The translations under genes and the position numbers were made by a program. The notes beneath the pieces are model-generated. The model ran no database searches. It was given only the letters and a program-made list of their open reading frames with translations, and was not told the DNA's origin. Source: an uncultured Bacteroidota bacterium (GTDB lineage Bacteria > Bacteroidota > Bacteroidia > Flavobacteriales > Flavobacteriaceae). Taken from it: 64,000 nt of DNA. This document shows, one piece after another, positions 1-64,000 of the stretch (within the stretch, counting starts at the first letter, position 1; each line of letters starts with the position of its first letter). The stretch covers positions 35,208 through 99,207 of the forward strand of contig CACCLB010000007.1 in NCBI GenBank assembly GCA_902546725.1. The letters run 5' to 3'.

Positions 1-819
1 ATCGTGTGCAGCCAGAGCTTCAAATTTGTTGTCTGCACTTCTAAATGGAAGTGCTGTAAATTCGGCGATGAAGTTTGCGACTTCATCGGCATAGCCATCG
101 GGGGTATTGATCCCTGTTCCAACGGCTGTTCCACCTAATGCCAATTCAGACAAGTGGTCTAAGGTGTTGTGTAAGGCTTTTAATCCGTGATCCAATTGAG
201 ACACATAACCTGAAAATTCTTGCCCTAAGGTTAGGGGAGTAGCATCCATCAAATGAGTACGTCCTATTTTGACCACATTTTTAAAAGCTTTTGCTTTTTG
301 ATCCAAGGCGGCTCTTAACTTTTGAACTCCGGGGATGGTTGTTTCAACTACCATTTTATAAGCAGCTATATGCATACCCGTTGGAAAAGTATCGTTAGAA
401 GATTGAGATTTATTGACATCGTCATTAGGTGCAAGTGTTTTATCACCTTCGCCTAAAGTGTTCCCTGCAAGCACATGGGCGCGGTTAGCAATAACCTCAT
501 TGACATTCATATTGCTCTGGGTTCCAGAACCGGTTTGCCAGATGACCAATGGAAATTGGTCGTCGTGTTTGCCAGTTAAAATTTCATCACACACTTGAGC
601 GATCAGGTCTCTTTTCGATTGATCCAAAACACCGAGCTTGTGATTGGTATAGGCTGCAGCTTTTTTAAGGTAGGCAAAACCGTAAACGATTTCTAAAGGC
701 ATAGAAGCCGAAGCACCAATTTTAAAGTTTGATCGAGAACGCTCTGTTTGTGCACCCCAATAAACGTCTTTGGATACTTGAACTTCTCCTAATATGTCTT
801 TTTCAATTCGGTATTCCAT
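1..819 (-). CDS. fumC: class II fumarate hydratase, N-terminal 273 codons (3' end lies outside the window)
   Basis: Not in the ORF track because it is cut by the window edge. Minus-strand ATG at 817-819. The translation [28 protein letters not shown]...[16 protein letters not shown]...[16 protein letters not shown]...[18 protein letters not shown] matches the fumarase/aspartase family with FumC-type signatures. Confidence 0.9.
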
Positions 820-963
820 AATCTTGGATTTTACACAAAAATACTAGGTTTGAAAGAAACCCAATTTACAGGCTGAACTTTTTTTTAAAAAAAAGCTATG
901 GAAAATCAAATTCGATTTAAAAAACTAAAAAAAATGATTATTTTTGAAGCATAAAACAACCAC

Positions 964-1143
964 ATGTTTGAATTTGATCAATACCTCGGATTTATTTCTT
1001 TTTTAACCATACTGACCATTGGTTTTTGGTTGATGATATTCTTATTGACTTTCGTCATTCCCTATTGGTTAATAGGCGCTTTAAGAGAGTACCTCAAATA
1101 CGGAAGAAATAAAGGAACAGTAGAGGATAAACAAACAAAATAA
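964..1143 (+). CDS. small hydrophobic protein, 59 aa, hypothetical
   Basis: An ATG-to-TAA ORF just below the 60 aa track cut-off: MFEFDQYLGFISFLTILTIGFWLMIFLLTFVIPYWLIGALREYLKYGRNKGTVEDKQTK. It has two predicted TM helices and is followed directly by a hairpin terminator. Confidence 0.35.
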   Translation: MFEFDQYLGFISFLTILTIGFWLMIFLLTFVIPYWLIGALREYLKYGRNKGTVEDKQTK

Positions 1144-1169
1144 AAAAGGGGCTTTTAAGCCCCTTTTTA
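1144..1169. terminator. bidirectional rho-independent terminator hairpin
   Basis: aaaaGGGGCttttaaGCCCCttttt lies between the convergent small ORF (+) and the TonB-dependent receptor (-). There are A/T tracts on both sides. Confidence 0.6.
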
Positions 1170-1173
1170 GTAT

Positions 1174-3624
1174 CTAAAAGTCAGGTTCTTCTCCTCCGCC
1201 TTCGAAACCGCCTCTGCGATTGTTTCTTCGTCTGTCCATCTTGCGTTCGTTTATACGATAAGTAAATGTAAAGATATAGCTGGGTTGTCTCCACTGGAAT
1301 TCAGTGTAGTTTCTAAAGTCAGCTGTTTCTGTAGTACTTTTTCTTCTGGAAGAATTAAAAATATCGCTTACTCTAAAGGAAAGTGTGGCTTTGTCATTAA
1401 ACAAAGGCTTGTTTAAAGCTCCAGAAAAGCGAACCACTCCTTTGGATTCTGTTTGAGCATTTGCTCTCGGACCAAAGTAAAATCCATTGAGTTGGGTATT
1501 GATTCCAAAAGCAAGAGGAAAACTACTGTTGAATCGCGCAAACCAACTTACAATTTCTCTGTCTAAAGGAACACCCTTATAGGAACCGATGGTTTCCGAA
1601 TTAAAAATATTAAAGTTACCGCTAAGACGAACTCGTCGTTTGGGTGAATAGGTCAAGGTAAACTCTGTACCTGTCCTAATGTTTTCTGAGAGGTTGACCG
1701 TAGTAGATCTAAATTCAGGTAATTCTACTAAAGGGTCTTCACTTACTACAACCAATTCCCCAGTAGTTTCTGTGATACGTTCTATAACTTGAGTTGACTT
1801 TTGATAATAGACCGAACCGTTAAAAGTAAACTTATCCCATCGTTTGAGATATCCCAAATCGAAGAGATTGGAATAGGAGGGATCCAAATCGGGATTTCCC
1901 TGTCTAAAGAAGGTTAAACTGGTAAGTGATCTAAATGGATTAAGCGACCACGATCTTGGACGTCGAATACGGCGACTGTAGCCCAAGGTGATGTTTTCTT
2001 TTTCTGTAAATTCAAAAGAAAAGTTCAGTGTAGGAAACCAATCGGTATAATCTTTTTCTTTGTAGATATTAGCCGTTTTTTGATCAATTTCTATATGGGT
2101 TTTTTCCATTCGAAGTCCCATTAAATAGGAGAACTTGTTTATTTTTTGACCGAATTGGGTATAGGCAGCATTTACATTTTGAGTAAAGCCTAAGAAATTA
2201 GTCAATTGTGTATTGGGAGTTCTTCCGCTATCCAATAAATCAAAAACATTGTAATCGGTTTCTTGGAAGCTAAAGTCTCCTCTATACCCCAATTCAAACT
2301 GAGTGTTTTCATTTACAGGCCAGACGTAATCCAGCTGTAATAAGGTTCTGCTTTGATCTTCAAAAGTGTCAGATTCCTGATTAAAAGTACTGGTGTTTTC
2401 CGCTAAATCGCTTTCATCTTCTCCACTGGATTCAGTTTGAAACTCAATGACCAACTCATGTCCTTTGTCGTCAAATTTTTTGGTAAAATTGGCAGTCAAT
2501 TGTTGGGAATTGTCGATTTCTTCTTCAAATTGATATCGACCAAATTGATCGACTATGACGCCTGCAGCGTTGAGGTTGTCTATTTCGGTGGTGTTGTTAC
2601 TTTCATTATCACTTCTTCTTACAAAACCGCTAACAGTAAGAGAAGTATCGTCATTAAAATAGTATTCAGCTCCGAGGTTAAAAAAGATACTCTTTCGATT
2701 TCGCTCATAGTCTCTGTCTTCATTTACAAAACGAACAGGATTAAAGTTTTCGCTTTCAAAAATTCCCCCTCCTCTAGATTCAGAATCTCTTAAGGATGTC
2801 GTACTGAAAATATTCAGTTTTTTGGTTCGCCAATTGAGGGTTGCATTCCCTCCATAGGTTGTTGGAAATCCGCCGTTAACGATAAAGGAACCGTTAAAAC
2901 CTTCCAACTCTTCTTTTTTTAATATCACATTCAATATACCTGCCGTACCCGAAGCTTCGTAGCGTGCTGAGGGAGAAGTAACGACCTCTACTTTTTCGAT
3001 AGACTCTGCAGGTAGGGATCGTAAGCCTTGTGGTCCCGAAAGACCCACCAAACCTGAGGGTTTTCCGTTGATCAAAATACGAACGTTTTGATTTCCTCTA
3101 AGAGCGACATTGCCTTCTACATCTACGGAAACTGAGGGAACGTTGTCCAACACATCTGCTACCGAACCTCCTCGGACAGTAATGTCTTTACCGACATTGT
3201 AAATCCGTTTATCCAATCGGATTTCCACTTCTGTACGTTCACCGACGAGTTCAACACCATCAAGTGCCTCAGCGGCTATCTCCAATTCAAAATTCCCGAG
3301 ATTTTCATTCGCTCGAATCATCCTATCCTCTAGGACGATTTTATCAAATCCTATGTATTCTATAGTAATATCGTATTTCCCTGGAAAGACTTCCAGGTTA
3401 AATTTCCCTTTGGTATCGGTGATTCCCCCTTGAATTCGGTTGGGAAATCGTTCGTTTACTAAAGAAATTGTCGCGTAATCTAAGGGTTCTTGGGTTTCTT
3501 TGTCAGTTACCATCCCCTCTAACTTAATTTTGGTAAAGTTAGCAGGTCTGCCTCCCTGAGGTCCTTGAGCATAAAGCTCAGGGGTCAATCCAATGAGGAT
3601 TAGTAATAGCAATAGTTTTTTCAT
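1174..3624 (-). CDS. TonB-dependent outer-membrane receptor with an N-terminal carboxypeptidase-regulatory-like domain
   Basis: The ORF has a signal peptide (MKKLLLLLILIGLTPELYAQ), a CarbopepD_reg-like segment (GMVTDKETQEPLDYATISL), a plug, a long beta-barrel and a C-terminal aromatic residue. The track start at 3654 is TTG; I prefer the ATG at 3624. Confidence 0.85.
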   Translation of the reverse strand: MKKLLLLLILIGLTPELYAQGPQGGRPANFTKIKLEGMVTDKETQEPLDYATISLVNERFPNRIQGGITDTKGKFNLEVFPGKYDITIEYIGFDKIVLEDRMIRANENLGNFELEIAAEALDGVELVGERTEVEIRLDKRIYNVGKDITVRGGSVADVLDNVPSVSVDVEGNVALRGNQNVRILINGKPSGLVGLSGPQGLRSLPAESIEKVEVVTSPSARYEASGTAGILNVILKKEELEGFNGSFIVNGGFPTTYGGNATLNWRTKKLNIFSTTSLRDSESRGGGIFESENFNPVRFVNEDRDYERNRKSIFFNLGAEYYFNDDTSLTVSGFVRRSDNESNNTTEIDNLNAAGVIVDQFGRYQFEEEIDNSQQLTANFTKKFDDKGHELVIEFQTESSGEDESDLAENTSTFNQESDTFEDQSRTLLQLDYVWPVNENTQFELGYRGDFSFQETDYNVFDLLDSGRTPNTQLTNFLGFTQNVNAAYTQFGQKINKFSYLMGLRMEKTHIEIDQKTANIYKEKDYTDWFPTLNFSFEFTEKENITLGYSRRIRRPRSWSLNPFRSLTSLTFFRQGNPDLDPSYSNLFDLGYLKRWDKFTFNGSVYYQKSTQVIERITETTGELVVVSEDPLVELPEFRSTTVNLSENIRTGTEFTLTYSPKRRVRLSGNFNIFNSETIGSYKGVPLDREIVSWFARFNSSFPLAFGINTQLNGFYFGPRANAQTESKGVVRFSGALNKPLFNDKATLSFRVSDIFNSSRRKSTTETADFRNYTEFQWRQPSYIFTFTYRINERKMDRRRNNRRGGFEGGGEEPDF

Positions 3625-3665
3625 AGATATTTTAAAACCTTTTGACTGTGTCAAAGGGTATTGGT

Positions 3666-4016
3666 TTAATGCTCAGTCATAAAAGAGATCAAATTCTCTA
3701 ATGGACGAGCAAGTACACCTTTATTGTTTGAAGTAACAATAGGGCGTTCAATGGTTTTCGGGAATTCAACCAAGACTTCTAGAATTTGGTCTTCCGTCAA
3801 TTCATTTCGATTGGGGACAGATTTCCAGTCGGCTTCGTTTTTACGAACAATCTCTCTGGGCTGCAGTCCTATTTGATTTAAAATGGCTTTAAGCTCTGCC
3901 TTTTTTAGGGGCTCATTTAAATAATTGACAATCTTTAGCGTTGCACTCTGATCTTCAAGATATTGGAGTGCCTCTCTTGACTTTCTGCATCTAGGATTGT
4001 GGTAAATAGTGTACAT
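3666..4016 (-). CDS. ArsC/Spx/YffB-family thioredoxin-fold protein
   Basis: 116 aa. The N-terminal IYHNPRCRKSREAL motif and the size are typical of the ArsC family. Confidence 0.75.
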   Translation of the reverse strand: MYTIYHNPRCRKSREALQYLEDQSATLKIVNYLNEPLKKAELKAILNQIGLQPREIVRKNEADWKSVPNRNELTEDQILEVLVEFPKTIERPIVTSNNKGVLARPLENLISFMTEH

Positions 4017-4027
4017 AACTGAAGTGT

Positions 4028-4053
4028 AAAAAAAACTACCCGAAGGTAGTTTT
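4028..4053 (-). terminator. rho-independent terminator after rplT
   Basis: The minus strand reads AAAACTACC-ttcg-GGTAGTTTTTTTT, starting immediately 3' of the rplT stop. Confidence 0.7.
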
Positions 4054-4057
4054 AAAT

Positions 4058-4402
4058 TTATTTGATTTTATCGACAACTGCCTTAAAAGCTTCTGGATGA
4101 TTCATTGCCAGGTCGGCGAGAACTTTCCTGTTCAGTTGGATGTCGTTGGCTTTAACCTTGCCCATAAACTGGCTGTACGACATTCCATTTAAACGGGCTG
4201 CAGCGTTGATACGTGCAATCCACAACGCTCTAAAGTTGCGTTTTTTGGTTTTGCGATCTCTGTAGGCATAGAGCATGGCTTTGTCAACTGCATTTTTAGC
4301 AACAGTCCAAACGTTTTTACGACGTCCGAAATAACCTTTCGCTTGTTTTAAAATTTTCTTTCTTCTAGCCCTAGAGGCTACAGAATTTACTGATCTTGGC
4401 AT
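4058..4402 (-). CDS. rplT: 50S ribosomal protein L20
   Basis: [32 protein letters not shown]... is the canonical L20 sequence. Confidence 0.97.
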
Positions 4403-4480
4403 TTTGATTGATTTTTGAAGGAGGCGGTATTACTACACTTTGATGCCTGACTTCGGGTTAATAATTGTGTGAACCTAAAA

Positions 4481-4678
4481 TTATGTTAAGCGCAATTGCT
4501 CTTTGATGTTGCTTTCATCGCTTTTGTGAACCAAACCACTGTGGGTCAACTTGAGCTTACGTTTTTTTGATTTTTTAGTTAAGATGTGACTCTTAAACGC
4601 GTGCTTACGCTTTATTTTACCACTACCTGTGATTTTAAAACGCTTTTTAGCACTCGATTTTGTTTTCATTTTTGGCAT
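4481..4678 (-). CDS. rpmI: 50S ribosomal protein L35
   Basis: [36 protein letters not shown] is the canonical L35 sequence. Confidence 0.97.
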
Positions 4679-4689
4679 GACTCCTCTTT

Positions 4690-5271
4690 TTATTTTTTCT
4701 TTGGAGCGATTAAGATGGTCATCTTTTTCCCTTCCAAAACTGGCATTTGTTCTACTTTTCCTAACTCTTCCAAATCTTGTGCTAAACGAAGCAACAGAAT
4801 TTGACCTTTTTCTTTAAATACGATCGAACGACCTTTAAAGAATACGAAGGCTTTTAACTTAGCACCTTCTTTAAGAAACTTTTCTGCGTGTTTCTTTTTG
4901 AATTCATAGTCGTGTTCGTCTGTGTTGGGCCCGAAGCGAATTTCTTTGATTACGATTTTACTCGTTTTTGCTTTGAGTGCCTTTTCACGTTTTTTTTGCT
5001 CGTATAAAAATTTTTTATATTCTAAGATTTTACAAACTGGAGGCGAAGCTTTGGGTGATATTTCGACCAGGTCTAGCCCGATCTCTTCAGCTAAAGACAA
5101 TGCTTTTCTGAGTGGATATACACCCACTTCAACATTATCACCAACAAGTCTGACCTCTTGAGCAGTAATCTTTTGATTAATGCGGTGGGGGTCAACTTTA
5201 ATTACCCTTCCCGGGCGGTTTGTTCTTCGTCTTCGTATTGCTATGTCTTCTTGTTTTAAATTATACTTCAA
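4690..5271 (-). CDS. infC: translation initiation factor IF-3 (non-AUG start; exact start uncertain)
   Basis: [18 protein letters not shown]...LDLVEISP...PVCKI...[12 protein letters not shown] is the IF-3 sequence. There is no ATG in the N-terminal region. Candidate starts are TTG at 5271, which overlaps the thrS stop, and ATA at 5244. Confidence 0.9.
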
Positions 5272-7207
5272 AAGTAGCCTGGCTACTTTTTATCTCACTA
5301 TTCAACTTTTCAACTACTTCTTTCAAACTTAAACTACCTAAATCGCCTTCTGAATGTTTGCGTAAAGATACATTGTCTTCTGTAGCTTCTTTTTCTCCTA
5401 GGATGATCATATAGGGAACTTTGGTCATTTCAGATTCTCGAATCTTTTTCCCAATGGTCTCATTTCGATCATCTAAGAGGGCGCGAATTTCGTGATTTTC
5501 CAAGAAATTTAAAACTTTTTGAGCGTAATTTTTGTGTTTTTCACTTACGCACAAGATATTTACCTGATTCGGCATCAACCAAAGCGGGAAGTTTCCTCCT
5601 GTATGTTCGAGTAAAATCGCGACAAAACGCTCCATGCTTCCAAAAGGTGCACGGTGAATCATCACCGGTCTGTAGAGCTCGTTATCACTGCCTTTGTACT
5701 GCAATTCAAAGCGTTCGGGTAGGTTGTAATCTACCTGTATGGTTCCCAATTGCCACTGGCGACCCAAGGCATCTTTGACCATAAAATCCAATTTAGGTCC
5801 GTAAAAAGCGGCTTCACCCGTTTCGACGATATAGTCCAGATTTTTTTCTTTGGTTGCATTCAATATGGCGGCTTCAGCCAGTTCCCAGTTTTTAGTAGAA
5901 CCGATGTATTTTTCTGGTTTTTCAGGATCGCGGAGGGAAACCTGAGCTGTAAAATCTTCAAAGCCTAAGGAGCTGAAGACATAAAGTACCAAATCGATGA
6001 CTTTTTTAAACTCTTCATCCAATTGTTCTGGCATACAGAAAATATGGGCGTCATCTTGAGTAAATCCACGAACACGAGTCAGTCCATGCAATTCTCCACT
6101 TTGTTCGTAGCGGTAAACTGTACCAAATTCAGCATAGCGTTTAGGAAGGTCGCGGTAACTCCACGGCTTGGCTTTGAATATCTCACAGTGGTGCGGGCAG
6201 TTCATGGGTTTTAATAAAAACTCTTCGCCTTCCGCTGGAGTGTGGATGGGCTGAAAACTATCAGCTCCGTATTTTTCGTAATGTCCAGAGGTCATATAGA
6301 GCTCCTTGTTCCCGATATGGGGAGAAATGACTTGTTCGTAACCGGCTTTAGCTTGAGCTTTTTTCAAAAAATTCTCTAAACGTTCCCTAAGAGCAGCTCC
6401 TTTGGGCAGCCAGAGGGGTAAGCCTTGTCCTACCTTTTGAGAAAAGGTAAACAAATCCAACTCTTTTCCCAGTTTACGATGGTCTCGTTTTTTGGCTTCC
6501 TCAACCCTTTCTAGGTATTCCGTTAGCTCTTTTTGCTTGGGAAAGGAAATTCCGTAAATCCGTGTCAGTTGTTGTTTGGTCTCGTCACCTCGCCAATAAG
6601 CTCCTGCTACATTGGTCAATTTTATCGCTTTGATGACCCCCGTTTGAGGAATATGACCCCCACGGCAAAGGTCCGTAAAGTCGGCATGGTCGCAAAAAGT
6701 AATGGTGCCGTCTTCTAAATTTTCAATCAGTTCAACCTTATAAGGGTTGTTTTCTTTTTTGTAGTAGTCGAGTGCCGCTGCTTTGGAACTGGAGCGCATT
6801 TTAAACTCAAACTTTTGACGGGCAAACTCCAACATTTTCTTTTCAATGGCGATTAGGTCTTTTTCTGTCAAGCTGTGCTCACCAAAATCTGCATCGTAAT
6901 AAAAACCGTTTTCAATTGCAGGACCTATGGTAAGTTTACAGTCTGGATAAAGCGCCAACAAAGCCTGTGCAAGAACGTGGGCTGAGGAATGCCAAAAGGC
7001 GGTTTTTCCCTCTTTGTCGTTCCAGGTAAAGAGCTGAATCTCCCCGTCTTCTTGTAGTGGGGTAGAAGCCTCTACCGTTTGCTTGTTGAATTTGGCAGAG
7101 AGCACATTACGTGCCAGTCCTTCGCTGATGCTTTGAGCAACCTCAAAAGGGGTAGTGCCTTCGAGATAAGAACGGACAGACTGATCTGGAAAACGAATTT
7201 CAATCAT
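5261..7207 (-). CDS. thrS: threonine--tRNA ligase
   Basis: TGS, editing and class II catalytic domains are present ([30 protein letters not shown]). The track start at 7219 is TTG; the ATG at 7207 gives [10 protein letters not shown], a typical ThrRS N-terminus. Confidence 0.96.
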
Positions 7208-7265
7208 AGTTGGATTCAATGATGCGCAAAGATAAGCGGTCTCCTGCTAGCACGCAATCGATTCT

Positions 7266-7496
7266 TTAAAGTTTTGTTTTACGTTCACCTAAAAGCGCAT
7301 TGACCAGGGTTTTGATGCCCGTAAAACCGTAATAGATGGCAGTCATGAGAAAAATAACTCCTAAGATCAATACAGGTACGTAAAGGGGGTGCCCCTGATT
7401 TTTAAATGCCTGATGAACAACTACGGGGCCTATAAAACAACAGAGCAAAAACAAGCTCATCTTTTTAAGGCCTTTGATCAATAAGGGTTTGTTCAT
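7266..7496 (-). CDS. small membrane protein, 76 aa, hypothetical
   Basis: There are two clear hydrophobic helices. It has an ATG start and is co-directional with thrS. Confidence 0.5.
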   Translation of the reverse strand: MNKPLLIKGLKKMSLFLLCCFIGPVVVHQAFKNQGHPLYVPVLILGVIFLMTAIYYGFTGIKTLVNALLGERKTKL

Positions 7497-7570
7497 CGTG
7501 ATTCTTTCTCAGTCAAAGATAGGGAAGTGGCGTAGAATATAGGGGACCGTTTTTAGTCCGATTGAAAGTT

Positions 7571-8302
7571 TTACTTAACCTTATAAACTAACTTCATAGT
7601 AATGGAGGCGGTTTTGTCTCTGGAGCTGGTATTAAAGGTGCCTCCCCAGGAGTAATTTTCAGTAGAATTTTGACCTGTAATTTGAAAAACACCCATTTTA
7701 GCAGATTGTAAAGCTCCCAACTCTCCATTGTAATAGGCGGCTATTTTTTCTGCTCTGATTCGGGCATCCTCCGTGGCTTTGGAAATCATTTCAATTTTGA
7801 GATCAACCAGTTGGGTATAATAGTATCGGGGGGCCTCCGAATAAAAGTTTACTCCTTGGTTAAGCAGTTCGGTAACCTCTCTGGAGATTTTTTCAATTTT
7901 TTCCACCTCATTGGATTCGATTTGTACGGATTGGGTCAACTCATAGCCCACAAATTCTTTCCCCATAAAATCCCCTTTATGAGAATATTTACTCCTTGTT
8001 TTTTCTCTAAAATTGACTGCACTAAATACCAGACGTTCTTCTGCAACTCCTTTGGAAACTAAGTAGTTTTTGATGATGGTTTTATCGTTTTCCAGATTGA
8101 TGTAGGCTCTTTTTAAATCGTAAAGCTTCGCCATAAAGGCACCGTCCCAAACAATTAAGTCTGAGGTAAAATTTTGTTCTCCTAGACCGGTAACTTGAAT
8201 CTCACCGCTGACTTTAGACCGATCTATATAAGCCTTGCCTAAAAAAATTGAGGAAATAATGATGGCTATACCAAAGATAAGGGCGTTTGTAGGTGTTTTC
8301 AT
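7571..8302 (-). CDS. SIMPL (DUF541) domain-containing protein
   Basis: 243 aa with an N-terminal membrane anchor. The overall pattern resembles the YggE/SIMPL family, but this was recognised by eye only. Confidence 0.55.
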   Translation of the reverse strand: MKTPTNALIFGIAIIISSIFLGKAYIDRSKVSGEIQVTGLGEQNFTSDLIVWDGAFMAKLYDLKRAYINLENDKTIIKNYLVSKGVAEERLVFSAVNFREKTRSKYSHKGDFMGKEFVGYELTQSVQIESNEVEKIEKISREVTELLNQGVNFYSEAPRYYYTQLVDLKIEMISKATEDARIRAEKIAAYYNGELGALQSAKMGVFQITGQNSTENYSWGGTFNTSSRDKTASITMKLVYKVK

Positions 8303-8410
8303 TAGGGTGTTGTTTGAGGTTTACACTAAATTATAAAATAATTGTTTAATTGGATTATGAGTGGGGTATATTTATTTTAGGAAGTTTGATGGTTTGGGAA
8401 AGGTTTTTTA

Positions 8411-8478
8411 TTGGTAACGTTTGGTATATGAAGCGTAGCATCCGAAGGGTGCTATGAATTTATATACAGTGTTGGCAA
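8411..8478 (-). repeat. attC-like imperfect palindrome A (68 bp)
   Basis: In gene orientation it reads TTGCCAAC-actg-TATATAAATTCA-[TAGCACCC ttcg GGATGCTA]-cgcttCATATAC-caaac-GTTACCAA. It begins 6 nt after the stop of the 8485..9939 ORF. Confidence 0.55.
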
Positions 8479-8484
8479 TAGTTT

Positions 8485-9939
8485 TTAGTTCTTTTTAAGG
8501 TCATTTAGTTTTTTATGAGAATCTTCATATCCCAACTCAATGGCTTTTTGATAACTTTTTATAGCATCTTCTATTTGGTTATTTGCCTTATAACCATAAC
8601 CTAAAGAGTCCCACAGGTTTCCTTCGCTAGGATAAAGCTCAATATTCTTTCTAAATAATGCTACAGCCCAATCTTTATGTTCATTGATCATTAATAGAAT
8701 ATTTCCGATTGAATTTAGCAATCTAGAACTTGTAAAATCATCGGAATATTTTTGCTTAAGTAAAGCGATGAGTTCTTCAGGTTTATCGCTATTGTTGTTT
8801 TGCATGAAGCTAACAGTATATGCATAAACATTTTTTTCAATAGGGGTTGGGACATACGTCTCATCCAAGATCATTTTGGCAACTGTATAGGCAATGAATT
8901 CGACCTTTTCGCTATTGGCATTTGTGGCATAAACAATATTGATGTCTTTTTCCGGATACCAAATGAGTGAATGTGAGTATGCACCGTTTGACCCATTATG
9001 AGCAATGCGCTTAGTGGTACGATCTAAAAATTTCACTGACCAGCCATAACCATAGCTTAGCTTACCGCTTGGATAATCTGCATAAGGGGTGGTCATTTTT
9101 TCAAAAGACTCCTTTGATATAATCTTATTTGATTTTAGGGCTTTATACCAAAGAATCATGTCGTTTTGAGTAGAGTTGATCCCTCCATTAGCTTTTAAAT
9201 ACCAACTGATATTACCATCTCTTTGGTATTTTAAAATAGGTGATTCATCTTCTAAAACACCTCGGTTGTAGCTTCTCGAAATTTGTTTTGTGTCCCATTT
9301 TGGTAATAAGTATCCTGTTTGATTCATTTCAGCAGGAATAAAAAAGTACTGATTTAAAAATTTTTCATATTCTAATCCTGAAGCTAATTCTATAATTCTT
9401 CCTAAAATACTGTATCCAGTATTAGAATATTTATATTTTTCTCCTGGGGTAAATAGTAATTTTGTTGCAAAAAGTTTTTCAAAAAAATCTTTTGTAGTAA
9501 TTTTTACAAAGTCCTTTCTTACTGCATCAGGAAAACCAGCCGTATGTGTTAATAACTGATGTATAGTGATGTTTTTTTTGTCGTTTGGAAGGTTGTTGAA
9601 GTATAAGGATATAGGGTCTCTTTCATTTATTTTTCCCATTTCAACTAATTTTAAAATAGCAGTTGCAGTAAACTGTTTGGTGTTAGAGCCAATATCAAAA
9701 ATGGTATTAGGGTTGTTTGTCGATTGGGTGTCTCTATTCGCGATTCCATACCCTTTATTAATGATAATTTCTCCATTTTTAATTACGGCAATTGCACCAG
9801 CAAAACCATTTTCGGTTCCTGTCTCTAAATACGTGTTTATTTTGGAATAAAGTGCCGAGGGTGAAACCTCATTTTGAGCAACAGAAATGCTAATTGATGA
9901 AATGAAGAATAGAAGGGTAAAACTTATTATTGTTTTCAT
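8485..9939 (-). CDS. secreted serine hydrolase of the beta-lactamase/PBP (class C-like) family with a C-terminal TPR region
   Basis: It has a signal peptide, an S-x-x-K motif (GSNTKQFTATAI), a YSNTGY motif, and C-terminal TPR-like repeats (AIKSYQKAIELG). Confidence 0.8.
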   Translation of the reverse strand: MKTIISFTLLFFISSISISVAQNEVSPSALYSKINTYLETGTENGFAGAIAVIKNGEIIINKGYGIANRDTQSTNNPNTIFDIGSNTKQFTATAILKLVEMGKINERDPISLYFNNLPNDKKNITIHQLLTHTAGFPDAVRKDFVKITTKDFFEKLFATKLLFTPGEKYKYSNTGYSILGRIIELASGLEYEKFLNQYFFIPAEMNQTGYLLPKWDTKQISRSYNRGVLEDESPILKYQRDGNISWYLKANGGINSTQNDMILWYKALKSNKIISKESFEKMTTPYADYPSGKLSYGYGWSVKFLDRTTKRIAHNGSNGAYSHSLIWYPEKDINIVYATNANSEKVEFIAYTVAKMILDETYVPTPIEKNVYAYTVSFMQNNNSDKPEELIALLKQKYSDDFTSSRLLNSIGNILLMINEHKDWAVALFRKNIELYPSEGNLWDSLGYGYKANNQIEDAIKSYQKAIELGYEDSHKKLNDLKKN

Positions 9940-9966
9940 GATCTTTATTTACTTGAATTCAAATTA

Positions 9967-10124
9967 TTGCCAACGGTCTATGTATGAGTAGTAGCGCCTG
10001 CCTGCCGCAGGTAGGGATTTATACTCGCTATCCGCCAAAGGCGGATTTACGCTGACCATTGTTTTATGCTTGTACTTTCGTTTAAGAACTTAAACCGCTA
10101 TTTTTTATATACCGTGTTAGGTGC
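9967..10124 (-). repeat. attC-like imperfect palindrome B (158 bp, composite)
   Basis: In gene orientation it reads GCACCTAAC-acgg-TATATAAAAAA ... two TAAATCC+GC-hairpin units (ATCCGCC ttt GGCGGAT; CCTACCTGC g GCAGGCAGG) ... TCATACATA-gacc-GTTGGCAA. It ends 3 nt after the stop of the 10128..11045 ORF. Confidence 0.55.
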
Positions 10125-10127
10125 TGG

Positions 10128-11045
10128 CTATTCTAATTTCAACTCACTGATTATTTTTTCTGGTGCTTCTTCTTGTGGAAAATGCCCAATTTCTTTCAGT
10201 TTTATCACTTTAGGATTATTCCAATTCTCAATCCAATAATTGAGTTCCTGTTCTCTAAAGGCAATGTCTTTCATTCCCCAAATTATCGTGGTTGGAATTG
10301 AGTTAATTTTTTCTTTTTCTTGCCAAAGACAGTTCAACCATTCACTTGACCCAATAATCTCTTTTGGAAATACATAGCATCCTTTTCGGTCTTTTTTAGT
10401 TTCTAAATGTTTGAAGTAGTGTCTATGAATTTGTCTGTCTAACTTTTTTTTATTTCCAACAGCTTTCTTAACTACCTTTCTCCCAAAAAAATTAAAGTGT
10501 TTAATCATAAACTTTCCAAAGCCGCCAACCATAAATTTGCTGAATTTTTGATAATAAGGGTCGTTTTCAACTGACCACATCCAAGTATTTAAAATGATTA
10601 TTTTTTTAATTTTTTCGGGATGTTTCAAAGCGTACGATAGTCCAATTGGACCACCCCAATCATTAACAACTAAAGTAATGTTGTCAAGATTTAAACTATC
10701 CATAAACAGTTCAAAATTTTGTGCGTGACTTTTGGGTAAAAAATCCCAATCATATGGTTTATTGGATAACCCAAAACCAATTTGGTCAGGAACAATACAT
10801 CTGTGGGTTTTAGAAAGTTCTTTGACTATGTTCCGAAATTCAAACGACCAACCTGGATTTCCGTGAACCATTACAATAGGCTCGCCCTTTCCTTCGTCTA
10901 TATAGTGTATTTTTCCGATTGATAGCTCAAAATAATTGTTTTCAAAAGGATATTCTGCTCTGTCAAGCCATTTAGGGTAATTTGTGTTTTGTGCAGATAA
11001 ATTCATACTGATACTAATTAAGATTAAAATAATAATTCGATTCAT
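10128..11045 (-). CDS. secreted alpha/beta-fold hydrolase, haloalkane-dehalogenase/epoxide-hydrolase-like
   Basis: It has a signal peptide, an HGNPGWSFEFR oxyanion motif, a nucleophile elbow VVNDWGGPIG (Asp nucleophile type) and a C-terminal GHFPQEE. Confidence 0.8.
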   Translation of the reverse strand: MNRIIILILISISMNLSAQNTNYPKWLDRAEYPFENNYFELSIGKIHYIDEGKGEPIVMVHGNPGWSFEFRNIVKELSKTHRCIVPDQIGFGLSNKPYDWDFLPKSHAQNFELFMDSLNLDNITLVVNDWGGPIGLSYALKHPEKIKKIIILNTWMWSVENDPYYQKFSKFMVGGFGKFMIKHFNFFGRKVVKKAVGNKKKLDRQIHRHYFKHLETKKDRKGCYVFPKEIIGSSEWLNCLWQEKEKINSIPTTIIWGMKDIAFREQELNYWIENWNNPKVIKLKEIGHFPQEEAPEKIISELKLE

Positions 11046-11162
11046 TTTGTCCGTTTTAATCTTAGACGAATGAGAAGGTCAAAACGGTCGAACATTATTT
11101 ATCATCTATTACTTCTCGCAATATTTGAAGTATGGTATTTTCCAATTCAGCCGCATTACTAT

Positions 11163-11882
11163 TTAGAGGATTGATTTGATTTGATTGATAAGGGCAAATC
11201 GGATATCAAGATTGGTCTCAGCATCTTTTGTTTGACTTAATCCTGTTGCTCTTAATTTTGATTCAGAATCTAGTGTATCTTGTAAAAAATCATTGAGTTC
11301 TGCACATTGGCAGCAAACTCCTTCTTTGTTGATTAAGGCACATCTTTTTTCGTAGCGAACTTGCAATTCTTTTCGTCCATCAAATAGAAGGTGCTTGATA
11401 ATTCCTTCTGTTTTATCCAATATTTTAGCAATTTCTTTTCTTTTGAAATGATAAATTTCCTTTAAAATAATGGCAATCTGTTGTTCTAAATTTAAGTTTT
11501 TGGCAATACAAGTGAAACAGTAATTAATGTGTTCCACTATTTCAAATTGTTGTTCGGTTTGATTTTGGAATGAACCAATTATTCTTTGTTGATAAGAAGG
11601 TGTTGAAAATGATGCGTTTTTACATTCGTCTTGTACTTCTAATTTCCATCTGTTTTTAACTCTCTGATTGTCTTTTGCCAAATTTGTAGCAATAGCAAAT
11701 ACCCAAGTTTTGAATGAACTTTTGCCTTGAAAAGTGTCAACTTTTTGCTTTATCTTTATGTAAGTGTCTTGCAGCAAGTCTTTTGCATCTTCTCTATTTG
11801 CAGACAAGCGATATAGATATGATTCAAGTTGCTCTTGAATTGCCATGAATTCTGTTTCTATGTTTGATTTTTTAGTTTGCAT
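11163..11882 (-). CDS. ECF-type sigma-70 family factor with Cys-rich linker and C-terminal extension
   Basis: Sigma-2 (DLLQDTYIKI...FKTWVFAIATNLAKD) and sigma-4 HTH (IAIILKEIYHFKRKEIAKILDKTEGIIKHLLFDGRKEL) regions are present. It also has H118-x3-C122-x2-C125 and C181-x8-C190-C191-x-C193. Confidence 0.8.
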   Translation of the reverse strand: MQTKKSNIETEFMAIQEQLESYLYRLSANREDAKDLLQDTYIKIKQKVDTFQGKSSFKTWVFAIATNLAKDNQRVKNRWKLEVQDECKNASFSTPSYQQRIIGSFQNQTEQQFEIVEHINYCFTCIAKNLNLEQQIAIILKEIYHFKRKEIAKILDKTEGIIKHLLFDGRKELQVRYEKRCALINKEGVCCQCAELNDFLQDTLDSESKLRATGLSQTKDAETNLDIRFALINQIKSIL

Positions 11883-11892
11883 TGCTCTGCTT

Positions 11893-11927
11893 GCACCTAA
11901 CTATTGTATATGTACCCCCTTAGGTGC
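11893..11927 (-). repeat. short attC-like palindrome C (35 bp)
   Basis: GCACCTAA / TTAGGTGC is a perfect 8 bp inverted repeat around a 19 nt loop containing TATAT. The minus-strand GTTAGGTGC box lies 10 nt upstream of the sigma-factor ATG. The stop codon of the 66 aa ORF lies inside the other box. Confidence 0.45.
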
Positions 11928-12120
11928 GTTTATTTCTTTTATATTTTACAGTTTGTTCAACAATACATCCCAAATTGGCAGGTATTGTACCACTCACTTT
12001 TCGGATATAAAAATTTTGATTTGCCCTTTTGTAAAGTGAAAGCCAACCTCCAAAGTCGTATTTTGGTTTAAAAAAGATATCAAATGGATATAGGGTAAAT
12101 AGAGACTGTAGGCTAGTCAT
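11920..12120 (-). CDS. hypothetical 66 aa protein (possible cassette ORF)
   Basis: An ATG-initiated ORF with no recognisable family. Its coding status is unproven. Confidence 0.25.
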   Translation of the reverse strand: MTSLQSLFTLYPFDIFFKPKYDFGGWLSLYKRANQNFYIRKVSGTIPANLGCIVEQTVKYKRNKRT

Positions 12121-12180
12121 TTGGGGTTCTTATCATTGGGGTTATACGCACTAAAGATATAAAAAAGCCGGATATAAAAA

Positions 12181-12996
12181 CTAAGTTTTTTGGTAGGCGC
12201 TAATCGCAGCACGCACGTTATGATGTTGTTTTAACAAGTCTTGGGCAACGGTTAAGGAGACTTGAAGTTCATCCATCACCATACGTTCTGCCCGTCCAGT
12301 AAGTTTGTCATTGGTAAGTTGCATATCCACCATTTTATTTCCTTTGACATGTCCCAGTTGGATCATGGTGGAGGTGGTGATCATATTGAGAATCAACTTT
12401 TGAGCCGTTCCAGCCTTCATACGAGAACTTCCAGTCAAAAATTCAGGCCCAACGATGACTTCAATAGGAAAGTCGCTTACAGCGGCTAGGGGAGTGTCAT
12501 TGTTGCAAGTGATACAAGCTGTTGGTATTCCATGTTGTTGGCAGAGGTCGAGTCCGCCAACGACATAAGGTGTGGTACCCGAAGCGGCAATACCCACGAC
12601 GATGTCTTTGGTACTGATTTGCTGCTCCTTTAAATCTTTCCACGCCTGTTGGGTATCGTCTTCTGCTTTTTCAATCGAATTTCGAAGGGCGTGATCGCCA
12701 CCAGCGATAAGTCCGATTACTTTTTCGGCTGGTGTACCAAATGTGGGGGGACATTCTGAGGCATCCAATACGCCGAGTCGACCGCTGGTTCCAGCTCCGA
12801 TATAAAACAGTCGCCCACCGTTTTGAAGTTGTTCTACGACTTTAGCGATCAGTTCTTCAACTTGAGGGAGTACTTTTCCCACAGCTTGAACCGCCTTTTG
12901 GTCTTCTTGATGCATGCCTTGCAGTAGTTCGGCTATGCTTTTTTGTTCTAAATCGTTGTGGTGTGAATCTGCTTCGGTGATTTTGTTAAATGCCAT
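12181..12996 (-). CDS. murQ: N-acetylmuramic acid 6-phosphate etherase
   Basis: SIS domain; GAGTSGRLGVLDASECPPTFG and GIAASGTTPYV are characteristic of MurQ. Confidence 0.9.
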   Translation of the reverse strand: MAFNKITEADSHHNDLEQKSIAELLQGMHQEDQKAVQAVGKVLPQVEELIAKVVEQLQNGGRLFYIGAGTSGRLGVLDASECPPTFGTPAEKVIGLIAGGDHALRNSIEKAEDDTQQAWKDLKEQQISTKDIVVGIAASGTTPYVVGGLDLCQQHGIPTACITCNNDTPLAAVSDFPIEVIVGPEFLTGSSRMKAGTAQKLILNMITTSTMIQLGHVKGNKMVDMQLTNDKLTGRAERMVMDELQVSLTVAQDLLKQHHNVRAAISAYQKT

Positions 12997-13055
12997 AGGA
13001 TAAAGATATAAAAACAGTTGATTACTCCTTAGTCTAAAATCACTGGGTTTAAAGC

Positions 13056-13088
13056 AAAAAAAACCTCACTGTCTAGGACGGTGAGGTT
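13056..13088 (-). terminator. rho-independent terminator after icd
   Basis: The minus strand reads AACCTCACCGTC-cta-GACAGTGAGGTT followed by TTTTTTTT. The stem is 12 bp. Confidence 0.8.
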
Positions 13089-13110
13089 GGTGTATTCGCT
13101 TAGTTCGTAA

Positions 13111-14340
13111 TTATGACTTTAGCTTGGCCTCTAAATTCTTTTTTAAAGCACTTAAAAACTTTTGCGTCGTCAAGTAGTCTGAACTTTTCATATCGTCGCC
13201 GTGAATGAGAACAGCCAAATCTTTGGTCATTTTTCCACTTTCTACTGTTTCTACACAAACGTTTTCCAGTTTGGTACAGAAATCGATCAAGTCTTGATTG
13301 TGGTCCAGTTTTCCTCGGTGAGCCAATCCTCTGGTCCATGCAAAAATGGAGGCGATAGGGTTGGTAGAGGTTTCTTTTCCTTGCTGGTGTTGACGGTAGT
13401 GACGGGTCACTGTTCCGTGGGCTGCTTCTGCTTCCATAGTTTTTCCGTCAGGAGTCACCAGGGTAGAGGTCATCAGTCCTAAAGAACCAAAACCTTGAGC
13501 TACGGTATCCGACTGTACGTCACCGTCGTAATTTTTACACGCCCAAACAAAACCACCGTTCCACTTCATGGCTGCAGCTACCATATCGTCAATTAAACGA
13601 TGTTCGTAAGTAATGCCTGCTTTTTGGAATTTACTTTTAAATTCATTGTCAAAAACCTCTTGAAAGATGTCCTTAAAACGTCCGTCATAGGCTTTTAAGA
13701 TGGTATTTTTAGTCGATAGGTACAAAGGCCACCCTTTGTCTAATGCGCGGTTCATACAAGAACGGGCAAAACCGTAAATGGAAGAATCGATATTGTACAT
13801 GGACATGGCAACTCCGTTTTCTTGGAAATGGTAAACTTCCCAAGTTTTAGGGGTTCCTCCGTCATCAGGGGTAAATGTCATGGTGAGTTTCCCTTTTCCT
13901 TCAGTTACTGTATCAGCAGCTTTGTATTGATCTCCAAAGGCATGACGACCGATACAGATCGGTTTGGTCCATCCTTGAACATAACGCGGAACGTTACTCA
14001 TGATGATGGGTTCTCTAAATACCGTTCCATCTACGATATTACGGATGGTTCCATTGGGAGAGCGCCACATATTGGAAAGGTTGAATTCTTGAACACGATC
14101 TTCATCTGGAGTGATGGTCGCACATTTGATTCCAACATTGTGTTCTTTGATAGCGTTTGCTGCTTGTATGGTAATTTTATCTTCTGTAGCGTCTCTTGAA
14201 GTGACAGATAAATCAAAATATTTGATATCGAGGTCAAGATAAGGAAGGATCAGTTGATCTTTAATGAATTTCCAAATGATTCGAGTCATTTCATCCCCAT
14301 CCATTTCTACTACGGGGTTTACTACTTTAATTTTTGACAT
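13111..14340 (-). CDS. icd: NADP-dependent isocitrate dehydrogenase (homodimeric, eukaryote-like IDH1/2 type)
   Basis: [23 protein letters not shown]...[10 protein letters not shown]... The track ORF extends to 14424, but the conserved N-terminus starts at the ATG at 14340. Confidence 0.93.
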
Positions 14341-14408
14341 GAGTTTAAATTTTGATTTTCGCTTGCAAATATAAGTGCTAGCTTTTATTATTTGGCTAAA
14401 AAGAGCAT

Positions 14409-14434
14409 AAAAAAACCGCCTCATGGGCGGTTTT
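14409..14434 (-). terminator. rho-independent terminator after rplS
   Basis: The minus strand reads AAAACCGCC-catga-GGCGGTTTTTTT, 10 nt after the rplS stop. Confidence 0.8.
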
Positions 14435-14444
14435 AAAGTGTGTT

Positions 14445-14789
14445 CTAAGCCTCTTTGATACGCGCTTTTTTACCTCTTAAATTTTTGAAGTAATAAATAC
14501 GAGAACGGCGTACTTTACCTTTTTTGTTGACTTCGATTTTTTCCAATCCAGGCATGTTGACTGGGAAAATACGTTCCACTCCAACTGTACCAGACATTTT
14601 ACGGATGGTAAATGTTTTAGCAAGGCCTTGACCTTTAATTTGTATCACAACGCCTTTAAAGAACTGTGTACGTACTTTGTTTCCTTCTCGGATTTGGTAA
14701 TAAACGGTTAAAGTATCACCGGTTCCAAATTCTGGGAAATCTTTTTTCTCGATAAATTCGTTTTGAACAAAATTGAGTAAAGCTTCCAT
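14445..14789 (-). CDS. rplS: 50S ribosomal protein L19
   Basis: [30 protein letters not shown]...RRSRIYY is the canonical L19 sequence. Confidence 0.96.
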
Positions 14790-14923
14790 TTGATAGTTTA
14801 TTAAGTTTTAAAAGCCAACATACACGGTTATCGTCAGTGGTTGATCTTTTGTGGTGCAAAATTAAACTTATTTTTTGAGTATACAATAGCAGTAGCAATT
14901 TTATCAGCTTGCAATGGGGCTGT

Positions 14924-15598
14924 CTATTCCAGGAGGTCGGGGCGCAGTTTTTTGGTACGCTCCAAAGCTTGTTCTTCACGCCATGCCTCTACTTTAGGGG
15001 TGTTTCCAGAAGCCAGTATTTCAGGAACTTCCCAGCCCTTGTAGTTGGCCGGGCGGGTGTAAATCGGGGGCGCCAAAAGACCGTCTTGAAAACTGTCGGT
15101 CAGGGCAGAGGATTCATCCCCCAATACCCCTGGAATAAGACGGATAATACTGTCGCAAAAAACTGCTGCTGCAAGTTCCCCTCCAGACAGTACAAAATCA
15201 CCAATAGAAATTTCATGGCTAATCAGCTGATCCCTTACCCGTTGATCTACCCCTTTGTAATGACCGCAGAGTAAAATAATGTTTTCAAGAGTTGAAAAGC
15301 GATTGGCATTTTGTTGGTTAAGGGTTTCGCCATCTGGGGTAAGGTAGATCACTGCATCGTAATCCCTTTCTTTTTTTAAAGTCTGTATACACCTGTCAAT
15401 GGGTTCAACCATCATTACCATACCAGCTCCCCCGCCAAAAGGGTAGTCATCTACTTGCTTTTGTTTGTTTTGACTGTAGTCTCTCAGATTGTGAAAATGT
15501 ACTGAGGCCTTACCAGATTGAATAGCGCGTTTGAGTATGGAAGCTTCAAATGGACTTTCTAAAAGTTCTGGAAAAAGGGTGAGTATGTCGATACGCAT
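14924..15598 (-). CDS. trmD: tRNA (guanine37-N1)-methyltransferase
   Basis: [11 protein letters not shown]...[13 protein letters not shown]...[13 protein letters not shown]. The ATG at 15598 is preferred over the track start at 15628. Confidence 0.95.
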
Positions 15599-15616
15599 AG
15601 TGAACGATTGAAGCGT

Positions 15617-15653
15617 AAAAATAAACAAAGTCGCAGTACCACTGCGACTTTGT
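15617..15653 (-). terminator. rho-independent terminator between htrA and trmD
   Basis: A perfect 13 bp stem, ACAAAGTCGCAGT-ggt-ACTGCGACTTTGT, followed by a T-rich tract on the minus strand. Confidence 0.75.
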
Positions 15654-15679
15654 TGTAAAAAGCTTGGATTTTTATTGGA

Positions 15680-17071
15680 TTAGTATTGCAAGAGCAGCAT
15701 CTTCTTTTCGCCAGAAGGACTGAGTAGTAGCAAGTCTTCCACCTCAGAAGCGTCAATCCCTTTGATGTCTGATAAATCATCAACTTTTTTGCCGTTGACT
15801 TCAAGTATGACATAACCGTTGTCTATGCCCCTCTGATAAAGCCTGCGACTGTTCATGTTTGAGATATAGAGCCCGTGATCTGTGTCGTATTCCTTTTTTT
15901 GTTCTTCTGTCAAGGGGCGTACTTCCATATAATAGAAAATAGCTCGATTGATTTTTTCCAGACGGACAGAAACTTTGTTTTCCTTTCCATCTCTTTTAAA
16001 TACCACACTTACTTTTTCTCCAGGACGTTTACTAGCTAGATAACCCGATAAATCAGCGAATTCATTGATTTTGATACCGTCCACGCTTTTGATGATGTCA
16101 TTGGCTTTTAATCCAGCGAGATCTGCGCCCAATCCTTTTTCCAAATCGGTAATGTAGAACCCTTCGGTCTCGTCAACTTCAAAACGAGCAGCAAGCTGAG
16201 CGTCTAGTGCTTGTCCCATTACTCCCAATAACCCCCGCTGGACATCGCCGTATTCAATGATGTCTTCAAAAACCTTACGGGCCACGTTGCTGGGCACGGC
16301 AAAGGAATAGCCTACATAACCTCCAGTCATGGAAGAAATGGCGGTATTGATCCCTATAAGCTCACCGTTGGTATTGACTAAAGCTCCCCCGCTATTGCCT
16401 CTGTTTACTGCAGCGTCTGTTTGGATATAGGATTCGTTTTTACGGTCTCTTTTATTCAAATCTCGTGACTTGGCACTGATGATCCCTGCGGTAACTGTAG
16501 AGTTAAGGTTAAAGGGATTTCCCACTGCTAAAACCCATTCTCCAATGCGTGTTGCGTCCGAGTTTCCAAAATAGACATAGGGAAGTTTTTCCTCAGCTTT
16601 GATTTTTAAAACAGCAATATCGGTATCGGGATCTGTCCCGATGACTTTGGCTTCAAAGGTTTTATTGTCGTTGGTTGTGATTTCAATGGTGCTGTTGTTT
16701 TCTATTACATGATAATTTGTAATGATGTAACCGTCTGGTGAAACAATGACCCCAGAACCCGTTCCTATTCGTTCAGGCAAGTCCTCCTCGCCGAACCAAT
16801 AGCGGTAAATAGAGGGGAGGTTGTCATCGGCGATGCTTGTATTTTTAACATGCACTACTGCATTGACTGTCTTTTCGGCAGCAGAGGTAAAGTCGGTTGC
16901 TTCCGCTGCATAGCCGTTGGTATTAAAGGTGTAGTTAGTAGGGATCAGCGTGGGGCTTTGTTCTGGCTGAACATTGCTATTTTCTCCAGTTTGAAAAAAC
17001 TGATCATAAATAAAAATACTGCAAAAGGCACTTAAAAGTGCAATACTTAAAGTTTTGAAAAATGATTTCAT
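15680..17071 (-). CDS. periplasmic serine endoprotease, HtrA/DegP/DegQ family, with PDZ domains
   Basis: A trypsin-like domain with GNSGGALVN, followed by PDZ regions. The ATG at 17071 (MKSFFKTLS signal peptide) is preferred over the TTG at 17092. Confidence 0.9.
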   Translation of the reverse strand: MKSFFKTLSIALLSAFCSIFIYDQFFQTGENSNVQPEQSPTLIPTNYTFNTNGYAAEATDFTSAAEKTVNAVVHVKNTSIADDNLPSIYRYWFGEEDLPERIGTGSGVIVSPDGYIITNYHVIENNSTIEITTNDNKTFEAKVIGTDPDTDIAVLKIKAEEKLPYVYFGNSDATRIGEWVLAVGNPFNLNSTVTAGIISAKSRDLNKRDRKNESYIQTDAAVNRGNSGGALVNTNGELIGINTAISSMTGGYVGYSFAVPSNVARKVFEDIIEYGDVQRGLLGVMGQALDAQLAARFEVDETEGFYITDLEKGLGADLAGLKANDIIKSVDGIKINEFADLSGYLASKRPGEKVSVVFKRDGKENKVSVRLEKINRAIFYYMEVRPLTEEQKKEYDTDHGLYISNMNSRRLYQRGIDNGYVILEVNGKKVDDLSDIKGIDASEVEDLLLLSPSGEKKMLLLQY

Positions 17072-17168
17072 AGGATTAAATTTTTTTAACAAAATTATTC
17101 TTTTTTAAGAAAAGTAAAATTCCTTTAACGCCTCTTTAACACCCTCCAAAATTAATTATCTTTGACCG

Positions 17169-17954
17169 ATGACAATTCAATTTGACAAATATCAGGGGGC
17201 TGGAAACGACTTTGTAATTTTAGACAATAGGCAAGGTAAATACAACGGATTGACTGTAGTTCAAATCGCTTTTATTTGTGACCGTCATAAAGGGGTTGGA
17301 GCAGACGGATTGATACTGATTAATTCCGATTCAACTTCCGATTTTCAGATGCAATATTTTAATTCTGACGGCAATGAAAGTACTCTTTGCGGGAATGGAG
17401 GGCGTTGTGCCGTAGCCTTTGCTCACGATAAGAATGTAATTGAAAATACAGCAGAATTTAACGCTGTAGATGGTTTACATACAGCTCTTTATGACAGCTC
17501 AATGAAAGTTAAACTTGAAATGCAAGATGTCACGAAATTTTCGAAAGTAGGTACTGCAATAGTAACGGATACGGGCTCTCCTCACTACATTCAATTGGTC
17601 GATGAGGTTCAAGCTTTAAACATTCAAAAAGAAGGTGCCGCTATTCGATATTCTGATGCCTATTTGCCCGAAGGAATCAATGTCAATTTTGTTGAAAAAG
17701 AAGATCCTACGCATTACAAAATTCGCACTTACGAAAGAGGTGTTGAAGGGGAGACTTTGGCTTGTGGAACAGGAACGGTTGCTGCTGCTTTAGCGATGCA
17801 CTACCTTGCCGAGTCTGCAAATGCCACCAAGCTCCATTTTAAAGCTGTGGGTGGTGATTTGGTAGTTTCTTTCGAAGTGAGCAATCAAGGCTATCATTCC
17901 ATCTTTTTAACCGGGCCGGCTGTATTTGTTTTTTCAGGAAGTATAGACTTATGA
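17169..17954 (+). CDS. dapF: diaminopimelate epimerase
   Basis: Both catalytic Cys motifs are present: CGNGGRC and LACGTGTVA. Confidence 0.93.
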   Translation: MTIQFDKYQGAGNDFVILDNRQGKYNGLTVVQIAFICDRHKGVGADGLILINSDSTSDFQMQYFNSDGNESTLCGNGGRCAVAFAHDKNVIENTAEFNAVDGLHTALYDSSMKVKLEMQDVTKFSKVGTAIVTDTGSPHYIQLVDEVQALNIQKEGAAIRYSDAYLPEGINVNFVEKEDPTHYKIRTYERGVEGETLACGTGTVAAALAMHYLAESANATKLHFKAVGGDLVVSFEVSNQGYHSIFLTGPAVFVFSGSIDL

Positions 17955-18460
17955 ATCTAGACGAACTTCATTTGCGTGCTTTGGAACCTGAAGACTTAGC
18001 AGTTTTAGAACAGGTTGAGAATGATACGGTATATTGGAACCATTCCAATCAAACAGAGCCTTTTTCACTTTATACCCTCAAGCAATATATCAAGCAGCAA
18101 AGTCAAGATATTTTTGAAGTGCGACAAAAACGCTTTGTGATTTCAGATGCTCAAAAGAGTGTATTGGGTTTTATCGATTTATTTGATTTTGAACCCCTGC
18201 ATCGTAGAGCAGGTGTTGGGATATTTGTTTTAAGTAGCTACAGAACTAAAGGTGTAGCCTCAAAAGCGTTGTTATTGTTGCATGACTATATCAAGAAGCA
18301 TTTGAATTTAAAAAATTTATATGCCAATATAACTAAAGAAAACAGCAGTAGCATCAAATTGTTTACTGCTGTAGGTTATACCCAGATTGGGGTAAAAAAA
18401 GACTGGAATTTTTATCAGGGTTCCTTTCACGATGAATTGCTTTTTCAAAAAAGCTTCTAA
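17951..18460 (+). CDS. GNAT family N-acetyltransferase
   Basis: Acetyl-CoA binding pattern RRAGVGIFV...YRTKGVASKAL. It has an ATGA overlap with dapF. Confidence 0.75.
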   Translation: MNLDELHLRALEPEDLAVLEQVENDTVYWNHSNQTEPFSLYTLKQYIKQQSQDIFEVRQKRFVISDAQKSVLGFIDLFDFEPLHRRAGVGIFVLSSYRTKGVASKALLLLHDYIKKHLNLKNLYANITKENSSSIKLFTAVGYTQIGVKKDWNFYQGSFHDELLFQKSF

Positions 18461-18462
18461 AT

Positions 18463-19506
18463 ATGTACAAAAGAAAACTACTTGTTGCGATTAGCCTGAT
18501 TGGAGTTCTCATTGGTGTTTACTTTGTGATCAACTTTTATCAGATCTTTTTTTGGAGCAATACGGCTTTTAACAATGAGGCCTCTTATGTATTTATCGAT
18601 AGAGATGATACCATAGACTCCCTTGAGGTTCAGCTCCTTCCACTTTTAAAGTCCGTAGATCGTTTTTTACTTGCTGCTGAAAAAAAAGGCTATACTACTC
18701 GTGTCCGTCCAGGGAAATACAAAATAGTTCCTGAGATGGGAAATAACGAGTTGATCAATGTACTGCGCTCCCAAAAGCAAACGGTTTCCGTTGTCTTTAA
18801 CAATCAAGAACGATTGGAAGATTTGGCAGTGCGTATTGCAGCTCAAATCGAACCAGATATGGATGAGTTGCTACAGGCTTTTTACGATGATGAATTTTTA
18901 GAATCCAATGGGTTTACCAAAGAAAATGCTTTGTGTATGTATTTGCCCAATTCTCACAATGCCTTTTGGGATGCTAGCGCTGAGGGCTTTAGAGAGTTGA
19001 TGCTAAAAAACTACGAGCGTTTTTGGAACAAGAGGCGTTTAGGTCAAGCCAAAAAATTAGGCTTAAGCCCACAAGAGGTGTATGTTTTAGCTTCAATAGT
19101 TCACAAAGAATCTGTAAAAAAGGAAGAACAGCCACGAATTGCGGGCTTGTACCTCAATCGTTTGAGAAAGCGAATGAGACTTCAGGCAGACCCCACTGTC
19201 ATTTTTGCTATTAAAAGGGCCTCTGGAGATTTTGAGCAGGAGATCAAAAGGGTGCTTTATAAAGACCTTAAGTTAAATTCTCCTTACAACACCTATAAAG
19301 CCAAGGGGCTTCCACCAGGACCCATTTCCATGCCTGACCTTTCAGCCATTGAAGCGGTACTCAATCCTGAACAGCACGACTATCTGTATTTCGTCGCTTC
19401 TCCTAGCAAGCCTGGCTATCATTTATTTGCCAAAACTTTGGCTCAGCACAATCGCAATAAAAAAGAATACGTTAACTGGATCAACAAGCAGCGGATTTAC
19501 CGTTAA
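18463..19506 (+). CDS. mltG: endolytic murein transglycosylase (YceG-like)
   Basis: An N-terminal TM helix and a YceG domain (LASIVHKE...PTVIFA...NTYKAKGLPPGPI). Confidence 0.88.
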   Translation: MYKRKLLVAISLIGVLIGVYFVINFYQIFFWSNTAFNNEASYVFIDRDDTIDSLEVQLLPLLKSVDRFLLAAEKKGYTTRVRPGKYKIVPEMGNNELINVLRSQKQTVSVVFNNQERLEDLAVRIAAQIEPDMDELLQAFYDDEFLESNGFTKENALCMYLPNSHNAFWDASAEGFRELMLKNYERFWNKRRLGQAKKLGLSPQEVYVLASIVHKESVKKEEQPRIAGLYLNRLRKRMRLQADPTVIFAIKRASGDFEQEIKRVLYKDLKLNSPYNTYKAKGLPPGPISMPDLSAIEAVLNPEQHDYLYFVASPSKPGYHLFAKTLAQHNRNKKEYVNWINKQRIYR

Positions 19507-20228
19507 AATCCTGCTTCAATAATAAAAATACAGGGACGTTTTTCAACATCAGGCTTTTGCTTTTTCCACTCTTGTATGGTCAAGGTTTTGATAAATTCAG
19601 TACTCAAGGTCAGGTCACAAGCAATACAGACCAATGTAGAGGGAAGTAGGGTGGATATGAGATCTTTAAAAAGCACTGTGCTTCTGTAAGGAGTTTCTAT
19701 AAATAGTTGTGCCTGATTTTCACGTGTTGCTTTTTTTTCAAATTTTAAAAGCGCTTGTTTTCGTTGTTTTTGATCTACAGGTAAGTAGCCGTTAAATGCA
19801 AAGCTCTGTCCATTCAGACCCGAGCTCATCATCGCTAAAATCAATGAGGAGGGCCCTACCAGAGGTTTGACCACAACCCTAATTTTATGTGCTTTTGAAA
19901 CGATAATAGCTCCTGGATCAGCAACTCCTGGTGTGCCAGCATCTGACATCAGTCCCATAGGAACTCCTTCTAAGCAGGGGTTGAGGTAGGTTGCAATTTC
20001 TTCCTGAGTGGTAAATTTGTTCAGCGGATAAAGGTTTAGTGCGTCTTGACTTTTATTAGGAGCGAGTTTTTTGATAAACCTTCGAGCAGCTTTTTCGTTT
20101 TCAATGATAAAATGATTAAGTTCTTCTACTTTGGTCTTTACAGATAGAGGTAAAACCTCTAAAGGAGAATTGTCCCCTAGGGTTGAGGGAATAAGAAAAA
20201 GGGTACCGTAAGTGTTTTCTTTCTCCAT
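19503..20228 (-). CDS. SAM-dependent tetrapyrrole-methylase-fold methyltransferase (RsmI-like)
   Basis: LFLIPSTLGD...MSDAGTPGVADPG... matches the TP_methylase fold. Its position next to dnaA is conserved in Flavobacteriia. Confidence 0.7.
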   Translation of the reverse strand: MEKENTYGTLFLIPSTLGDNSPLEVLPLSVKTKVEELNHFIIENEKAARRFIKKLAPNKSQDALNLYPLNKFTTQEEIATYLNPCLEGVPMGLMSDAGTPGVADPGAIIVSKAHKIRVVVKPLVGPSSLILAMMSSGLNGQSFAFNGYLPVDQKQRKQALLKFEKKATRENQAQLFIETPYRSTVLFKDLISTLLPSTLVCIACDLTLSTEFIKTLTIQEWKKQKPDVEKRPCIFIIEAGF

Positions 20229-20671
20229 CAGTTTAAGGATTTTTGAATACGATTACAAGCATCGTCAAGGAGGTCATAACAGTACTGAAAACCTTCACTG
20301 CCACCGTAATATGGGTCTGGAACTTCTCTCTCAGCCCCTAAAATCAATGCTACCTTGTCAATTTCTTTTTGGGTTTCAGCAAGTGCGATTACATTTTCGT
20401 AATTGCTTTGGTCCATCACAAAAATTTTAGATAAGATATTAAAATCCTCTTTACTAAACTGTCTCGCTTTTTGGTTTTGAATTGAAATTCCATACTTATT
20501 GGCTATAGCGATGCTTCTAGGGTCAGGAGGGTTTCCTGTGTGATAGGCAGCAGTTCCTGCCGAATCAACCCTCACTCTTTTAGAGTTTACTTTACTTTCT
20601 AAAATTCCTTGGGCAAGAGGTGAACGGCAAATTTTACCCAAACAAACCATGAGTATATTTACATGTTTCAT
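20228..20671 (-). CDS. low-molecular-weight protein-tyrosine phosphatase
   Basis: P-loop CLGKICRSP (C-x5-R-S) and a DPYYG motif. Confidence 0.88.
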   Translation of the reverse strand: MKHVNILMVCLGKICRSPLAQGILESKVNSKRVRVDSAGTAAYHTGNPPDPRSIAIANKYGISIQNQKARQFSKEDFNILSKIFVMDQSNYENVIALAETQKEIDKVALILGAEREVPDPYYGGSEGFQYCYDLLDDACNRIQKSLN

Positions 20672-20683
20672 AACTTAAAGGAT

Positions 20684-22111
20684 CTATAGACTGAGTTTCT
20701 GGCTTAAGTCTTCTACGTATTTACGGAATTGCTTGTCCGTAAAGCTCAGATTGTCAACTGTTTTACAGGCGTGTAGTACCGTTGCGTGATCTCTTTTCCC
20801 AATTTGATTTCCGATACTGGCTAGTGAGGCTTTGGTGAATTTTTTAGCGAAGTACATTGCCAACTGTCGCGCCTGGACTATATGTCTCCTTCTCGTTTTC
20901 GACTGCAGCGTTTCAACATCCATCTGGAAGTAATCGGAAACAACTTTCTGAATATAGTCGATAGAAACTTCGCGTTTGGTATTTTTAACAAATTTCATCA
21001 CCACCTCTTTGGCGAGGTCTAAGGTGATTTCTGCCTTGTTGAAAGAGGATTGTGCAATTAGAGATATAATAGCTCCTTCGAGTTCACGAACGTTTGTTTT
21101 GATATTTTTAGCAACATACTCAATGATATCTTCTTCAATTTCCACACCGTCTCTATACAATTTGTTTTTGAGTATGGAGATACGCGTTTCGTAATTAGGC
21201 AATTGCAATTCTGCTGAAAGGCCCCACTTAAATCTAGAGAGCAAACGCTGTTCAATGTCTTGCATGTCAACAGGCGCTTTGTCAGAAGTTAAGATAACCT
21301 GTTTGCCGTTTTGATGAAGGTGATTGAAAATGTGGAAAAACACATCTTGAGTTCCGGTTTTACCGGATAAAAATTGAACGTCGTCAATGATGAGTACATC
21401 CAAGAGCTGATAAAAATGAATAAAATCGTTTCGAGTATTCTTTTTGACGGCTTCGATATACTGCTGGGTAAATTTCTCTGCAGCTATATATAGTACAGTT
21501 TTATCTTGATATTTCTCTTTAATCTCGACACCTATCGCATGTGCTAAGTGGGTTTTTCCTAAACCTACTCCTCCGAATATTAGAAGCGGATTAAAAGAGG
21601 TGCCTCCAGGTTTTGAAGCCACTGCTAGTGCAGCTGATCTTCCCAACCGGTTGGAGTCTCCTTCTAAAAAGTTTTCAAAACTGTAATTTGGATTCAATTG
21701 AGATTCAATCTGCAAGTTTTTGATTCCGGGTATTACAAAAGGATTTTTTAATTCAGCATTTTGAGAGTGGAGTGGAGCATCTACCTGTTGTGGACTCAAT
21801 CCAGAGCGGTTTGAACTAGGAATATTTTCTGTAAAAGCAGCGGTGTTGCCAAAACGATTTTCCATTCGGATGGAATAGACTAGACGTGCATCTGGGCCTA
21901 ATTCTTTTTGCAATGCAGTTTTAAGAAGTTTGACGTAATGTTCTTCGAGCCATTCGTAGAAAAATTTACTAGGAACTTGAATGTTTAATACATTGTCGTT
22001 AATCTTGAGGGGAACTATAGGGAGAAACCATGTCTTGTATGCCTGTGGCTGGATATTATCTTCGATAAAAGTGAGGCAGTTATTCCATACCGCAGAAGCA
22101 TTATGACTCAT
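20684..22111 (-). CDS. dnaA: chromosomal replication initiator protein DnaA
   Basis: AAA+ Walker A (GGVGLGKTHL), LIIDDVQFL, and the C-terminal DNA-binding helix (IGKRDHATVLHA). Confidence 0.98.
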   Translation of the reverse strand: MSHNASAVWNNCLTFIEDNIQPQAYKTWFLPIVPLKINDNVLNIQVPSKFFYEWLEEHYVKLLKTALQKELGPDARLVYSIRMENRFGNTAAFTENIPSSNRSGLSPQQVDAPLHSQNAELKNPFVIPGIKNLQIESQLNPNYSFENFLEGDSNRLGRSAALAVASKPGGTSFNPLLIFGGVGLGKTHLAHAIGVEIKEKYQDKTVLYIAAEKFTQQYIEAVKKNTRNDFIHFYQLLDVLIIDDVQFLSGKTGTQDVFFHIFNHLHQNGKQVILTSDKAPVDMQDIEQRLLSRFKWGLSAELQLPNYETRISILKNKLYRDGVEIEEDIIEYVAKNIKTNVRELEGAIISLIAQSSFNKAEITLDLAKEVVMKFVKNTKREVSIDYIQKVVSDYFQMDVETLQSKTRRRHIVQARQLAMYFAKKFTKASLASIGNQIGKRDHATVLHACKTVDNLSFTDKQFRKYVEDLSQKLSL

Positions 22112-22307
22112 TTAAAAAACTGAATGTTTAGTATTTAATTATTGTTTTTTCAAATCTTATTGAGCAACAAATATTCACTAAAAAAAATTCAAAAAAAAAT
22201 GAAAATGCTATTGATTAATAACTTTTTTTTTAAGATATTCTGTTGCGCAGAAATGTAGTCTTTTTATAACAATTCCTACAAAACTGCTTAAAAACTTTTT
22301 ATTCTTT

Positions 22308-22703
22308 ATGAACTATACTACTCGATCTCATGTTGTTCGATACGCAGAAACCGATCAAATGCAATTTGTTCACCACAGTAATTATTTAAAATATTTTGAA
22401 ATGGCGCGTTTGGAGTGGCTTAGTAGCTTGGGGATTTCTTATGCAGCTATGGAAAAAAATGGAATTTTGATGCCTGTAGTATCCGCTGAGCTAAACTTTA
22501 AAAAGCCCCTGTTTTTCGGTGATGAACTCAGTGTTCGAGTGGGTTTAAAAAAGCCCCCCATGGCGACTTTAGAATTTAACTATCAAATTTTAAATCAGTC
22601 TGATGAAGAAATATGTACCGGGGGTACAGTATTGGCATTTTTATCTGCTGAAAAAAATCGTCCCATGAGATGTCCAAAATTTTTATTGGATAAGTTTAAT
22701 TAA
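22308..22703 (+). CDS. acyl-CoA thioesterase, 4HBT/YbgC family
   Basis: A hotdog-fold N-terminus (VRYAETDQMQFVHHSNYLKYFE). Confidence 0.8.
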   Translation: MNYTTRSHVVRYAETDQMQFVHHSNYLKYFEMARLEWLSSLGISYAAMEKNGILMPVVSAELNFKKPLFFGDELSVRVGLKKPPMATLEFNYQILNQSDEEICTGGTVLAFLSAEKNRPMRCPKFLLDKFN

Positions 22704-23736
22704 AATAGGTTCGAATCAGGTTGTCACTGACTGCCTCTTCTTTATTGAAATCAATATTGAGTAGGGGAGCTTTTACCCCTTTGGTTAATTTACTTGGTGC
22801 AGTTATTACTCTTGCCTCGTCCCATAAATTTGATTCTATAAATGAGTTAAGTGTTTTTTGACCTCCTTCTACAAAAAGCGACACTAGTTTTCTTTGGTAA
22901 CTAAACTCCATAAGTTTTTCAAGTTTAAAAGGGTTTAAGCTAAAATGCTCCTTTTGGGTTCTGGAAATAGAATTAGGTTTGTGATGGTTTAATAGAACGG
23001 CAGGTAGCTCGTCTGTTAGTACAGTAGCATTTTTGGTAATTCGATTGGACGGGTCGAGTATTAGACGCAGTGGATTCTTTCCCGTCCATTCTCTAGTGCT
23101 CAGTACAGGATTGTCATCAACAACGGTTTGCACTCCCACTAATATGGACGTTTCTTGACTTCGCCATTGATGAACTTTCTGTTTTACCAATTCATTAGAG
23201 ATCCAAAAAGGCTGTTTTGTTTCTTTTTTTAATGGAGCGATAAAACCATCTTCAGTTTGTGCCCATTTCAAAATAATATAAGGACGGTTTTTTTGATGGT
23301 AGGTGTAAAACCTTCTATTTAAAAATTCAGCTTCCTCTTTTAATACATTTTCAATTACTTCAACCCCTGCATTTTTAAGCCTTTCAATACCTCTTCCCGC
23401 TACTTGAGGATTTGGGTCTCTGGATGCGATCACTACCTTTTTGATTCCAGTTTTTATAATCAAATCAGCACAAGGGGGTGTTTTACCAAAATGAGAACAG
23501 GGTTCTAGATTGACGTAAAGGGTTGTTTTTGGGAATAAGGAGGAGTTTTCGACTTGATTGATTGCGTTGACTTCGGCATGAGCTTCTCCCGCTCTTAGAT
23601 GCCAGCCTTCCCCAATGATTTTATTTTGATAAACAACAAGGGCACCTACCAAAGGGTTTGGATGGGTGTTCCCCAAGGCTTTTTCGGCCAAGGACAAACA
23701 ACGTTGCATAAACGGTAGGTGTGTATTGTTATTCAA
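22696..23736 (-). CDS. ribD: bifunctional riboflavin biosynthesis deaminase/reductase RibD
   Basis: The HAEVNAI and PCSHFGKTPPC zinc-deaminase motifs are present, plus a reductase domain. The start is either TTG at 23736 or ATG at 23709. Confidence 0.92.
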   Translation of the reverse strand: MNNNTHLPFMQRCLSLAEKALGNTHPNPLVGALVVYQNKIIGEGWHLRAGEAHAEVNAINQVENSSLFPKTTLYVNLEPCSHFGKTPPCADLIIKTGIKKVVIASRDPNPQVAGRGIERLKNAGVEVIENVLKEEAEFLNRRFYTYHQKNRPYIILKWAQTEDGFIAPLKKETKQPFWISNELVKQKVHQWRSQETSILVGVQTVVDDNPVLSTREWTGKNPLRLILDPSNRITKNATVLTDELPAVLLNHHKPNSISRTQKEHFSLNPFKLEKLMEFSYQRKLVSLFVEGGQKTLNSFIESNLWDEARVITAPSKLTKGVKAPLLNIDFNKEEAVSDNLIRTYFN

Positions 23737-23808
23737 TTGTTAAAATATTTTGGTCAGTACGATCAAGTACACTATAATTGAGGCTAAATTTATAACAAAA
23801 ATAAGGGA

Positions 23809-24284
23809 ATGAGGATTCGTGAGATAGAGAATACCGATAATGTAAAACTAGCCGTTGCTATTCGCAAGGTCTTGATAGAAATGGGTGTGCCAAAAGTGGG
23901 TACTGCCTATGCTGATGTTGAACTGGACGCTATGTTTGAGGCTTATCAGGAGGATCGATTTATATATTTTGTTGTTGAACAAGCAGGTAAGATACTCGGA
24001 GGAGCAGGGATTGCTCCATTGAAAAATGGAGATCCTAAAGTATGCGAGTTACAAAAAATGTATTTCCTCCCTCAAGCAAGAGGAAAAGGTTTGGGAAAAC
24101 AAATGATTCAACGCTGTTTGGATTTTGCAAAAGCAAATCATTTTAAACAGTGCTATATAGAAACCATGCCCAATATGGAAGCCGCTCAAAAATTATATCT
24201 CAATACAGGTTTTACTTATATCGACCACTCAATGGGTGATACTGGGCATTCTTCCTGTCCAATTTGGATGATAAAATCTTTGTG

Positions 24285-24285
<1 letters not shown>
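23809..24285 (+). CDS. GNAT family N-acetyltransferase
   Basis: QARGKGLGKQMI is an acetyl-CoA motif. Confidence 0.75.
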
Positions 24286-27138
<2,853 letters not shown>

Positions 27139-27235
27139 AGAATCAGAATGTTATATTTATAACATTATTTTAAATTTTGTCCATAATGGTTATTTTTTTT
27201 AGTGTGCATAAGGGTTTCTTTAATATTGTTGAATA

Positions 27236-27760
27236 ATGGCGGCTTTACTATCAAGTTTTGTAATGCGGTTGCGCCTAAAAGAACTATTAAAGCGCATCTC
27301 GTCTCAGTCTAAGGGTAAACAGAGAAAATTTCAATCCCTTTTGATAGTTTGTTCTGAAGAGCACTCACATAAAGAAGAGCTATTTCTAGAATTTGCAAAG
27401 CAATTTGGTATTGCGCCAATCAGTATAACAGTAATTGTTTTGAGTAATAAAGAAATTTTGGAGACCGTAGAGACATCAATTGAAACACATTTTTTCACAA
27501 AAAAATCCGTTGGTTTTTTTGGAAAACTTCCTGTTTCACTAAAACAATTGTTTAAAAAGAAGTTTGATTTACAAATCAATTTTTTTAACTCATCAGCAGT
27601 CTTTACTGAATTTGTAAGTGCTTCTTTTGATTCATCTCTTCGAGTAGGTTTTTCAAAGTGTAATCACCAGTTGAACGATTTGATCTTGGATATTGATCCG
27701 AATGAGGGAGAGCTTTTTCTAAAGGAGACCAATACCTATCTCAAAGCAATTTTAAATTGA
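27236..27760 (+). CDS. conserved hypothetical protein
   Basis: A 174 aa ORF between ligA and dapA with no recognisable motif. Confidence 0.5.
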   Translation: MAALLSSFVMRLRLKELLKRISSQSKGKQRKFQSLLIVCSEEHSHKEELFLEFAKQFGIAPISITVIVLSNKEILETVETSIETHFFTKKSVGFFGKLPVSLKQLFKKKFDLQINFFNSSAVFTEFVSASFDSSLRVGFSKCNHQLNDLILDIDPNEGELFLKETNTYLKAILN

Positions 27761-27767
27761 TTAAACA

Positions 27768-28643
27768 ATGGATTTAAAAGGTTTAGGAGTTGCGATGGTA
27801 ACCCCATTTACACCCGAAGGACAGCTAGATTGTAATGCTATACCTGATGTAGTTGAAAACATCACCACAGGCAGGGCAGATTACCTCGTAATAATGGGTA
27901 CAACAGCTGAGGCTGCTTGTTTAACCTCAGATGAAAGAGATCAGGTTATTAAAACCGTAATTGATTCGAATTACGGAAAGCTTCCTTTAGTTATTGGTAT
28001 CGGTGGAAACAATACAGCCAAAGTAGTTGAAGAGATCAACAACACTGACCTTTCTCCTTTTCAAGCGATTATGTCGGTTTGCCCTTACTACAATAAACCC
28101 ACTCAGGAAGGAATTTATCAGCATTTTAAAAAGATTGCAAATGCAAGTCCACTGCCTATCATTGTTTACAATGTTCCTTCGAGAACAGGAGTTTCTATAG
28201 AAGTTGACACTTTTGTTCGTTTGGCAAATGATTTTGAAAACATAATTGCAATTAAAGAAGCCAGTGGTGATATGAGTCAGGCAGAGCTCTTAATCAAAAA
28301 ATGTCCTGCTCATGTGCAAGTCATTTCTGGCGAAGATGCACTGAATTTACCCATGTTACTGGCAGGTGCAGTTGGAACTATTTCAGTACTTGGCAACGCG
28401 CTACCTGTACCCATAATTAGAATGTTTCATTATGTAGCTGAAGGCAATCTTAAAAAGGCCTATGAATTGCATTATGAATTGTTGGACATCATATCGCTCT
28501 TATTTGAAGAGGGAAATCCGGCTGGTATCAAAGCCTTGTTAGAGACTCTTTCCTTGTGTAATAAGACTGTTCGTTTGCCCCTAGTGAGTGCTAGTGACCA
28601 ACTTTGTGTTAAAATTGAAAAGGCATTAGAGCGCACTATTTAG
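27768..28643 (+). CDS. dapA: 4-hydroxy-tetrahydrodipicolinate synthase
   Basis: GVAMVTPF...GTTAEA...YNVPSRTG...IKEASG is the typical DapA pattern. Confidence 0.95.
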   Translation: MDLKGLGVAMVTPFTPEGQLDCNAIPDVVENITTGRADYLVIMGTTAEAACLTSDERDQVIKTVIDSNYGKLPLVIGIGGNNTAKVVEEINNTDLSPFQAIMSVCPYYNKPTQEGIYQHFKKIANASPLPIIVYNVPSRTGVSIEVDTFVRLANDFENIIAIKEASGDMSQAELLIKKCPAHVQVISGEDALNLPMLLAGAVGTISVLGNALPVPIIRMFHYVAEGNLKKAYELHYELLDIISLLFEEGNPAGIKALLETLSLCNKTVRLPLVSASDQLCVKIEKALERTI

Positions 28644-28727
28644 TACCCTTTAGGTTTTCCAAATACATTTAACATCACCTTTGCAATAAAAATTTCCATT
28701 GTCATTGATATTTAGTACTTTCGCAGC

Positions 28728-29555
28728 ATGAAAACAAGGTTGCTTTGTGTATTGTCAATTGCTCTAGCTGGACTAGTCAGTACTTCATGTAGTGACTATC
28801 AAAAGTTATTAAACGGAGACGATACAGCTGAAAAGTATAAACAGGCCGAAGTCTATTACAACAATGGGGAATATCTTAAAGCAAATCGTCTTTTAGAGCA
28901 AATTATTCCCAAGTATCGCGGAAAGCCTCAAGCTCAACGGATTATTTTCTTTTTTGCCGAAAGTTATTTTCAGACTAAAAGTTATTTATTAGCAGCCTAT
29001 CAGTTTGAAAATTTCATTAAATCTTATCCTAAAAGCGATCGGGTTCAAGAAGCGAGTTTTAAAGCTGCGAAAAGTTATTATTACCAATCACCCCGTTTTA
29101 GCCTCGATCAAGAGGATACTTACACAGCCATAGAAAAATTGCAAGTTTTCCTCAATTTATATCCCAATTCAGAATATGCTATAGAAGCTAATCAAATGAT
29201 TGCCGAATTGCAAGAAAAATTGGAGCAAAAAGATTTTGAAATCGCAAAGCAGTACTACACGATCAGAGATTATAAAGCTGCTATTAAAGCCAATGAAAAT
29301 TTTGTATCCAGCTTTCCTGGGACTAAATTTAGAGAAGAGTCACTTTACACCAAATTCATAGCCTCTTGTGAGATAGCGGTAAATAGTGTTGACTCCAAAA
29401 AGAAAGAGCGTTTAGAAGAGCTTATCCAACAATACAATACCATCGTTCGTTATTATCCAGAGTCTTTGTTTTTAGAGGATTTAGACAAACGAATGACTAA
29501 GGTCAACGAAGACCTAGACCAACTTAACCAAGACAGTTCACAACAAACAAAATAA
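28728..29555 (+). CDS. bamD: outer membrane protein assembly factor BamD (TPR lipoprotein)
   Basis: A lipoprotein signal (LVSTSC) and TPR repeats. The bamD-rpoZ-coaBC synteny is conserved. Confidence 0.8.
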   Translation: MKTRLLCVLSIALAGLVSTSCSDYQKLLNGDDTAEKYKQAEVYYNNGEYLKANRLLEQIIPKYRGKPQAQRIIFFFAESYFQTKSYLLAAYQFENFIKSYPKSDRVQEASFKAAKSYYYQSPRFSLDQEDTYTAIEKLQVFLNLYPNSEYAIEANQMIAELQEKLEQKDFEIAKQYYTIRDYKAAIKANENFVSSFPGTKFREESLYTKFIASCEIAVNSVDSKKKERLEELIQQYNTIVRYYPESLFLEDLDKRMTKVNEDLDQLNQDSSQQTK

Positions 29556-29558
29556 ATC

Positions 29559-29888
29559 ATGACAAAGTACAGAGAATCAAAAGCTGCGTTAACTTCCAAA
29601 ACATACGACAGAAACGAAATGGAAGGTTCTACAGAGAATATTTACGAAGCACTTTCAATCATCGCCAAACGTTCCAATCAAATCAATTTGGACATCAAAA
29701 AAGAACTACACGAAAAGTTAGATGAATTTGCTACTGACAACGATAGTTTGGAAGAGATTTTTGAAAACAAAGAGCAAATTGAGGTGTCGCGTTTTTATGA
29801 GCGTTTGCCAAAACCTCACGCAATGGCGATAGAAGAGTGGTTGAATGATAAAATTTACCACAGACGTACTGACGAACCCAAAATCTAA
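29559..29888 (+). CDS. rpoZ: DNA-directed RNA polymerase subunit omega (Bacteroidota type)
   Basis: 109 aa, acidic. The call rests on its position between bamD and coaBC and on the NIYEALSIIAKRSNQI segment. Confidence 0.6.
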   Translation: MTKYRESKAALTSKTYDRNEMEGSTENIYEALSIIAKRSNQINLDIKKELHEKLDEFATDNDSLEEIFENKEQIEVSRFYERLPKPHAMAIEEWLNDKIYHRRTDEPKI

Positions 29889-29891
29889 TAC

Positions 29892-31094
29892 ATGAGTTTG
29901 TTGAGTGGCAAAAAGATTTTACTCGGTATTACCGGGGGTATTGCCGCTTACAAAACTCCATTATTGGTTAGAGCGCTAATACAACAATCTGCAGAGGTAA
30001 AGGTTGTCATGACTCCCTCATCCAAGGATTTTGTCAGTCCATTAACGCTATCCACACTATCAAAAAATCCAGTTTTATCAACTTTTACTGCTGAGGATTC
30101 AGATAACCCTGTTTGGAACGATCATGTTGAACTTGGACAATGGGCTGACCTATTATTAGTTGCCCCAGCTACAGCCAACACACTCTCCTCTATGGTGCAT
30201 GGCAGATGCAATAACCTTCTTTTAGCAGTCTATCTATCAGCAAAATGTCCAGTATTCATTGCTCCGGCCATGGATTTGGATATGTATGCCCATCCGTCTA
30301 CACAAGAAAATATAAACACTTTAAAATCCTTTGGAAATCATGTGCTTCCTGTCGGTGAGGGATTTTTAGCCAGTGGGCTTGAAGGAAAAGGAAGAATGTT
30401 GGAGCCAGAAGAAATGGTTTCAAAAGTGGTATCCTTTTTTAATCCCACATTAGAACTCAAGGGCAAAAAAGTTCTGATAACAGCCGGTCCTACCTATGAA
30501 GCTATAGATCCTGTTCGTTTTATCGGCAATCATTCTTCAGGTAAGATGGGTTATGCTTTAGCCGAGGTTGCACTTAAGATGGGAGCGGCGGTAACTCTTA
30601 TCTCTGGACCCAGTTCTGAAAAAATAAACCACCCTTCATTAAAATTAATTAAGGTGGTGAGTGCGGAAGAGATGTTGACCGCTGTTCAAGAATTTTATGA
30701 TTCGACAGATATTGCCATAGCAGCAGCAGCAGTAGCTGATTTTAAGCCTAAAAAAATAGCCTCTAACAAGCTAAAAAAAGAGAGCGGTTTAGCTCATATT
30801 TCACTCGTCCCTACAGTTGACATACTATCCTATATGGGAGAGAAGAAAAAGAAGCAAAAACTCATCGGTTTTGCCCTTGAAACTGAAAATGAACTTGAGC
30901 ATGCCAAAGGAAAACTAAGTCGTAAAAACTTAGACGGTATTGTATTGAATTCACTTCAAGACCCCGATGCAGGATTTTCAGTTACGACAAACAAAATAAC
31001 CTTTATTCATGCTGATTTTCGAGCTGAATCTTATCCATTGCAATCCAAACTTGAATGTGCCCAAAGAATATTTGAACAAATCTTAACCTTATGA
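29892..31094 (+). CDS. coaBC: bifunctional phosphopantothenoylcysteine decarboxylase / phosphopantothenate--cysteine ligase
   Basis: A flavoprotein domain (GITGGIAAYK, PAMDLDMY) and a CoaB domain (ITAGPTYEAIDPVRFIGNHSSGKMG). Confidence 0.95.
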   Translation: MSLLSGKKILLGITGGIAAYKTPLLVRALIQQSAEVKVVMTPSSKDFVSPLTLSTLSKNPVLSTFTAEDSDNPVWNDHVELGQWADLLLVAPATANTLSSMVHGRCNNLLLAVYLSAKCPVFIAPAMDLDMYAHPSTQENINTLKSFGNHVLPVGEGFLASGLEGKGRMLEPEEMVSKVVSFFNPTLELKGKKVLITAGPTYEAIDPVRFIGNHSSGKMGYALAEVALKMGAAVTLISGPSSEKINHPSLKLIKVVSAEEMLTAVQEFYDSTDIAIAAAAVADFKPKKIASNKLKKESGLAHISLVPTVDILSYMGEKKKKQKLIGFALETENELEHAKGKLSRKNLDGIVLNSLQDPDAGFSVTTNKITFIHADFRAESYPLQSKLECAQRIFEQILTL

Positions 31095-31981
31095 AAAACG
31101 TATTCGTCCTAATTGTCCTTATTTTTTCTTTCTATTCAGCAAGCGCCCAAGAATTAAATGCCCAAGTTATTGTCAACTCTGATTTAGTCAACCAAACCAA
31201 CCAGCAAATTTTTAAAACCTTGGAGCGTTCCTTAAATGAGTTTTTAAACACTCAGGTATGGACCAATCAAGATCTACTGCCACAGGAAAAAATCACTTGT
31301 TCCTTTGTTTTTAATTTGACAAATTACAGTAACGATCAATTTGAAGCGACTTTACAAGTCCAATCTCAGCGTCCTGTTTTTGATTCCAATTACGACACTC
31401 CTGTGCTCAACTTTTTAGACCGAGATATCGTGTTCAGCTATCAAGAATTTCAGCCGCTCTTTTTCAATCAGTCGAGCTTTGAGTCCAATTTGGTTTCCCT
31501 CCTTAGTTTTTATGCCTACGTGATTATCGGTTTGGATGCCGATACTTTTATTGAAAATGGGGGAAGTGTATATTACGAACAAGCACTTCAAGTCGTCAAT
31601 TTGGCTCAGGTTACTTCACGAAAGGGTTGGAAGCCTTCAGACGGCACTAGAAATCGTTTTTGGATCATAGATAATCTCAGAGCAAATACTTTTAGAGAAT
31701 ACAGACAAGCACTTTACGCATATCACAGAGCAGGTTTAGATCAAATGACCACCAAACCTTTGGAGGGAAAGGAGGCCATTATGAAAGCCATTCAGCAGTT
31801 AGAGCCATTGTTTCTCCGAAGACCCAATGCCTTTTTACTGCAAATATTTTTCGATGCCAAGGTCGAGGAAATTGTAAATTTATTTCAAGAAGGTCCGAAA
31901 GTTGACTTCAAAGAAACGGAAGCAGTACTTAAAAAAATTGCTCCTTTTTTTGGTTCTAGATGGAAACAAATTAAGGCTTGA
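31091..31981 (+). CDS. DUF4835 family protein (secreted)
   Basis: It has a signal peptide and holds the conserved position between coaBC and recN in Flavobacteriia. Confidence 0.6.
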   Translation: MKNVFVLIVLIFSFYSASAQELNAQVIVNSDLVNQTNQQIFKTLERSLNEFLNTQVWTNQDLLPQEKITCSFVFNLTNYSNDQFEATLQVQSQRPVFDSNYDTPVLNFLDRDIVFSYQEFQPLFFNQSSFESNLVSLLSFYAYVIIGLDADTFIENGGSVYYEQALQVVNLAQVTSRKGWKPSDGTRNRFWIIDNLRANTFREYRQALYAYHRAGLDQMTTKPLEGKEAIMKAIQQLEPLFLRRPNAFLLQIFFDAKVEEIVNLFQEGPKVDFKETEAVLKKIAPFFGSRWKQIKA

Positions 31982-32032
31982 TTTTTTTATTATTCCTATC
32001 TTTATTTCATTAAATAAATTATTCCTGAAGCT

Positions 32033-33685
32033 TTGTTAAAACAGCTTACTATAAAAAATTTTGCACTCATCGAAGAGTTGGAAGCCTCTTTTTCTTCTGG
32101 CATGACCTGTATAACAGGTGAAACAGGAGCAGGAAAATCAATTTTACTCGGGGGTCTCTCTCTTGTTTTAGGTAAAAGAGCTGATTTGTCTTCACTGCTT
32201 GATCCCAGTAAGAAGTGTATTGTTGAGGCTTCATTTCAAATACAAGATTATAATTTAAAATCATTGTTTGAATCTTTAGATGTCGACTACGAAGACTACA
32301 CTGTATTACGCCGCGAAATTTTACCACAAGGGAAATCCCGTGCATTTATCAATGACTCACCTGTGACCTTAAGTATTTTAGAGCAAATTAGTCTGCATTT
32401 GATTGATTTGCATTCGCAAAATGATACGGTTAGCTTGCTTCAAAACGAATATCAATTTCAGGTGCTTGATGCATTGGCAAATAATAAAGAAACCCTCAGT
32501 AAGTATAAAAGAACACGTGAGGAGTATAAAAGTATATCAGAATCTTACCAACAGCTTAAATTGGTTGCGGAAAATGCAAAAGCTTCTTATGAGTTGGATG
32601 ATTTTTTATATCAGGAGCTTCTCAAATTAAATTTGAAAGAAGGTATGGAAGAGGACTTGGAGCAGAAGCACAGTGCACTCTCCAATGTAGACTACCTTCA
32701 AACGACCTTAGCCGAAGGGATTCGAATTATGGAAACAGAAGCGGTTGGTCTTTTGGACCAACTGTTAAAATTGAGAAGTCTCGCCTCTGGCTTGACTATT
32801 AAAGCAGGACAATTTGCTCCTTTAGAGGAGCGATTTAATACCATTTTAGTCGAAGCAGAAGATCTTTTAAGTGAATGTAAAATTCAATTTGAAAACCTGG
32901 AGTCTAACCCTGAAGAATTAGAAAAACTTCAAGCTGAGCTTGATGAACTGAATAGTCAAATGCAAAAGCACAAGGTGAATTCTACTACAGATTTAATCAC
33001 CATACAGTCCCAATTGGAAGTTCGTCTTAACAAGTCACTAAATATGGATATCGAGTTAAATAGACTGTTAGCAAAGCAGAGTAAATTTGAGAAATCTATG
33101 GCGAACTTGGCTTCTCAGCTCACGAAATCGAGAAAGGCTGCCGTCCAAATTCTTGAAAAGGAATTGGGTAATTTGGTTTCTCGTATGGGGATGAATGAAG
33201 CTGAGTTTAAAATTGATTTAGAGCCTTCAGACACCTTTTTGAGCAACGGCTTAGATCAATTGCACTTTAAATTTAAGTCGAATAAAGGAGGCAATTTTAA
33301 GCCTTTAAAGAAAATTGTTTCAGGAGGAGAATTGTCACGTATCATGCTTGCAATCAAAGCAATTTTATCAAGTTACATAAAGCTTCCTACTCTAATATTT
33401 GATGAAATAGATACGGGTGTTTCTGGAAAGATATCCGACAGTATTGCTGACCTTATGGTAGCCATGGGTCAAAAGCTTCAAGTCATCAACATCACCCATC
33501 TTCCTCAGGTAGCTGCAAAAAGCCATTACCATTTTAAAGTCTTAAAACAGGAGCTTGACGACAAGACACTGACCAGTTTACTTCCCTTGGATAAAGAGGC
33601 CCGAATTGAGGAAATTGCAATGATGCTTTCTGGAAATCAAGTCTCATCAACCGCTATTGCTCACGCCAAGCAATTGATGAATTAA
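32033..33685 (+). CDS. recN: DNA repair protein RecN
   Basis: TTG start giving MLKQLTIKNFALIEEL, Walker A GETGAGKS, coiled coils and an SMC signature (SGGELSRIMLAIK). Confidence 0.95.
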   Translation: MLKQLTIKNFALIEELEASFSSGMTCITGETGAGKSILLGGLSLVLGKRADLSSLLDPSKKCIVEASFQIQDYNLKSLFESLDVDYEDYTVLRREILPQGKSRAFINDSPVTLSILEQISLHLIDLHSQNDTVSLLQNEYQFQVLDALANNKETLSKYKRTREEYKSISESYQQLKLVAENAKASYELDDFLYQELLKLNLKEGMEEDLEQKHSALSNVDYLQTTLAEGIRIMETEAVGLLDQLLKLRSLASGLTIKAGQFAPLEERFNTILVEAEDLLSECKIQFENLESNPEELEKLQAELDELNSQMQKHKVNSTTDLITIQSQLEVRLNKSLNMDIELNRLLAKQSKFEKSMANLASQLTKSRKAAVQILEKELGNLVSRMGMNEAEFKIDLEPSDTFLSNGLDQLHFKFKSNKGGNFKPLKKIVSGGELSRIMLAIKAILSSYIKLPTLIFDEIDTGVSGKISDSIADLMVAMGQKLQVINITHLPQVAAKSHYHFKVLKQELDDKTLTSLLPLDKEARIEEIAMMLSGNQVSSTAIAHAKQLMN

Positions 33686-33713
33686 ATGTATCTTTGAACT
33701 TTAATATTTACAC

Positions 33714-34532
33714 ATGTCACATAAAATTTTAGAAGGAAAAAAAGGAATAATTTTTGGCGCTCTAGACGATCAGTCTATTGCTTGGAAAACAGCAGAATCT
33801 GTAGCAGATGCAGGAGGTAGTTTTGTACTTACAAATGCTCCAGTTGCATTGCGAATGGGAACAATAAATGCTTTAGCTGAAAAAACAGGCTCTCAAGTAA
33901 TTCCAGCTGATGCAACCAATAAGGATGATTTAGACCAGTTGATCGATCAAGCCCAGGAGATATTGGGAGGGAAATTAGATTTTGTTTTGCATTCCATAGG
34001 GATGTCTGTCAACGTTCGTAAAGGAAAACATTACACTGATTTAAATCACGATTGGATGACCAAAGGTTGGGATGTCTCAGCAGTGTCCTTTCATAAATTA
34101 ATGCAGTGTTTGTATCAAAAAGATGCCATGAATGAGTGGGGGAGTATAGTTGCTCTATCTTATGTTGCAGCCCAAAGAACATTTCCCAATTACAATGATA
34201 TGGCTGATAATAAAGCATATTTAGAGTCCATCGCCCGAAGCTTTGGATATTTCTTTGGAAAAGATAAAAAGGTTAGAGTAAATACGATTTCTCAATCGCC
34301 TACACTTACAACAGCTGGAAAGGGCGTGGCAGGTTTGGATGGCTTTTTAAATTACGCTGAAAAAATGTCTCCATTAGGTAATGCAACAGCAAAAGATTGT
34401 GCAGATTATACGGTTTCACTTTTCTCTGATTACACCAAAAAAGTAACACTTCAAAATTTGTATCACGACGGTGGGTTTTCAAATGTGGGAGTGAGTCAAG
34501 AAATCATAGATGAACTAACTCCAAAATCCTAG
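33714..34532 (+). CDS. fabI: enoyl-[acyl-carrier-protein] reductase (NADH)
   Basis: GKKGIIFGALDDQSIAW... follows the FabI pattern. Confidence 0.88.
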   Translation: MSHKILEGKKGIIFGALDDQSIAWKTAESVADAGGSFVLTNAPVALRMGTINALAEKTGSQVIPADATNKDDLDQLIDQAQEILGGKLDFVLHSIGMSVNVRKGKHYTDLNHDWMTKGWDVSAVSFHKLMQCLYQKDAMNEWGSIVALSYVAAQRTFPNYNDMADNKAYLESIARSFGYFFGKDKKVRVNTISQSPTLTTAGKGVAGLDGFLNYAEKMSPLGNATAKDCADYTVSLFSDYTKKVTLQNLYHDGGFSNVGVSQEIIDELTPKS

Positions 34533-34557
34533 CGCAGCTAAAAGAAGATGTTTCAAA

Positions 34558-35520
34558 ATGTCGACACAAAAAAGAGGAATTGAAAGTATATTAAAAAAAC
34601 TTCCAAACAAAAGTCGTTTTCGATTCTTCTTACTGTTTGTTGTCATTTCTTTCAGCTTTTGGGCGAGTACCAAACTTTCAAAAGAATATCAGTTAGTGCA
34701 GCCTTTTACCCTAGTATGGGGAGAGGTTCCAAAGGGGGTTGTGTTAAGCGATAAGCCATCTCAAATCAAAGCGACCCTCAATGCCAGTGGAGTAGAAATT
34801 CTGTGGTATCGATTGTTTAAAAACAAACTGTCAATATCATTAAAAGATGTTGATTTTACTCCTGAAGACCGGGTTTTAAATATGGAGGAACAATTTTTTG
34901 ATATTCAACAGCAGCTCTTTGGGGGGACGCAATTATTACAAATTTCACCAAGCTTATTTCCACTTCAGTACAGCAAAATGGCTGTAAAAAAACTTCCCGT
35001 ACTTGCAAATTTAGATGTGAATTTCCGACCGGGTTATTTGGGAGAGGAAAGCGTGCAAATTACCCCAGATAGCGTTGTAGTCCATGGACCACAAAACACG
35101 CTGGATACCCTTGAAAATATCAATACAGAGGAATTTAAAGCTTTGGATGTCCATCAAAATATCGATCAAAAAATCGGGCTAGAGGAATTAGCAGGAGTTG
35201 AATTTGAAGTTGAGAGTATTGAACTCCATTGGTCTGTATTACCCTTTTCGGAAAAGCGTTTGACAATTCCCATCGAAGTAGTCAACTTACCACTTGGAGT
35301 AAAAGTCAAACTGTTTCCTCCTGAAGTGAATTTGAGAGCCACTTTGCCTTTATCCCTTCTCAGTGCAGTTAAATCCAGTGACTTTTTGCTAGTGGTCGAT
35401 TATGAAGACATAAATGAGGGACAGTCTGATGTAATGGAAATAAAATTAAGGAAACAACCACCCTCAGTAAAAAAAGTAATTTGGGAACCTCTTAATGTAA
35501 ATTATTTGATAAGAAGATGA
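34558..35520 (+). CDS. YbbR-like domain-containing protein
   Basis: An N-terminal TM helix and repeated YbbR-like beta domains. It lies upstream of coaE, as in other Flavobacteriia. Confidence 0.6.
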   Translation: MSTQKRGIESILKKLPNKSRFRFFLLFVVISFSFWASTKLSKEYQLVQPFTLVWGEVPKGVVLSDKPSQIKATLNASGVEILWYRLFKNKLSISLKDVDFTPEDRVLNMEEQFFDIQQQLFGGTQLLQISPSLFPLQYSKMAVKKLPVLANLDVNFRPGYLGEESVQITPDSVVVHGPQNTLDTLENINTEEFKALDVHQNIDQKIGLEELAGVEFEVESIELHWSVLPFSEKRLTIPIEVVNLPLGVKVKLFPPEVNLRATLPLSLLSAVKSSDFLLVVDYEDINEGQSDVMEIKLRKQPPSVKKVIWEPLNVNYLIRR

Positions 35521-36092
35521 AGATCATTGGTTTAACAGGAGGTATTGGAAGTGGGAAATCAACTTTGCTCGCTTGGTTTAGATCCAATGGAATTCCTTGT
35601 TTTGAATCCGATATTGTCGGAAAGCAGCTGCTTAACGGTCAGTTAAAACAGGATGTCATTGATTACTTTGGCCCTGAACTCTATCCAAATGATGCGCTCG
35701 ATACCAAGAGGATGGCTCAACTTGTATTCCAAGATAAAGAGGCCCTTGAAAAACTCAATAATTTAGTTCATCCAGCGGTGGGGAAAGCTTTTAAAGATTT
35801 TGTTGAAAAGAATAAAAATGCCCAAATCGTAGTTAAAGAAGCTGCGATATTATTTGAAACAGGGGCGTATAAAAGCTGTGATTTTGTAATTTTAGTGTAC
35901 GCTCCATTGGAAAAAAGAATTTCTAGAGTAATCCAAAGAGATGGAGTAAAAAGGGCTGAGGTATTGGCTCGAATGTCAAAACAATGGGATGACAATAAAA
36001 AGAGCGCATTAGCTGATTTTGTAATTGAAAATGACAGTCTGGAATTGGCAATTGAACAGCTTGAAGCAATTCTTAAAAAGCTTTTGGCTTAA
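35517..36092 (+). CDS. coaE: dephospho-CoA kinase
   Basis: P-loop GLTGGIGSGKST. Confidence 0.93.
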   Translation: MKIIGLTGGIGSGKSTLLAWFRSNGIPCFESDIVGKQLLNGQLKQDVIDYFGPELYPNDALDTKRMAQLVFQDKEALEKLNNLVHPAVGKAFKDFVEKNKNAQIVVKEAAILFETGAYKSCDFVILVYAPLEKRISRVIQRDGVKRAEVLARMSKQWDDNKKSALADFVIENDSLELAIEQLEAILKKLLA

Positions 36093-36199
36093 ATAAAGGA
36101 TTAACAAACAATTGGCATTTTTTTTGATCAAAAAGAAGGAAATTTGTAACTGTCAACTTTAAGCGGGATATTCGTCTTAAATTGTAATCGAATGTTTTT

Positions 36200-37780
36200 A
36201 TGAAAAAAACATTATTTATTTCCCTTGTGAGTTTTATGATAATCTCAATTCTAGGAATTGTGGGGCTACAGGGGTATTGGATTTATTCAGCCTGGGAAGA
36301 TAAAGAAGAAGAGTTTTCTTTGGCTGTACAGCAATCTCTTCAGTTGGCTGCAGACGAAATACAAGAGCGTGAATTATCGGATTATATTCAGGCTTACGAA
36401 AATTTAATTGATTCCCTTGTAACCCCAGACAATGCGAGCTTTGCAAATGTATTCCTCTTTTTAGACGAAGATAAACCTAACAATTTACTGTCCTACTACG
36501 CCTACGGTATTCTAGAAGAAGATTATAAAATCACTCCTTATTTAGATCCTAAACTAGGAGATACAATTGATGTGGTGACTGACGTAAAGCAAGTGAAAAA
36601 TACCACCATCATAAATGAAAATGATGTTTTTGACAGAGAAAATAATATAGCCACTTCAATTGAAAAAATTAAAACAATTGAACGAATGAATGTCAACAAT
36701 CAACGCATTCGTAGTATTTTTAAGGACTATACTTCCAATACCCCGATCCATAAAAGATTAAACTCACAGGAATTGGATTTTGTTCTCAAACGTCAATTTG
36801 ATTCCAAGAATATCATCACTCCCTACGAGTTTGGTATTTATGACGACGGTTTAGCAACGAAAATTAAATCAAACAATTATTTGGAAGAGCAGCAGGGTTT
36901 TAAATATAGAACTCCCATTTTTAGAGACCAGGACGGTTTAGGCCGTTATGAATTGGTAGTCTCTTTTCCTGAAAAAGACCAATATGTTTTCTCCTCTATT
37001 ATTGGAGTTGGAGGTTTGACCTTATTTTTAACTCTTTTTATTGTATTAGTATCCACTAGTGGATTGTATCAAATCATTCAGCAGAAAAAGCTCTCGGAGA
37101 TAAAAACCGATTTCATCAATAATATGTCTCATGAATTTAAAACTCCAATAGCAACTATCAATTTGGCTCTAGACGCCATTTCAAATCCCAAGACAAAATT
37201 AATACCAGAAAAAGTAGAGCGTTATGTGAGTATGATACGGGAGGAAAACAGTCGTATGCTGACTCAAGTTGAAAACGTTTTGAGGATTTCTCAGTTGGAA
37301 CGCAGTAACAATCCAATTAAAATGTCCAAAGTGGATTTGCACGCTATCATAAAAGATGCGATAAGCCACATTGAATTGATTTTAAATGATAAATCAGGCT
37401 CTTTGACCAAAAAGCTTAAAGCTTCAAATGTTGAGGTTTTGGGAAATAAAAGTCATTTGACAAATATTACTGTAAATTTACTTGACAACGCGCTAAAATA
37501 CTGTGACAGTACTCCTAAAATTATTGTTGAGACTTTTAATGAAGACGGCGATTTTGTTTTAAAAGTGACGGATAATGGCTTAGGAATGAGTCCTGTGGTG
37601 CAAAAGAAAATTTTTGATAAGTTTTACCGTGCGACCTCTGGTAACATCCACAATGTGAAAGGACATGGACTTGGTTTGGCTTATGTCAAAAAAATAGTTG
37701 ATATCCACAAAGGAGAAATAAAGCTAGAAAGTAAAGAAAACTATGGGACAACCTTTGAGATATGGCTTCCCTTAGAATAA
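36200..37780 (+). CDS. sensor histidine kinase with a large extracytoplasmic domain
   Basis: Two TM helices flank a domain of about 250 aa. It has an H-box (SHEFKTPIATI) and N/G boxes (NLLDNALKY, DNGLGM, GHGLGL). Confidence 0.9.
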   Translation: MKKTLFISLVSFMIISILGIVGLQGYWIYSAWEDKEEEFSLAVQQSLQLAADEIQERELSDYIQAYENLIDSLVTPDNASFANVFLFLDEDKPNNLLSYYAYGILEEDYKITPYLDPKLGDTIDVVTDVKQVKNTTIINENDVFDRENNIATSIEKIKTIERMNVNNQRIRSIFKDYTSNTPIHKRLNSQELDFVLKRQFDSKNIITPYEFGIYDDGLATKIKSNNYLEEQQGFKYRTPIFRDQDGLGRYELVVSFPEKDQYVFSSIIGVGGLTLFLTLFIVLVSTSGLYQIIQQKKLSEIKTDFINNMSHEFKTPIATINLALDAISNPKTKLIPEKVERYVSMIREENSRMLTQVENVLRISQLERSNNPIKMSKVDLHAIIKDAISHIELILNDKSGSLTKKLKASNVEVLGNKSHLTNITVNLLDNALKYCDSTPKIIVETFNEDGDFVLKVTDNGLGMSPVVQKKIFDKFYRATSGNIHNVKGHGLGLAYVKKIVDIHKGEIKLESKENYGTTFEIWLPLE

Positions 37781-37810
37781 ATTTTAATAATAATGCCTTA
37801 TTTATAAGAT

Positions 37811-38512
37811 ATGAAAAACGACAATAAGAAAATTCTAATCGTTGAAGACGATTCGAATTTTGGTAATATTTTAAAGGAATACCTAAGTTTAAACGACTAC
37901 AATATTACTCTAGCCAAAAATGGAATTGAGGGCTTTGAGAAGTTTAAAAAAGAAGAGTATGACCTCTGTATATTGGATGTGATGATGCCTTACAAAGACG
38001 GTTTTACATTAGCCAAGGAAATTCGTGAGGTAAATGAAATTGTACCAATATTCTTTTTATCAGCAAAGCACTTAAAGGAAGATGTTTTAAAAGGATTTAA
38101 GTTGGGAGCAGATGATTACTTGACGAAACCTTTTGATTCCGAGGTTTTGCTTGCTAAAATTAAAGCAATTTTAAATCGCAGTAAAGCACCGAATTCTCTA
38201 GCGAATGATGCTTTTGAGTTTGCTTTCAGTGATTTTTACTTCAATTCAAAACTTCGTTTTTTAAAATATAAAAATGAAGAACCTGTTAAATTGTCTCCAA
38301 AGGAAAATCAATTGCTACGGCTGTTAGTGATTCATCTCAATGATTTGCTGCCCCGTGAATTGGCTTTAAATAAAATTTGGCGCGATGATAATTATTTTAC
38401 TTCTAGAAGCATGGATGTCTATATAGCTAAACTCAGGAAGTATTTAAGTGTAGATGATAAAGTTCAAATCCTCAACATTCACGGTGAGGGATTTCGTCTG
38501 GTGGTCAACTAA
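37811..38512 (+). CDS. OmpR-family response regulator
   Basis: A receiver domain (ILIVEDD...LDVMMP...KP) and a winged-helix output domain. Confidence 0.92.
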   Translation: MKNDNKKILIVEDDSNFGNILKEYLSLNDYNITLAKNGIEGFEKFKKEEYDLCILDVMMPYKDGFTLAKEIREVNEIVPIFFLSAKHLKEDVLKGFKLGADDYLTKPFDSEVLLAKIKAILNRSKAPNSLANDAFEFAFSDFYFNSKLRFLKYKNEEPVKLSPKENQLLRLLVIHLNDLLPRELALNKIWRDDNYFTSRSMDVYIAKLRKYLSVDDKVQILNIHGEGFRLVVN

Positions 38513-39407
38513 GATTTCTCGGATGAAATTGTTCCATGACTTTTTTAAGGTGAAGGCTATCTAAATGGGTATAAACTTCTGTAGTTGTAATGCTTTCATG
38601 TCCCATTAAAACTTGAATAGTCCTCAGGTCTGCACCGTTTTCTAAAAGATGTGTAGCAAAGGAATGTCTAAAGGTGTGTGGTCCTATTTGCTTTTGAATG
38701 GAGGTTTCATTTGCCAAACGTTTTATCATCGTAAATATCATCTGTCGGGTCAAAGCGCTGCCATTTCTATTGAGAAAGACGATATCTTGATGTGCAGGAT
38801 TAATCTTTTGAAGGTTTCTAACCTTGTAAATATAGAGTTCAAGGTATTTTTTCGAATGGGTACCCATAGGAACGAGTCGCTGTTTGTTTCCTTTGCCTGT
38901 TACACGGATCATTTCTTCTTTAAAAAAGAGATTGGACAAGCTCAGTTGGGTGAGTTCAGACACCCGCAATCCACTACCGTACAGGGTCTCCAGTATAGCC
39001 CTATTGCGATGCCCTTGAGGATGCCCTAGATCAACAGCATCCATAAGAAGGTCAATTTCTTTAATACTCAACACATCGGGTAATTTCCGACCGAGTTTGG
39101 GTGTTTCGATAAGATCGGTAGGATTGGTCTTTCGGTAGGATTCAAAAATTAAATAATCAAAAAAACTTCTCAGACCAGCTATGCGTCTAGCCTGAGTATG
39201 AGGACCCATGACTTTTGCGGTTTCATATATGAATTTTTGCACGGTTTCCCTTGAACAGTCTAGAGGTCCTTCTTCACTTTCAATTTGGCTTAAAAAAGCC
39301 TGAAACGATTTGATATCAAGTGCGTAATTCAGTATTGAATTTTCGGATAAGCCCCGTTCAATTTGAAGATACATTTGATAATCTGAGAGCGCTTGGACCC
39401 AATTCAC
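38505..39407 (-). CDS. xerD: site-specific tyrosine recombinase XerD
   Basis: R..HTFRHSFATHLLENGADLRTIQVLMGHESITTTEVYTH catalytic region. GTG start. The xerD/aroQ divergent pair is conserved. Confidence 0.88.
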   Translation of the reverse strand: MNWVQALSDYQMYLQIERGLSENSILNYALDIKSFQAFLSQIESEEGPLDCSRETVQKFIYETAKVMGPHTQARRIAGLRSFFDYLIFESYRKTNPTDLIETPKLGRKLPDVLSIKEIDLLMDAVDLGHPQGHRNRAILETLYGSGLRVSELTQLSLSNLFFKEEMIRVTGKGNKQRLVPMGTHSKKYLELYIYKVRNLQKINPAHQDIVFLNRNGSALTRQMIFTMIKRLANETSIQKQIGPHTFRHSFATHLLENGADLRTIQVLMGHESITTTEVYTHLDSLHLKKVMEQFHPRNLS

Positions 39408-39463
39408 ATCTGTGCTTTTAGGGGATTAAACTGAATTTCTATACTTTTACTAAAATAATAAAA

Positions 39464-39880
39464 ATGAAGATCAGTATTATTAATGGGCCTAATTTAAATT
39501 TACTAGGTACTAGAGAGCCAGGAGTATATGGTAATCAGAATTTTGAAGAGTATTTTAATACGCTCAAGGATAAATTTCCAGAGGTTCATTTTGATTATTT
39601 TCAATCCAATGTAGAGGGCGAGTTAATCAACCAACTCCATGAGGTAGGTTTTTCAGCAGATGCTATACTTCTAAATGCAGGAGCCTATACCCATACCTCT
39701 GTTGCCTTAGGCGATGCGATTAAGAGTATTGATTCACCAGTTATTGAGCTGCATATTTCCAACACATTCGCAAGAGAAGACTTTAGACATACGTCTTACA
39801 TTACTCCAGTTGCTAAAGGGCTTATCATCGGTTTTGGATTAGATTCTTATCGCCTTGGGGTAGAAAGTGTTCTTGGTTAA
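39464..39880 (+). CDS. aroQ: type II 3-dehydroquinate dehydratase
   Basis: INGPNLNLLGTREPGVYG...LNAGAYTHTSVA... Confidence 0.95.
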   Translation: MKISIINGPNLNLLGTREPGVYGNQNFEEYFNTLKDKFPEVHFDYFQSNVEGELINQLHEVGFSADAILLNAGAYTHTSVALGDAIKSIDSPVIELHISNTFAREDFRHTSYITPVAKGLIIGFGLDSYRLGVESVLG

Positions 39881-39981
39881 AAATTCCTCTTTAAACAGTT
39901 TAACCATTCTAATTAACTGCGTTTAATAATTCATATGAAAGGCTAATTTTTGTAGTTTGGTTAAAAACATAAATTAAACTT

Positions 39982-42900
39982 ATGAAACCAATTTTTTCAA
40001 TTTTAGTAGCCCTAGCACTCTGTTTGCCCAGCCTTGCTGATGCGCAAAGAAAGAACAGAAAAAAAGCTGAGCCAAAGCCAGCAGAGGTGTCTTTAGATGC
40101 CTTTTCATTTAGAAATGTGGGACCAGCATTTTTATCTGGACGTATTGCAGATATTGCTGTTCACCCCAACAACGAAAGTGTTTGGTATGTTGCAGTAGGA
40201 TCTGGAGGTGTTTGGAAAACCGAAAACGCTGGAACTACCTGGTCTCCAATTTTTGATGATCAATCAACCTATACTACGGGTTGTGTTGCAATTGACCCCT
40301 CCAATCCAGAGATCGTTTGGGTAGGAAGTGGTGAAAATGTCGGTGGGCGACATGTTGCTTATGGTGATGGAGTTTACAGGAGTATGAATGGTGGGAAAAC
40401 ATGGGACAATATGGGCCTTAAAAACTCAGAGCATATTTCTGAAATCATCGTTCATCCTGACAATTCCGACGTGGTTTGGGTTGCCTCCCAAGGTCCTCTT
40501 TGGAGTAAAGGAGGAGAGCGAGGTTTGTACAAAACTACAAATGGTGGTAAATCGTGGAATAGAGTTTTAGGAAACGACGAGTGGACAGGAGTAACCGATA
40601 TTATGATAGACCCTAGAAACCCTAGAATAATATATGCAGCCACTTGGGATAGACACCGAACAGTTGCTGCACTAATGGGTGGAGGACCAGGGACAGCCAT
40701 TTATCGTTCAGATGATGGTGGTGATAATTGGACCAAGCTTACAAACGGTTTGCCAAAATCAAATATGGGTAAGATTGGAATTACAATCTCACCTCAAAAT
40801 CCTGACGTGGTATATGCTGCTATAGAATTAGATCGTACCAAGGGAGCAGTTTACCGCTCTGAAGATCGAGGTGCATCATGGAAAAAAATGTCGGATACTG
40901 TTTCAGGCGGAACAGGACCGCATTACTATCAAGAGCTATATGCCAGCCCACATAAATTTGATCGTTTGTACCTTATGAATGTAAGAGTGCTTACCTCTGA
41001 AGATGGGGGTAAAACTTTTGTTCAACTCAAAGAACAAGATAAACACTCAGACAATCACGCCATCGTATTTAAAAAAGACGACCCCAACTACATCATGCTG
41101 GGAACCGATGCCGGTATTTACGAGAGTTTTGATTTAGCTGAAACCTGGCGTTATATGAAAAACTTACCCTTGACCCAGTTTTATAAGGTAGCGGTAAATA
41201 ATGCAGAACCCTTTTATCACATCTTTGGAGGTACTCAAGACAACGGTTCGGCTGGTGGTCCGTCCGCCACTGATGAAAGACAAGGAATTGCAAACAAACA
41301 TTGGTATAAAACGCTTTTTGCTGACGGACATCAATCCGCTACGGATCCCGTTTATAACGATATTATTTACGCTGAAACACAGCAAGGAGGCTTGCATAGA
41401 ATTGACCTGACTACCGGTGAACAAATTTCTATTCAGCCACAAGCAGCTGAGGGAGAGCCTCATGAGCGTTTCAATTGGGATGCCCCTATTTTAGTTAGTC
41501 CGCATAATCCTTCACGTTTGTATTTTGCTTCCTATAGAGTATGGAAGTCAGAAACTAGAGGGGATGACTGGGAAGTCATCTCTGGTGACTTAACGCGTAA
41601 TGAAGACCGAATCACTTTACCCATAATGGGTCGTCAGCAGAGCTGGGATAACGCCTGGGATGTAGGAGCTATGTCAAATTACAACACCATTACTTCTTTG
41701 GCAGAATCTCCTGTTCAAGAAGGCTTACTATACGCCGGCACTGATGATGGATTTATTCAGCTTACAGAAAATGGTGGGGAAAGTTGGAGGAAAATACCAG
41801 TTACCGCACTAGGCTTGCCCGAGCGTTCTTTTGTGAATGACATCAAAGCAGATTTATTTGATGCAAATACGGTCTATGTAACATTAGACAATCATAAAGA
41901 GGGTGATTACAGCCCGTATCTATTTAAAAGTACAGATAAGGGAATGACTTGGAAATCAATCAGTTCAAACATTCCAGATCGTACTCTAGTATGGCGTATG
42001 GTTCAAGATCCGGTTAAGGCAAATCTTCTTTTTGCAGCGACTGAATATGGAATTTACACTTCCTTAAATGGGGGAACTTCTTGGCAAAAACTTCCAGGTA
42101 CTCCTTCCATATCATTTAGAGACCTTACTATTCAAAAAAGAGAAAACGATTTGGTCGCCGCTTCATTTGGGCGTGGATTCTTCGTTTTAGATGATTATAG
42201 TGCATTGAGAGAATTTACTCTTGGTAATTTGAATAAAGAAGGAAAACTCTTTCAGCCAAGACCTGCAAAATGGTTTGTACAAAGAAGCAATGTAGGGAAT
42301 ACAGGTGCAGATTATTACTTTGCAAAAAATCCCGAATACGGAGCTGTATTTACTTATCACCTTTCCAAGGAGTATAAAATGCAAAAGTCATTACGTCAAA
42401 AACGTGAAAAAGAGCTAAATAAGGCAGAGAAAAATGTTCCATTCCCCGGCTGGGAAGCACTTGATGCTGAAAAGCAAGAAATGCCTGCTCAAGTAATTTT
42501 GACCATAGAAGATCAGCAAGGAAATGTGATCAATAAAGTCAAGAAAAAAGCCTCTAAGGGTAGTCATAGAATCGCATGGAATTTAGAGCATTTTAATCCG
42601 TTTGCAATTTCAATGAATGGTCGATCAAGAAGAGGTGGTGGAGCTTTAGCAACTCCTGGTACCTATCAAGCTACTCTTCATCTGGAAAAAGATGGTAATG
42701 TTACCAAACTTGACGGTCCGATAAGCTTTGAAGTAAAACCCATCAGAGAAGGAGTCCTTAAAGGCGCAGGTTATGCAGAGTACAATGCATTCCGTACTGA
42801 TTTGACCTCTTTTATACAGCAGATTAGTGAAGTTCAAGATAAATTTGATCAAAGCAAGAAAAAGCTCAAGGCTTTAAGTACTGCGGTTGACCGTTCTAAG

Positions 42901-43218
42901 CTGTCCCCAGGTTCTTTAGAACCCAAAATCGCCGACTTAAAAGTAGCTATAGCTTCGGTAGATTTTATGCTTGAAGGCAGCCCTTCTAAAGAAGAGATAG
43001 GGGAACGCAATCCTTCAAGAGTTCAAAGGTATTTGTACAATGCTTTCGATGGAATGGGGCATTCTTATGGGCCAACAGCTTTACACAAGAAAAGTCTCGA
43101 AATTGCAAAAAGTATGCTTGTAAAAGTGGAGACTGAAGTGGATAAAATCGTCAATTCGATGATCCCTAAAATTGAGGAAGCTTTAAAAGTAGCTGACGCT
43201 CCTTATATATCTAATTAG
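39982..43218 (+). CDS. secreted BNR/Asp-box, sortilin(VPS10)-like beta-propeller protein with a C-terminal helical region
   Basis: A signal peptide and many S-x-D-x-G-x-T-W Asp-box repeats (TENAGTTWS, SMNGGKTWD, TTNGGKSWN, SDDGGDNWT, SEDRGASWK, SEDGGKTFV, TENGGESWR, STDKGMTWK, SLNGGTSWQ). Confidence 0.8.
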   Translation: MKPIFSILVALALCLPSLADAQRKNRKKAEPKPAEVSLDAFSFRNVGPAFLSGRIADIAVHPNNESVWYVAVGSGGVWKTENAGTTWSPIFDDQSTYTTGCVAIDPSNPEIVWVGSGENVGGRHVAYGDGVYRSMNGGKTWDNMGLKNSEHISEIIVHPDNSDVVWVASQGPLWSKGGERGLYKTTNGGKSWNRVLGNDEWTGVTDIMIDPRNPRIIYAATWDRHRTVAALMGGGPGTAIYRSDDGGDNWTKLTNGLPKSNMGKIGITISPQNPDVVYAAIELDRTKGAVYRSEDRGASWKKMSDTVSGGTGPHYYQELYASPHKFDRLYLMNVRVLTSEDGGKTFVQLKEQDKHSDNHAIVFKKDDPNYIMLGTDAGIYESFDLAETWRYMKNLPLTQFYKVAVNNAEPFYHIFGGTQDNGSAGGPSATDERQGIANKHWYKTLFADGHQSATDPVYNDIIYAETQQGGLHRIDLTTGEQISIQPQAAEGEPHERFNWDAPILVSPHNPSRLYFASYRVWKSETRGDDWEVISGDLTRNEDRITLPIMGRQQSWDNAWDVGAMSNYNTITSLAESPVQEGLLYAGTDDGFIQLTENGGESWRKIPVTALGLPERSFVNDIKADLFDANTVYVTLDNHKEGDYSPYLFKSTDKGMTWKSISSNIPDRTLVWRMVQDPVKANLLFAATEYGIYTSLNGGTSWQKLPGTPSISFRDLTIQKRENDLVAASFGRGFFVLDDYSALREFTLGNLNKEGKLFQPRPAKWFVQRSNVGNTGADYYFAKNPEYGAVFTYHLSKEYKMQKSLRQKREKELNKAEKNVPFPGWEALDAEKQEMPAQVILTIEDQQGNVINKVKKKASKGSHRIAWNLEHFNPFAISMNGRSRRGGGALATPGTYQATLHLEKDGNVTKLDGPISFEVKPIREGVLKGAGYAEYNAFRTDLTSFIQQISEVQDKFDQSKKKLKALSTAVDRSKLSPGSLEPKIADLKVAIASVDFMLEGSPSKEEIGERNPSRVQRYLYNAFDGMGHSYGPTALHKKSLEIAKSMLVKVETEVDKIVNSMIPKIEEALKVADAPYISN

Positions 43219-43236
43219 CCATTAGTATAGTACCCT

Positions 43237-43266
43237 AAAAGACCGCATTTAGCGGTCTTTTTTTTT
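43237..43266. terminator. bidirectional rho-independent terminator
   Basis: AAAAGACCGC-attta-GCGGTCTTTTTTTTT lies between the convergent BNR protein (+) and the MscS-family gene (-). Confidence 0.8.
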
Positions 43267-44515
43267 ATACAGCTGGTAAAGTGGGGGATAGCTCAAAACA
43301 TTCCAAATGGAAGAAGGGTATCGCAGCTAGAAGATGATCAAAGATGTCAGAAGAAATACCTTCGTAGTTGATCCAAACTTTATCTTTACTAAAGGCGTAA
43401 ATCTCTAATGGAATTCCTTGTGCAGTGGGAGCCAATTGGCGACACATTACCGTCATGTTTTGATTGATTTGATCGTGTGTCTGAAGATAGACTTGAGTAT
43501 AGTATCTAAAAAGGCCTAGATTGGTAAAATTTCTCCCATTAATCAATAAACTCTTATCTGTTTTTTGAGCGGTATTTGAGGCTTCAATTTCTTTTTGACG
43601 CTCATCGATTAGGGGAGCTATTCGATCAATTTTCTTTAACTCTGAAATTTCATCAGGTTCCAAAAAACGTATGCTAGCCGATTTTATTAGTAGTGATTTT
43701 TTGATTCTTCTACCTGAAGATTCGCTCATCCCTCTCCAATTGATAAAAGAATCAGAGATTAGCTTATAGGTAGGGATGGAGGTAATGGTTTTGTCAAAAT
43801 TTTGAACCTGAACAGTAGAAAGGCTAATTGAGATAACATCCCCATCGGCATTACTGTTTGGCATACTGATCCAGTCTCCAATACGAACAGTGTCATTTAC
43901 CGTAATCTGAACACTGGCGACAAAACCGAGTATGGTGTCCTTAAAAACAAATAACAAAACCGCTGATAGAGCACCAAGTGTAGTTAAAAAGGATCCAATA
44001 TCTCTTCCTGTAAGTACCGATAGAATTAAAATGCCCCCGACAAACCATAAAAAAATCATGAATACCTGTAGGTAACTGTCCAAAGGTTTGTCTTTAAATG
44101 AGGCTAGTGTTTTGAGATAATCGTTTACTGATTTTAATACCGCTCGAATCAAAGCAATGATCAATACAATAAGCAAGGCTTCAGTAATATTCTGCACAAA
44201 AGCCGCAAAGTCTTGACTGATGACTGTAAAAAGAGTCGGTATGGTCTCATAGTAAAGGAAGAGTACAGGAAGGTAGGAAAGAATCTTTGGGACTTTATTT
44301 TGAATAAGAATATCGTCAAATTTAGATGCTGTACTCCTCGCAAACCTGATAAAAAAACCAGCAATGACTTTTCTTGTAATCCAGAAAATGATACGTCCTA
44401 GTACTAGAAATAAAATCAACAATAAAATTAACGCGAAACTGTTAGACCAAAATTCAGAAAGGCCTCTATCGCTGAATAATTCTGCAACAATGGATTTAAG
44501 GTCTAAAATATTCAT
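43265..44515 (-). CDS. mechanosensitive ion channel family protein (MscS-like)
   Basis: Multiple N-terminal TM helices and the MscS beta-domain motif (VRIGDWISM...DGDVISISL..V). Confidence 0.85.
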   Translation of the reverse strand: MNILDLKSIVAELFSDRGLSEFWSNSFALILLLILFLVLGRIIFWITRKVIAGFFIRFARSTASKFDDILIQNKVPKILSYLPVLFLYYETIPTLFTVISQDFAAFVQNITEALLIVLIIALIRAVLKSVNDYLKTLASFKDKPLDSYLQVFMIFLWFVGGILILSVLTGRDIGSFLTTLGALSAVLLFVFKDTILGFVASVQITVNDTVRIGDWISMPNSNADGDVISISLSTVQVQNFDKTITSIPTYKLISDSFINWRGMSESSGRRIKKSLLIKSASIRFLEPDEISELKKIDRIAPLIDERQKEIEASNTAQKTDKSLLINGRNFTNLGLFRYYTQVYLQTHDQINQNMTVMCRQLAPTAQGIPLEIYAFSKDKVWINYEGISSDIFDHLLAAIPFFHLECFELSPTLPAV

Positions 44516-44555
44516 GGATTTAATTTTAATGTAAAATTACATTTAACTTTTCACT

Positions 44556-46031
44556 TTACTGTATTTGATCTCCAATTTTGGTAATGGCATTGGCCAGTGC
44601 TACAAAGTCTTGCTGTTTGGTATCAGGATTCATCAGTACTGTTCTTAAAAAACGTTTTCCTTTAAATTCGCAAGAAGTAATGTAAAAAGCACCGCTATTG
44701 ATCAATTCATAACGCAAGGCGAGTTGATCTTGATCACTTAAACGGTCAGGGCGAAATTGAAAGCATAAGATATTTGATTCAGGAGGATAGGGACAATAAA
44801 AGTCTTCTAAACTATTGAGATAGGTGTAAAGATGGCGTGCCTGCTGAAAACTGTGCTCTATAAATGCTGTCATCGCATCTTCTCCTTTAAGTGCAAAGCT
44901 CCAAAACAGCTTGGTGCCTAAAGCCGATTTTGTACATTCAACAGTAAAGGGCATGGAGTCCATACCGATTACTTCATTTTCATGAAAAACATAGCTTCCT
45001 TTTTGACGAAAATTATTCCATTGGTGCTCCTGATTTTTAAAAAGAACAGCTGTGCAAAGTGCGGGTACTTGAAGCATTTTATGTGCATCCCAGATAACGC
45101 TGTCAGCTCTTTCTATACCACTAACTTTACTTTTTTCTGTTTTAGAGAGAAGCGCAACTGCTCCATGGGCTCCATCGACATGAAACCACAATTTGTGTTT
45201 TTCACAGAAATCTGCCATCTCATCTAGGGGGTCAAAAAGTCCTGAGGATGTAGCGCAAGCATTCGCTACAACTGCCATGACGCGTTTGTTTTCTTTCTTT
45301 ATTTGTTTTAAAACGGGTTCTAACTGCTCGGTTAGAATCACCTCATTAGAGTCCACAGCTACTGGTACAAATGCATTTTTACCCATCCCCATGATGGACA
45401 AGGCACGTGCTATTGAATAATGTGCTGTTGCTGGTCCAATCACAACAAGGTCGCTTGGATTACCTTCAGTCCACGCCTCAGGCGCTATGGCAGCACGTGC
45501 AGCAGATAAGGCTGTCAGATTAGCTACAGATCCCCCATGCGTTAGTACACCACTTCCATTGTTGGGTAGGGTAGTAAAATCGCATAGATGATCTCCTTTA
45601 AACCACTTTAGCTTTGAAAGCATCCAATTGATCATAAAGCCTTCAAGTGTTGCCCCAGCTGGACCCATCTCATAAAGTGAGCTTGGATTGTTTATTGTCC
45701 CATGTATCCAATCGGGTATACCCGAGAGGTCTTGGGGAACCGCTACCTGATGTCCCATATACCTCGGATTACTCAAATGATTGGTGTGGTCTAAATAAGT
45801 TTTAACAAAGCCTTCCAAACTTTTGACATCCTTAAAACCATTTTTAAAAACAGTATTCAGCTGAAGTTTTTCTGCGATATGTTCAGGAGTTTGCTGAAGA
45901 AGAACGACTTCTTTTCCAGTTTTACTTTGCTTGAGATAGTCATTCAGTACTTCTGCTATCCGTTCTTTAGTCTCCAAGAAAGGTAGAGTGGCTGTTTTTT
46001 CAGTAGTACTAGTTTGGATTGCTTCAGGCAT
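44556..46031 (-). CDS. group II pyridoxal-phosphate-dependent decarboxylase (substrate unknown)
   Basis: THGGSVANLTAL, HVDGAHGA and the PLP-lysine context DAHKMLQVP. Confidence 0.8.
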   Translation of the reverse strand: MPEAIQTSTTEKTATLPFLETKERIAEVLNDYLKQSKTGKEVVLLQQTPEHIAEKLQLNTVFKNGFKDVKSLEGFVKTYLDHTNHLSNPRYMGHQVAVPQDLSGIPDWIHGTINNPSSLYEMGPAGATLEGFMINWMLSKLKWFKGDHLCDFTTLPNNGSGVLTHGGSVANLTALSAARAAIAPEAWTEGNPSDLVVIGPATAHYSIARALSIMGMGKNAFVPVAVDSNEVILTEQLEPVLKQIKKENKRVMAVVANACATSSGLFDPLDEMADFCEKHKLWFHVDGAHGAVALLSKTEKSKVSGIERADSVIWDAHKMLQVPALCTAVLFKNQEHQWNNFRQKGSYVFHENEVIGMDSMPFTVECTKSALGTKLFWSFALKGEDAMTAFIEHSFQQARHLYTYLNSLEDFYCPYPPESNILCFQFRPDRLSDQDQLALRYELINSGAFYITSCEFKGKRFLRTVLMNPDTKQQDFVALANAITKIGDQIQ

Positions 46032-46036
46032 GAATA

Positions 46037-46411
46037 TTAGTCTTGATTGTGTTCTGGGACAAATTTAAAGAAAAATCCTGCCCAAATTACTTTTGAAAGT
46101 GCATTGATATAAGGCATCAGTAAAATCAAACCAATAGAGATGATGATAAAGTTTTGTATCATGCCTTTTGCAAGACCAAGTAGCAGTAATGTCAGGTAGA
46201 TCGCGATACTGATTCCAACTCCTAAACCATAGGAAACATACATAGAACCGTAAAAAAAACTAGGCTCAATTTTAAAGTTGAGTTTACAGTGGGGGCAAGA
46301 GTCATTGACCTTGTTGAAGTGCGATAGTCGGTAAGGATTCCCTACAAGAAGGTTTCCTTTTCTACACTGAGGGCACTTTAATTTAAGAATCGAGAGTAGC
46401 TTTGAGCGCAT
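46037..46411 (-). CDS. DUF983-like membrane protein with an N-terminal zinc ribbon
   Basis: CPQC...CPHC followed by two TM helices. There are 5 nt between its stop and the decarboxylase start. Confidence 0.6.
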   Translation of the reverse strand: MRSKLLSILKLKCPQCRKGNLLVGNPYRLSHFNKVNDSCPHCKLNFKIEPSFFYGSMYVSYGLGVGISIAIYLTLLLLGLAKGMIQNFIIISIGLILLMPYINALSKVIWAGFFFKFVPEHNQD

Positions 46412-46483
46412 TAATAACTTTTATTAAAATTAATGCTTTTAAAATTGAACACCTAAGAAAAAAGAGGAGGTCAAATGCTTAAA

Positions 46484-47455
46484 CTATTGTGACCAAGATG
46501 TAGGCTTTCTGTCCCAACGATGGGTTTTGAGTTTAGCATAAAGTTCAGTAACCATGGGTTTACCATCAATGCAATTGATATTTGCAATTACATTTTTTTG
46601 TTTTCGCATGCCGGGAATGATTGTGCCTACAGATTTATTTTCTAAAATAAACCTCAGAGCCACAGCTGCCATGTCAGTGTCTTTTGGAATTAGTGGTCTG
46701 AGTAGGTCCGCTCTGTCTGCACTGGCATTAAGATTCTCGGGAACAAAATAGGTTCCCCTCCAATCGCCTTCTGGGAAAGTGGTCTCTCGGGTAATGTTAC
46801 CTGTAAGTGTACCTTCATCAAATGGAACGCGGGCTATTACAGCTATGTCGTTAGCATCACAATAGGGAAACAAACGATCTTCAGGAGCTTGATCAAAAAT
46901 ATTGTATATCACTTGAACAGCGTCAATAAGACCGGTTTCTAGGGCGACTATTCCATTTTCGGGTTCCCAGCGATTCATACTGATTCCCATGGCTGCGATT
47001 TTGCCTTCTTTTTTTAAATCCTCTACCGTACGTTGCCACTCTTCTTCCGGAGTCCATCCATCATCCCAGGTATGAAATTGCATCAAGTCTATCTGTTCCC
47101 GTCCAATGTTTTTTAGTGTTTTTTCGGTATATGCTCTGATATGAGCAGCTGGATAGGATTCGGAAAAAGTATAGTGCGGTTTTGCTGGCCACTTAAAGTT
47201 TTTGGGTGGGAGTTTACTCGCAGTGTAGAGTTTTTTATCTGGATGGTTTTGTAGTAATTTCCCTAGGAGGCGTTCACTATGTCCCTCTCCATAGCCCCAT
47301 GCAGTATCAAAGAAATTCACCCCTTTTTCTACCGCTAAATTTAGGGATTCCATGGATTGGATATCATCAGACTCTTTCCAACCTCCCATTCCCCACATAC
47401 CATAGCCTATTTCACTGAGTTGCCAATTTGTTCTTCCAAATCTTCTGTAAATCAT
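46484..47455 (-). CDS. aldo/keto reductase
   Basis: AKR pattern GYGMWGMGGW...FFDTAWGYGEGHSE... Confidence 0.88.
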   Translation of the reverse strand: MIYRRFGRTNWQLSEIGYGMWGMGGWKESDDIQSMESLNLAVEKGVNFFDTAWGYGEGHSERLLGKLLQNHPDKKLYTASKLPPKNFKWPAKPHYTFSESYPAAHIRAYTEKTLKNIGREQIDLMQFHTWDDGWTPEEEWQRTVEDLKKEGKIAAMGISMNRWEPENGIVALETGLIDAVQVIYNIFDQAPEDRLFPYCDANDIAVIARVPFDEGTLTGNITRETTFPEGDWRGTYFVPENLNASADRADLLRPLIPKDTDMAAVALRFILENKSVGTIIPGMRKQKNVIANINCIDGKPMVTELYAKLKTHRWDRKPTSWSQ

Positions 47456-47459
47456 AAGT

Positions 47460-48383
47460 TTATTTGTTTAAAATCGAATTTAGCCAATTTTCTGCATTTT
47501 TACTCCAGATGCTATGTGTACCAGTTCTCCCTAAACCGTAACCGTGTCCACCGTCAGCAAAAGCATGCATCTCCGCTGCTACGGAAAAAGCCTTTAGCTG
47601 GTTTAAGTATTCAAAACTGTTTTCAACTGGAACTGCCAAATCATCTATTGAGTGAATTAAGAGGGCGGGAGGGGTGTTTTTGTCAACTTGGAGTTCATTT
47701 GAAAAATAATCCACTTCCTTTTGGGAAGCAGATTCACCTAACAAGTTGTTTCTCGACCCCCCATGAGTAATATTTTCTTGAAACGAAATCACGGGATAGA
47801 TGAGCATGGAAAAGTCAGGACGAGCTGAAACTTCAGTCTCATGCTCGTAAACCTTAGCATCGTAATGTGTCGATAGTGAAGCTGCCAAATGTCCACCCGC
47901 AGAAAAACCCATTACCCCAATTTGATTAGGATTGACACCCCATTTTTTAGCATTTTTGCGAATAGTACGCAGTGCTTTTTGTGCATCCTGAAGTGGTCCT
48001 ACACTTTTATCAGTCATAATGCGATCGTCAGGCAGACGGTATTTTAAAACAAAGGCCGAGATACCCAAACCATTGAGCCATTTAGCAACTTGATAACCTT
48101 CATGATCGATAGCAAGTATTTTATAACCTCCTCCAGGGCAAATGAGAACTGCAGCGCCGTTGGACTTCTCTTTTGGAGCTGGATAAGCTTTTAAGCTTGG
48201 GGCAACCACCTGGTGAATTCTAAGGACATCATCTGGTTGATTTCCACCGCTGGCGTATTCTTCCACTTCAGAAGAAACAATCTGACCAGGAATCCCATTT
48301 TCCCATAAGGGAAACTCCTCTTGGGCAGTCAGTGAGTTAATATTTAAAAGGATTACAATCAGGATAAATAGTTTAGAATTCAT
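47460..48383 (-). CDS. secreted alpha/beta hydrolase (esterase/lipase; candidate carbohydrate acetylesterase)
   Basis: A signal peptide, nucleophile elbow GFSAGGHLA, and DD/H near the C-terminus. The ATG at 48383 is preferred over the TTG at 48413. Confidence 0.8.
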   Translation of the reverse strand: MNSKLFILIVILLNINSLTAQEEFPLWENGIPGQIVSSEVEEYASGGNQPDDVLRIHQVVAPSLKAYPAPKEKSNGAAVLICPGGGYKILAIDHEGYQVAKWLNGLGISAFVLKYRLPDDRIMTDKSVGPLQDAQKALRTIRKNAKKWGVNPNQIGVMGFSAGGHLAASLSTHYDAKVYEHETEVSARPDFSMLIYPVISFQENITHGGSRNNLLGESASQKEVDYFSNELQVDKNTPPALLIHSIDDLAVPVENSFEYLNQLKAFSVAAEMHAFADGGHGYGLGRTGTHSIWSKNAENWLNSILNK

Positions 48384-48393
48384 AACAGTAAGT

Positions 48394-49731
48394 TTAATCT
48401 GTACCTTGGGCAAGCTCCAAAGCAGTAGTAGTTAAATGATATTTAGTCAGCATGTTGGTAATTTCCCAATTAGGGATTTTTTGTTTTTTATAGAACTCAA
48501 TATAGCGTCGAGTAACCTCAGCAAAGTGGGCTTCGTGTCCTTCCCTTAACTCCATAGGGATGCTTACTTCCCATCGATTGGCTTTTGATACAAGGGCTAT
48601 ACCAGGATAGGTATTTTTTAAGGAATCGACAGCTTTTTGAAGAGCCATAGTGTCAAACCCTTCCTTTGGGTTTAAATAAAGGGTAGGTGTATAATTTTCT
48701 TTAGCCGTCTGAAGTATTTCTAAATCGGCTTTACTTCCTCTCATAATAGAGTAGTGGGTATCTCCTGCTCCTTGTGGAGCTTTAAAATTCCATATAACTT
48801 CAACCTTGGCATGATGGCCTTTTAAGGTGTAGTTCATGGCACCATTAGCGTAAACTTGAAGGGTGTCGTTTTCGACATAAGGAATAAGATATTCGGGATA
48901 GGAATTCAAGCCTGTGACCTGTTTAAAATCCTTTTTAGACATGGGTGTGGCCAAGCGCTCTGCCCTTAGTAGCGTTATATCCTCCTTTTGAATTGCTTCT
49001 TGTGGAAAGCACTCCCAAAATGTAAGATCTACTAAATGCGAACTGACATCAACTAAACCCTCACCTTGTAGTTTGACATCAAAAAACCAAGCCGGTCTGA
49101 TTAAGGGCTTTCCAGAGACCGCTTTAGCATAGTGATGAATGGATGACTTGACTATGGCAGGTTCTTCCAAATTTCCTTGTATTAATGTTCCAAATACATT
49201 TCTTAATTGGGAAAGTTCTTTTTGAAGTACGGTAGTAATTTCAGAGCGTTCGGTCATGATATCATAAAGCATCAATTTTTTTTCCTTTGCCAACTGAAAT
49301 GCCTGTTCCAAGGCTTGATATTCATTTGGATCAATAACCATAGGCTTGTCTGCGTAAACATGAAACCCGTGTTCAATGGCATTCAGGATGTATTCAGTTT
49401 TCTTTTGATTATTTCCCGAGAGCATGACAACTCCAGCTTTTTCTTTATTCAAAAGTTGCTCAAAAAAATCATCACCTTCATAGACCGTGGATTTCCATGT
49501 AGTTGGACCTTCCTCACGTTGATTATAGGCCTCAATTCGAGCGAGATGTAAATCTAAATCGCCACCTTTTGGAGCGTAAATATGAACTTCACTATCAATC
49601 TCAGGATACATGGTTTTTTGGACCAAAGCCGCGTGAAAGTGCCCAGGATCAAGGGTAATCCATTGGATTTTATCACTCTGCTGACCGCATCCCACAGCTA
49701 AAATAAGTAGGAGTACTAATCGAATTTTCAT
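48394..49731 (-). CDS. lipoprotein, putative oxidoreductase (Oxidoreduct_C-like family)
   Basis: A lipobox (LAVGCGQ) and N-terminal LDPGHFHAAL, typical of the 'putative oxidoreductase C-terminal domain' proteins. The family was recognised by eye. Confidence 0.55.
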   Translation of the reverse strand: MKIRLVLLLILAVGCGQQSDKIQWITLDPGHFHAALVQKTMYPEIDSEVHIYAPKGGDLDLHLARIEAYNQREEGPTTWKSTVYEGDDFFEQLLNKEKAGVVMLSGNNQKKTEYILNAIEHGFHVYADKPMVIDPNEYQALEQAFQLAKEKKLMLYDIMTERSEITTVLQKELSQLRNVFGTLIQGNLEEPAIVKSSIHHYAKAVSGKPLIRPAWFFDVKLQGEGLVDVSSHLVDLTFWECFPQEAIQKEDITLLRAERLATPMSKKDFKQVTGLNSYPEYLIPYVENDTLQVYANGAMNYTLKGHHAKVEVIWNFKAPQGAGDTHYSIMRGSKADLEILQTAKENYTPTLYLNPKEGFDTMALQKAVDSLKNTYPGIALVSKANRWEVSIPMELREGHEAHFAEVTRRYIEFYKKQKIPNWEITNMLTKYHLTTTALELAQGTD

Positions 49732-49736
49732 CAGTT

Positions 49737-51119
49737 CTAGTATTGAATGTTAGTAGTTCCGTAAGGTGCTCTTTGAGAACGTCTTAACATGGCATTAGCT
49801 TCAGCATCATTGATGAAACGTTCAGTCATAGGATCCCAATTCAATTGACGTGGTAGTTTCATCGCAATATGACTGATGAGACAAACCGTACACGCGCGAT
49901 GACCAATTTCTACGGGTGAGATTGGCTCTTCACCACTTTGGATACAATCCAACCAATTGCCGTGTTGCTCTTTACTTTCGTAAAGGTGAATCTCATTTGG
50001 TCCAATTACAGATTCTAAAATTTTAGGATCACTAGCATCTAAAGACTTTACTCCATTTTGTTCTGGAATGGGATCTGAAGGTGTTGCTCTATAGGCTCCT
50101 CTTGTAACAAAGATCCATCCGTCTTCACCTTCATAACGAATTCCATTGGGGAACCCTCCACTGGTCAGCATAGTTATCCCATTTTGATATTCTGCTTTAA
50201 CCATAAAATCTCCGTGGACATCCCAACTTCCGTATTTAGGGAATTCAGCAATGGCTTCAACACTTTTTGGTCCTGTGTACTCCGTATTCATTCCCCAAGC
50301 AGCTGAATCAAAGTGATGCTGTCCCCAACCTGTAATCATTCCTGCTCCGAATTGCTCTTTACGAAGCCAACCTGGACGACTGTATCCCTCCTTTGGATGT
50401 ACAAGCATTTCTGAGTATTCCATTTCAGGTGTTGAACCGAGCCAAGCATCAAAGTTTAAGGCAGCTGGAACTGCTTCTATTTGTGCAATTGGCCCTGGAG
50501 GATCGCCAGGAAGCCCAACTTTAACTGTATGTAATTTACCTATTCTTCCGTTTCGAACAAGTTCAGCTGCATATCGGAATTGGGGGGAGGAGCGTTGTTG
50601 AGTTCCAACCTGAAGGATGATTCCCTGGTCTTGTACTATATTACTGAGTGTTCTTCCTTCCTCAACAGTGAGTGAGGTGGGCTTTTGCAGATACACATGT
50701 TTTTTAGCAAGTGCAGCCTCGATTGCTGGTTGTGCATGCCAATGATCAGGTGTACTTATGATTACTGCATCGATATCCTTGTGTGCTATCATCTCTTGAT
50801 AGTTGTCAAACATCTTAGTGTCCACCTTTTTACCTTTCTCTTGGTAATAGTTATCCACCAAATTTTTTCCATCCTTGGTGCGGTTCTGATCCACATCACA
50901 AACAGCTACCATTTGAGCTACTTCGTGCTGCATGGTGCCTGGCATATCGTGAGCACGTGCTATGCGTCCGCAACCAATCTGTCCTATTTGGATACGGTTG
51001 CTAGGGGCATTTTTCCCAAAGACACTTGAAGGAACTATGCTGGGTATTGCCGCAGTAGCTAAAGCAGTTGCAGAGGTCTTTTTAATAAAAGAACGTCGGT
51101 TTATATTGTTTTTTTTCAT
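49737..51119 (-). CDS. TAT-exported Gfo/Idh/MocA family oxidoreductase
   Basis: A twin-arginine signal (NRRSFIKKTSATALATAA) and a Rossmann motif (IGQIGCGRIA). Confidence 0.85.
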   Translation of the reverse strand: MKKNNINRRSFIKKTSATALATAAIPSIVPSSVFGKNAPSNRIQIGQIGCGRIARAHDMPGTMQHEVAQMVAVCDVDQNRTKDGKNLVDNYYQEKGKKVDTKMFDNYQEMIAHKDIDAVIISTPDHWHAQPAIEAALAKKHVYLQKPTSLTVEEGRTLSNIVQDQGIILQVGTQQRSSPQFRYAAELVRNGRIGKLHTVKVGLPGDPPGPIAQIEAVPAALNFDAWLGSTPEMEYSEMLVHPKEGYSRPGWLRKEQFGAGMITGWGQHHFDSAAWGMNTEYTGPKSVEAIAEFPKYGSWDVHGDFMVKAEYQNGITMLTSGGFPNGIRYEGEDGWIFVTRGAYRATPSDPIPEQNGVKSLDASDPKILESVIGPNEIHLYESKEQHGNWLDCIQSGEEPISPVEIGHRACTVCLISHIAMKLPRQLNWDPMTERFINDAEANAMLRRSQRAPYGTTNIQY

Positions 51120-51122
51120 GAG

Positions 51123-52319
51123 TTAAGGTTTTAATTGATATTGTAATGGTTTTGCAAATTGATTCCAAGCTTGTTCAGCCGATGCAACTTCCATTTTTCC
51201 ATCGTAAACAATCAGTTGGTATTTAAGAGTATATGTTTTTCCTGGTTCAAATGTCCAATCCGTTGTTTTAGTAGTGGCGAAATTGACAAAGAGGTCTCCT
51301 CTCCGGTATTGATCCTCTGGCCAAACTCTTAAGGGTTCTGGATGATTGTAATTTTCAGGATGTGAGAGCATTAGCGCGCCTCCATGCCCATCGTTTAATT
51401 TTCCATCAACGATACACCAACGGGCTGTACTCCCGTCTGCATTTTTTCGAGTATTCCCCTCAGAACTCAAGACCCTGCTGTTTTGGTTGTCCCATTCTTC
51501 TGTGGTACGCCATCCAAATCCACCATAGCGGTATTGGATAATTTTAAAGGGTTGATCAGTAGCACATTCATATTGTATGGTAATGTCCATTAAATATTGA
51601 CTTTGATTCAAGGGAAAGACCTTAATATTTTGGATTTCATTTAGGGCTAATTTATCGGCATCATTCTTTAAAACAATATGTTCGTGCAGTACTTCAAATT
51701 CACTAAATACAGGACCCGTATTTTTCTTTAACATCTCAGCAAAGCGAACCGTCCCTTGCTTTTTGTACAAGTTCCAAAAATCTAAGGTATCTCCTTCAAA
51801 CAGAGTATGTGTCCAAGGATTCCAAATACCGTAATGGTGATAGTGATCTTCCGGTTGAATTCGAGTTAATCGTTTTCCTCTAGGGGTATTTACTGGATGT
51901 AAATAGCCACTTCTCTGATAATTTTCACTCACTCCTTTTGGTACTCCTTTAATTGCCATTTGGTATCCAATAATCTTTCTTTCGTTTTGGTAAATTTCAA
52001 GTTGCCCCTCATTTTCAGAAATCTTAATTGCTGAATGAGTAATGGGAGCTTGCTTTTCGATAAAATAGCTCGCATCAGGAGTCAGTGTCTTCCACAGAAT
52101 TTTATTTTCGTTTCTCTGATAAGGTATTTCTACTTTTTCAGAGGCAGTACTTGCCATAAGTCGAAACGGACTGTTTAATAAATCTTTGTCGAGTTCAATA
52201 CTCGCTATGGCATTGGAACTGTATTTTTCTTTATTAATGGCTTGAAGTTCAATCTCTGTCTTGGCGCAGGAGAGGATTCCAAATCCCATTAAGAGTAAAA
52301 TAACTAACTGTTGTCTCAT
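51123..52319 (-). CDS. PmoA-like / DUF6807 family lipoprotein
   Basis: A lipobox (ILSCAK) and a His-rich segment (EDHYHHYGIWNPWTH). The family was recognised by eye. Confidence 0.5.
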   Translation of the reverse strand: MRQQLVILLLMGFGILSCAKTEIELQAINKEKYSSNAIASIELDKDLLNSPFRLMASTASEKVEIPYQRNENKILWKTLTPDASYFIEKQAPITHSAIKISENEGQLEIYQNERKIIGYQMAIKGVPKGVSENYQRSGYLHPVNTPRGKRLTRIQPEDHYHHYGIWNPWTHTLFEGDTLDFWNLYKKQGTVRFAEMLKKNTGPVFSEFEVLHEHIVLKNDADKLALNEIQNIKVFPLNQSQYLMDITIQYECATDQPFKIIQYRYGGFGWRTTEEWDNQNSRVLSSEGNTRKNADGSTARWCIVDGKLNDGHGGALMLSHPENYNHPEPLRVWPEDQYRRGDLFVNFATTKTTDWTFEPGKTYTLKYQLIVYDGKMEVASAEQAWNQFAKPLQYQLKP

Positions 52320-53335
52320 GATAGTTCTAATTTAATAATTTGTTTTTTTTCAGAGGCTTTGTAAATGGCTTCAATGAGTGCTACCGATTTTCTTGCTTCT
52401 TTGGCGTTCACTAAGGGTTCTTTATCTTCTAAAACAGACTTAATAAAGTCGTCAATGACTGCCTGATGCAATTCAATGCTGTTTAATTTAGCAGAACCAC
52501 TAGTCAGGTTGTTTCGCAGATTTGCCGTTGGTTTCCAGCCTGGGAGAGAACAGGAGCGTATCAGTCCCCCTTCAAAGACCATATTTCCTTTCGTTCCATA
52601 TACTGTGATGGACTCTGGGTAACCTGGATATAAACAGGTGCCAGCGCTAAGTGTTCCCAAAGCACCCCTTTGAAAAGTTAAATGTGCTACAGCCAAATCT
52701 TCTCCTTCAATATCGTGTGTTTTGGTCTCTACTTGAGCTCCTACACTCCTTACAGCTCCCATCAAATCTATCAAAAGATCAAGCGGATGTATGCTTTGAT
52801 TTATTAATGCTGCTCCACCGTCTAGAGCAATGGTTCCTCTCCAGTTGTTGCTTTTGTAATAGTTGTCATCAAGGTACCAATTGACTTGAGTATTTACCAG
52901 TAAAACTTCACCGAGTTTAACTGATTGTATCGTTTTTTTAAATGCGATATAGTTGGGATTCATTCTATTCTGAAAAACTACACCTAAGCTTATTTTTTGC
53001 CCATTGAGTTTGTCAATTATTGAATCAATTTTAGAGAGTGTGGTTTCTAAAGGTTTTTCGCTTAGTATATGTTTTTTAGCTTCTATTGCTTGTAAAATAC
53101 TTTTACCATGAAGTCCGCTCTCATTGCAGATGCAAACTGCATCAAGTGCAGTTTGACTGTAAAATATCGCAGAATCTGTAAAAACCTCAATGTTGAATTT
53201 TTCTGCTAGTGATTTGGCATTGTTTTTTGAGCGAGTTAATATACCTGCTAAGTGAGCATTGGATTGTGCTTCAATACAAGCTGCATGCACTTCAGCAATA
53301 GCTCCACTTGCGACAATCCCAATTCCTAAATTCAT
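52316..53335 (-). CDS. cytoplasmic Gfo/Idh/MocA family oxidoreductase
   Basis: Rossmann N-terminus (GIGIVASGAIAEVHA) with no signal peptide. It has an ATGA overlap with the next gene. Confidence 0.85.
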   Translation of the reverse strand: MNLGIGIVASGAIAEVHAACIEAQSNAHLAGILTRSKNNAKSLAEKFNIEVFTDSAIFYSQTALDAVCICNESGLHGKSILQAIEAKKHILSEKPLETTLSKIDSIIDKLNGQKISLGVVFQNRMNPNYIAFKKTIQSVKLGEVLLVNTQVNWYLDDNYYKSNNWRGTIALDGGAALINQSIHPLDLLIDLMGAVRSVGAQVETKTHDIEGEDLAVAHLTFQRGALGTLSAGTCLYPGYPESITVYGTKGNMVFEGGLIRSCSLPGWKPTANLRNNLTSGSAKLNSIELHQAVIDDFIKSVLEDKEPLVNAKEARKSVALIEAIYKASEKKQIIKLELS

Positions 53336-53338
53336 TTT

Positions 53339-54964
53339 CTAAAGTGACACTCCTCGTTTCCAAGGGATAAAATCGTTTTGTTTTAATTGAACTGCTTTTG
53401 GTATTTCTTCCCCACTAGCTACCTTGATTATGTATTCCAATAAGGCATCACCAACTTCTTCAAGGCTTTGTCTTTCAGTGATTATTGTTCCACAGTCAAA
53501 ATCAATGATATCACTCATCTTTTTTGTTAGAATACTGTTTGAACTTACTTTAATAACAGGGGTAATAGGGTTACCTGTAGGGGTTCCTAAGCCTGTGGTG
53601 AACAAAATAATATTTGCTCCAGATCCAGCAAGAGCTGTGGTACTCTCCACATCGTTTCCAGGGGTACATAATAAAGAGACTCCGGGAATGGTGGCATATT
53701 CAGTATAATCCAGCACATTACTGATTGGTGCATTCCCTGCTTTTTTTGCAGCTCCAGCAGATTTCATAGCATCAGTTATTAATCCATCTTTTATATTACC
53801 TGGTGAAGGGTTCATATCAAAACCTGAACCTACGCTGGCTGCAGCAAGTTCATATTGTTGCATTAAATTTAAAAACTTAATTGCTAAGGGTTCGCTTGTA
53901 CAACGGTTGACTAACTCTTGCTCAACTCCTGTCAATTCTGGGAATTCACCTAAAATTGACTTACCACCGAGGTCAGAAAGTATATCCGACACCTGCCCCA
54001 AAGTTGGATTGGATGTAATACCAGAAAATCCATCAGAGCCACCACATTCGAGACCTATGGTGAGTTTGGAAAGTGGAGCGGGAGATCTTTTTATTTCATT
54101 TGCTTTTTTAATTTCTTCAAAAGAGTTTTTAATGATTTTAGATAAAAAGGCATCAACTGTTCCCTCTGTTTGTTGGTCGTAAATCAGCACAGGTTTTTCT
54201 TTTCCCGACTGAAGGTTGGACAAGGCTTCCTTAAAAATATCGATTTCAAGATTCTGACAGCCTAAACTTAAGACCGTAGCCCCTGCAACATTTGGATTAT
54301 TGACATAACCCGCTAATAGTCTAGCCAAGGACTGGGCGTCTTGGCGTGTTCCACCACACCCTCCTTGATGCGTTAGAAATCGCACTTTGATATTGTCGTA
54401 ATCGTTGGACTTTTTTGAAGCTTTGGAAGCTGAATTCTCTTTTACTAGTTCACCATTTACAAGCTGACTGAGCAATTCCTGTAAAGGTTCTTTTTCTGGA
54501 GGATTGAATTCTTTTTCAAAAATAGTTTTAAGGGTTTCAATATTTCTATTTTCACAAAATACCAGTGGGAAAAATAGCCAAATATTATCTGTTCCCACCT
54601 GACCATCAGGACGATGATATCCCATAAAAAACCGTTCTTCCCATTTTTTAGAGTCAGGGGGTGTCCATTCCCAAGCAGCTGTTTTACCTTTTACCTCCTG
54701 AGTTTTGTGTTTTATATTATCTGTGGTTAAAAGTCCACCTTGGGGTATGGATTTTGTAGCTTCTCCAACGAGCACTCCGTACATATATATTGAATCTTGC
54801 TCAGTAAAAGCCTCACAAGCAAACTTGTGTTTGAGTGGAATAGTCTCTTCAAGTTTAAATGAAGCCCCATCCAGCTGAATTTGGTACCCTTTACTAATAT
54901 TGTCTAAAGCAACAGCTACATTGTCTTTAGGGTTAATTTTTAAAAATGGATTTCTAGTAGTCAT
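53339..54964 (-). CDS. uxaA: altronate dehydratase (UxaA family)
   Basis: SAF N-domain (INPKDNVAVAL) and the UxaA C-domain. The ATG at 54964 is preferred over the track start at 54991. Confidence 0.9.
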   Translation of the reverse strand: MTTRNPFLKINPKDNVAVALDNISKGYQIQLDGASFKLEETIPLKHKFACEAFTEQDSIYMYGVLVGEATKSIPQGGLLTTDNIKHKTQEVKGKTAAWEWTPPDSKKWEERFFMGYHRPDGQVGTDNIWLFFPLVFCENRNIETLKTIFEKEFNPPEKEPLQELLSQLVNGELVKENSASKASKKSNDYDNIKVRFLTHQGGCGGTRQDAQSLARLLAGYVNNPNVAGATVLSLGCQNLEIDIFKEALSNLQSGKEKPVLIYDQQTEGTVDAFLSKIIKNSFEEIKKANEIKRSPAPLSKLTIGLECGGSDGFSGITSNPTLGQVSDILSDLGGKSILGEFPELTGVEQELVNRCTSEPLAIKFLNLMQQYELAAASVGSGFDMNPSPGNIKDGLITDAMKSAGAAKKAGNAPISNVLDYTEYATIPGVSLLCTPGNDVESTTALAGSGANIILFTTGLGTPTGNPITPVIKVSSNSILTKKMSDIIDFDCGTIITERQSLEEVGDALLEYIIKVASGEEIPKAVQLKQNDFIPWKRGVSL

Positions 54965-56408
54965 ATTTGTTAATGTAACTATTAAATGCACTTTCGATAT
55001 TTCCTGTGGCTAAAAAATCTAAAATATCCTCCAGTTGCATTGCTAAATTTGGAATTTGGGTAAGGTCTTGATCCCAGAACTCTTTCTTGGAAAGTACTCT
55101 GGATACTACAGCTTTGGAATTATTTTTTTTCCAAAGACTTTCAAATTCTTCTACAACCTTTTTATCGTCTTGAACTGGTAGTTCTGATCCGTTCCAATTC
55201 CCTTTGTAAAACCTCAAAAGAGAGCCAAAGGAAAACACAAGATGCGGAGGTAGTAGTATGTTTTTTTCTTGATATACCAATAAACTAGGTAAGACCCTTA
55301 CCTTAAATTTAGAGATTGAATTGAGGGCTATACTGGCGAGATAATGTTTAATAAAAGGGTTTTTAAATCGATCGAAAACAGCTTCGGTAAATTGATGCAG
55401 GCTAGCACTATCCATATCCAAAGTTGGAGCGACTTCATTTCTAATCGCATCTTCTAAAAAGGATTTGGTGAATGAAGAGGTGAATATATCACTTACCGTT
55501 TGGTGTCCGTAAAGAATGGATAAAGGAACCAATGCAGTATGTGCACCGTTTAAAATTCTCACTTTTTGAGTTCTATAAGATTGTAAATCCTTTACAATTT
55601 TAATGTCCAAGTAAATTTGATCTACACTGAGTTTTTCTTTAAGACGCTCATCACCTTCGATTACCCATAAAAAGAAAGGTTCTGCGGTAACTAATAGTGC
55701 ATCTTTATATGCCAATTGATTTTCGTAAAAACTGAGGTTCTCTTTTGGATAACCCGGTACAATGCGATCTACTAAGCTGTTGCAGAAGGTGATTGCATTT
55801 TGAATCCATTCTTTAAATTGCCCCTCTAGCTCCCATAAATCGACATACTGTAATATTATTTTTTTTAAAGTAGTGGCATTGTAGTTGATCAATTCGCAAG
55901 GTATGATGTAAAGCCCTGCATTGGAATTAGCCTCAAAATGAGTAAAGCGTTCCCAGAGCCAGCGCGTTAATTTTGCAGGATAACTTTTAGGAGGAGTGGC
56001 GTCAAATTGATCGGTAGGATCAAATACTATACCTGCTTCGGTGGTATTGGAAAAAATAAATTCCAATTCAGGAATTTTGGCAAGCTCTAAGAAGGAGTTG
56101 AAATCCTCGTAAGGATTGTTGGTTGCCACAATGTTTTCAATCAGTATTTTTTCTTGTACTTCCTTGCCTTTTTGAATGCCGTTTAAAAATAAGGTGTAAG
56201 CTCCCCCTTGTCGATCAAGTTCTGAGATCAATCCATTTGCTATGGGTTGAACTACAGCAATACCTCCATTATAATTAGTCTTTTGATTGAGTTGATGAAT
56301 GACATCTCCGACAAAGGCGCGTAAAAAATTACCTTCACCAAATTGAACTATTTTAATGGGGTGATTACTTTTACTAAAAAGCGGTTTTTTATGGCTAGAG
56401 GTATTCAT
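54954..56408 (-). CDS. uxaB: tagaturonate reductase (altronate oxidoreductase)
   Basis: Long-chain mannitol dehydrogenase family (IVQFGEGNFLRAF). ATG at 56408. Confidence 0.88.
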   Translation of the reverse strand: MNTSSHKKPLFSKSNHPIKIVQFGEGNFLRAFVGDVIHQLNQKTNYNGGIAVVQPIANGLISELDRQGGAYTLFLNGIQKGKEVQEKILIENIVATNNPYEDFNSFLELAKIPELEFIFSNTTEAGIVFDPTDQFDATPPKSYPAKLTRWLWERFTHFEANSNAGLYIIPCELINYNATTLKKIILQYVDLWELEGQFKEWIQNAITFCNSLVDRIVPGYPKENLSFYENQLAYKDALLVTAEPFFLWVIEGDERLKEKLSVDQIYLDIKIVKDLQSYRTQKVRILNGAHTALVPLSILYGHQTVSDIFTSSFTKSFLEDAIRNEVAPTLDMDSASLHQFTEAVFDRFKNPFIKHYLASIALNSISKFKVRVLPSLLVYQEKNILLPPHLVFSFGSLLRFYKGNWNGSELPVQDDKKVVEEFESLWKKNNSKAVVSRVLSKKEFWDQDLTQIPNLAMQLEDILDFLATGNIESAFNSYINKYDY

Positions 56409-56420
56409 CAAAGCGGTGTA

Positions 56421-57716
56421 TTAAAATCCAAATTTATGAGGCAGCCACAAAGTAATTTGAGGGAAAAAGGTAATGAGTAATAAGGCTATTATCATCGCTA
56501 TAAATAGGGGTAAAAGAGGCTTAATTACTCGTTCTATACTTGTTTTAGCTATACCGATTCCAACGAAGAGAACAGAGCCTACAGGTGGAGTACACAATCC
56601 TATACAAAGGTTGAGTACCATAATGATCCCAAATTGTATAGGGTCTATACCTAAGGACTTGACAACGGGGAGAAAAATCGGTGTAAAAATCAATACCGCA
56701 GGGGTCATATCCATAAATATTCCAACAAAAAGCAGCAATAAGTTGATGATGATGAGGATGACGACTTTATTGTCACTGATGCTCAACAATACATCACTGA
56801 GGTTTTGGGGAATATTTTCATAGGACATGATCCATGACATACTCATAGATGCTGCGATTAAAAGCATGACAACAGCACTAGTTTTGGATGATTCCAATAA
56901 AATTTTCGGCAAGTCTTTTACTCGAATTTCTTTATACGCAAATCCCAAAACTAATGTATAGAGTACTGCAACAGCAGATGCTTCAGTAGCTGTAAAGTAA
57001 CCTGCAACAATTCCTCCAATAACGATAAACAGCAGCAGTAAACTTGGGAAAGCAATTATAAATGTTTTAAGCACTTGTGAAAGGCTACTTCTTTTAAAGG
57101 TTGGATAGCCTTTTCTTTTGGCCCATATAGCCGCTACTAGCATGAGAAAAAAAACAGTCAATATTCCTGGGATGTATCCTGCAAGGAATAAGGCTGCTAT
57201 GGAAACACCACCACTAGCCAATGAATAAACTATAAGCACATTACTTGGGGGAATGACCAATCCTATGGTTGCTGAAGTGATATTGACTGCAGCTCCGTAC
57301 TCTTTATCGTAGCCCTCTTTTTCCATTTCTGGGCCGAGTATACTCCCCATAGCAGAAGCTGATGCCATGGCTGAACCTGCAATAGCCCCCATAAGCATGG
57401 CAGAGATAATATTGATCAATGCAAGACCACCTGGTAGAGCACCTACTATAGTTTTGGCAAAGCTGATTAAACGATCGGCGATGCCCCCATGGGTCATCAG
57501 TTGCCCTGAAAGGACAAAGAAGGGTATCGCAAGTAGCGCAAAGCTGTCGAGACCTGTTCCCATTCGCTGGGCGATTGTTGTTACAGCAGCCAAACTAGGG
57601 ATGGAAATCAATATGGTTAAAAGTGAAGAGATCGCGATACTCCATGCTACTGGAGTACCAATTGATATAAAAAAGATAAAACTAAGTACGAGTACTATTA
57701 CTGGTAATAAATCCAT
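56421..57716 (-). CDS. dctM: TRAP transporter large permease subunit
   Basis: 431 aa polytopic DctM-type protein. Confidence 0.92.
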   Translation of the reverse strand: MDLLPVIVLVLSFIFFISIGTPVAWSIAISSLLTILISIPSLAAVTTIAQRMGTGLDSFALLAIPFFVLSGQLMTHGGIADRLISFAKTIVGALPGGLALINIISAMLMGAIAGSAMASASAMGSILGPEMEKEGYDKEYGAAVNITSATIGLVIPPSNVLIVYSLASGGVSIAALFLAGYIPGILTVFFLMLVAAIWAKRKGYPTFKRSSLSQVLKTFIIAFPSLLLLFIVIGGIVAGYFTATEASAVAVLYTLVLGFAYKEIRVKDLPKILLESSKTSAVVMLLIAASMSMSWIMSYENIPQNLSDVLLSISDNKVVILIIINLLLLFVGIFMDMTPAVLIFTPIFLPVVKSLGIDPIQFGIIMVLNLCIGLCTPPVGSVLFVGIGIAKTSIERVIKPLLPLFIAMIIALLLITFFPQITLWLPHKFGF

Positions 57717-57722
57717 AAATCT

Positions 57723-58181
57723 CTATTTCTCTTTATGAGTGAGTTTGTAAAAAATAATTAAAAGTCCACTGAGAGGGATAACCCCATAAACAACCGCTAA
57801 TGGAATTTTTAACGAAGGCGAAAACTGTTCTAATTTAGTTGTGATATAAACCAATCGACTTCCTCCTACAACCATTCCAAAAAAGGCAAAGCTGAGAACA
57901 GCAACAGAAATAAATTTAGAGATTAGTTTTTGTTTTGAAGCCGAAACCTTTTTAGCAAAAAAATCAATGGCTACATGTTCATTTTTACCGGCAACATAGG
58001 CTGCTCCAAGGATACCTAACCAGATCATTAAATAGCGTGCCAGCTCATCGGTAAAGGAGCTGGGTGTAGCTGTAAAAAAACGGGTAAAAACCTGCCACAA
58101 TACATTGATTACCATGATACCTAAGATGGCAATCAAAGCCCATTCAATTATTTTATCTATGGATGCTCTAATTTTTTTCAT
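57723..58181 (-). CDS. dctQ: TRAP transporter small permease subunit
   Basis: 4-TM DctQ-type protein. ATG at 58181; the track's TTG is at 58196. Confidence 0.88.
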   Translation of the reverse strand: MKKIRASIDKIIEWALIAILGIMVINVLWQVFTRFFTATPSSFTDELARYLMIWLGILGAAYVAGKNEHVAIDFFAKKVSASKQKLISKFISVAVLSFAFFGMVVGGSRLVYITTKLEQFSPSLKIPLAVVYGVIPLSGLLIIFYKLTHKEK

Positions 58182-59148
58182 TTCGGATACGGTCAATTAA
58201 TTCAGCAATTTCTGGATCTTCTCTAAAGGACTCATACATGGGTAGAGTGGCTTCTTGAAAGGCTTCTTTTTCTGGGTAGCTCACTTCAACTCCTGCGTCA
58301 ATCACGGCTTGCAAGGATTCATTTTCAGACTCAATCCACAACTCCCGTTGGTAAGGAACTGAAAGGTCAATGGCTTTTTGCAACCATTGTTGCTCTTGTG
58401 TGCTCAATCGATTCCACAGATGAGTACTGACTAATAAAATGTCTGGTATCATAGTGTGTTCGTCGATAATATAGTATTTACAGACCTCATAATGTCGTGA
58501 CAAATAAAAACTAGGGGGATTGTTTTCTGCTCCATCAACAACACCTTGTTGGATAGCAGTATATAATTCTCCCCAAGAAATTGGGGTAGGGGAGCCTCCT
58601 AATTGCTTAACCATTTCAAAGGCTGAAGCACTTTCTTGAACTCTGATTTTAAGTCCTTTAAGATCATCTGGATTTGTTACCGGGCGTTCGCGAGTATAAA
58701 AACTCCGACTGCCAGAATCGTAAAAACCGATTCCTTTGAGCCAAAAGTCATCACCTTCACTTAAAATTTCTTTTCCTATGGGTCCGTCCAACACCTTGAA
58801 CAAATGCTCTTTGCTGTCAAAGAGAAACGGAAGTCCAAAGATTCGGAGTTTTGGCGCAAAGTTTTCCATAACAGCCCCAGATACTTTTGCCATATCTAAA
58901 CTTCCAATTTGAAGTAATTCCAAACACTCTCTCTCGCTTCCCAATTGCTGATTGGGATAGATTTGAATCCGCATTTTGCCTTCAGAAATTTCGTTTAAAT
59001 ACGCATCGGCTTTTAGCATGGCCTGATGAACAGAATGGGTTACGTCTAAGCCGTGTCCGAGACGAATAATCCTCTTATTAGATACTGTATTGCAGCCCAT
59101 AAAGGCGATGCCAAAAAAAACGAATAGTCCTATTAATTTGTGTTTCAT
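58168..59148 (-). CDS. dctP: TRAP transporter substrate-binding protein
   Basis: DctP family with a lipoprotein-type signal (FMGC). Confidence 0.9.
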   Translation of the reverse strand: MKHKLIGLFVFFGIAFMGCNTVSNKRIIRLGHGLDVTHSVHQAMLKADAYLNEISEGKMRIQIYPNQQLGSERECLELLQIGSLDMAKVSGAVMENFAPKLRIFGLPFLFDSKEHLFKVLDGPIGKEILSEGDDFWLKGIGFYDSGSRSFYTRERPVTNPDDLKGLKIRVQESASAFEMVKQLGGSPTPISWGELYTAIQQGVVDGAENNPPSFYLSRHYEVCKYYIIDEHTMIPDILLVSTHLWNRLSTQEQQWLQKAIDLSVPYQRELWIESENESLQAVIDAGVEVSYPEKEAFQEATLPMYESFREDPEIAELIDRIRNEKN

Positions 59149-59819
59149 TGGCTCTGTTTTAAAGTTTGAATCAGGGCCAGTATTTTTTTAATTGTATTTG
59201 AAATCTGATCGTAGTCTTGATTTTTAACCAGTTCTTTTGAAATCAGTTTTGAGCCCAAACCAACACAACTAACCCCAGCATCAAACCAAGCCTTTAAATT
59301 TTCTTTTTCTGTTGTGACTCCTCCGGTAGGCATTATACTTGTCCAAGGCTGTGGACCTTTAATTGCCTTGACAAATTCCGGACCGTAGATATTACCTGGA
59401 AACAGTTTGACAATTTCAGCCCCCATCTCCTCAGCTTTTGCAATTTCAGTCAATGAGCCACAGCCAGGAGACCACAACACTTTTCTTCTATTACAAACTA
59501 TAGCGATATCCTCTCTAAAAACAGGGGTAACGATAAAGTTTGCTCCATTCATTAAATAGTGACTGGCAGAAGCTGCGTCGGTCACAGAGCCTACACCGAT
59601 TATCATACCGGGTAAAGATTCATTTACGAACCGTATGAGTTCTCTAAAAACTTCATGAGCAAAATCACCTCTATGTGTGAATTCTAAAAGCCGTGCACCT
59701 CCTTGGTAACAGGCTTGAACTATATTTTTTGAAATTTCAATATCAGGATCATAAAACAAAGGAATCATGCCGCTATTGTGCATTTCCGTGATGACCTGAT
59801 GTCTTGTATATTGTGCCAT
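59145..59819 (-). CDS. eda: 2-dehydro-3-deoxyphosphogluconate / 4-hydroxy-2-oxoglutarate aldolase
   Basis: KDPG aldolase family (EFTHRGD..., KLFPG, GGV). Confidence 0.88.
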   Translation of the reverse strand: MAQYTRHQVITEMHNSGMIPLFYDPDIEISKNIVQACYQGGARLLEFTHRGDFAHEVFRELIRFVNESLPGMIIGVGSVTDAASASHYLMNGANFIVTPVFREDIAIVCNRRKVLWSPGCGSLTEIAKAEEMGAEIVKLFPGNIYGPEFVKAIKGPQPWTSIMPTGGVTTEKENLKAWFDAGVSCVGLGSKLISKELVKNQDYDQISNTIKKILALIQTLKQSQ

Positions 59820-59827
59820 AATCTTTA

Positions 59828-60868
59828 TTATCGAGCGACACGCCCTGAGGCATCTCCACTCATTAGTTTTTCAACTTCTTCTACTGTAACTAAATTCGCA
59901 TCTCCTTTAATTGTATGCTTTAAGCAGGAAGCCGCAACTGCAAAATTGAGCGCTTGCTGATTGTCTTCAGGAAAAGCAATTAGGCCATAAATCAACCCTC
60001 CCATGAAGGAATCACCTCCTCCAACTCTATCCACAATATGGGTAATTTGGTATTGTGGACTTTCGTACATTTTTTTTCCGTCATAAAGCACTCCAGCCCA
60101 TGTATTATGGGAGGCAGAAATAGAACCTCTAAGAGTAGTAATGACCTTTTGAGCTTTTGGAAATTTTTTCATCATTTGCTTGCAAACGGATTTAAACGCC
60201 TCAGCTTTAACTTCATGGCCTTGTTTGGTGATATTGAGATTTTTCGGTTTGATTCCAAAATGCTTTTCTGCATCCTCTTCATTTCCTAAGATAATATCAC
60301 AGTAGGAGGTCAGTTTTGTCATGATGGCTTCACGATCACCTCCGTAATTCCAAAGTTTAGCTCTGTAGTTTAAATCTGTTGAAATCGTTATTCCCATTTC
60401 GCTTGCCAGTTTAACTGCTTCAAGACAAGCATCGGCTGCACCTTGTGATATAGCAGGTGTAATTCCAGTCCAGTGAAACCATGAAGTATCCTTAAAAATT
60501 GTTTTCCAGTCAACCATACCGGGTTTAATTTCTGCCATAGCAGAATGCGCACGATCATATATCACCTTACTTCCTCTAGAAACTGCACCAGTCTCAAGAA
60601 AGTAAATACCCAATCGATCTCCGCCACGAATAATGTGGTTGGTGTCAACACCTCTTTTTCGCATTTCCATTAGCGCACAGTCTCCAATATCATTATTTGG
60701 AAGGCGACTGACAAAGCTCGAAGCCACACCGTAATTTGCTAGAGAAACTGCGACATTAGATTCGCCCCCGCCATAGACTAGGTCGAACGCATTGGTCTGA
60801 GAGAACCTCAGAAACCCTGGAGGAGAAAGTCGCAACATAATTTCTCCAAAAGTGACTACTTGACTCAT
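59828..60868 (-). CDS. kdgK: 2-dehydro-3-deoxygluconokinase (PfkB family)
   Basis: PfkB motifs (GGGESNVAVSLA, DRVGGGDSF). Confidence 0.88.
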   Translation of the reverse strand: MSQVVTFGEIMLRLSPPGFLRFSQTNAFDLVYGGGESNVAVSLANYGVASSFVSRLPNNDIGDCALMEMRKRGVDTNHIIRGGDRLGIYFLETGAVSRGSKVIYDRAHSAMAEIKPGMVDWKTIFKDTSWFHWTGITPAISQGAADACLEAVKLASEMGITISTDLNYRAKLWNYGGDREAIMTKLTSYCDIILGNEEDAEKHFGIKPKNLNITKQGHEVKAEAFKSVCKQMMKKFPKAQKVITTLRGSISASHNTWAGVLYDGKKMYESPQYQITHIVDRVGGGDSFMGGLIYGLIAFPEDNQQALNFAVAASCLKHTIKGDANLVTVEEVEKLMSGDASGRVAR

Positions 60869-60880
60869 AAAGTTTTCAAT

Positions 60881-62278
60881 TTAATAATTAAAATAGGACT
60901 TTGCATTTTGATAGCAAATGTCTTGAACGATGCCTCCAATTAATTTAATGTCGTTAGGAAGTAAACTGTTTTTTATATCGTTTCCGAAAAGATTACAAAC
61001 CAAACGTCTAAAGTATTCATGTCGGGGAAAAGATAAAAAGCTTCTCGAATCAGTAAGCATTCCAATAAAACAACTGATCATCCCCATATTAGAGAGAATG
61101 TTAATTTGGTCAGTCATCCCATCGAGTTGATCTAAAAACCACCAGCCTGATCCCCATTGAATTTTTCCTTTACTACTACCGTCATTAAAATTACCAATCA
61201 TGGTAGCCATAATTTCATTGTCGGAAGGGTTGAGGTTGTAGAGTATTGTTTTTGTTAGTTGATCTGTACTGTCTAAGGCGTCTAAATAACGTGAAAGTCC
61301 ATGAGCGATAGGATAGCTTCCAATGGAATCCCAGCCCGTATCTGGTCCCAAGCTGTTAAACATGCGGGTATTGTTGTTACGCATGGCGCCTAAATGAAAT
61401 TGTTGAACCCAGCCCAAGCGATGATATGCTTTACCTAAGAACACTAATAAAGCGGTTTGAAACTGCTGCTCCTCTTTTTTACTGACAGTTCCGCCAAACC
61501 TTTTACTTTTGAAAATACGTTCAATTTCTTGATGGCTGCTTACTTCATATGGGATGTATTCCAATCCATGGTCGGATAATCTACAGCCATTGGCGTGGAA
61601 AAAGTCCATTCTATTCTGAAGTGCACTGCACAAATCTGAATAACTTACAATGTCAATATCCGCAGCCTGACTGAGTTGATCCAAATACAGGTTATAATGG
61701 TCTCCCCCAATAAAAAGTGATTTATCTGGTCTAAAAGCCGTACTCATTTTAACATTAAAATCCGTCTTTTGCAGACTGATATGATGTTCTAAAGTATCAA
61801 TGGGATCTTCAGTGGTACAAACGACTTCTACATTCATTTTATTTAATAGTGCCTGAGTAGAGAACTCCTTAGTTTGTAATAAAGCTGATGTTTTTTCGTA
61901 AACGTTAACGGCATTTTTTTCAGAAAGCAATTCGTCTATACCAAAATAGCGACTCAATTCCAGATGGGTCCAGTGATATAATGGGTTGCGAATCATAGAG
62001 GGTGTAGATTCTGCAAATTTGATAAACTTTTCTTTGTCTGTAGCGTTCCCAGTGATGTATTCTTCCCCAACCCCCAAAGCTCGCATCGCACGCCATTTGT
62101 AATGATCTCCAGCAAGCCAGATCTGACTAATATTTTCAAAAATAAAATTATCTGCGATTAATTTAGGGGATAAGTGGTTGTGGTAGTCTATAATAGGAAG
62201 CGACTGTGTATAGTCGTGATAAAGTTCTTTGGACGCTTTGCTGTCCAATAAAAAATTCTGATTTATAAAGTGACTCAT
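60881..62278 (-). CDS. uxaC: glucuronate isomerase
   Basis: LPIIDYHNHL...DHYKWRAMR... is the canonical UxaC sequence. Confidence 0.95.
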   Translation of the reverse strand: MSHFINQNFLLDSKASKELYHDYTQSLPIIDYHNHLSPKLIADNFIFENISQIWLAGDHYKWRAMRALGVGEEYITGNATDKEKFIKFAESTPSMIRNPLYHWTHLELSRYFGIDELLSEKNAVNVYEKTSALLQTKEFSTQALLNKMNVEVVCTTEDPIDTLEHHISLQKTDFNVKMSTAFRPDKSLFIGGDHYNLYLDQLSQAADIDIVSYSDLCSALQNRMDFFHANGCRLSDHGLEYIPYEVSSHQEIERIFKSKRFGGTVSKKEEQQFQTALLVFLGKAYHRLGWVQQFHLGAMRNNNTRMFNSLGPDTGWDSIGSYPIAHGLSRYLDALDSTDQLTKTILYNLNPSDNEIMATMIGNFNDGSSKGKIQWGSGWWFLDQLDGMTDQINILSNMGMISCFIGMLTDSRSFLSFPRHEYFRRLVCNLFGNDIKNSLLPNDIKLIGGIVQDICYQNAKSYFNY

Positions 62279-62358
62279 TCTTTTACAAAGTGTTTAAGTG
62301 GGGTAAAATACAGTTAATTCGTTCCACATCCAATTTAGAAACCTAAGATTTATAGGGA

Positions 62359-62377
62359 ATTTAACACTATGTTAAAT
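62359..62377. promoter_or_regulatory. candidate operator: 8-3-8 palindrome ATTTAACA-cta-TGTTAAAT, nested inside a 10 bp inverted repeat (62339-62348 / 62381-62390)
   Basis: Read directly in the divergent uxaC / susC-like intergenic region, where no terminator is expected. Confidence 0.35.
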
Positions 62378-62438
62378 ATTTCTTAGGTTTTTATTAGAAT
62401 ATAAAAATTATATTAACTATAATTATTTTATTATTATA

Positions 62439-62452
62439 CGTTAACGTTAACG
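62439..62452. promoter_or_regulatory. candidate LacI-type operator: perfect 14 bp palindrome CGTTAACGTTAACG
   Basis: Perfect dyad with a central AACGTT core, 35 nt upstream of the susC-like ATG. Confidence 0.4.
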
Positions 62453-62486
62453 AATGTAAATAAAATAACTTAAAACAAACGCAAAC

Positions 62487-64000
62487 ATGAGAAATTTATT
62501 AAAAGTTACCCTCGCATTCTGTTTAGCACTTAGTAGTACTATAGTGCTTGCACAGAGTAATGTAAGTGGTAATGTAGTTGACTCTGAGACAGGCACTCCT
62601 TTACCAGGGGTAAATGTTGTGATTCAGGGAACTTCTACAGGTGTCTCAACTGATTTTGATGGAAATTATCAAATATCAGTTTCCCAGGGAGCTGTTTTGG
62701 AGTTTTCATTTATCGGATTTGAAAACCAAGCCATTACAGTTAATGGAGATCAAATCAATGTTTCTATGGTACCATCAGCTGATGCGCTAGATGAAATTGT
62801 AGTTACAGGGTATGGTACTCAAACCCGAAGAGAAGTTACTGGATCCATTGTTAGTATTGGCAGTGAGAGCATCGAGAAAATTGCCACCATAGTGGTGTTG
62901 ATGCAATCAAAGGTCAAGTTGCTGGTGTTGACATCACCTCATCTGGAGGACGTCCTGGTCAAAATCCAGTAGTTCGTGTTCGAGGTCGTCGTTCGATTTG
63001 AGCTTCCAATGATCCACTTTATGTAATTGATGGAATACCTCAAACAAGTAGTACGGGTGATGGAGCAATCTTTGACATCAATCCACAAGATATAGAGTCT
63101 ATGGAAATTCTTAAAGATGTTGCAGCAACAGCAATCTACGGCTCTAGAGGAGCAAATGGGGTGATCTTAATCACAACCAAAAGAGGTAGAAGTGGTGCTA
63201 CTAAAATTAACTATTCAGGTTATTATGGGATAACATCGGTGACCAATGTTCCTGACATGATGAATGGAGAAGAATACGCCGCTGGACGAAGAGAAGCATT
63301 TCGTCAAGATGCAAACAGTAGATTCTCTTATGACGGAACAATTCCAAACGATGAAGCAGTCTTTTTAGGTGATGCGGCTCAATTGGAATCAATCAGATTA
63401 GGCAAATCCTTTGACTACTTAGATGCTGTTTTAAATCAAGGTTTTCAGAATAGTCATCAACTTTCAGCAAATGGAGGTTCTGAAAACACTCAATACAATG
63501 TATCCTTGGGATACTTTAAAGAAGACGGTATTATTGATTTAATGGATTTTGAGAGAATTACTGGTCGATTGAACTTAGACCATAGAATTAATGACACTTT
63601 TAAGTTTGGTATATCCATGCTTTTAAGTAATTCTGTCAACAATTGGGGATCTTCAGCAGTTATGAGTGAATCCCTTTCAAATATTCCAATTGGGAAGCCC
63701 TATGCGGATGATGGAACATTAAACTTTTTTGCTTTTAATGACGGGATTCGAACTAATCCTTTAAGTGAATTGGTACCAGGAGCTTATGTAGATGAACGAA
63801 TTTCTACACGTTTTTTCGCCCCTGTGTATTTACAAATTAATTTGACTGACGGACTTCAATTTACCTCTACTTTTGGACCTGATATGCGCTTTAGAAGACG
63901 AGGGTAATTCCGTGATCGTTTTACTAACGATAATCGTGGTGGGCCAGCAGATGCTGAGGTTGAAAATAAAAAGGAATTTGGATTCACCTTAGAAAACCTT
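62487..64000 (+). pseudogene. SusC/RagA-family TonB-linked outer membrane transporter, disrupted (continues beyond the window)
   Basis: It has a signal peptide, a CarbopepD_reg-like domain and a plug (DEIVVTGYGTQ, DPLYVIDGIP, ILKDVAATAIYGSRGANGVILITTKRG). The reading frame shifts near 62885-62891. In-frame TGA at 62999-63001 and in-frame TAA at 63905-63907 are each followed by a SusC-like sequence in the same frame. Confidence 0.75.

Follow-up and report, generated by a model that had tools for sequence, protein, structure and literature searches.

A probable fossil integron-like gene-capture platform beside murQ in a Flavobacteriaceae genome

How a block of low-G+C genes came to lie between murQ and DUF6095-thrS is the question raised by the window analyzed here, a 64-kb (64,000-nt) stretch of DNA from an uncultured marine Flavobacteriaceae bacterium. 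A first-pass annotation of the sequence had proposed an integrase-less integron cassette array, in which attC-like folded sites bound the cassettes and swapped their outer boxes by recombination at G|TT. This interpretation was partly supported. The region 7497-12180 is, with good probability, a fossil integron-type gene-capture platform in the Flavobacteriaceae chromosome, and in gene orientation (minus strand) it would read murQ, the remnant orf66, junction C, cassette 1 with site B, cassette 2 with site A, and the SIMPL gene (Table 1). The systems to compare it with are the sedentary chromosomal integrons and the integrase-less arrays termed CALIN (Cury et al. 2016, PMC4889954; Neron et al. 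2022, PMC9024848).

Table 1. Features of the murQ-thrS region in the window, listed in gene orientation.
Feature	Coordinates	Strand	Description
murQ	12181-12996	-	Conserved upstream flank; Pfam SIS/GKRP domains; synteny in 80 loci
Conserved leader	12103-12180	-	Between murQ stop codon and remnant; alignable with L001, L003 and L004
orf66 (66 aa)	11920-12120	-	Probable last trace of the platform's decayed tyrosine-recombinase gene
Site C	11893-11936	-	Putative integrase-proximal, attI-like junction
Cassette 1	9974-11900	-	TT of GTTAGGTGC, sigma factor, hydrolase, site B, to G of B's R' box
Site B	9965-10124	-	Degenerate or composite
Cassette 2	8418-9973	-	TT of GTTGGCAATA, beta-lactamase-like gene, site A, to G of A's R' box
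Site A	8409-8480	-	Sole intact attC-like recombination site of the window
SIMPL region	7497-8408	-	Distal part of the insert; SIMPL/DUF541 gene (7571-8302) and flanks
DUF6095 gene	7266-7496	-	Conserved downstream flank; Pfam PF19589; beside murQ in most Flavobacteriaceae loci
thrS	5261-7219		Next after DUF6095

The slot between murQ and DUF6095 was empty, with the two genes abutting, in most of the 80 Flavobacteriaceae loci, as opposed to 4.7 kb in the window. In L088, the same backbone holds a recombinase remnant and ~8 kb with ten other genes and complementary boxes (9/9 and 10/10). The content of the slot thus turns over from relative to relative. The modules in the window showed a G+C content of 0.315 to 0.327 (0.315 to 0.322 for cassette 1), compared to 0.462 for murQ, 0.428 for thrS and 0.407 for icd, so the hand counts of the first-pass annotation were roughly right. 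The SIMPL gene, which had been taken for a housekeeping flank, instead lies inside the insert, which is flanked by the conserved genes murQ and DUF6095/thrS. SIMPL is missing in most relatives, and a 3' remnant of it is found in L001. Because no site was found 3' of SIMPL by the covariance model R1 (described below) over the window, and the G+C content of this region is host-like (0.385), this part of the insert may be of other origin.

The three palindromic elements lie 3' of minus-strand genes with the sequences and positions originally reported. On the plus strand, the boxes are TATTGGTAAC (8409-8418) and GTTGGCAATA (8471-8480) in site A, TATTGCCAAC (9965-9974) and GTTAGGTGC (10116-10124) in site B, and GCACCTAAC (11893-11901) in site C. 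The end boxes of cassette 2 were complementary at 10/10 positions (8/8 had been claimed), or 13/14 when extended, and those of cassette 1, around the sigma factor and hydrolase pair, at 9/9. Pairing within an element was poor, as had been noted, with matches at 5/7 (A), 1/7 (B) and 0/7 (C) of the variable positions. A crossover at G|TT would give each cassette half of its own site, and the boxes would therefore pair across a gene module rather than within an element. In the wider family, the boxes of the same cassette matched at a mean of 4.7/7, compared to 2.1/7 within a site and 2.35/7 in random pairings.

In 3 of 2000 dinucleotide shuffles, with no positional constraint, the two intergenic pairs both contained exact inverted matches of this length. 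This generic, window-only test is only moderately strong, a point in favor of another reading, namely that A, B and C are REP/BIME-like palindromes or transcription terminators, with coincidental complementarity and low-G+C genes that arrived by another route. All three elements indeed hold GC-rich hairpins followed by T-rich tracts, and a Y1 transposase gene lies a few kb away in the related locus L082. However, the hairpin and T-tract signatures are on the plus strand, opposite to the preceding genes. Furthermore, boxes are systematically complementary across the cassettes of four other arrays, and compensatory changes preserve this pairing, as in the L082 homologue of cassette 2 with its double box change (GTTACCAAT / ATTGGTAAC).

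In gene orientation, site A consists of the R'' box TATTGCCAAC (8471-8480), a 3-nt spacer, L'' GTATAT (8462-8467), a GC-rich hairpin, L' ATATAC (8424-8429), a 5-nt spacer and the R' box GTTACCAATA (8409-8418). The spacer lengths are therefore 3 and 5 nt, as opposed to the 4-5 nt first described for both. The folding comparison suggested in the annotation gave -12.3 kcal/mol for the bottom strand of A and -4.5 kcal/mol for the top strand. R1, a covariance model trained on sites from other genomes and on no window sequence, matched A over its full length (26.3 bits, E=0.0025), and this was the sole significant match in the 64 kb; B and C scored at most 5.6 bits each. Site B has kept its R'' half (GCACCTAAC-ACG-GTATATA, about 10098-10124) and its R' half (CATACATAGACC-GTTGGCAATA, 9965-9990), and each outer box pairs with its cassette partner. 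Its 120-nt center is rearranged and contains two hairpins (9997-10015 and 10025-10041), and in this site it is the top strand that folds better. Of the attC layout assigned to all three elements, that of A is intact, whereas B is degenerate or composite and C appears to be an attI-like junction and is not a full palindrome like A.

The 21 sites outside the window showed 81% pairing of the L box, with changes on both sides in 4 of 6 pairs, and their outer R-box pairs were unpaired within a site. Of 37 sites, 31 had the more stable fold on the bottom strand (mean difference of -1.73 kcal/mol, p=2.5e-5). Over 1.42 Mb of loci, all 16 matches of R1 fell in arrays and on the gene strand, and R1 recognized 14 sites in the Nibribacter array. 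No match was found in the remaining 60 kb of the window or in the L001-L080 backbone, ~1.2 Mb of ordinary Flavobacteriaceae chromosome, which argues against the REP/BIME-like scatter that the annotation had named as a possible refutation. The palindrome or terminator reading is thus largely refuted, and we regard it as extremely improbable.

Cassette 2 also occurs in four other arrays. The cassette 2 gene (8485-9939) encodes a beta-lactamase-like serine hydrolase with a TPR tail (Pfam PF00144), and its homologues, 74-80% identical, are located in arrays of Psychroserpens, Robiginitalea, Tenacibaculum and a MAG. Cassette 2 homologues with the same ends, either conserved or altered by compensatory change, were present in L082, L084, L085 and L086 in different neighborhoods; they keep the cassette start TTGGCAATAATTT and the R'' box, and an HTH_3 gene of the relatives is missing from the window copy. 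Cassette 1 carries an ECF-type sigma factor (11163-11882; PF04542/PF08281) and an alpha/beta hydrolase (10128-11045; PF00561), and the contig L081 is 99.4% identical with an unchanged gene order. A cassette with two genes had been considered atypical, but it is not unusual in this family, since L088 has one five-gene cassette.

Site C reads GAAATAAAC-hairpin-ATATAC-AATA-G|TTAGGTGC in gene orientation and was not recognized as a cassette site by R1. Its left part is homologous to the sequence following the recombinase remnant in L003, L087, L088 and L089, and divergence begins directly past G|TT, with TTAGGCAC, TTGGCAGT, TTAGCGGC and TTAGCAGT in the relatives and TTAGGTGC in the window. In orf66, the C-terminal tail alone is still recognizable, and no catalytic motif is left. 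Its C-terminus NFYIRKVSGTIPANLGCIVEQTVKYKRNKRT aligns to the tail of the L088 remnant, DFYITKSATIHADFGSIVEQKQKYNGNKHT (z=9.4 for the DNA alignment), and its start ATGAnnAnCCTACAG is common to L001 and L003. The remnant adjoins murQ in L003, L088 and L089 as well. The best score of the remnant against the integron-integrase model was 71.5 bits, barely better than the 67 bits against XerC/XerD. The link between the window array and the recombinase family is suggested by a short remnant, and the catalytic part survives only in relatives. At the upstream array ends in L084 and L086, neither recombinase nor remnant was seen. The window has no intI-type integrase, as had been reported; its only tyrosine recombinase is the housekeeping XerD (38508-39425).

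Full-length relatives of the recombinase are followed by attI-like junctions that also diverge past G|TT. L095 and L096 have the junction in common and then diverge, and in L110-L115, from six samples, the gene and the 258 nt behind it are identical, and the first cassette is a different one in each of the six. The first cassettes of L102 and L095 have end boxes complementary at 10/10 and 9/10 positions, respectively, and in L118 (Nibribacter) at least 15 cassettes lie past the recombinase gene. These junctions bear on the possibility that a phage- or ICE-type integrase put a genomic island beside murQ, with the remnant representing that integrase and the cassettes being passengers that were never individually mobile here. 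Such an island would fit the position of the remnant, which lies at an end of the low-G+C insert beside a conserved gene, the second genomic context of the remnant in L087, and the loss of the whole block from L001 in a single deletion, the ends of which are not at sites. However, relatives with the same remnant and junction diverge exactly past G|TT and differ in content cassette by cassette, identical full-length genes precede the six different cassettes, and phage or conjugation genes are absent. In addition, the core of the full-length proteins is of a simple Xer/IntI type, and besides an N-terminal extension they lack the recognizable arm-binding domain that is tied to phage and ICE integrases (PMC8138268). 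An island of this kind is very unlikely.

Among solved structures, VchIntIA (PDB 2A3V) is the closest to the recombinase family by sequence (E=6e-41), and the family agrees with IntI1 in its catalytic residues and in its C-terminal tail (G..[VL][RK]SPLD). However, the alignments skip the region of the IntI-specific insertion (residues 179-243 of VchIntIA; about 44 aa of IntI1). The proteins carry instead an N-terminal extension of 120-260 aa with repeated G.(K/R)W...W..PY motifs, for which no Pfam family was found. The integron-integrase model TIGR02249 was the best or second-best NCBIfam match, yet the scores of 200-229 were below its cutoff of 265; several members pass NF040815 ("site-specific tyrosine recombinase/integron integrase"). 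The simple two-domain core (PF13495 + PF00589) without the insertion resembles the chromosome-dimer resolvases XerC, XerD and XerA, from which the family differs in its C-terminal tail, its N-terminal extension and its location at variable cassette arrays as opposed to a dif-type function; the XerD of the window is separate.

The locus could also be an ordinary CALIN, with canonical attC sites, a classical IntI that has the IntI-specific domain and lies elsewhere or is lost, and an unrelated neighboring remnant. It follows integron logic, since a tyrosine-recombinase platform, an attachment point and a same-strand cassette array come in succession, an imperfect palindrome, with an inner L box and an AAC...GTT R box, closes each cassette, crossover at G|TT would yield chimeric, swapped R boxes, sites of array-mates are similar (L084, L118), and decay leaves integrase-less arrays. 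The bottom-strand folding bias equals in size that reported for attC (PMC5027507), reviews place Bacteroidota among the integron phyla, and a co-oriented intI, transcribed toward attI, is known in Treponema-type integrons (PMC3607928). However, the two spacers of the family sites differ in length (3 nt next to R'', 5-6 nt next to R') and L'' lacks the extra base, as opposed to 5/5-6 nt and an extra base in four real class 1 attC sites. Canonical attC sites, class 1 included, were not detected by the family model. Multi-gene cassettes with their own regulators also occur here. Furthermore, a remnant of the insertion-less family neighbors the array in five related genomes, full-length insertion-less members lie directly at junctions behaving as attI, a canonical IntI did not turn up in any of the loci analyzed, and Bacteroidetes yield almost nothing in IntegronFinder surveys. 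In Treponema, the enzymes are canonical IntI with an additional domain, the sites are canonical attC, and the host phylum is different. We therefore consider an ordinary CALIN unlikely.

For the integron-like platform, we propose that the attachment point in active relatives lies 45-260 nt past the recombinase stop codon and that circular cassettes are inserted there by crossover at G|TT. A cassette would thereby open with half of its own site (TTnnnn) and close with the complementary box (nnnnAAC), 3 nt of spacer, the L-box hairpin, 5-6 nt of spacer and G. The responsible enzyme would be a member of the insertion-less, N-terminally extended IntI-like family, and its substrate would be the folded strand complementary to the genes, as in integrons. 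The asymmetric 3/5-6-nt spacer may replace the canonical extrahelical bases as the mark of the strand.

The slot turnover, the cassette recurrence, the match of R1 to A and the junction divergence support the core of the original proposal, including the loss of the integrase. The cassette logic of integrons holds, yet the system is integron-like rather than a canonical integron, as two defining features fail, the IntI-specific insertion and the canonical spacer with the extra L'' base. The window copy, which lacks a recombinase and has one of its sites damaged, could now move only with an enzyme supplied in trans. This marine Flavobacteriaceae genome thus probably carries a small array of once mobile, now inactive gene cassettes. 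The integron-like gene-capture system to which it would belong, with a recombinase that lacks the protein segment defining classical integron integrases, is apparently widespread in Bacteroidota.

The three palindromic elements that the first-pass annotation had taken for the sites of an integrase-less integron cassette array (A, B and C, each 3' of a minus-strand gene) were present where it had placed them. Cassette 1, the sigma factor and alpha/beta hydrolase genes, ends in B, and cassette 2, the beta-lactamase-like gene, ends in A. Every gene from thrS through icd is encoded on the minus strand. The same annotation had located the insert between two housekeeping genes, the SIMPL gene and murQ; the SIMPL gene is itself part of the insert, which spans murQ to DUF6095. 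Its observation of a lower G+C content in the modules held, with 0.315-0.327 for the three module genes versus 0.462 for murQ, 0.428 for thrS and 0.407 for icd. An Rfam scan of the window matched only an L19-Flavobacteria ribosomal-protein leader (RF03130, 35.7 bits) at 14816-14843 (-), upstream of rplS, and no attC-like family. This leader, together with the nearest relatives of the locus, places the genome in Flavobacteriaceae. Exact-protein look-ups with the window beta-lactamase-like protein and P0008 matched no record.

Genes and elements of the murQ-DUF6095 slot and its surroundings (window positions), and DUF6090 leaders of the Robiginitalea array (positions in locus L085)
Feature	Position	Strand	Remark
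thrS	5261-7219	-	
DUF6095 gene	7266-7496	-	
SIMPL/DUF541 gene	7571-8302	-	
Element A	8409-8480		
Beta-lactamase-family serine hydrolase gene	8485-9939	-	TPR tail
Element B	9965-10124		
Alpha/beta hydrolase gene	10128-11045	-	
ECF-type sigma factor gene	11163-11882	-	
Element C	11893-11936		
orf66	11920-12120	-	66-aa ORF
murQ	12181-12996	-	
icd	13111-14424	-	
XerD gene, housekeeping	38508-39425	-	TIGR02225, 329.3 bits vs cutoff 329.6
DUF6090 leaders, L085	1480-1530, 2460-2506, 3395-3436, 15730-15780, 16640-16677		

The outer boxes of the elements pair across the genes. The beta-lactamase-like gene is flanked by GTTGGCAATA (8471-8480) and TATTGCCAAC (9965-9974), which are complementary at 10/10 positions (13/14 when extended), more than the 8/8 first claimed. 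The boxes around the sigma factor and hydrolase pair, GTTAGGTGC (10116-10124) and GCACCTAAC (11893-11901), are complementary at 9/9 positions, as claimed. Pairing inside one element was poor, as had also been noted: the seven variable positions matched at 5/7 in A, 1/7 in B and 0/7 in C, and the corresponding scores across the window's two cassettes were 6 and 7. Inverted exact matches this long in both pairs arose in 3 of 2000 dinucleotide shuffles of the three intergenic regions, a figure that takes no account of the matches sitting exactly at AAC/GTT-terminated boxes.

We surveyed the slot in 80 Flavobacteriaceae loci fetched around murQ. DUF6095 directly follows murQ in most of them, with a gap of usually no more than ~30 bp and otherwise up to ~200 bp; in the window, 4.7 kb lie between the two genes. 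The nearest relatives of the window locus are uncultured Flavobacteriaceae MAGs, and one locus (L081) is a copy of the window array with 99.4% identity. The first-pass annotation had proposed the SIMPL-murQ interval of relatives as a check, and its content does differ: the slot is mostly empty, and in L088 it holds other genes. L088 shares the backbone of the window (rplS-icd-murQ ... DUF6095-thrS), and its slot of ~8 kb contains ten different genes on one strand. One box pair there, GTTAGCGGC/GCCGCTAAC, encloses five genes, a histidine kinase and a response regulator among them, and is complementary at 9/9 positions; a second pair, GTTGTACACA/TGTGTACAAC, is complementary at 10/10. L002 carries a different 576-aa gene in the slot, with no recognisable sites. 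The homology of L001 (MurQ 93% identical) runs from murQ to window position ~12103 and resumes within the SIMPL 3' end at ~7657, indicating deletion breakpoints away from the recombination elements. The junction is seen at 7340-7540 of L001, where the whole array is gone (window ~12102 to ~7658) and the breakpoints fall within the remnant ORF and within SIMPL; L001, the closest relative, is a deletion derivative of an array-bearing slot.

An uncultured Psychroserpens (L084), Robiginitalea sp. IMCC44478 (L085) and Tenacibaculum amylolyticum (L086) encode homologs of the beta-lactamase-like protein with 74-80% identity, each located in a long run of small genes that share one strand. The intergenic sites of these runs share one architecture, exemplified by ...CTAAC-AAC-GTGTATAATTAATTGC...CATACACAAATAC-GTT... 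in L084, and their boxes are likewise complementary across genes, e.g., GTTAGCCATA/TATGGCTAAC at 10/10 positions. The homologous cassette starts with (G/T)TTGGCAATAATTTCAC in all three loci and with GTTGGCAATAATTT in the window, and the beta-lactamase-like cassette ends in T(A/G)TT(G/A)CCAAC just past the stop codon. A further gene, of the HTH_3 type, accompanies it in the relatives and has been lost from the window cassette. In L082, which encodes an 80% identical protein, the boxes are GTTACCAAT and ATTGGTAAC, compared with GTTGGCAAT and ATTGCCAAC in the window; the difference is a double compensatory change by which the cassette ends stay complementary. The hairpins of the homologous cassettes compared were too diverged to decide which hairpin moves with which gene, and cassette orientation and crossover were settled by attI-type junctions instead.

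Several other features were observed in these arrays. Sites of the attC type are a known target of one IS110/IS1111 subgroup. An IS110-family transposase fragment (PF01548) occupies positions 2237-2902 of L082, and also occurs in L083, where the hairpin of the site of the beta-lactamase-like cassette was expected; a Y1 transposase (PF01797) lies 3 kb beyond it in L082. The Robiginitalea array contains at least six paralogous DUF6090 cassettes, and in most of them the GTT box is immediately followed by a conserved 5' leader that includes the hairpin CCCGATAGTTATCGGG.

To describe the site family we hand-curated 21 sites from L084, L085, L086 and L088, since loose half-site regular expressions were too noisy. 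In gene orientation, the R'' box (...AAC) of these sites is set 3 nt apart from L'', the centre between L'' and L' varies, and L' is set 5-6 nt apart from the R' box (GTT...), so the spacers of 4-5 nt on both sides given by the first-pass annotation were not borne out. The L'' and L' boxes are of equal length, and the box-to-box length is 53-221 nt. In the 21-site alignment, pairing of the L box reaches 81%, and in 4/6 of its pairs both partners have undergone compensatory changes. AAC/GTT is nearly invariant in site A and the 21 sites of the relatives. Within a site, R-box pairing is limited to AAC/GTT and one more pair, with the outer three positions mostly open, as chimeric R boxes predict. 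Boxes across one cassette matched at 4.7/7 positions on average versus 2.1/7 within a site and 2.35/7 for all-against-all comparisons, and only 3.8% of random box pairings scored 6 or more.

A covariance model (R1) was trained on the 21 sites with the window sequence excluded. On both strands of the window, its sole significant match was A (8409-8480, minus strand; 26.3 bits, E=0.0025). The runner-up, at 23693-23748 (-) with 15.8 bits and E=0.5, has AAC...GTT ends and a short stem and is probably due to chance. Over 1.42 Mb of fetched loci, all 16 matches with E<=1 (16/16) lay in array loci on the gene strand, and the ordinary chromosome of L001-L080 (80 Flavobacteriaceae loci, ~1.2 Mb) gave none. 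Loci with sites recognised by R1 were L084, L085, L088 and L118. The elements could also have been dispersed palindromes of the REP/BIME type, of which further copies would be scattered through the genome. No further significant copy was present in the 64-kb window or in the ~1.2 Mb of the relatives' backbone, and this reading fails because the matches are confined to array loci. Intrinsic termination of the upstream genes was considered as well. A, B and C do show hairpins with T-tracts, but on the plus strand, opposite to the genes, and hence they are not ordinary terminators of those genes.

R1 recognised neither B nor C as a whole site (<=5.6 bits). The proposal that all three elements are attC-like stands in full only for A, which is intact; C is an attI-like junction, and B, degenerate or composite, keeps only both half-sites. 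B also holds a perfect hairpin, ATCCGCCAAAGGCGGAT (10025-10041), and looks like two half-sites around ~75 extra nucleotides; it could have arisen by fusion after cassette loss or by insertion into the loop. The bottom strand, which is complementary to the genes, was more stable in 31/37 sites, by a mean of -1.73 kcal/mol (Wilcoxon p=2.5e-5). This bias agrees in direction and size with the published attC advantage of ~2.1 kcal/mol (PMC5027507). In the strand folding that the first-pass annotation had suggested, A favours the bottom strand (-5.3 kcal/mol), and B and C do not conform. A CALIN, an attC cluster devoid of an integron integrase, calls for at least two attC sites within a few kilobases; at this locus there is one R1-supported site, A, and no integrase nearby.

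The statement that the window has no intI was correct, its sole tyrosine recombinase being XerD, 26 kb from the array. A trace of a recombinase gene was found next to murQ. In L003 (MurQ 80% identical), ~430 bp after murQ encode a C-terminal tyrosine-recombinase fragment on the cassette strand, with the motifs HPLRHSF...LLGHSS...YTH...KSPFD. Its best NCBIfam match was the integron-integrase model TIGR02249, marginally over XerC/XerD (71.5 versus 67 bits). The 104-aa remnant recurs with 72-98% identity in many related contigs, and in L087 and L089 it is a pseudogene, as its catalytic residues are mutated. At 9940-10400 of L087, the same 5'-truncated remnant, preceded by the same ~60 nt, lies beside a pyridine-nucleotide oxidoreductase gene, not murQ, placing one truncation in two genomic contexts. 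The stop codon of the remnant is followed by a conserved stretch, GAAATAAAC-hairpin-TATAC-nTA-G, and the continuations after G|TT all differ: TTAGGCAC in L003, TTGGCAGT in L087, TTAGCAGT in L089, TTAGCGGC in L088 and TTAGGTGC in element C of the window. Since a conserved left part has five different continuations past G|TT in the window's own clade, C is identified as the attI-like junction on the integrase side rather than as a cassette site.

The 66-aa orf66, between murQ and C, shares its start with the remnant. Its C-terminal tail, NFYIRKVSGTIPANLGCIVEQTVKYKRNKRT and stop, aligns with DFYITKSATIHADFGSIVEQKQKYNGNKHT and stop of the L088 remnant (z=9.4 for the DNA alignment), and the catalytic part is gone. 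A tblastn search of the window murQ-C interval with the recombinase remnant gave no significant match, the homology being seen only via the closer L088. On these alignments, orf66 is all that is left of the recombinase gene. The window thus retains the tail of this gene and the junction, and close relatives retain a 104-aa catalytic remnant.

An exhaustive HMMER search with the remnant as the query retrieved full-length proteins of ~390-640 aa, whose genes were seen only in Bacteroidota more distant from the window. The core of this family consists of PF13495 and PF00589. The proteins scored 200-229 bits with TIGR02249 (cutoff 265), in two stretches, and around the cutoff of 220 with NF040815. 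Alignment with IntI1 (probe 100% identical to annotated IntI1) showed that the IntI-specific segment of ~44 aa, the insertion around patch III, is absent, as in XerD. The C-terminal tail G..[VL][RK]SPLD is common to the family and IntI1, and the closest solved structure by sequence was VchIntIA (2A3V, E=6e-41), with residues 179-243 skipped. An N-terminal extension of 120-260 aa contains repeated G.(K/R)W...W..PY motifs and matches no Pfam family. The family is large in Bacteroidota, where NCBI names it "site-specific tyrosine recombinase/integron integrase"; its relatives number more than 6000 at E<=1e-40, and only some of these were checked for arrays. A 275-aa insertion-less IntI/Xer-like recombinase was also seen at a contig end in Gangjinia marincola (L048), with a large palindrome, GTTGAAGGCAATGG...CCATCGCCTTCAAC, upstream at 19880-19965 that does not have the architecture of A.

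Metagenome contigs with genes of this family often stop 0-200 nt past the stop codon. L095 and L096 are identical through ...CATACAGATAC-G|TTA and diverge beyond. The recombinase gene is identical in L110-L115, as is a 258-nt stretch reaching ...CAACACAATA-G|TTA, beyond which there are six different sequences; six different first cassettes behind one identical gene suggest that the system is active in nature. This attI-like behaviour was seen in relatives, not within the window itself. The first cassettes of L102 (10/10) and L095 (9/10) have complementary end boxes, followed by a 3-nt spacer and hairpin. L100 has the same first cassette as L095, but its recombinase and junction are different. 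A near-identical first-cassette start, TTATGGGCAAGTTTAAGAAACGAC, occurs at 2240 in L095 and 11191 in L100, with a close variant at ~10725 in L110, behind three recombinase genes and junctions, which suggests that cassettes are exchanged between platforms.

In the cultured Nibribacter koreensis (L118), at least 15 small same-strand ORFs follow the recombinase gene. Each ends in a conserved site of ~70 nt with the 3/6 geometry and boxes complementary across cassettes. R1, with its Flavobacteriaceae training set, detected 14 of these sites, tying site A of the window to sites served by the insertion-less recombinase family. We consider it likely that this family supplied the enzyme of the window's platform. 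At its end (21171-21221, minus strand), the Nibribacter array adjoins a beta-lactamase/TPR gene that is convergent to it and belongs to the family of the window cassette gene.

Plasmid sequences supplied four class 1 attC sites for comparison (aadA5, aac(6')-Ib4, dfrA17 and aac(6')-IIc). In these, 5 nt separate R'' from L'', L'' contains one extra base, and 5/6 nt separate L' from R'; in the Bacteroidota sites, the R''-side spacer is 3 nt long and L'' contains no extra base. As a proxy for the curated IntegronFinder attC model, which it does not replace, R1 was run on the four class 1 sites and detected none, indicating divergence in both sequence and geometry. The class 1 geometry agrees with that published for canonical attC, in which each arm has an unpaired central spacer of 5-6 nt and the L'' arm also carries extrahelical bases, a G in L'' and a T further in (PMC5027507). 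IntI proteins are defined by an additional domain (PMC9668308; PMC2095811), and elements specific to IntI make contact with the extrahelical bases once the bottom strand is folded (PMC2095811). A recombinase without the insertion would not be expected to read such bases, and the sites lack them, with an asymmetry in the spacer instead. Features shared with integrons include imperfect palindromes with an outer AAC/GTT R box and an inner L box in A and the 21 sites, the G|TT crossover, chimeric R boxes and complementary cassette ends, a bottom strand that folds better and, in the relatives, a junction beside the recombinase gene into which different cassettes are inserted. An integrase transcribed toward its attachment site has been described in Treponema integrons (PMC3607928).

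The cassette array proposed by the first-pass annotation is therefore upheld in its cassettes, its G|TT crossover and the loss of its integrase; as an integron in the strict sense it fails, on the IntI insertion and on the spacers and extrahelical bases. The locus is very probably the fossil of a cassette array from an integron-type platform; the most fitting description of it is a decayed representative of an integron-like variant, apparently widespread in Bacteroidota. IntegronFinder surveys reported only In0 elements and one complete integron (Salinibacter) for Bacteroidetes. A recombinase classification described the insertion as "not fully conserved" in an integron-like subgroup, with arrays undescribed there. 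No description of such a platform was found in the literature searched, which omits most subscription journals. On balance, we lean towards the view that Bacteroidota host a large branch of integron-type gene-capture systems that has apparently escaped description to date, with the window presenting it in decayed form in the chromosome of a marine member of Flavobacteriaceae. Its recombinase may be nearest to integron integrases, lack the insertion, carry a novel N-terminal repeat domain and be transcribed toward the attachment site, and its sites may use an asymmetric 3/5-6-nt spacer in place of the canonical extrahelical bases.

Integrons are the model system for gene capture via folded single-stranded DNA sites. 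The IntI-specific insertion and the extrahelical bases that it helps to read have been treated as essential and are used for detection. If such a branch exists, it would reveal what the mechanism can do without, as the G|TT crossover, chimeric R boxes, bottom-strand bias, long arrays and an attI receiving many cassettes would all be retained without both features, and it would represent a second, independent solution to strand choice. Standard integron detection would miss such systems or report fragments of them, which would help explain the near-absence of integrons from Bacteroidetes. For annotation, the Bacteroidota genes named "site-specific tyrosine recombinase/integron integrase" may mark real cassette platforms, and contigs broken just past them may hide variable arrays. 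The window alone is modest, a dead two-cassette array that marks past gene flux at the murQ locus. The branch as a whole would extend gene-cassette biology to a phylum with almost no integrons in surveys and would reveal a reservoir of cassette genes among Bacteroidota of marine, soil and gut habitats, including beta-lactamase-family serine hydrolases and regulators.

Follow-up and report, generated by a model that had tools for sequence, protein, structure and literature searches.

A 64,000-nucleotide stretch of DNA from a marine member of Flavobacteriaceae (the window) was analysed, and three adjoining genes within it were found to form a conserved unit: a DUF6807 protein (G2), a Tat-exported enzyme of the Gfo/Idh/MocA (GFO) family (G3) and a PF16490 lipoprotein (G4), in this order. 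In this organism the trio follows a gene for a cytoplasmic GFO enzyme (G1), and all four genes lie inside the uronic-acid (hexuronate) operon. By analogy with the 3-keto-glycoside pathway BT2156–BT2160 of Bacteroides thetaiotaomicron, we propose, giving the idea an even chance, that G2–G3–G4 may be a self-contained periplasmic ‘oxidise, eliminate, hydrate, reduce’ module for uronic-acid glycosides, with lyase/hydratase parts not homologous to those of the known pathway.

Organization of the locus and conservation of the trio

G1–G4 are four consecutive ORFs on the minus strand, which occupy exactly the interval 48394–53335 given in the preliminary description. They lie close together, with a 4-nt overlap between G1 and G2 and gaps of 3 nt (G2–G3) and 5 nt (G3–G4). 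The preliminary description had treated them as a quartet; its four family assignments were upheld by Pfam HMMs and its quoted motifs (ILSC, HYHHYGIWNPWTH, NRRSFIKK and VGC) are all present in the sequence, while the conserved unit proved to be the trio, with G1 limited to the marine clade and missing exactly where uxaA/uxaB are missing. Related loci were evaluated if their downstream flank was 3.2 kb or longer; among the 64 that qualified, a G3-type gene came directly after DUF6807 in 48, a PF16490 gene followed in 45, and both followed in 41. This arrangement, far beyond chance, was found in Bacteroidota, Sedimentisphaerales and Balneolaceae, and the synteny of both partners with DUF6807 spans 42–92% protein identity. 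The same DUF6807 subtype occurs in about 270 species genomes, and the DUF6807 family as a whole, when clustered at 50% identity, gives about 1,600 clusters.

About a dozen related loci have a ThuA-family protein within the trio or fused with one of its proteins, as in the DUF6807–ThuA fusion of locus L010, and the ThuA and cupin partners in related loci carry signal peptides. Since unrelated genes can share operons, G1–G4 could have unrelated functions and only be transcribed together with the hexuronate genes; we consider this very improbable, given that the ordered trio recurs across dozens of genomes, in three phylum-level groups and in quite different neighbourhoods, and that natural fusions such as DUF6807–ThuA exist.

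Properties of the four proteins

The preliminary description had placed one of the four proteins in the cytoplasm and three outside it, and this prediction agrees with the signal motifs and their conservation in orthologues. G3 (460 aa; 49737..51119, minus strand; PF01408 and PF19051) contains the twin-arginine motif NRRSFIKK, the canonical loop GCGRIA, the motif QKP (Q-K146-P) and invariant D75/D77 after β2, thus combining the twin-arginine signal and the intact NAD-binding Rossmann domain expected of BT2158/AL3 enzymes. Its score with the NCBIfam TAT_signal model was 17.0 bits (cut-off 16.7), and the RR motif was detected in 52 of 53 G3-type proteins. The top PDB match of G3 by both sequence and fold was the Alistipes glucoside-3-dehydrogenase AL3 (8tdf/8tdh; phmmer E 1.2e-19; Foldseek E 2e-21, TM 0.65–0.69); the glucose–fructose oxidoreductase (GFOR) of Zymomonas mobilis was also among the matches, at a weaker level. 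The best NCBIfam match was BT_2158_fam (NF058561), yet the score of 127.4 bits, over model positions 1–264 of 487, is far below the equivalog cut-off of 750. Because of this low score and an identity to AL3 of 18–20% across the structural alignment, the C3 regiochemistry of G3 is tentative; by analogy, the C3-OH would be the ring hydroxyl most likely to be oxidised.

G2 (398 aa; 51123..52319, minus strand) is a lipoprotein with an N-terminal Ig-like domain followed by a mutarotase-like sandwich, and carries the lipobox ILSC and the segment HYHHYGIWNPWTH. It matched PF14100 (DUF6807, formerly ‘PmoA’) at E 7.6e-64 and 216 bits (cut-off 27) over model positions 3–270 of 270. Its orthologues always have a signal peptide and are lipidated in the marine clade only. 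The AF2 model (pLDDT 86) has just two helices, that of the signal and one at the C-terminus, and is otherwise all-β. Foldseek matched it with PL26 lyase, LacZ domain 5, GalM and OpgG/D, so that the modelled fold is a galactose-mutarotase-like supersandwich of the sugar-binding type; no PDB relative was found by sequence or by profile. We also considered G2 as the particulate methane monooxygenase subunit PmoA, which is a polytopic integral membrane protein belonging to the copper membrane monooxygenases, and rejected this identity on the basis of the all-β model and the mutarotase-like matches. Of the earlier label ‘PmoA-like/DUF6807’, the second half therefore stands and the first is a legacy name only. 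Residues H159, H161, D180, W182, N183, R271, W301, P321 and N323 (G2 numbering) are invariant across the DUF6807 family, and H162, D245 and H320 are nearly so. The His and Asp residues may form a putative, possibly metal-dependent site on the sugar-binding sandwich, making G2 a candidate non-redox enzyme (lyase, hydratase or isomerase). The earlier statement that DUF6807 lacks an established function still holds in the literature searched, in which we found no paper giving a function to DUF6807 or PF16490.

G4 (445 aa; 48394..49731, minus strand) belongs to PF16490 (Oxidoreduct_C; E 7.4e-114, 381 bits), with a partial PF01408 match limited to model positions 53–116. By its VGC lipobox it is of the Sec/lipoprotein export type; a crude regular expression detected a lipobox-like signal in 35 of 47 PF16490 proteins. 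Residues 20–442 matched the PDB entry 4oo3 (‘hypothetical protein’) at E 1.8e-148, a structural-genomics structure for which no function or literature was found. At the position of the dinucleotide loop, G4 has the invariant sequence DPGHFHA (from D28) instead of GxGxxG, and therefore lacks the canonical GxGxxG/A loop with an acidic residue after β2 of functional GFO enzymes. The catalytic Lys of the (E/D)KP motif and the DxxxH-type motif are retained, as D128-K129-P130 and D228…H232, both invariant in 22 orthologues.

G1 (339 aa; 52316..53335, minus strand; PF01408, PF02894 and PF22725) showed no signal peptide. Its nearest solved relatives are the WlbA UDP-GlcNAcA 3-dehydrogenases (3q2k and 3q2i; E 6e-35). 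The model of the BT2159/AL4 cytosolic disaccharide 3-dehydrogenase (NF058563) gave 28 bits against a cut-off of 650, and the best NCBIfam match, IolG-like at 130 bits, was also below its cut-off. G1 is a candidate cytoplasmic keto-sugar reductase/dehydrogenase.

Neighbouring genes in the window

Directly upstream of G1 are uxaA (altronate dehydratase; PF20629, PF04295 and PF08666) and uxaB (tagaturonate reductase; NF002969, 615 bits, above the cut-off), identified by HMMs at 53339..56411 on the minus strand. From their translations, the genes further upstream, also on the minus strand, were read as a TRAP transporter (dctM, dctQ and dctP, the binding protein carrying a lipobox; 56421..59148) and the head of the hexuronate operon (eda, kdgK and uxaC; 59145..62278). 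The order eda, kdgK, uxaC is the same in loci from marine Flavobacteriaceae MAGs, and synteny between the TRAP genes and the trio is kept in L020–L035. Downstream of G4 lies a gene for an exported α/β-hydrolase esterase of the PaeX/AxeA1/BD-FAE type (47460..48413, minus strand; PF20434 BD-FAE), with NCBIfam scores of 259 bits for PaeX and 219 bits for AxeA1, both below the cut-off; its true start is probably the ATG at 48383 (MNSKLF...). In the nearest marine loci (L020, L021 and L023) the same gene likewise follows G4. The co-directional array ends with an aldo/keto reductase (AKR) gene (46484..47455, minus strand; PF00248, E 3.5e-50), a placement shared only with L023.

On the plus strand, a divergent SusC-type gene (62487..64000) is broken into at least three ORFs in the assembly. 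An intact SusD, assigned by Pfam, is encoded past the window end and shares 47% identity with the SusD immediately ahead of the trio in L010; intact SusC/SusD pairs adjoin the orthologous trios in L010, L052, L057 and L089. No SusR-type regulator was found at the trio operon, no ThuA within the window and no cytochrome gene beside the trio.

The neighbours bear on a reading in which a keto-sugar would be the end product of G3. Electrons would pass to some acceptor, or to a second substrate in the manner of Zymomonas GFOR; once imported, the keto-uronate or keto-glycoside would be reduced in the cytoplasm by G1 or the AKR; and G2 and G4 would serve in binding, anchoring or as chaperone-like proteins. 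The GFOR-type ping-pong enzymes and the 3-keto-glycoside dehydrogenases ThuAB/LacABC are precedents, ThuA often accompanies the trio, G1 is similar to the C3 dehydrogenases that act on a uronic nucleotide sugar, an AKR closes the array, and the lipoprotein G4, with its fold of the GFO dimerisation type, could tether G3 to the membrane. Nevertheless, most trio loci have neither G1 nor the AKR, G2 and G4 were read to contain no CxxCH, Fe–S or flavin motifs, and their strictly kept polar residues (His, Asp, Lys and Arg) look catalytic rather than structural. We therefore regard a keto-sugar end point as improbable.

Genomic context of related trio loci

The trio is found with hexuronate catabolism here and in 14 marine loci. 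Elsewhere its uronic-acid neighbours are GH115, GH67, CE15, UxuA, UxaC, GH10, GH43 and GH51, of which GH115, GH67, GH10, CE15 and UxuA mark glucuronoxylan loci, and GH67/GH115 and CE15 share neighbourhoods with it in soil and gut Bacteroidota. Of the 58 trio loci, 30 had such a uronic-acid context within 10 kb, as against 1 of the 11 loci used for comparison, a set that is small and non-independent. The earlier suggestion of a uronate substrate thus gained comparative support. In loci from anaerobic Rikenellaceae, the trio has a B12-methyltransferase-like protein as a neighbour.

The BT2156–2160-type operon is characterized by a TIM-barrel lyase and a lyase/hydratase of DUF1080, a known 3-keto-glycoside lyase/hydratase family; neither is encoded in the trio operon. 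DUF1080 was detected near 4 of the 58 trio loci, and jackhmmer detected no TIM barrel near any of them, indicating that other proteins must supply the lyase steps, if cleavage occurs. A second cluster of the type DUF1080/Tat-GFO/DUF6807 lies about 4 kb past the window end, with the DUF6807 paralogue between the Tat GFO and DUF1080 proteins, and this type recurs in five other Bacteroidota genomes.

The glucuronoxylan context also raises the reading that the trio remodels a uronic-acid sugar without cutting a glycosidic bond. After transient oxidation by G3, G2 and G4 would strip 4-O-methyl-glucuronate of its methyl group by way of enolisation and collapse of a hemiketal, or epimerise or isomerise the uronate, and the product would be reduced and fed to UxaC. 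In many loci GH115/GH67 and CE15 beside the trio already free (methyl)glucuronic acid, making cleavage redundant there; the operon of the trio analysed here serves monomer catabolism and encodes a TRAP transporter and no glycosidase; G2 has a fold like that of mutarotases, which work on free sugars; and the B12-methyltransferase-like neighbour is a weak hint at methyl-ether handling. On the other hand, a C3 ketone gives no direct activation of the loss of a C4 substituent, so that extra steps, for which no precedent was found, would be needed; DUF6807 paralogues accompany DUF1080, which is known for glycoside elimination and hydration; and no support was found in the literature. Overall, remodelling without cleavage appears rather unlikely.

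Proposed mechanism

The families, folds, export signals, synteny and genomic context described above are observations; from them we infer the catalytic activities, the oxidised position, the substrate and the division of steps between G2 and G4. In the glycoside-cleaving module that we propose, G3 would fold in the cytoplasm around tightly bound NAD(P) before Tat export, and in the periplasm would oxidise a ring hydroxyl, most likely the C3-OH, of a uronic-acid-containing glycoside. The keto group would make the neighbouring proton acidic, and G2 and G4, the latter a GFO-like protein in which the canonical dinucleotide loop has been lost and the catalytic Lys and Asp/His are still in place, would perform the non-redox steps of aglycone elimination and rehydration. 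The resulting keto-sugar would re-oxidise the NADH on G3, so that no soluble cofactor would be required. The exported esterase would strip acyl groups that block oxidation or binding, and the freed hexuronate would be imported by the TRAP transporter and catabolised via UxaC, UxaB, UxaA, KdgK and Eda. G1, whose role would correspond to that of BT2159/AL4, would assist as a cytoplasmic keto-sugar reductase/dehydrogenase linked to the uxaBA branch.

Three observations count against glycoside cleavage. AL3/BT2158 refuse galactosides, yet the operon has the galacturonate branch (uxaB/uxaA) only. The location of the trio beside GH67/GH115 α-glucuronidases in glucuronoxylan loci suggests that it may not cleave glucuronosyl residues at all. 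Finally, the source genome (75% complete) gave no matches to GH67, GH115, GH10 or CE15, and its SusC is fragmented.

Comparison with known systems

The nearest known system is the 3-keto-glycoside pathway of BT2156–BT2160 in B. thetaiotaomicron and AL1–AL5 in Alistipes (Liu et al. 2021, PMC8121099; Nasseri et al. 2024, bioRxiv 10.1101/2024.03.25.586180). As in the trio locus, a Tat GFO enzyme is combined with exported non-redox partners, one of them a lipoprotein, and with one cytosolic GFO enzyme; in the known pathway NAD is non-exchanging and the cytosolic GFO enzyme is dispensable in vitro. The partners differ, being DUF6807 and PF16490 in the trio and a xylose-isomerase-like TIM barrel and DUF1080 in the known pathway, as does the context, which is uronic acids and glucuronoxylan for the trio, and glucosides, trehalose and glucosinolates for BT2156–2160/AL1–5. 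The trio operon also lacks the SusR-type regulator of the latter. In that pathway the keto-sugar is a transient intermediate of glycoside cleavage and not the end product. The preliminary description, which did not name this system, had suggested a periplasmic keto-sugar-forming step; the idea of such a step was sound, and by this comparison the keto-sugar would be an intermediate. Its further suggestion, that oligosaccharides are acted on ahead of their import, is no more than a possibility; the SusC gene next to the operon is fragmented in the assembly.

Experimental evidence for an oxidise–eliminate route on α- and β-glucuronides and other C6-anionic sugars comes from the Gram-positive fosmid P2B11 (Nasseri et al. 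2024). Its substrate class is that suggested for the trio by context, although P2B11 encodes two GFO enzymes and two TIM-barrel ‘isomerases’, with neither DUF6807 nor PF16490, and no exported architecture is described for it. Zymomonas GFOR (1ofg and 1h6a) is, like G3, a Tat-exported GFO-family protein, and takes its nicotinamide cofactor to the periplasm; unlike the trio, it acts alone, on monosaccharides at C1/C2, without conserved accessory proteins. ThuAB/LacABC (Ampomah 2013 and Arellano 2010, as related in PMC8121099) are periplasmic and form 3-keto-disaccharides; in that account they are cytochrome-c-dependent, in contrast to the trio with its lack of an adjoining cytochrome gene and of ThuA in the window. 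The GH67/GH115 α-glucuronidases and CE15 glucuronoyl esterases are hydrolases of the classical kind and show no homology to the trio proteins.

Biological implications

Glycoside cleavage by oxidation, elimination, hydration and reduction has been established recently, with TIM-barrel and DUF1080 partners only. The trio locus points to a version of this route built from DUF6807 and PF16490 and consistently located among uronic-acid and glucuronoxylan genes. We tentatively suggest, as something possible rather than probable, that DUF6807 and PF16490 may each represent an enzyme class not recognised before, one a keto-sugar lyase/hydratase and the other a descendant of GFO dehydrogenases that is free of NAD, which together with the Tat dehydrogenase would give glycosidase-independent detachment or de-methylation of (4-O-methyl)glucuronic/galacturonic acid units in xylans and marine uronic-acid glycans. 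The link to an exported dehydrogenase in a uronate operon makes both families testable. If the proposal is true, functions could be assigned to DUF6807, PF16490 and perhaps the ThuA and cupin partners in the periplasm; uronic-acid side chains would be processed in marine and soil Bacteroidota by a route distinct from that of the classical glucuronidases; and CAZyme-based predictions of glycan use, which are now blind to such modules, would be improved.

Organization of the gene run

The four genes follow one another on the minus strand of the window between positions 48394 and 53335, and the family named for each in the preliminary description was confirmed by Pfam. G1 (52316–53335; 339 aa) is a complete, cytoplasmic Gfo/Idh/MocA (GFO) enzyme; G2 (51123–52319; 398 aa) is a DUF6807 lipoprotein (PF14100, E = 7.6e-64); G3 (49737–51119; 460 aa) is a Tat-exported GFO enzyme with a C-terminal domain of the C2 type (PF19051); and G4 (48394–49731; 445 aa) is a PF16490 lipoprotein (E = 7.4e-114) whose Rossmann match is only partial. 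The spacing is −4 nt for G1/G2, 3 nt for G2/G3 and 5 nt for G3/G4. The motifs quoted earlier, ILSC, HYHHYGIWNPWTH, NRRSFIKK and VGC, were all found in the sequence, and G3 scored 17.0 bits against the NCBIfam TAT_signal model (cut-off, 16.7). The host is an uncultured marine Flavobacteriaceae bacterium, represented by a metagenome-assembled genome (MAG) of 1.7 Mb that is 75% complete.

Upstream of G1–G4, the array contains uxaA, uxaB, dctMQP, eda, kdgK and uxaC, and downstream of G4 it contains an exported esterase of the PaeX/AxeA1/BD-FAE type, followed by an aldo/keto reductase. If the esterase began at its listed TTG (window 48383–48413 region), it would share 20 nt with G4; translation from the ATG at 48383 (MNSKLFILIV...) leaves 10 nt between the two genes and provides a normal signal peptide, and this is the likelier start. 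A promoter and terminator scan returned counts at the level of shuffled sequence, by a method ill-suited to Bacteroidota promoters.

Conservation of the G2–G3–G4 trio

Exact-protein look-ups showed that two Jiulongibacter genomes have homologues of G2, G3 and G4 arranged in this order; there, the trio lacks uronate genes and has a NUDIX gene, a cupin gene and a pair of ThuA genes as neighbours. A scan of species-representative genomes (search with closer alignment) detected a G2-type protein in 273, and 80 loci were fetched. Downstream sequence of 3.2 kb or more was available for 64 loci, and in these the DUF6807 gene was directly followed by a G3-type gene in 48, was followed by a PF16490 gene in 45, and had both partners after it in 41. 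Several of the apparent misses were rearrangements, with the order permuted at locus L089 and a SusC/SusD pair inserted at L064 and L088. The hosts belong to many Bacteroidota families, in addition to Sedimentisphaerales (L041, L086) and Balneolaceae (L094). Among the carriers are cultivable organisms such as Hymenobacter qilianensis JCM 19763, Cyclobacterium xiamenense, Saonia flava DSM 29762, a Niabella sp. and Jiulongibacter sediminis. The conserved unit is the trio G2–G3–G4, and we consider it very improbable that G1–G4 are unrelated neighbours.

G1 was confined to a marine Flavobacteriaceae clade, and the three clade members without uxaA/uxaB were also without G1, which places G1 with the galacturonate branch genes and not with the trio. 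Its nearest solved relatives, WlbA enzymes, carry out the C3 oxidation of a uronic nucleotide sugar. The N-terminus of G1 (window 53300–53335) reads VASGAIA, compared with VGSGAIA in the closest orthologues (L020, L027); in the present genome, Ala thus takes the place of the glycine that comes first in the dinucleotide-binding loop.

Two further arrangements were observed near trio genes. A natural DUF6807–ThuA fusion of 682 aa (L010:7256–9304) lies directly after SusC/SusD and ahead of the G3-type and PF16490 genes, with an enolase-superfamily dehydratase and GH67 coming afterwards. In Rikenellaceae/Bacteroidales MAGs, the trio adjoins a 230-aa protein (L062:13743–14435; homologues in L064, L076, L087 and L088) with weak similarity to the B12-dependent methionine synthase activation domain (E = 3.5e-7).

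Export signals and the G3 dehydrogenase

The RR motif was present in 52 of 53 G3 orthologues, and a lipobox in 35 of 47 PF16490 orthologues as counted by a crude regular expression. Every DUF6807 orthologue carried a signal peptide, with a lipobox only in the marine clade, and signal peptides were also seen on the ThuA and cupin proteins that partner the trio at related loci; none of the 12 G1 orthologues had a signal. These conserved export signals indicate that the trio system is predicted to be periplasmic or surface-exposed.

In G3 the GCGRIA loop is canonical, the acidic residues that follow beta-2 are invariant, and a Q-K-P motif is present. Its top PDB match by sequence was 8tdf/8tdh (E = 1.2e-19), annotated as 'Alistipes sp. 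glucoside-3-dehydrogenase AL3', with an alignment extending past the Rossmann domain. The AF2 model of G3 (pLDDT 80.8) also retrieved 8tdf/8tdh first in the fold search (E = 2e-21; TM 0.65–0.69), followed by the sugar C3-dehydrogenases DgpA, KanD2 and WlbA, and also GFOR. The top NCBIfam match, BT_2158_fam ('glycoside 3-dehydrogenase'), scored 127 bits, below the cut-off of 750. Judged from sequence and predicted fold, G3 therefore appears to resemble AL3 and BT2158, the Tat-exported GFO dehydrogenases of the known 3-keto-glycoside systems of Alistipes and Bacteroides thetaiotaomicron, in every testable respect, yet lies outside the BT_2158 equivalog family. A GH109-like single-enzyme glycosidase was also considered for G3 and rejected, the match to 2ixa being weak (E = 6e-7) and that to AL3 much stronger.

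Predicted properties of G2 and G4

No PDB relative of DUF6807 was detected using a single sequence or a 15-sequence profile. The AF2 model of G2 (pLDDT 86) consists of an Ig-like N-domain and a large beta-sandwich, and its top Foldseek matches were PL26 exo-rhamnogalacturonan lyase, LacZ domain 5, galactose mutarotases and OpgG/OpgD (E = 4e-7 to 1e-3; TM 0.3–0.56). The predicted fold is that of a galactose-mutarotase-like supersandwich, which is typical of sugar-binding and sugar-processing domains. A methane oxygenase or PmoA membrane protein was ruled out by this predicted fold. Across 18 DUF6807 sequences (20–56% identity; large multidomain proteins among them), conservation was complete or nearly so at H159, H161, (H162), D180, W182, N183, D245, R271, W301, H320, P321 and N323, a pattern resembling that of an acid-base or metal site. 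Divergent DUF6807 domains within multidomain proteins of 1273–1304 aa (L018:7878–11699, L019:5078–8992) still have the H-x-H, D and H-P-x-N residues. DUF6807 was detected in 8 of 150 sampled complete Bacteroidota genomes, and a single-sequence search of 1.84 billion representatives gave 1,614 clusters at E ≤ 1e-3 and 840 at E ≤ 1e-10. The literature on DUF6807, PF14100 or PmoA-like proteins gave no function, the mentions being as the last DUF number and in one remark on a neighbouring gene.

G4 matched the structural-genomics entry 4oo3 ('hypothetical protein') over residues 20–442 (E = 1.8e-148); nothing relevant was found in the literature on PF16490 or 4OO3. In 22 PF16490 orthologues, an invariant D-P-G-H-F-H-A-A occupies the expected position of the GxGxxG loop and the acidic residue after beta-2 is absent, while the catalytic-type D128-K-P and D228xxxH232 are invariant. 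Since a Sec-exported lipoprotein could not acquire NAD in the cytoplasm, and the dinucleotide loop is rebuilt, G4 is more probably a dehydrogenase-derived non-redox catalyst or partner than a second dehydrogenase. One alternative is that the system is a dehydrogenase with a keto-sugar as its end product, G2 and G4 being non-catalytic partners, which we regard as quite unlikely. A respiratory, cytochrome-linked reading was given low weight, because haem and Fe-S motifs are absent from G2 and G4.

PF16490 was detected in 4 of the 150 sampled Bacteroidota genomes, all four of which also had DUF6807. In one of the four (locus L101), PF16490 follows a G3-type gene within a GH67-SDR-GH115-...-CE4-CE15-GH3 locus, and a second, shorter Tat-signal GFO enzyme (391 aa) fills the usual DUF6807 slot before this pair (L101:4757–8840). 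In another of the four, a lone PF16490 lipoprotein (L100:7447–8829) lies among housekeeping-type genes without a GFO or DUF6807 neighbour, the DUF6807 genes of that genome being on other contigs.

Relation to the known 3-keto pathway

BT2158 and AL3 are Tat-exported, hold a non-exchanging NAD and oxidise glycosides at C3; TIM-barrel and DUF1080 enzymes then catalyse aglycone elimination and glycal rehydration, the resulting 3-keto-sugar probably regenerates the cofactor, and the cytosolic GFO enzyme is dispensable in vitro (Liu et al. 2021, PMC8121099; Nasseri et al. 2024, bioRxiv 10.1101/2024.03.25.586180). P2B11, a Gram-positive variant, cleaves both alpha- and beta-glucuronides (Nasseri et al. 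2024, bioRxiv 10.1101/2024.03.25.586180).

A second cluster, also of exported proteins, was identified approximately 4.4–8.8 kb beyond the window end, past a fragmented SusC, SusD and a LacI gene, and runs to the contig end on the minus strand (L006:6562–10988, equal to G000:C7:103561–107987). Its order is a double DUF1080 protein (464 aa), a Tat-GFO enzyme (451 aa), a DUF6807 lipoprotein (348 aa) and a DUF1080 protein (197 aa), after which comes the LacI-family regulator. Clusters of this type were also present in five other Bacteroidota genomes (L007–L009, L011, L012). The second cluster in the present genome is a direct link of DUF6807 to the 3-keto pathway. Contig C8 opens with a xylose-isomerase-like TIM-barrel gene, which might continue the cluster.

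DUF1080 was a neighbour of the trio at only 4 of 58 loci, and a search of limited sensitivity revealed no TIM barrel close to these 58. Glycoside cleavage by the trio would accordingly require G2, G4 or both, at some loci together with ThuA or a cupin, to supply the elimination and hydration.

Genomic context and candidate substrates

The marine-clade operon uxaC-kdgK-eda-dctPQM-uxaB-uxaA-G1-G2-G3-G4 is kept down to approximately 50% identity (L020–L035), with an esterase joining in the nearest members. Elsewhere, the trio lies within loci of the glucuronoxylan type, with GH115, GH67, GH10, GH43, GH51, GH3, CE15 glucuronoyl esterase, CE4 and esterase–cupin fusions, together with UxuA, SDR, UxaC, LacI/GntR and SusC/SusD. 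Among trio loci of at least 14 kb, a uronic-acid marker was present within 10 kb in 30 of 58 (20 of 48 outside the marine clade), compared with 1 of 11 other DUF6807 or PF16490 loci, a rough comparison given a small and non-independent set. The SusD by the window is 47% identical to the SusD directly preceding the trio in L010. GH115, GH67 and GH10 were not seen in the present genome at its 75% completeness, and no literature tying GH115/GH67 xylan loci to GFO enzymes was found.

The SusC-type gene divergent from uxaC (window 62487–64000 and L006:695–3707) is broken into three or more ORFs (161, 268 and 465 aa), and the adjacent SusD (543 aa) is intact; the split could reflect a pseudogene or MAG assembly errors.

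The coexistence of the trio with GH67/GH115 is the main argument for a different role, in which the trio remodels free or methylated uronate instead of cleaving glycosides; this role seems to us unlikely.

Proposed role of the trio

The pathway type itself is already known, and our literature search did not find the trio architecture with DUF6807 and PF16490 or its association with uronic acids and glucuronoxylan. We give an even chance to the proposal that the trio is a periplasmic, cofactor-self-contained module that would oxidise, eliminate, hydrate and reduce uronic-acid glycosides, its activity, regiochemistry, substrate and complex formation all being putative. In the present organism, such a module would deliver its output to the TRAP transporter and the Uxa pathway.
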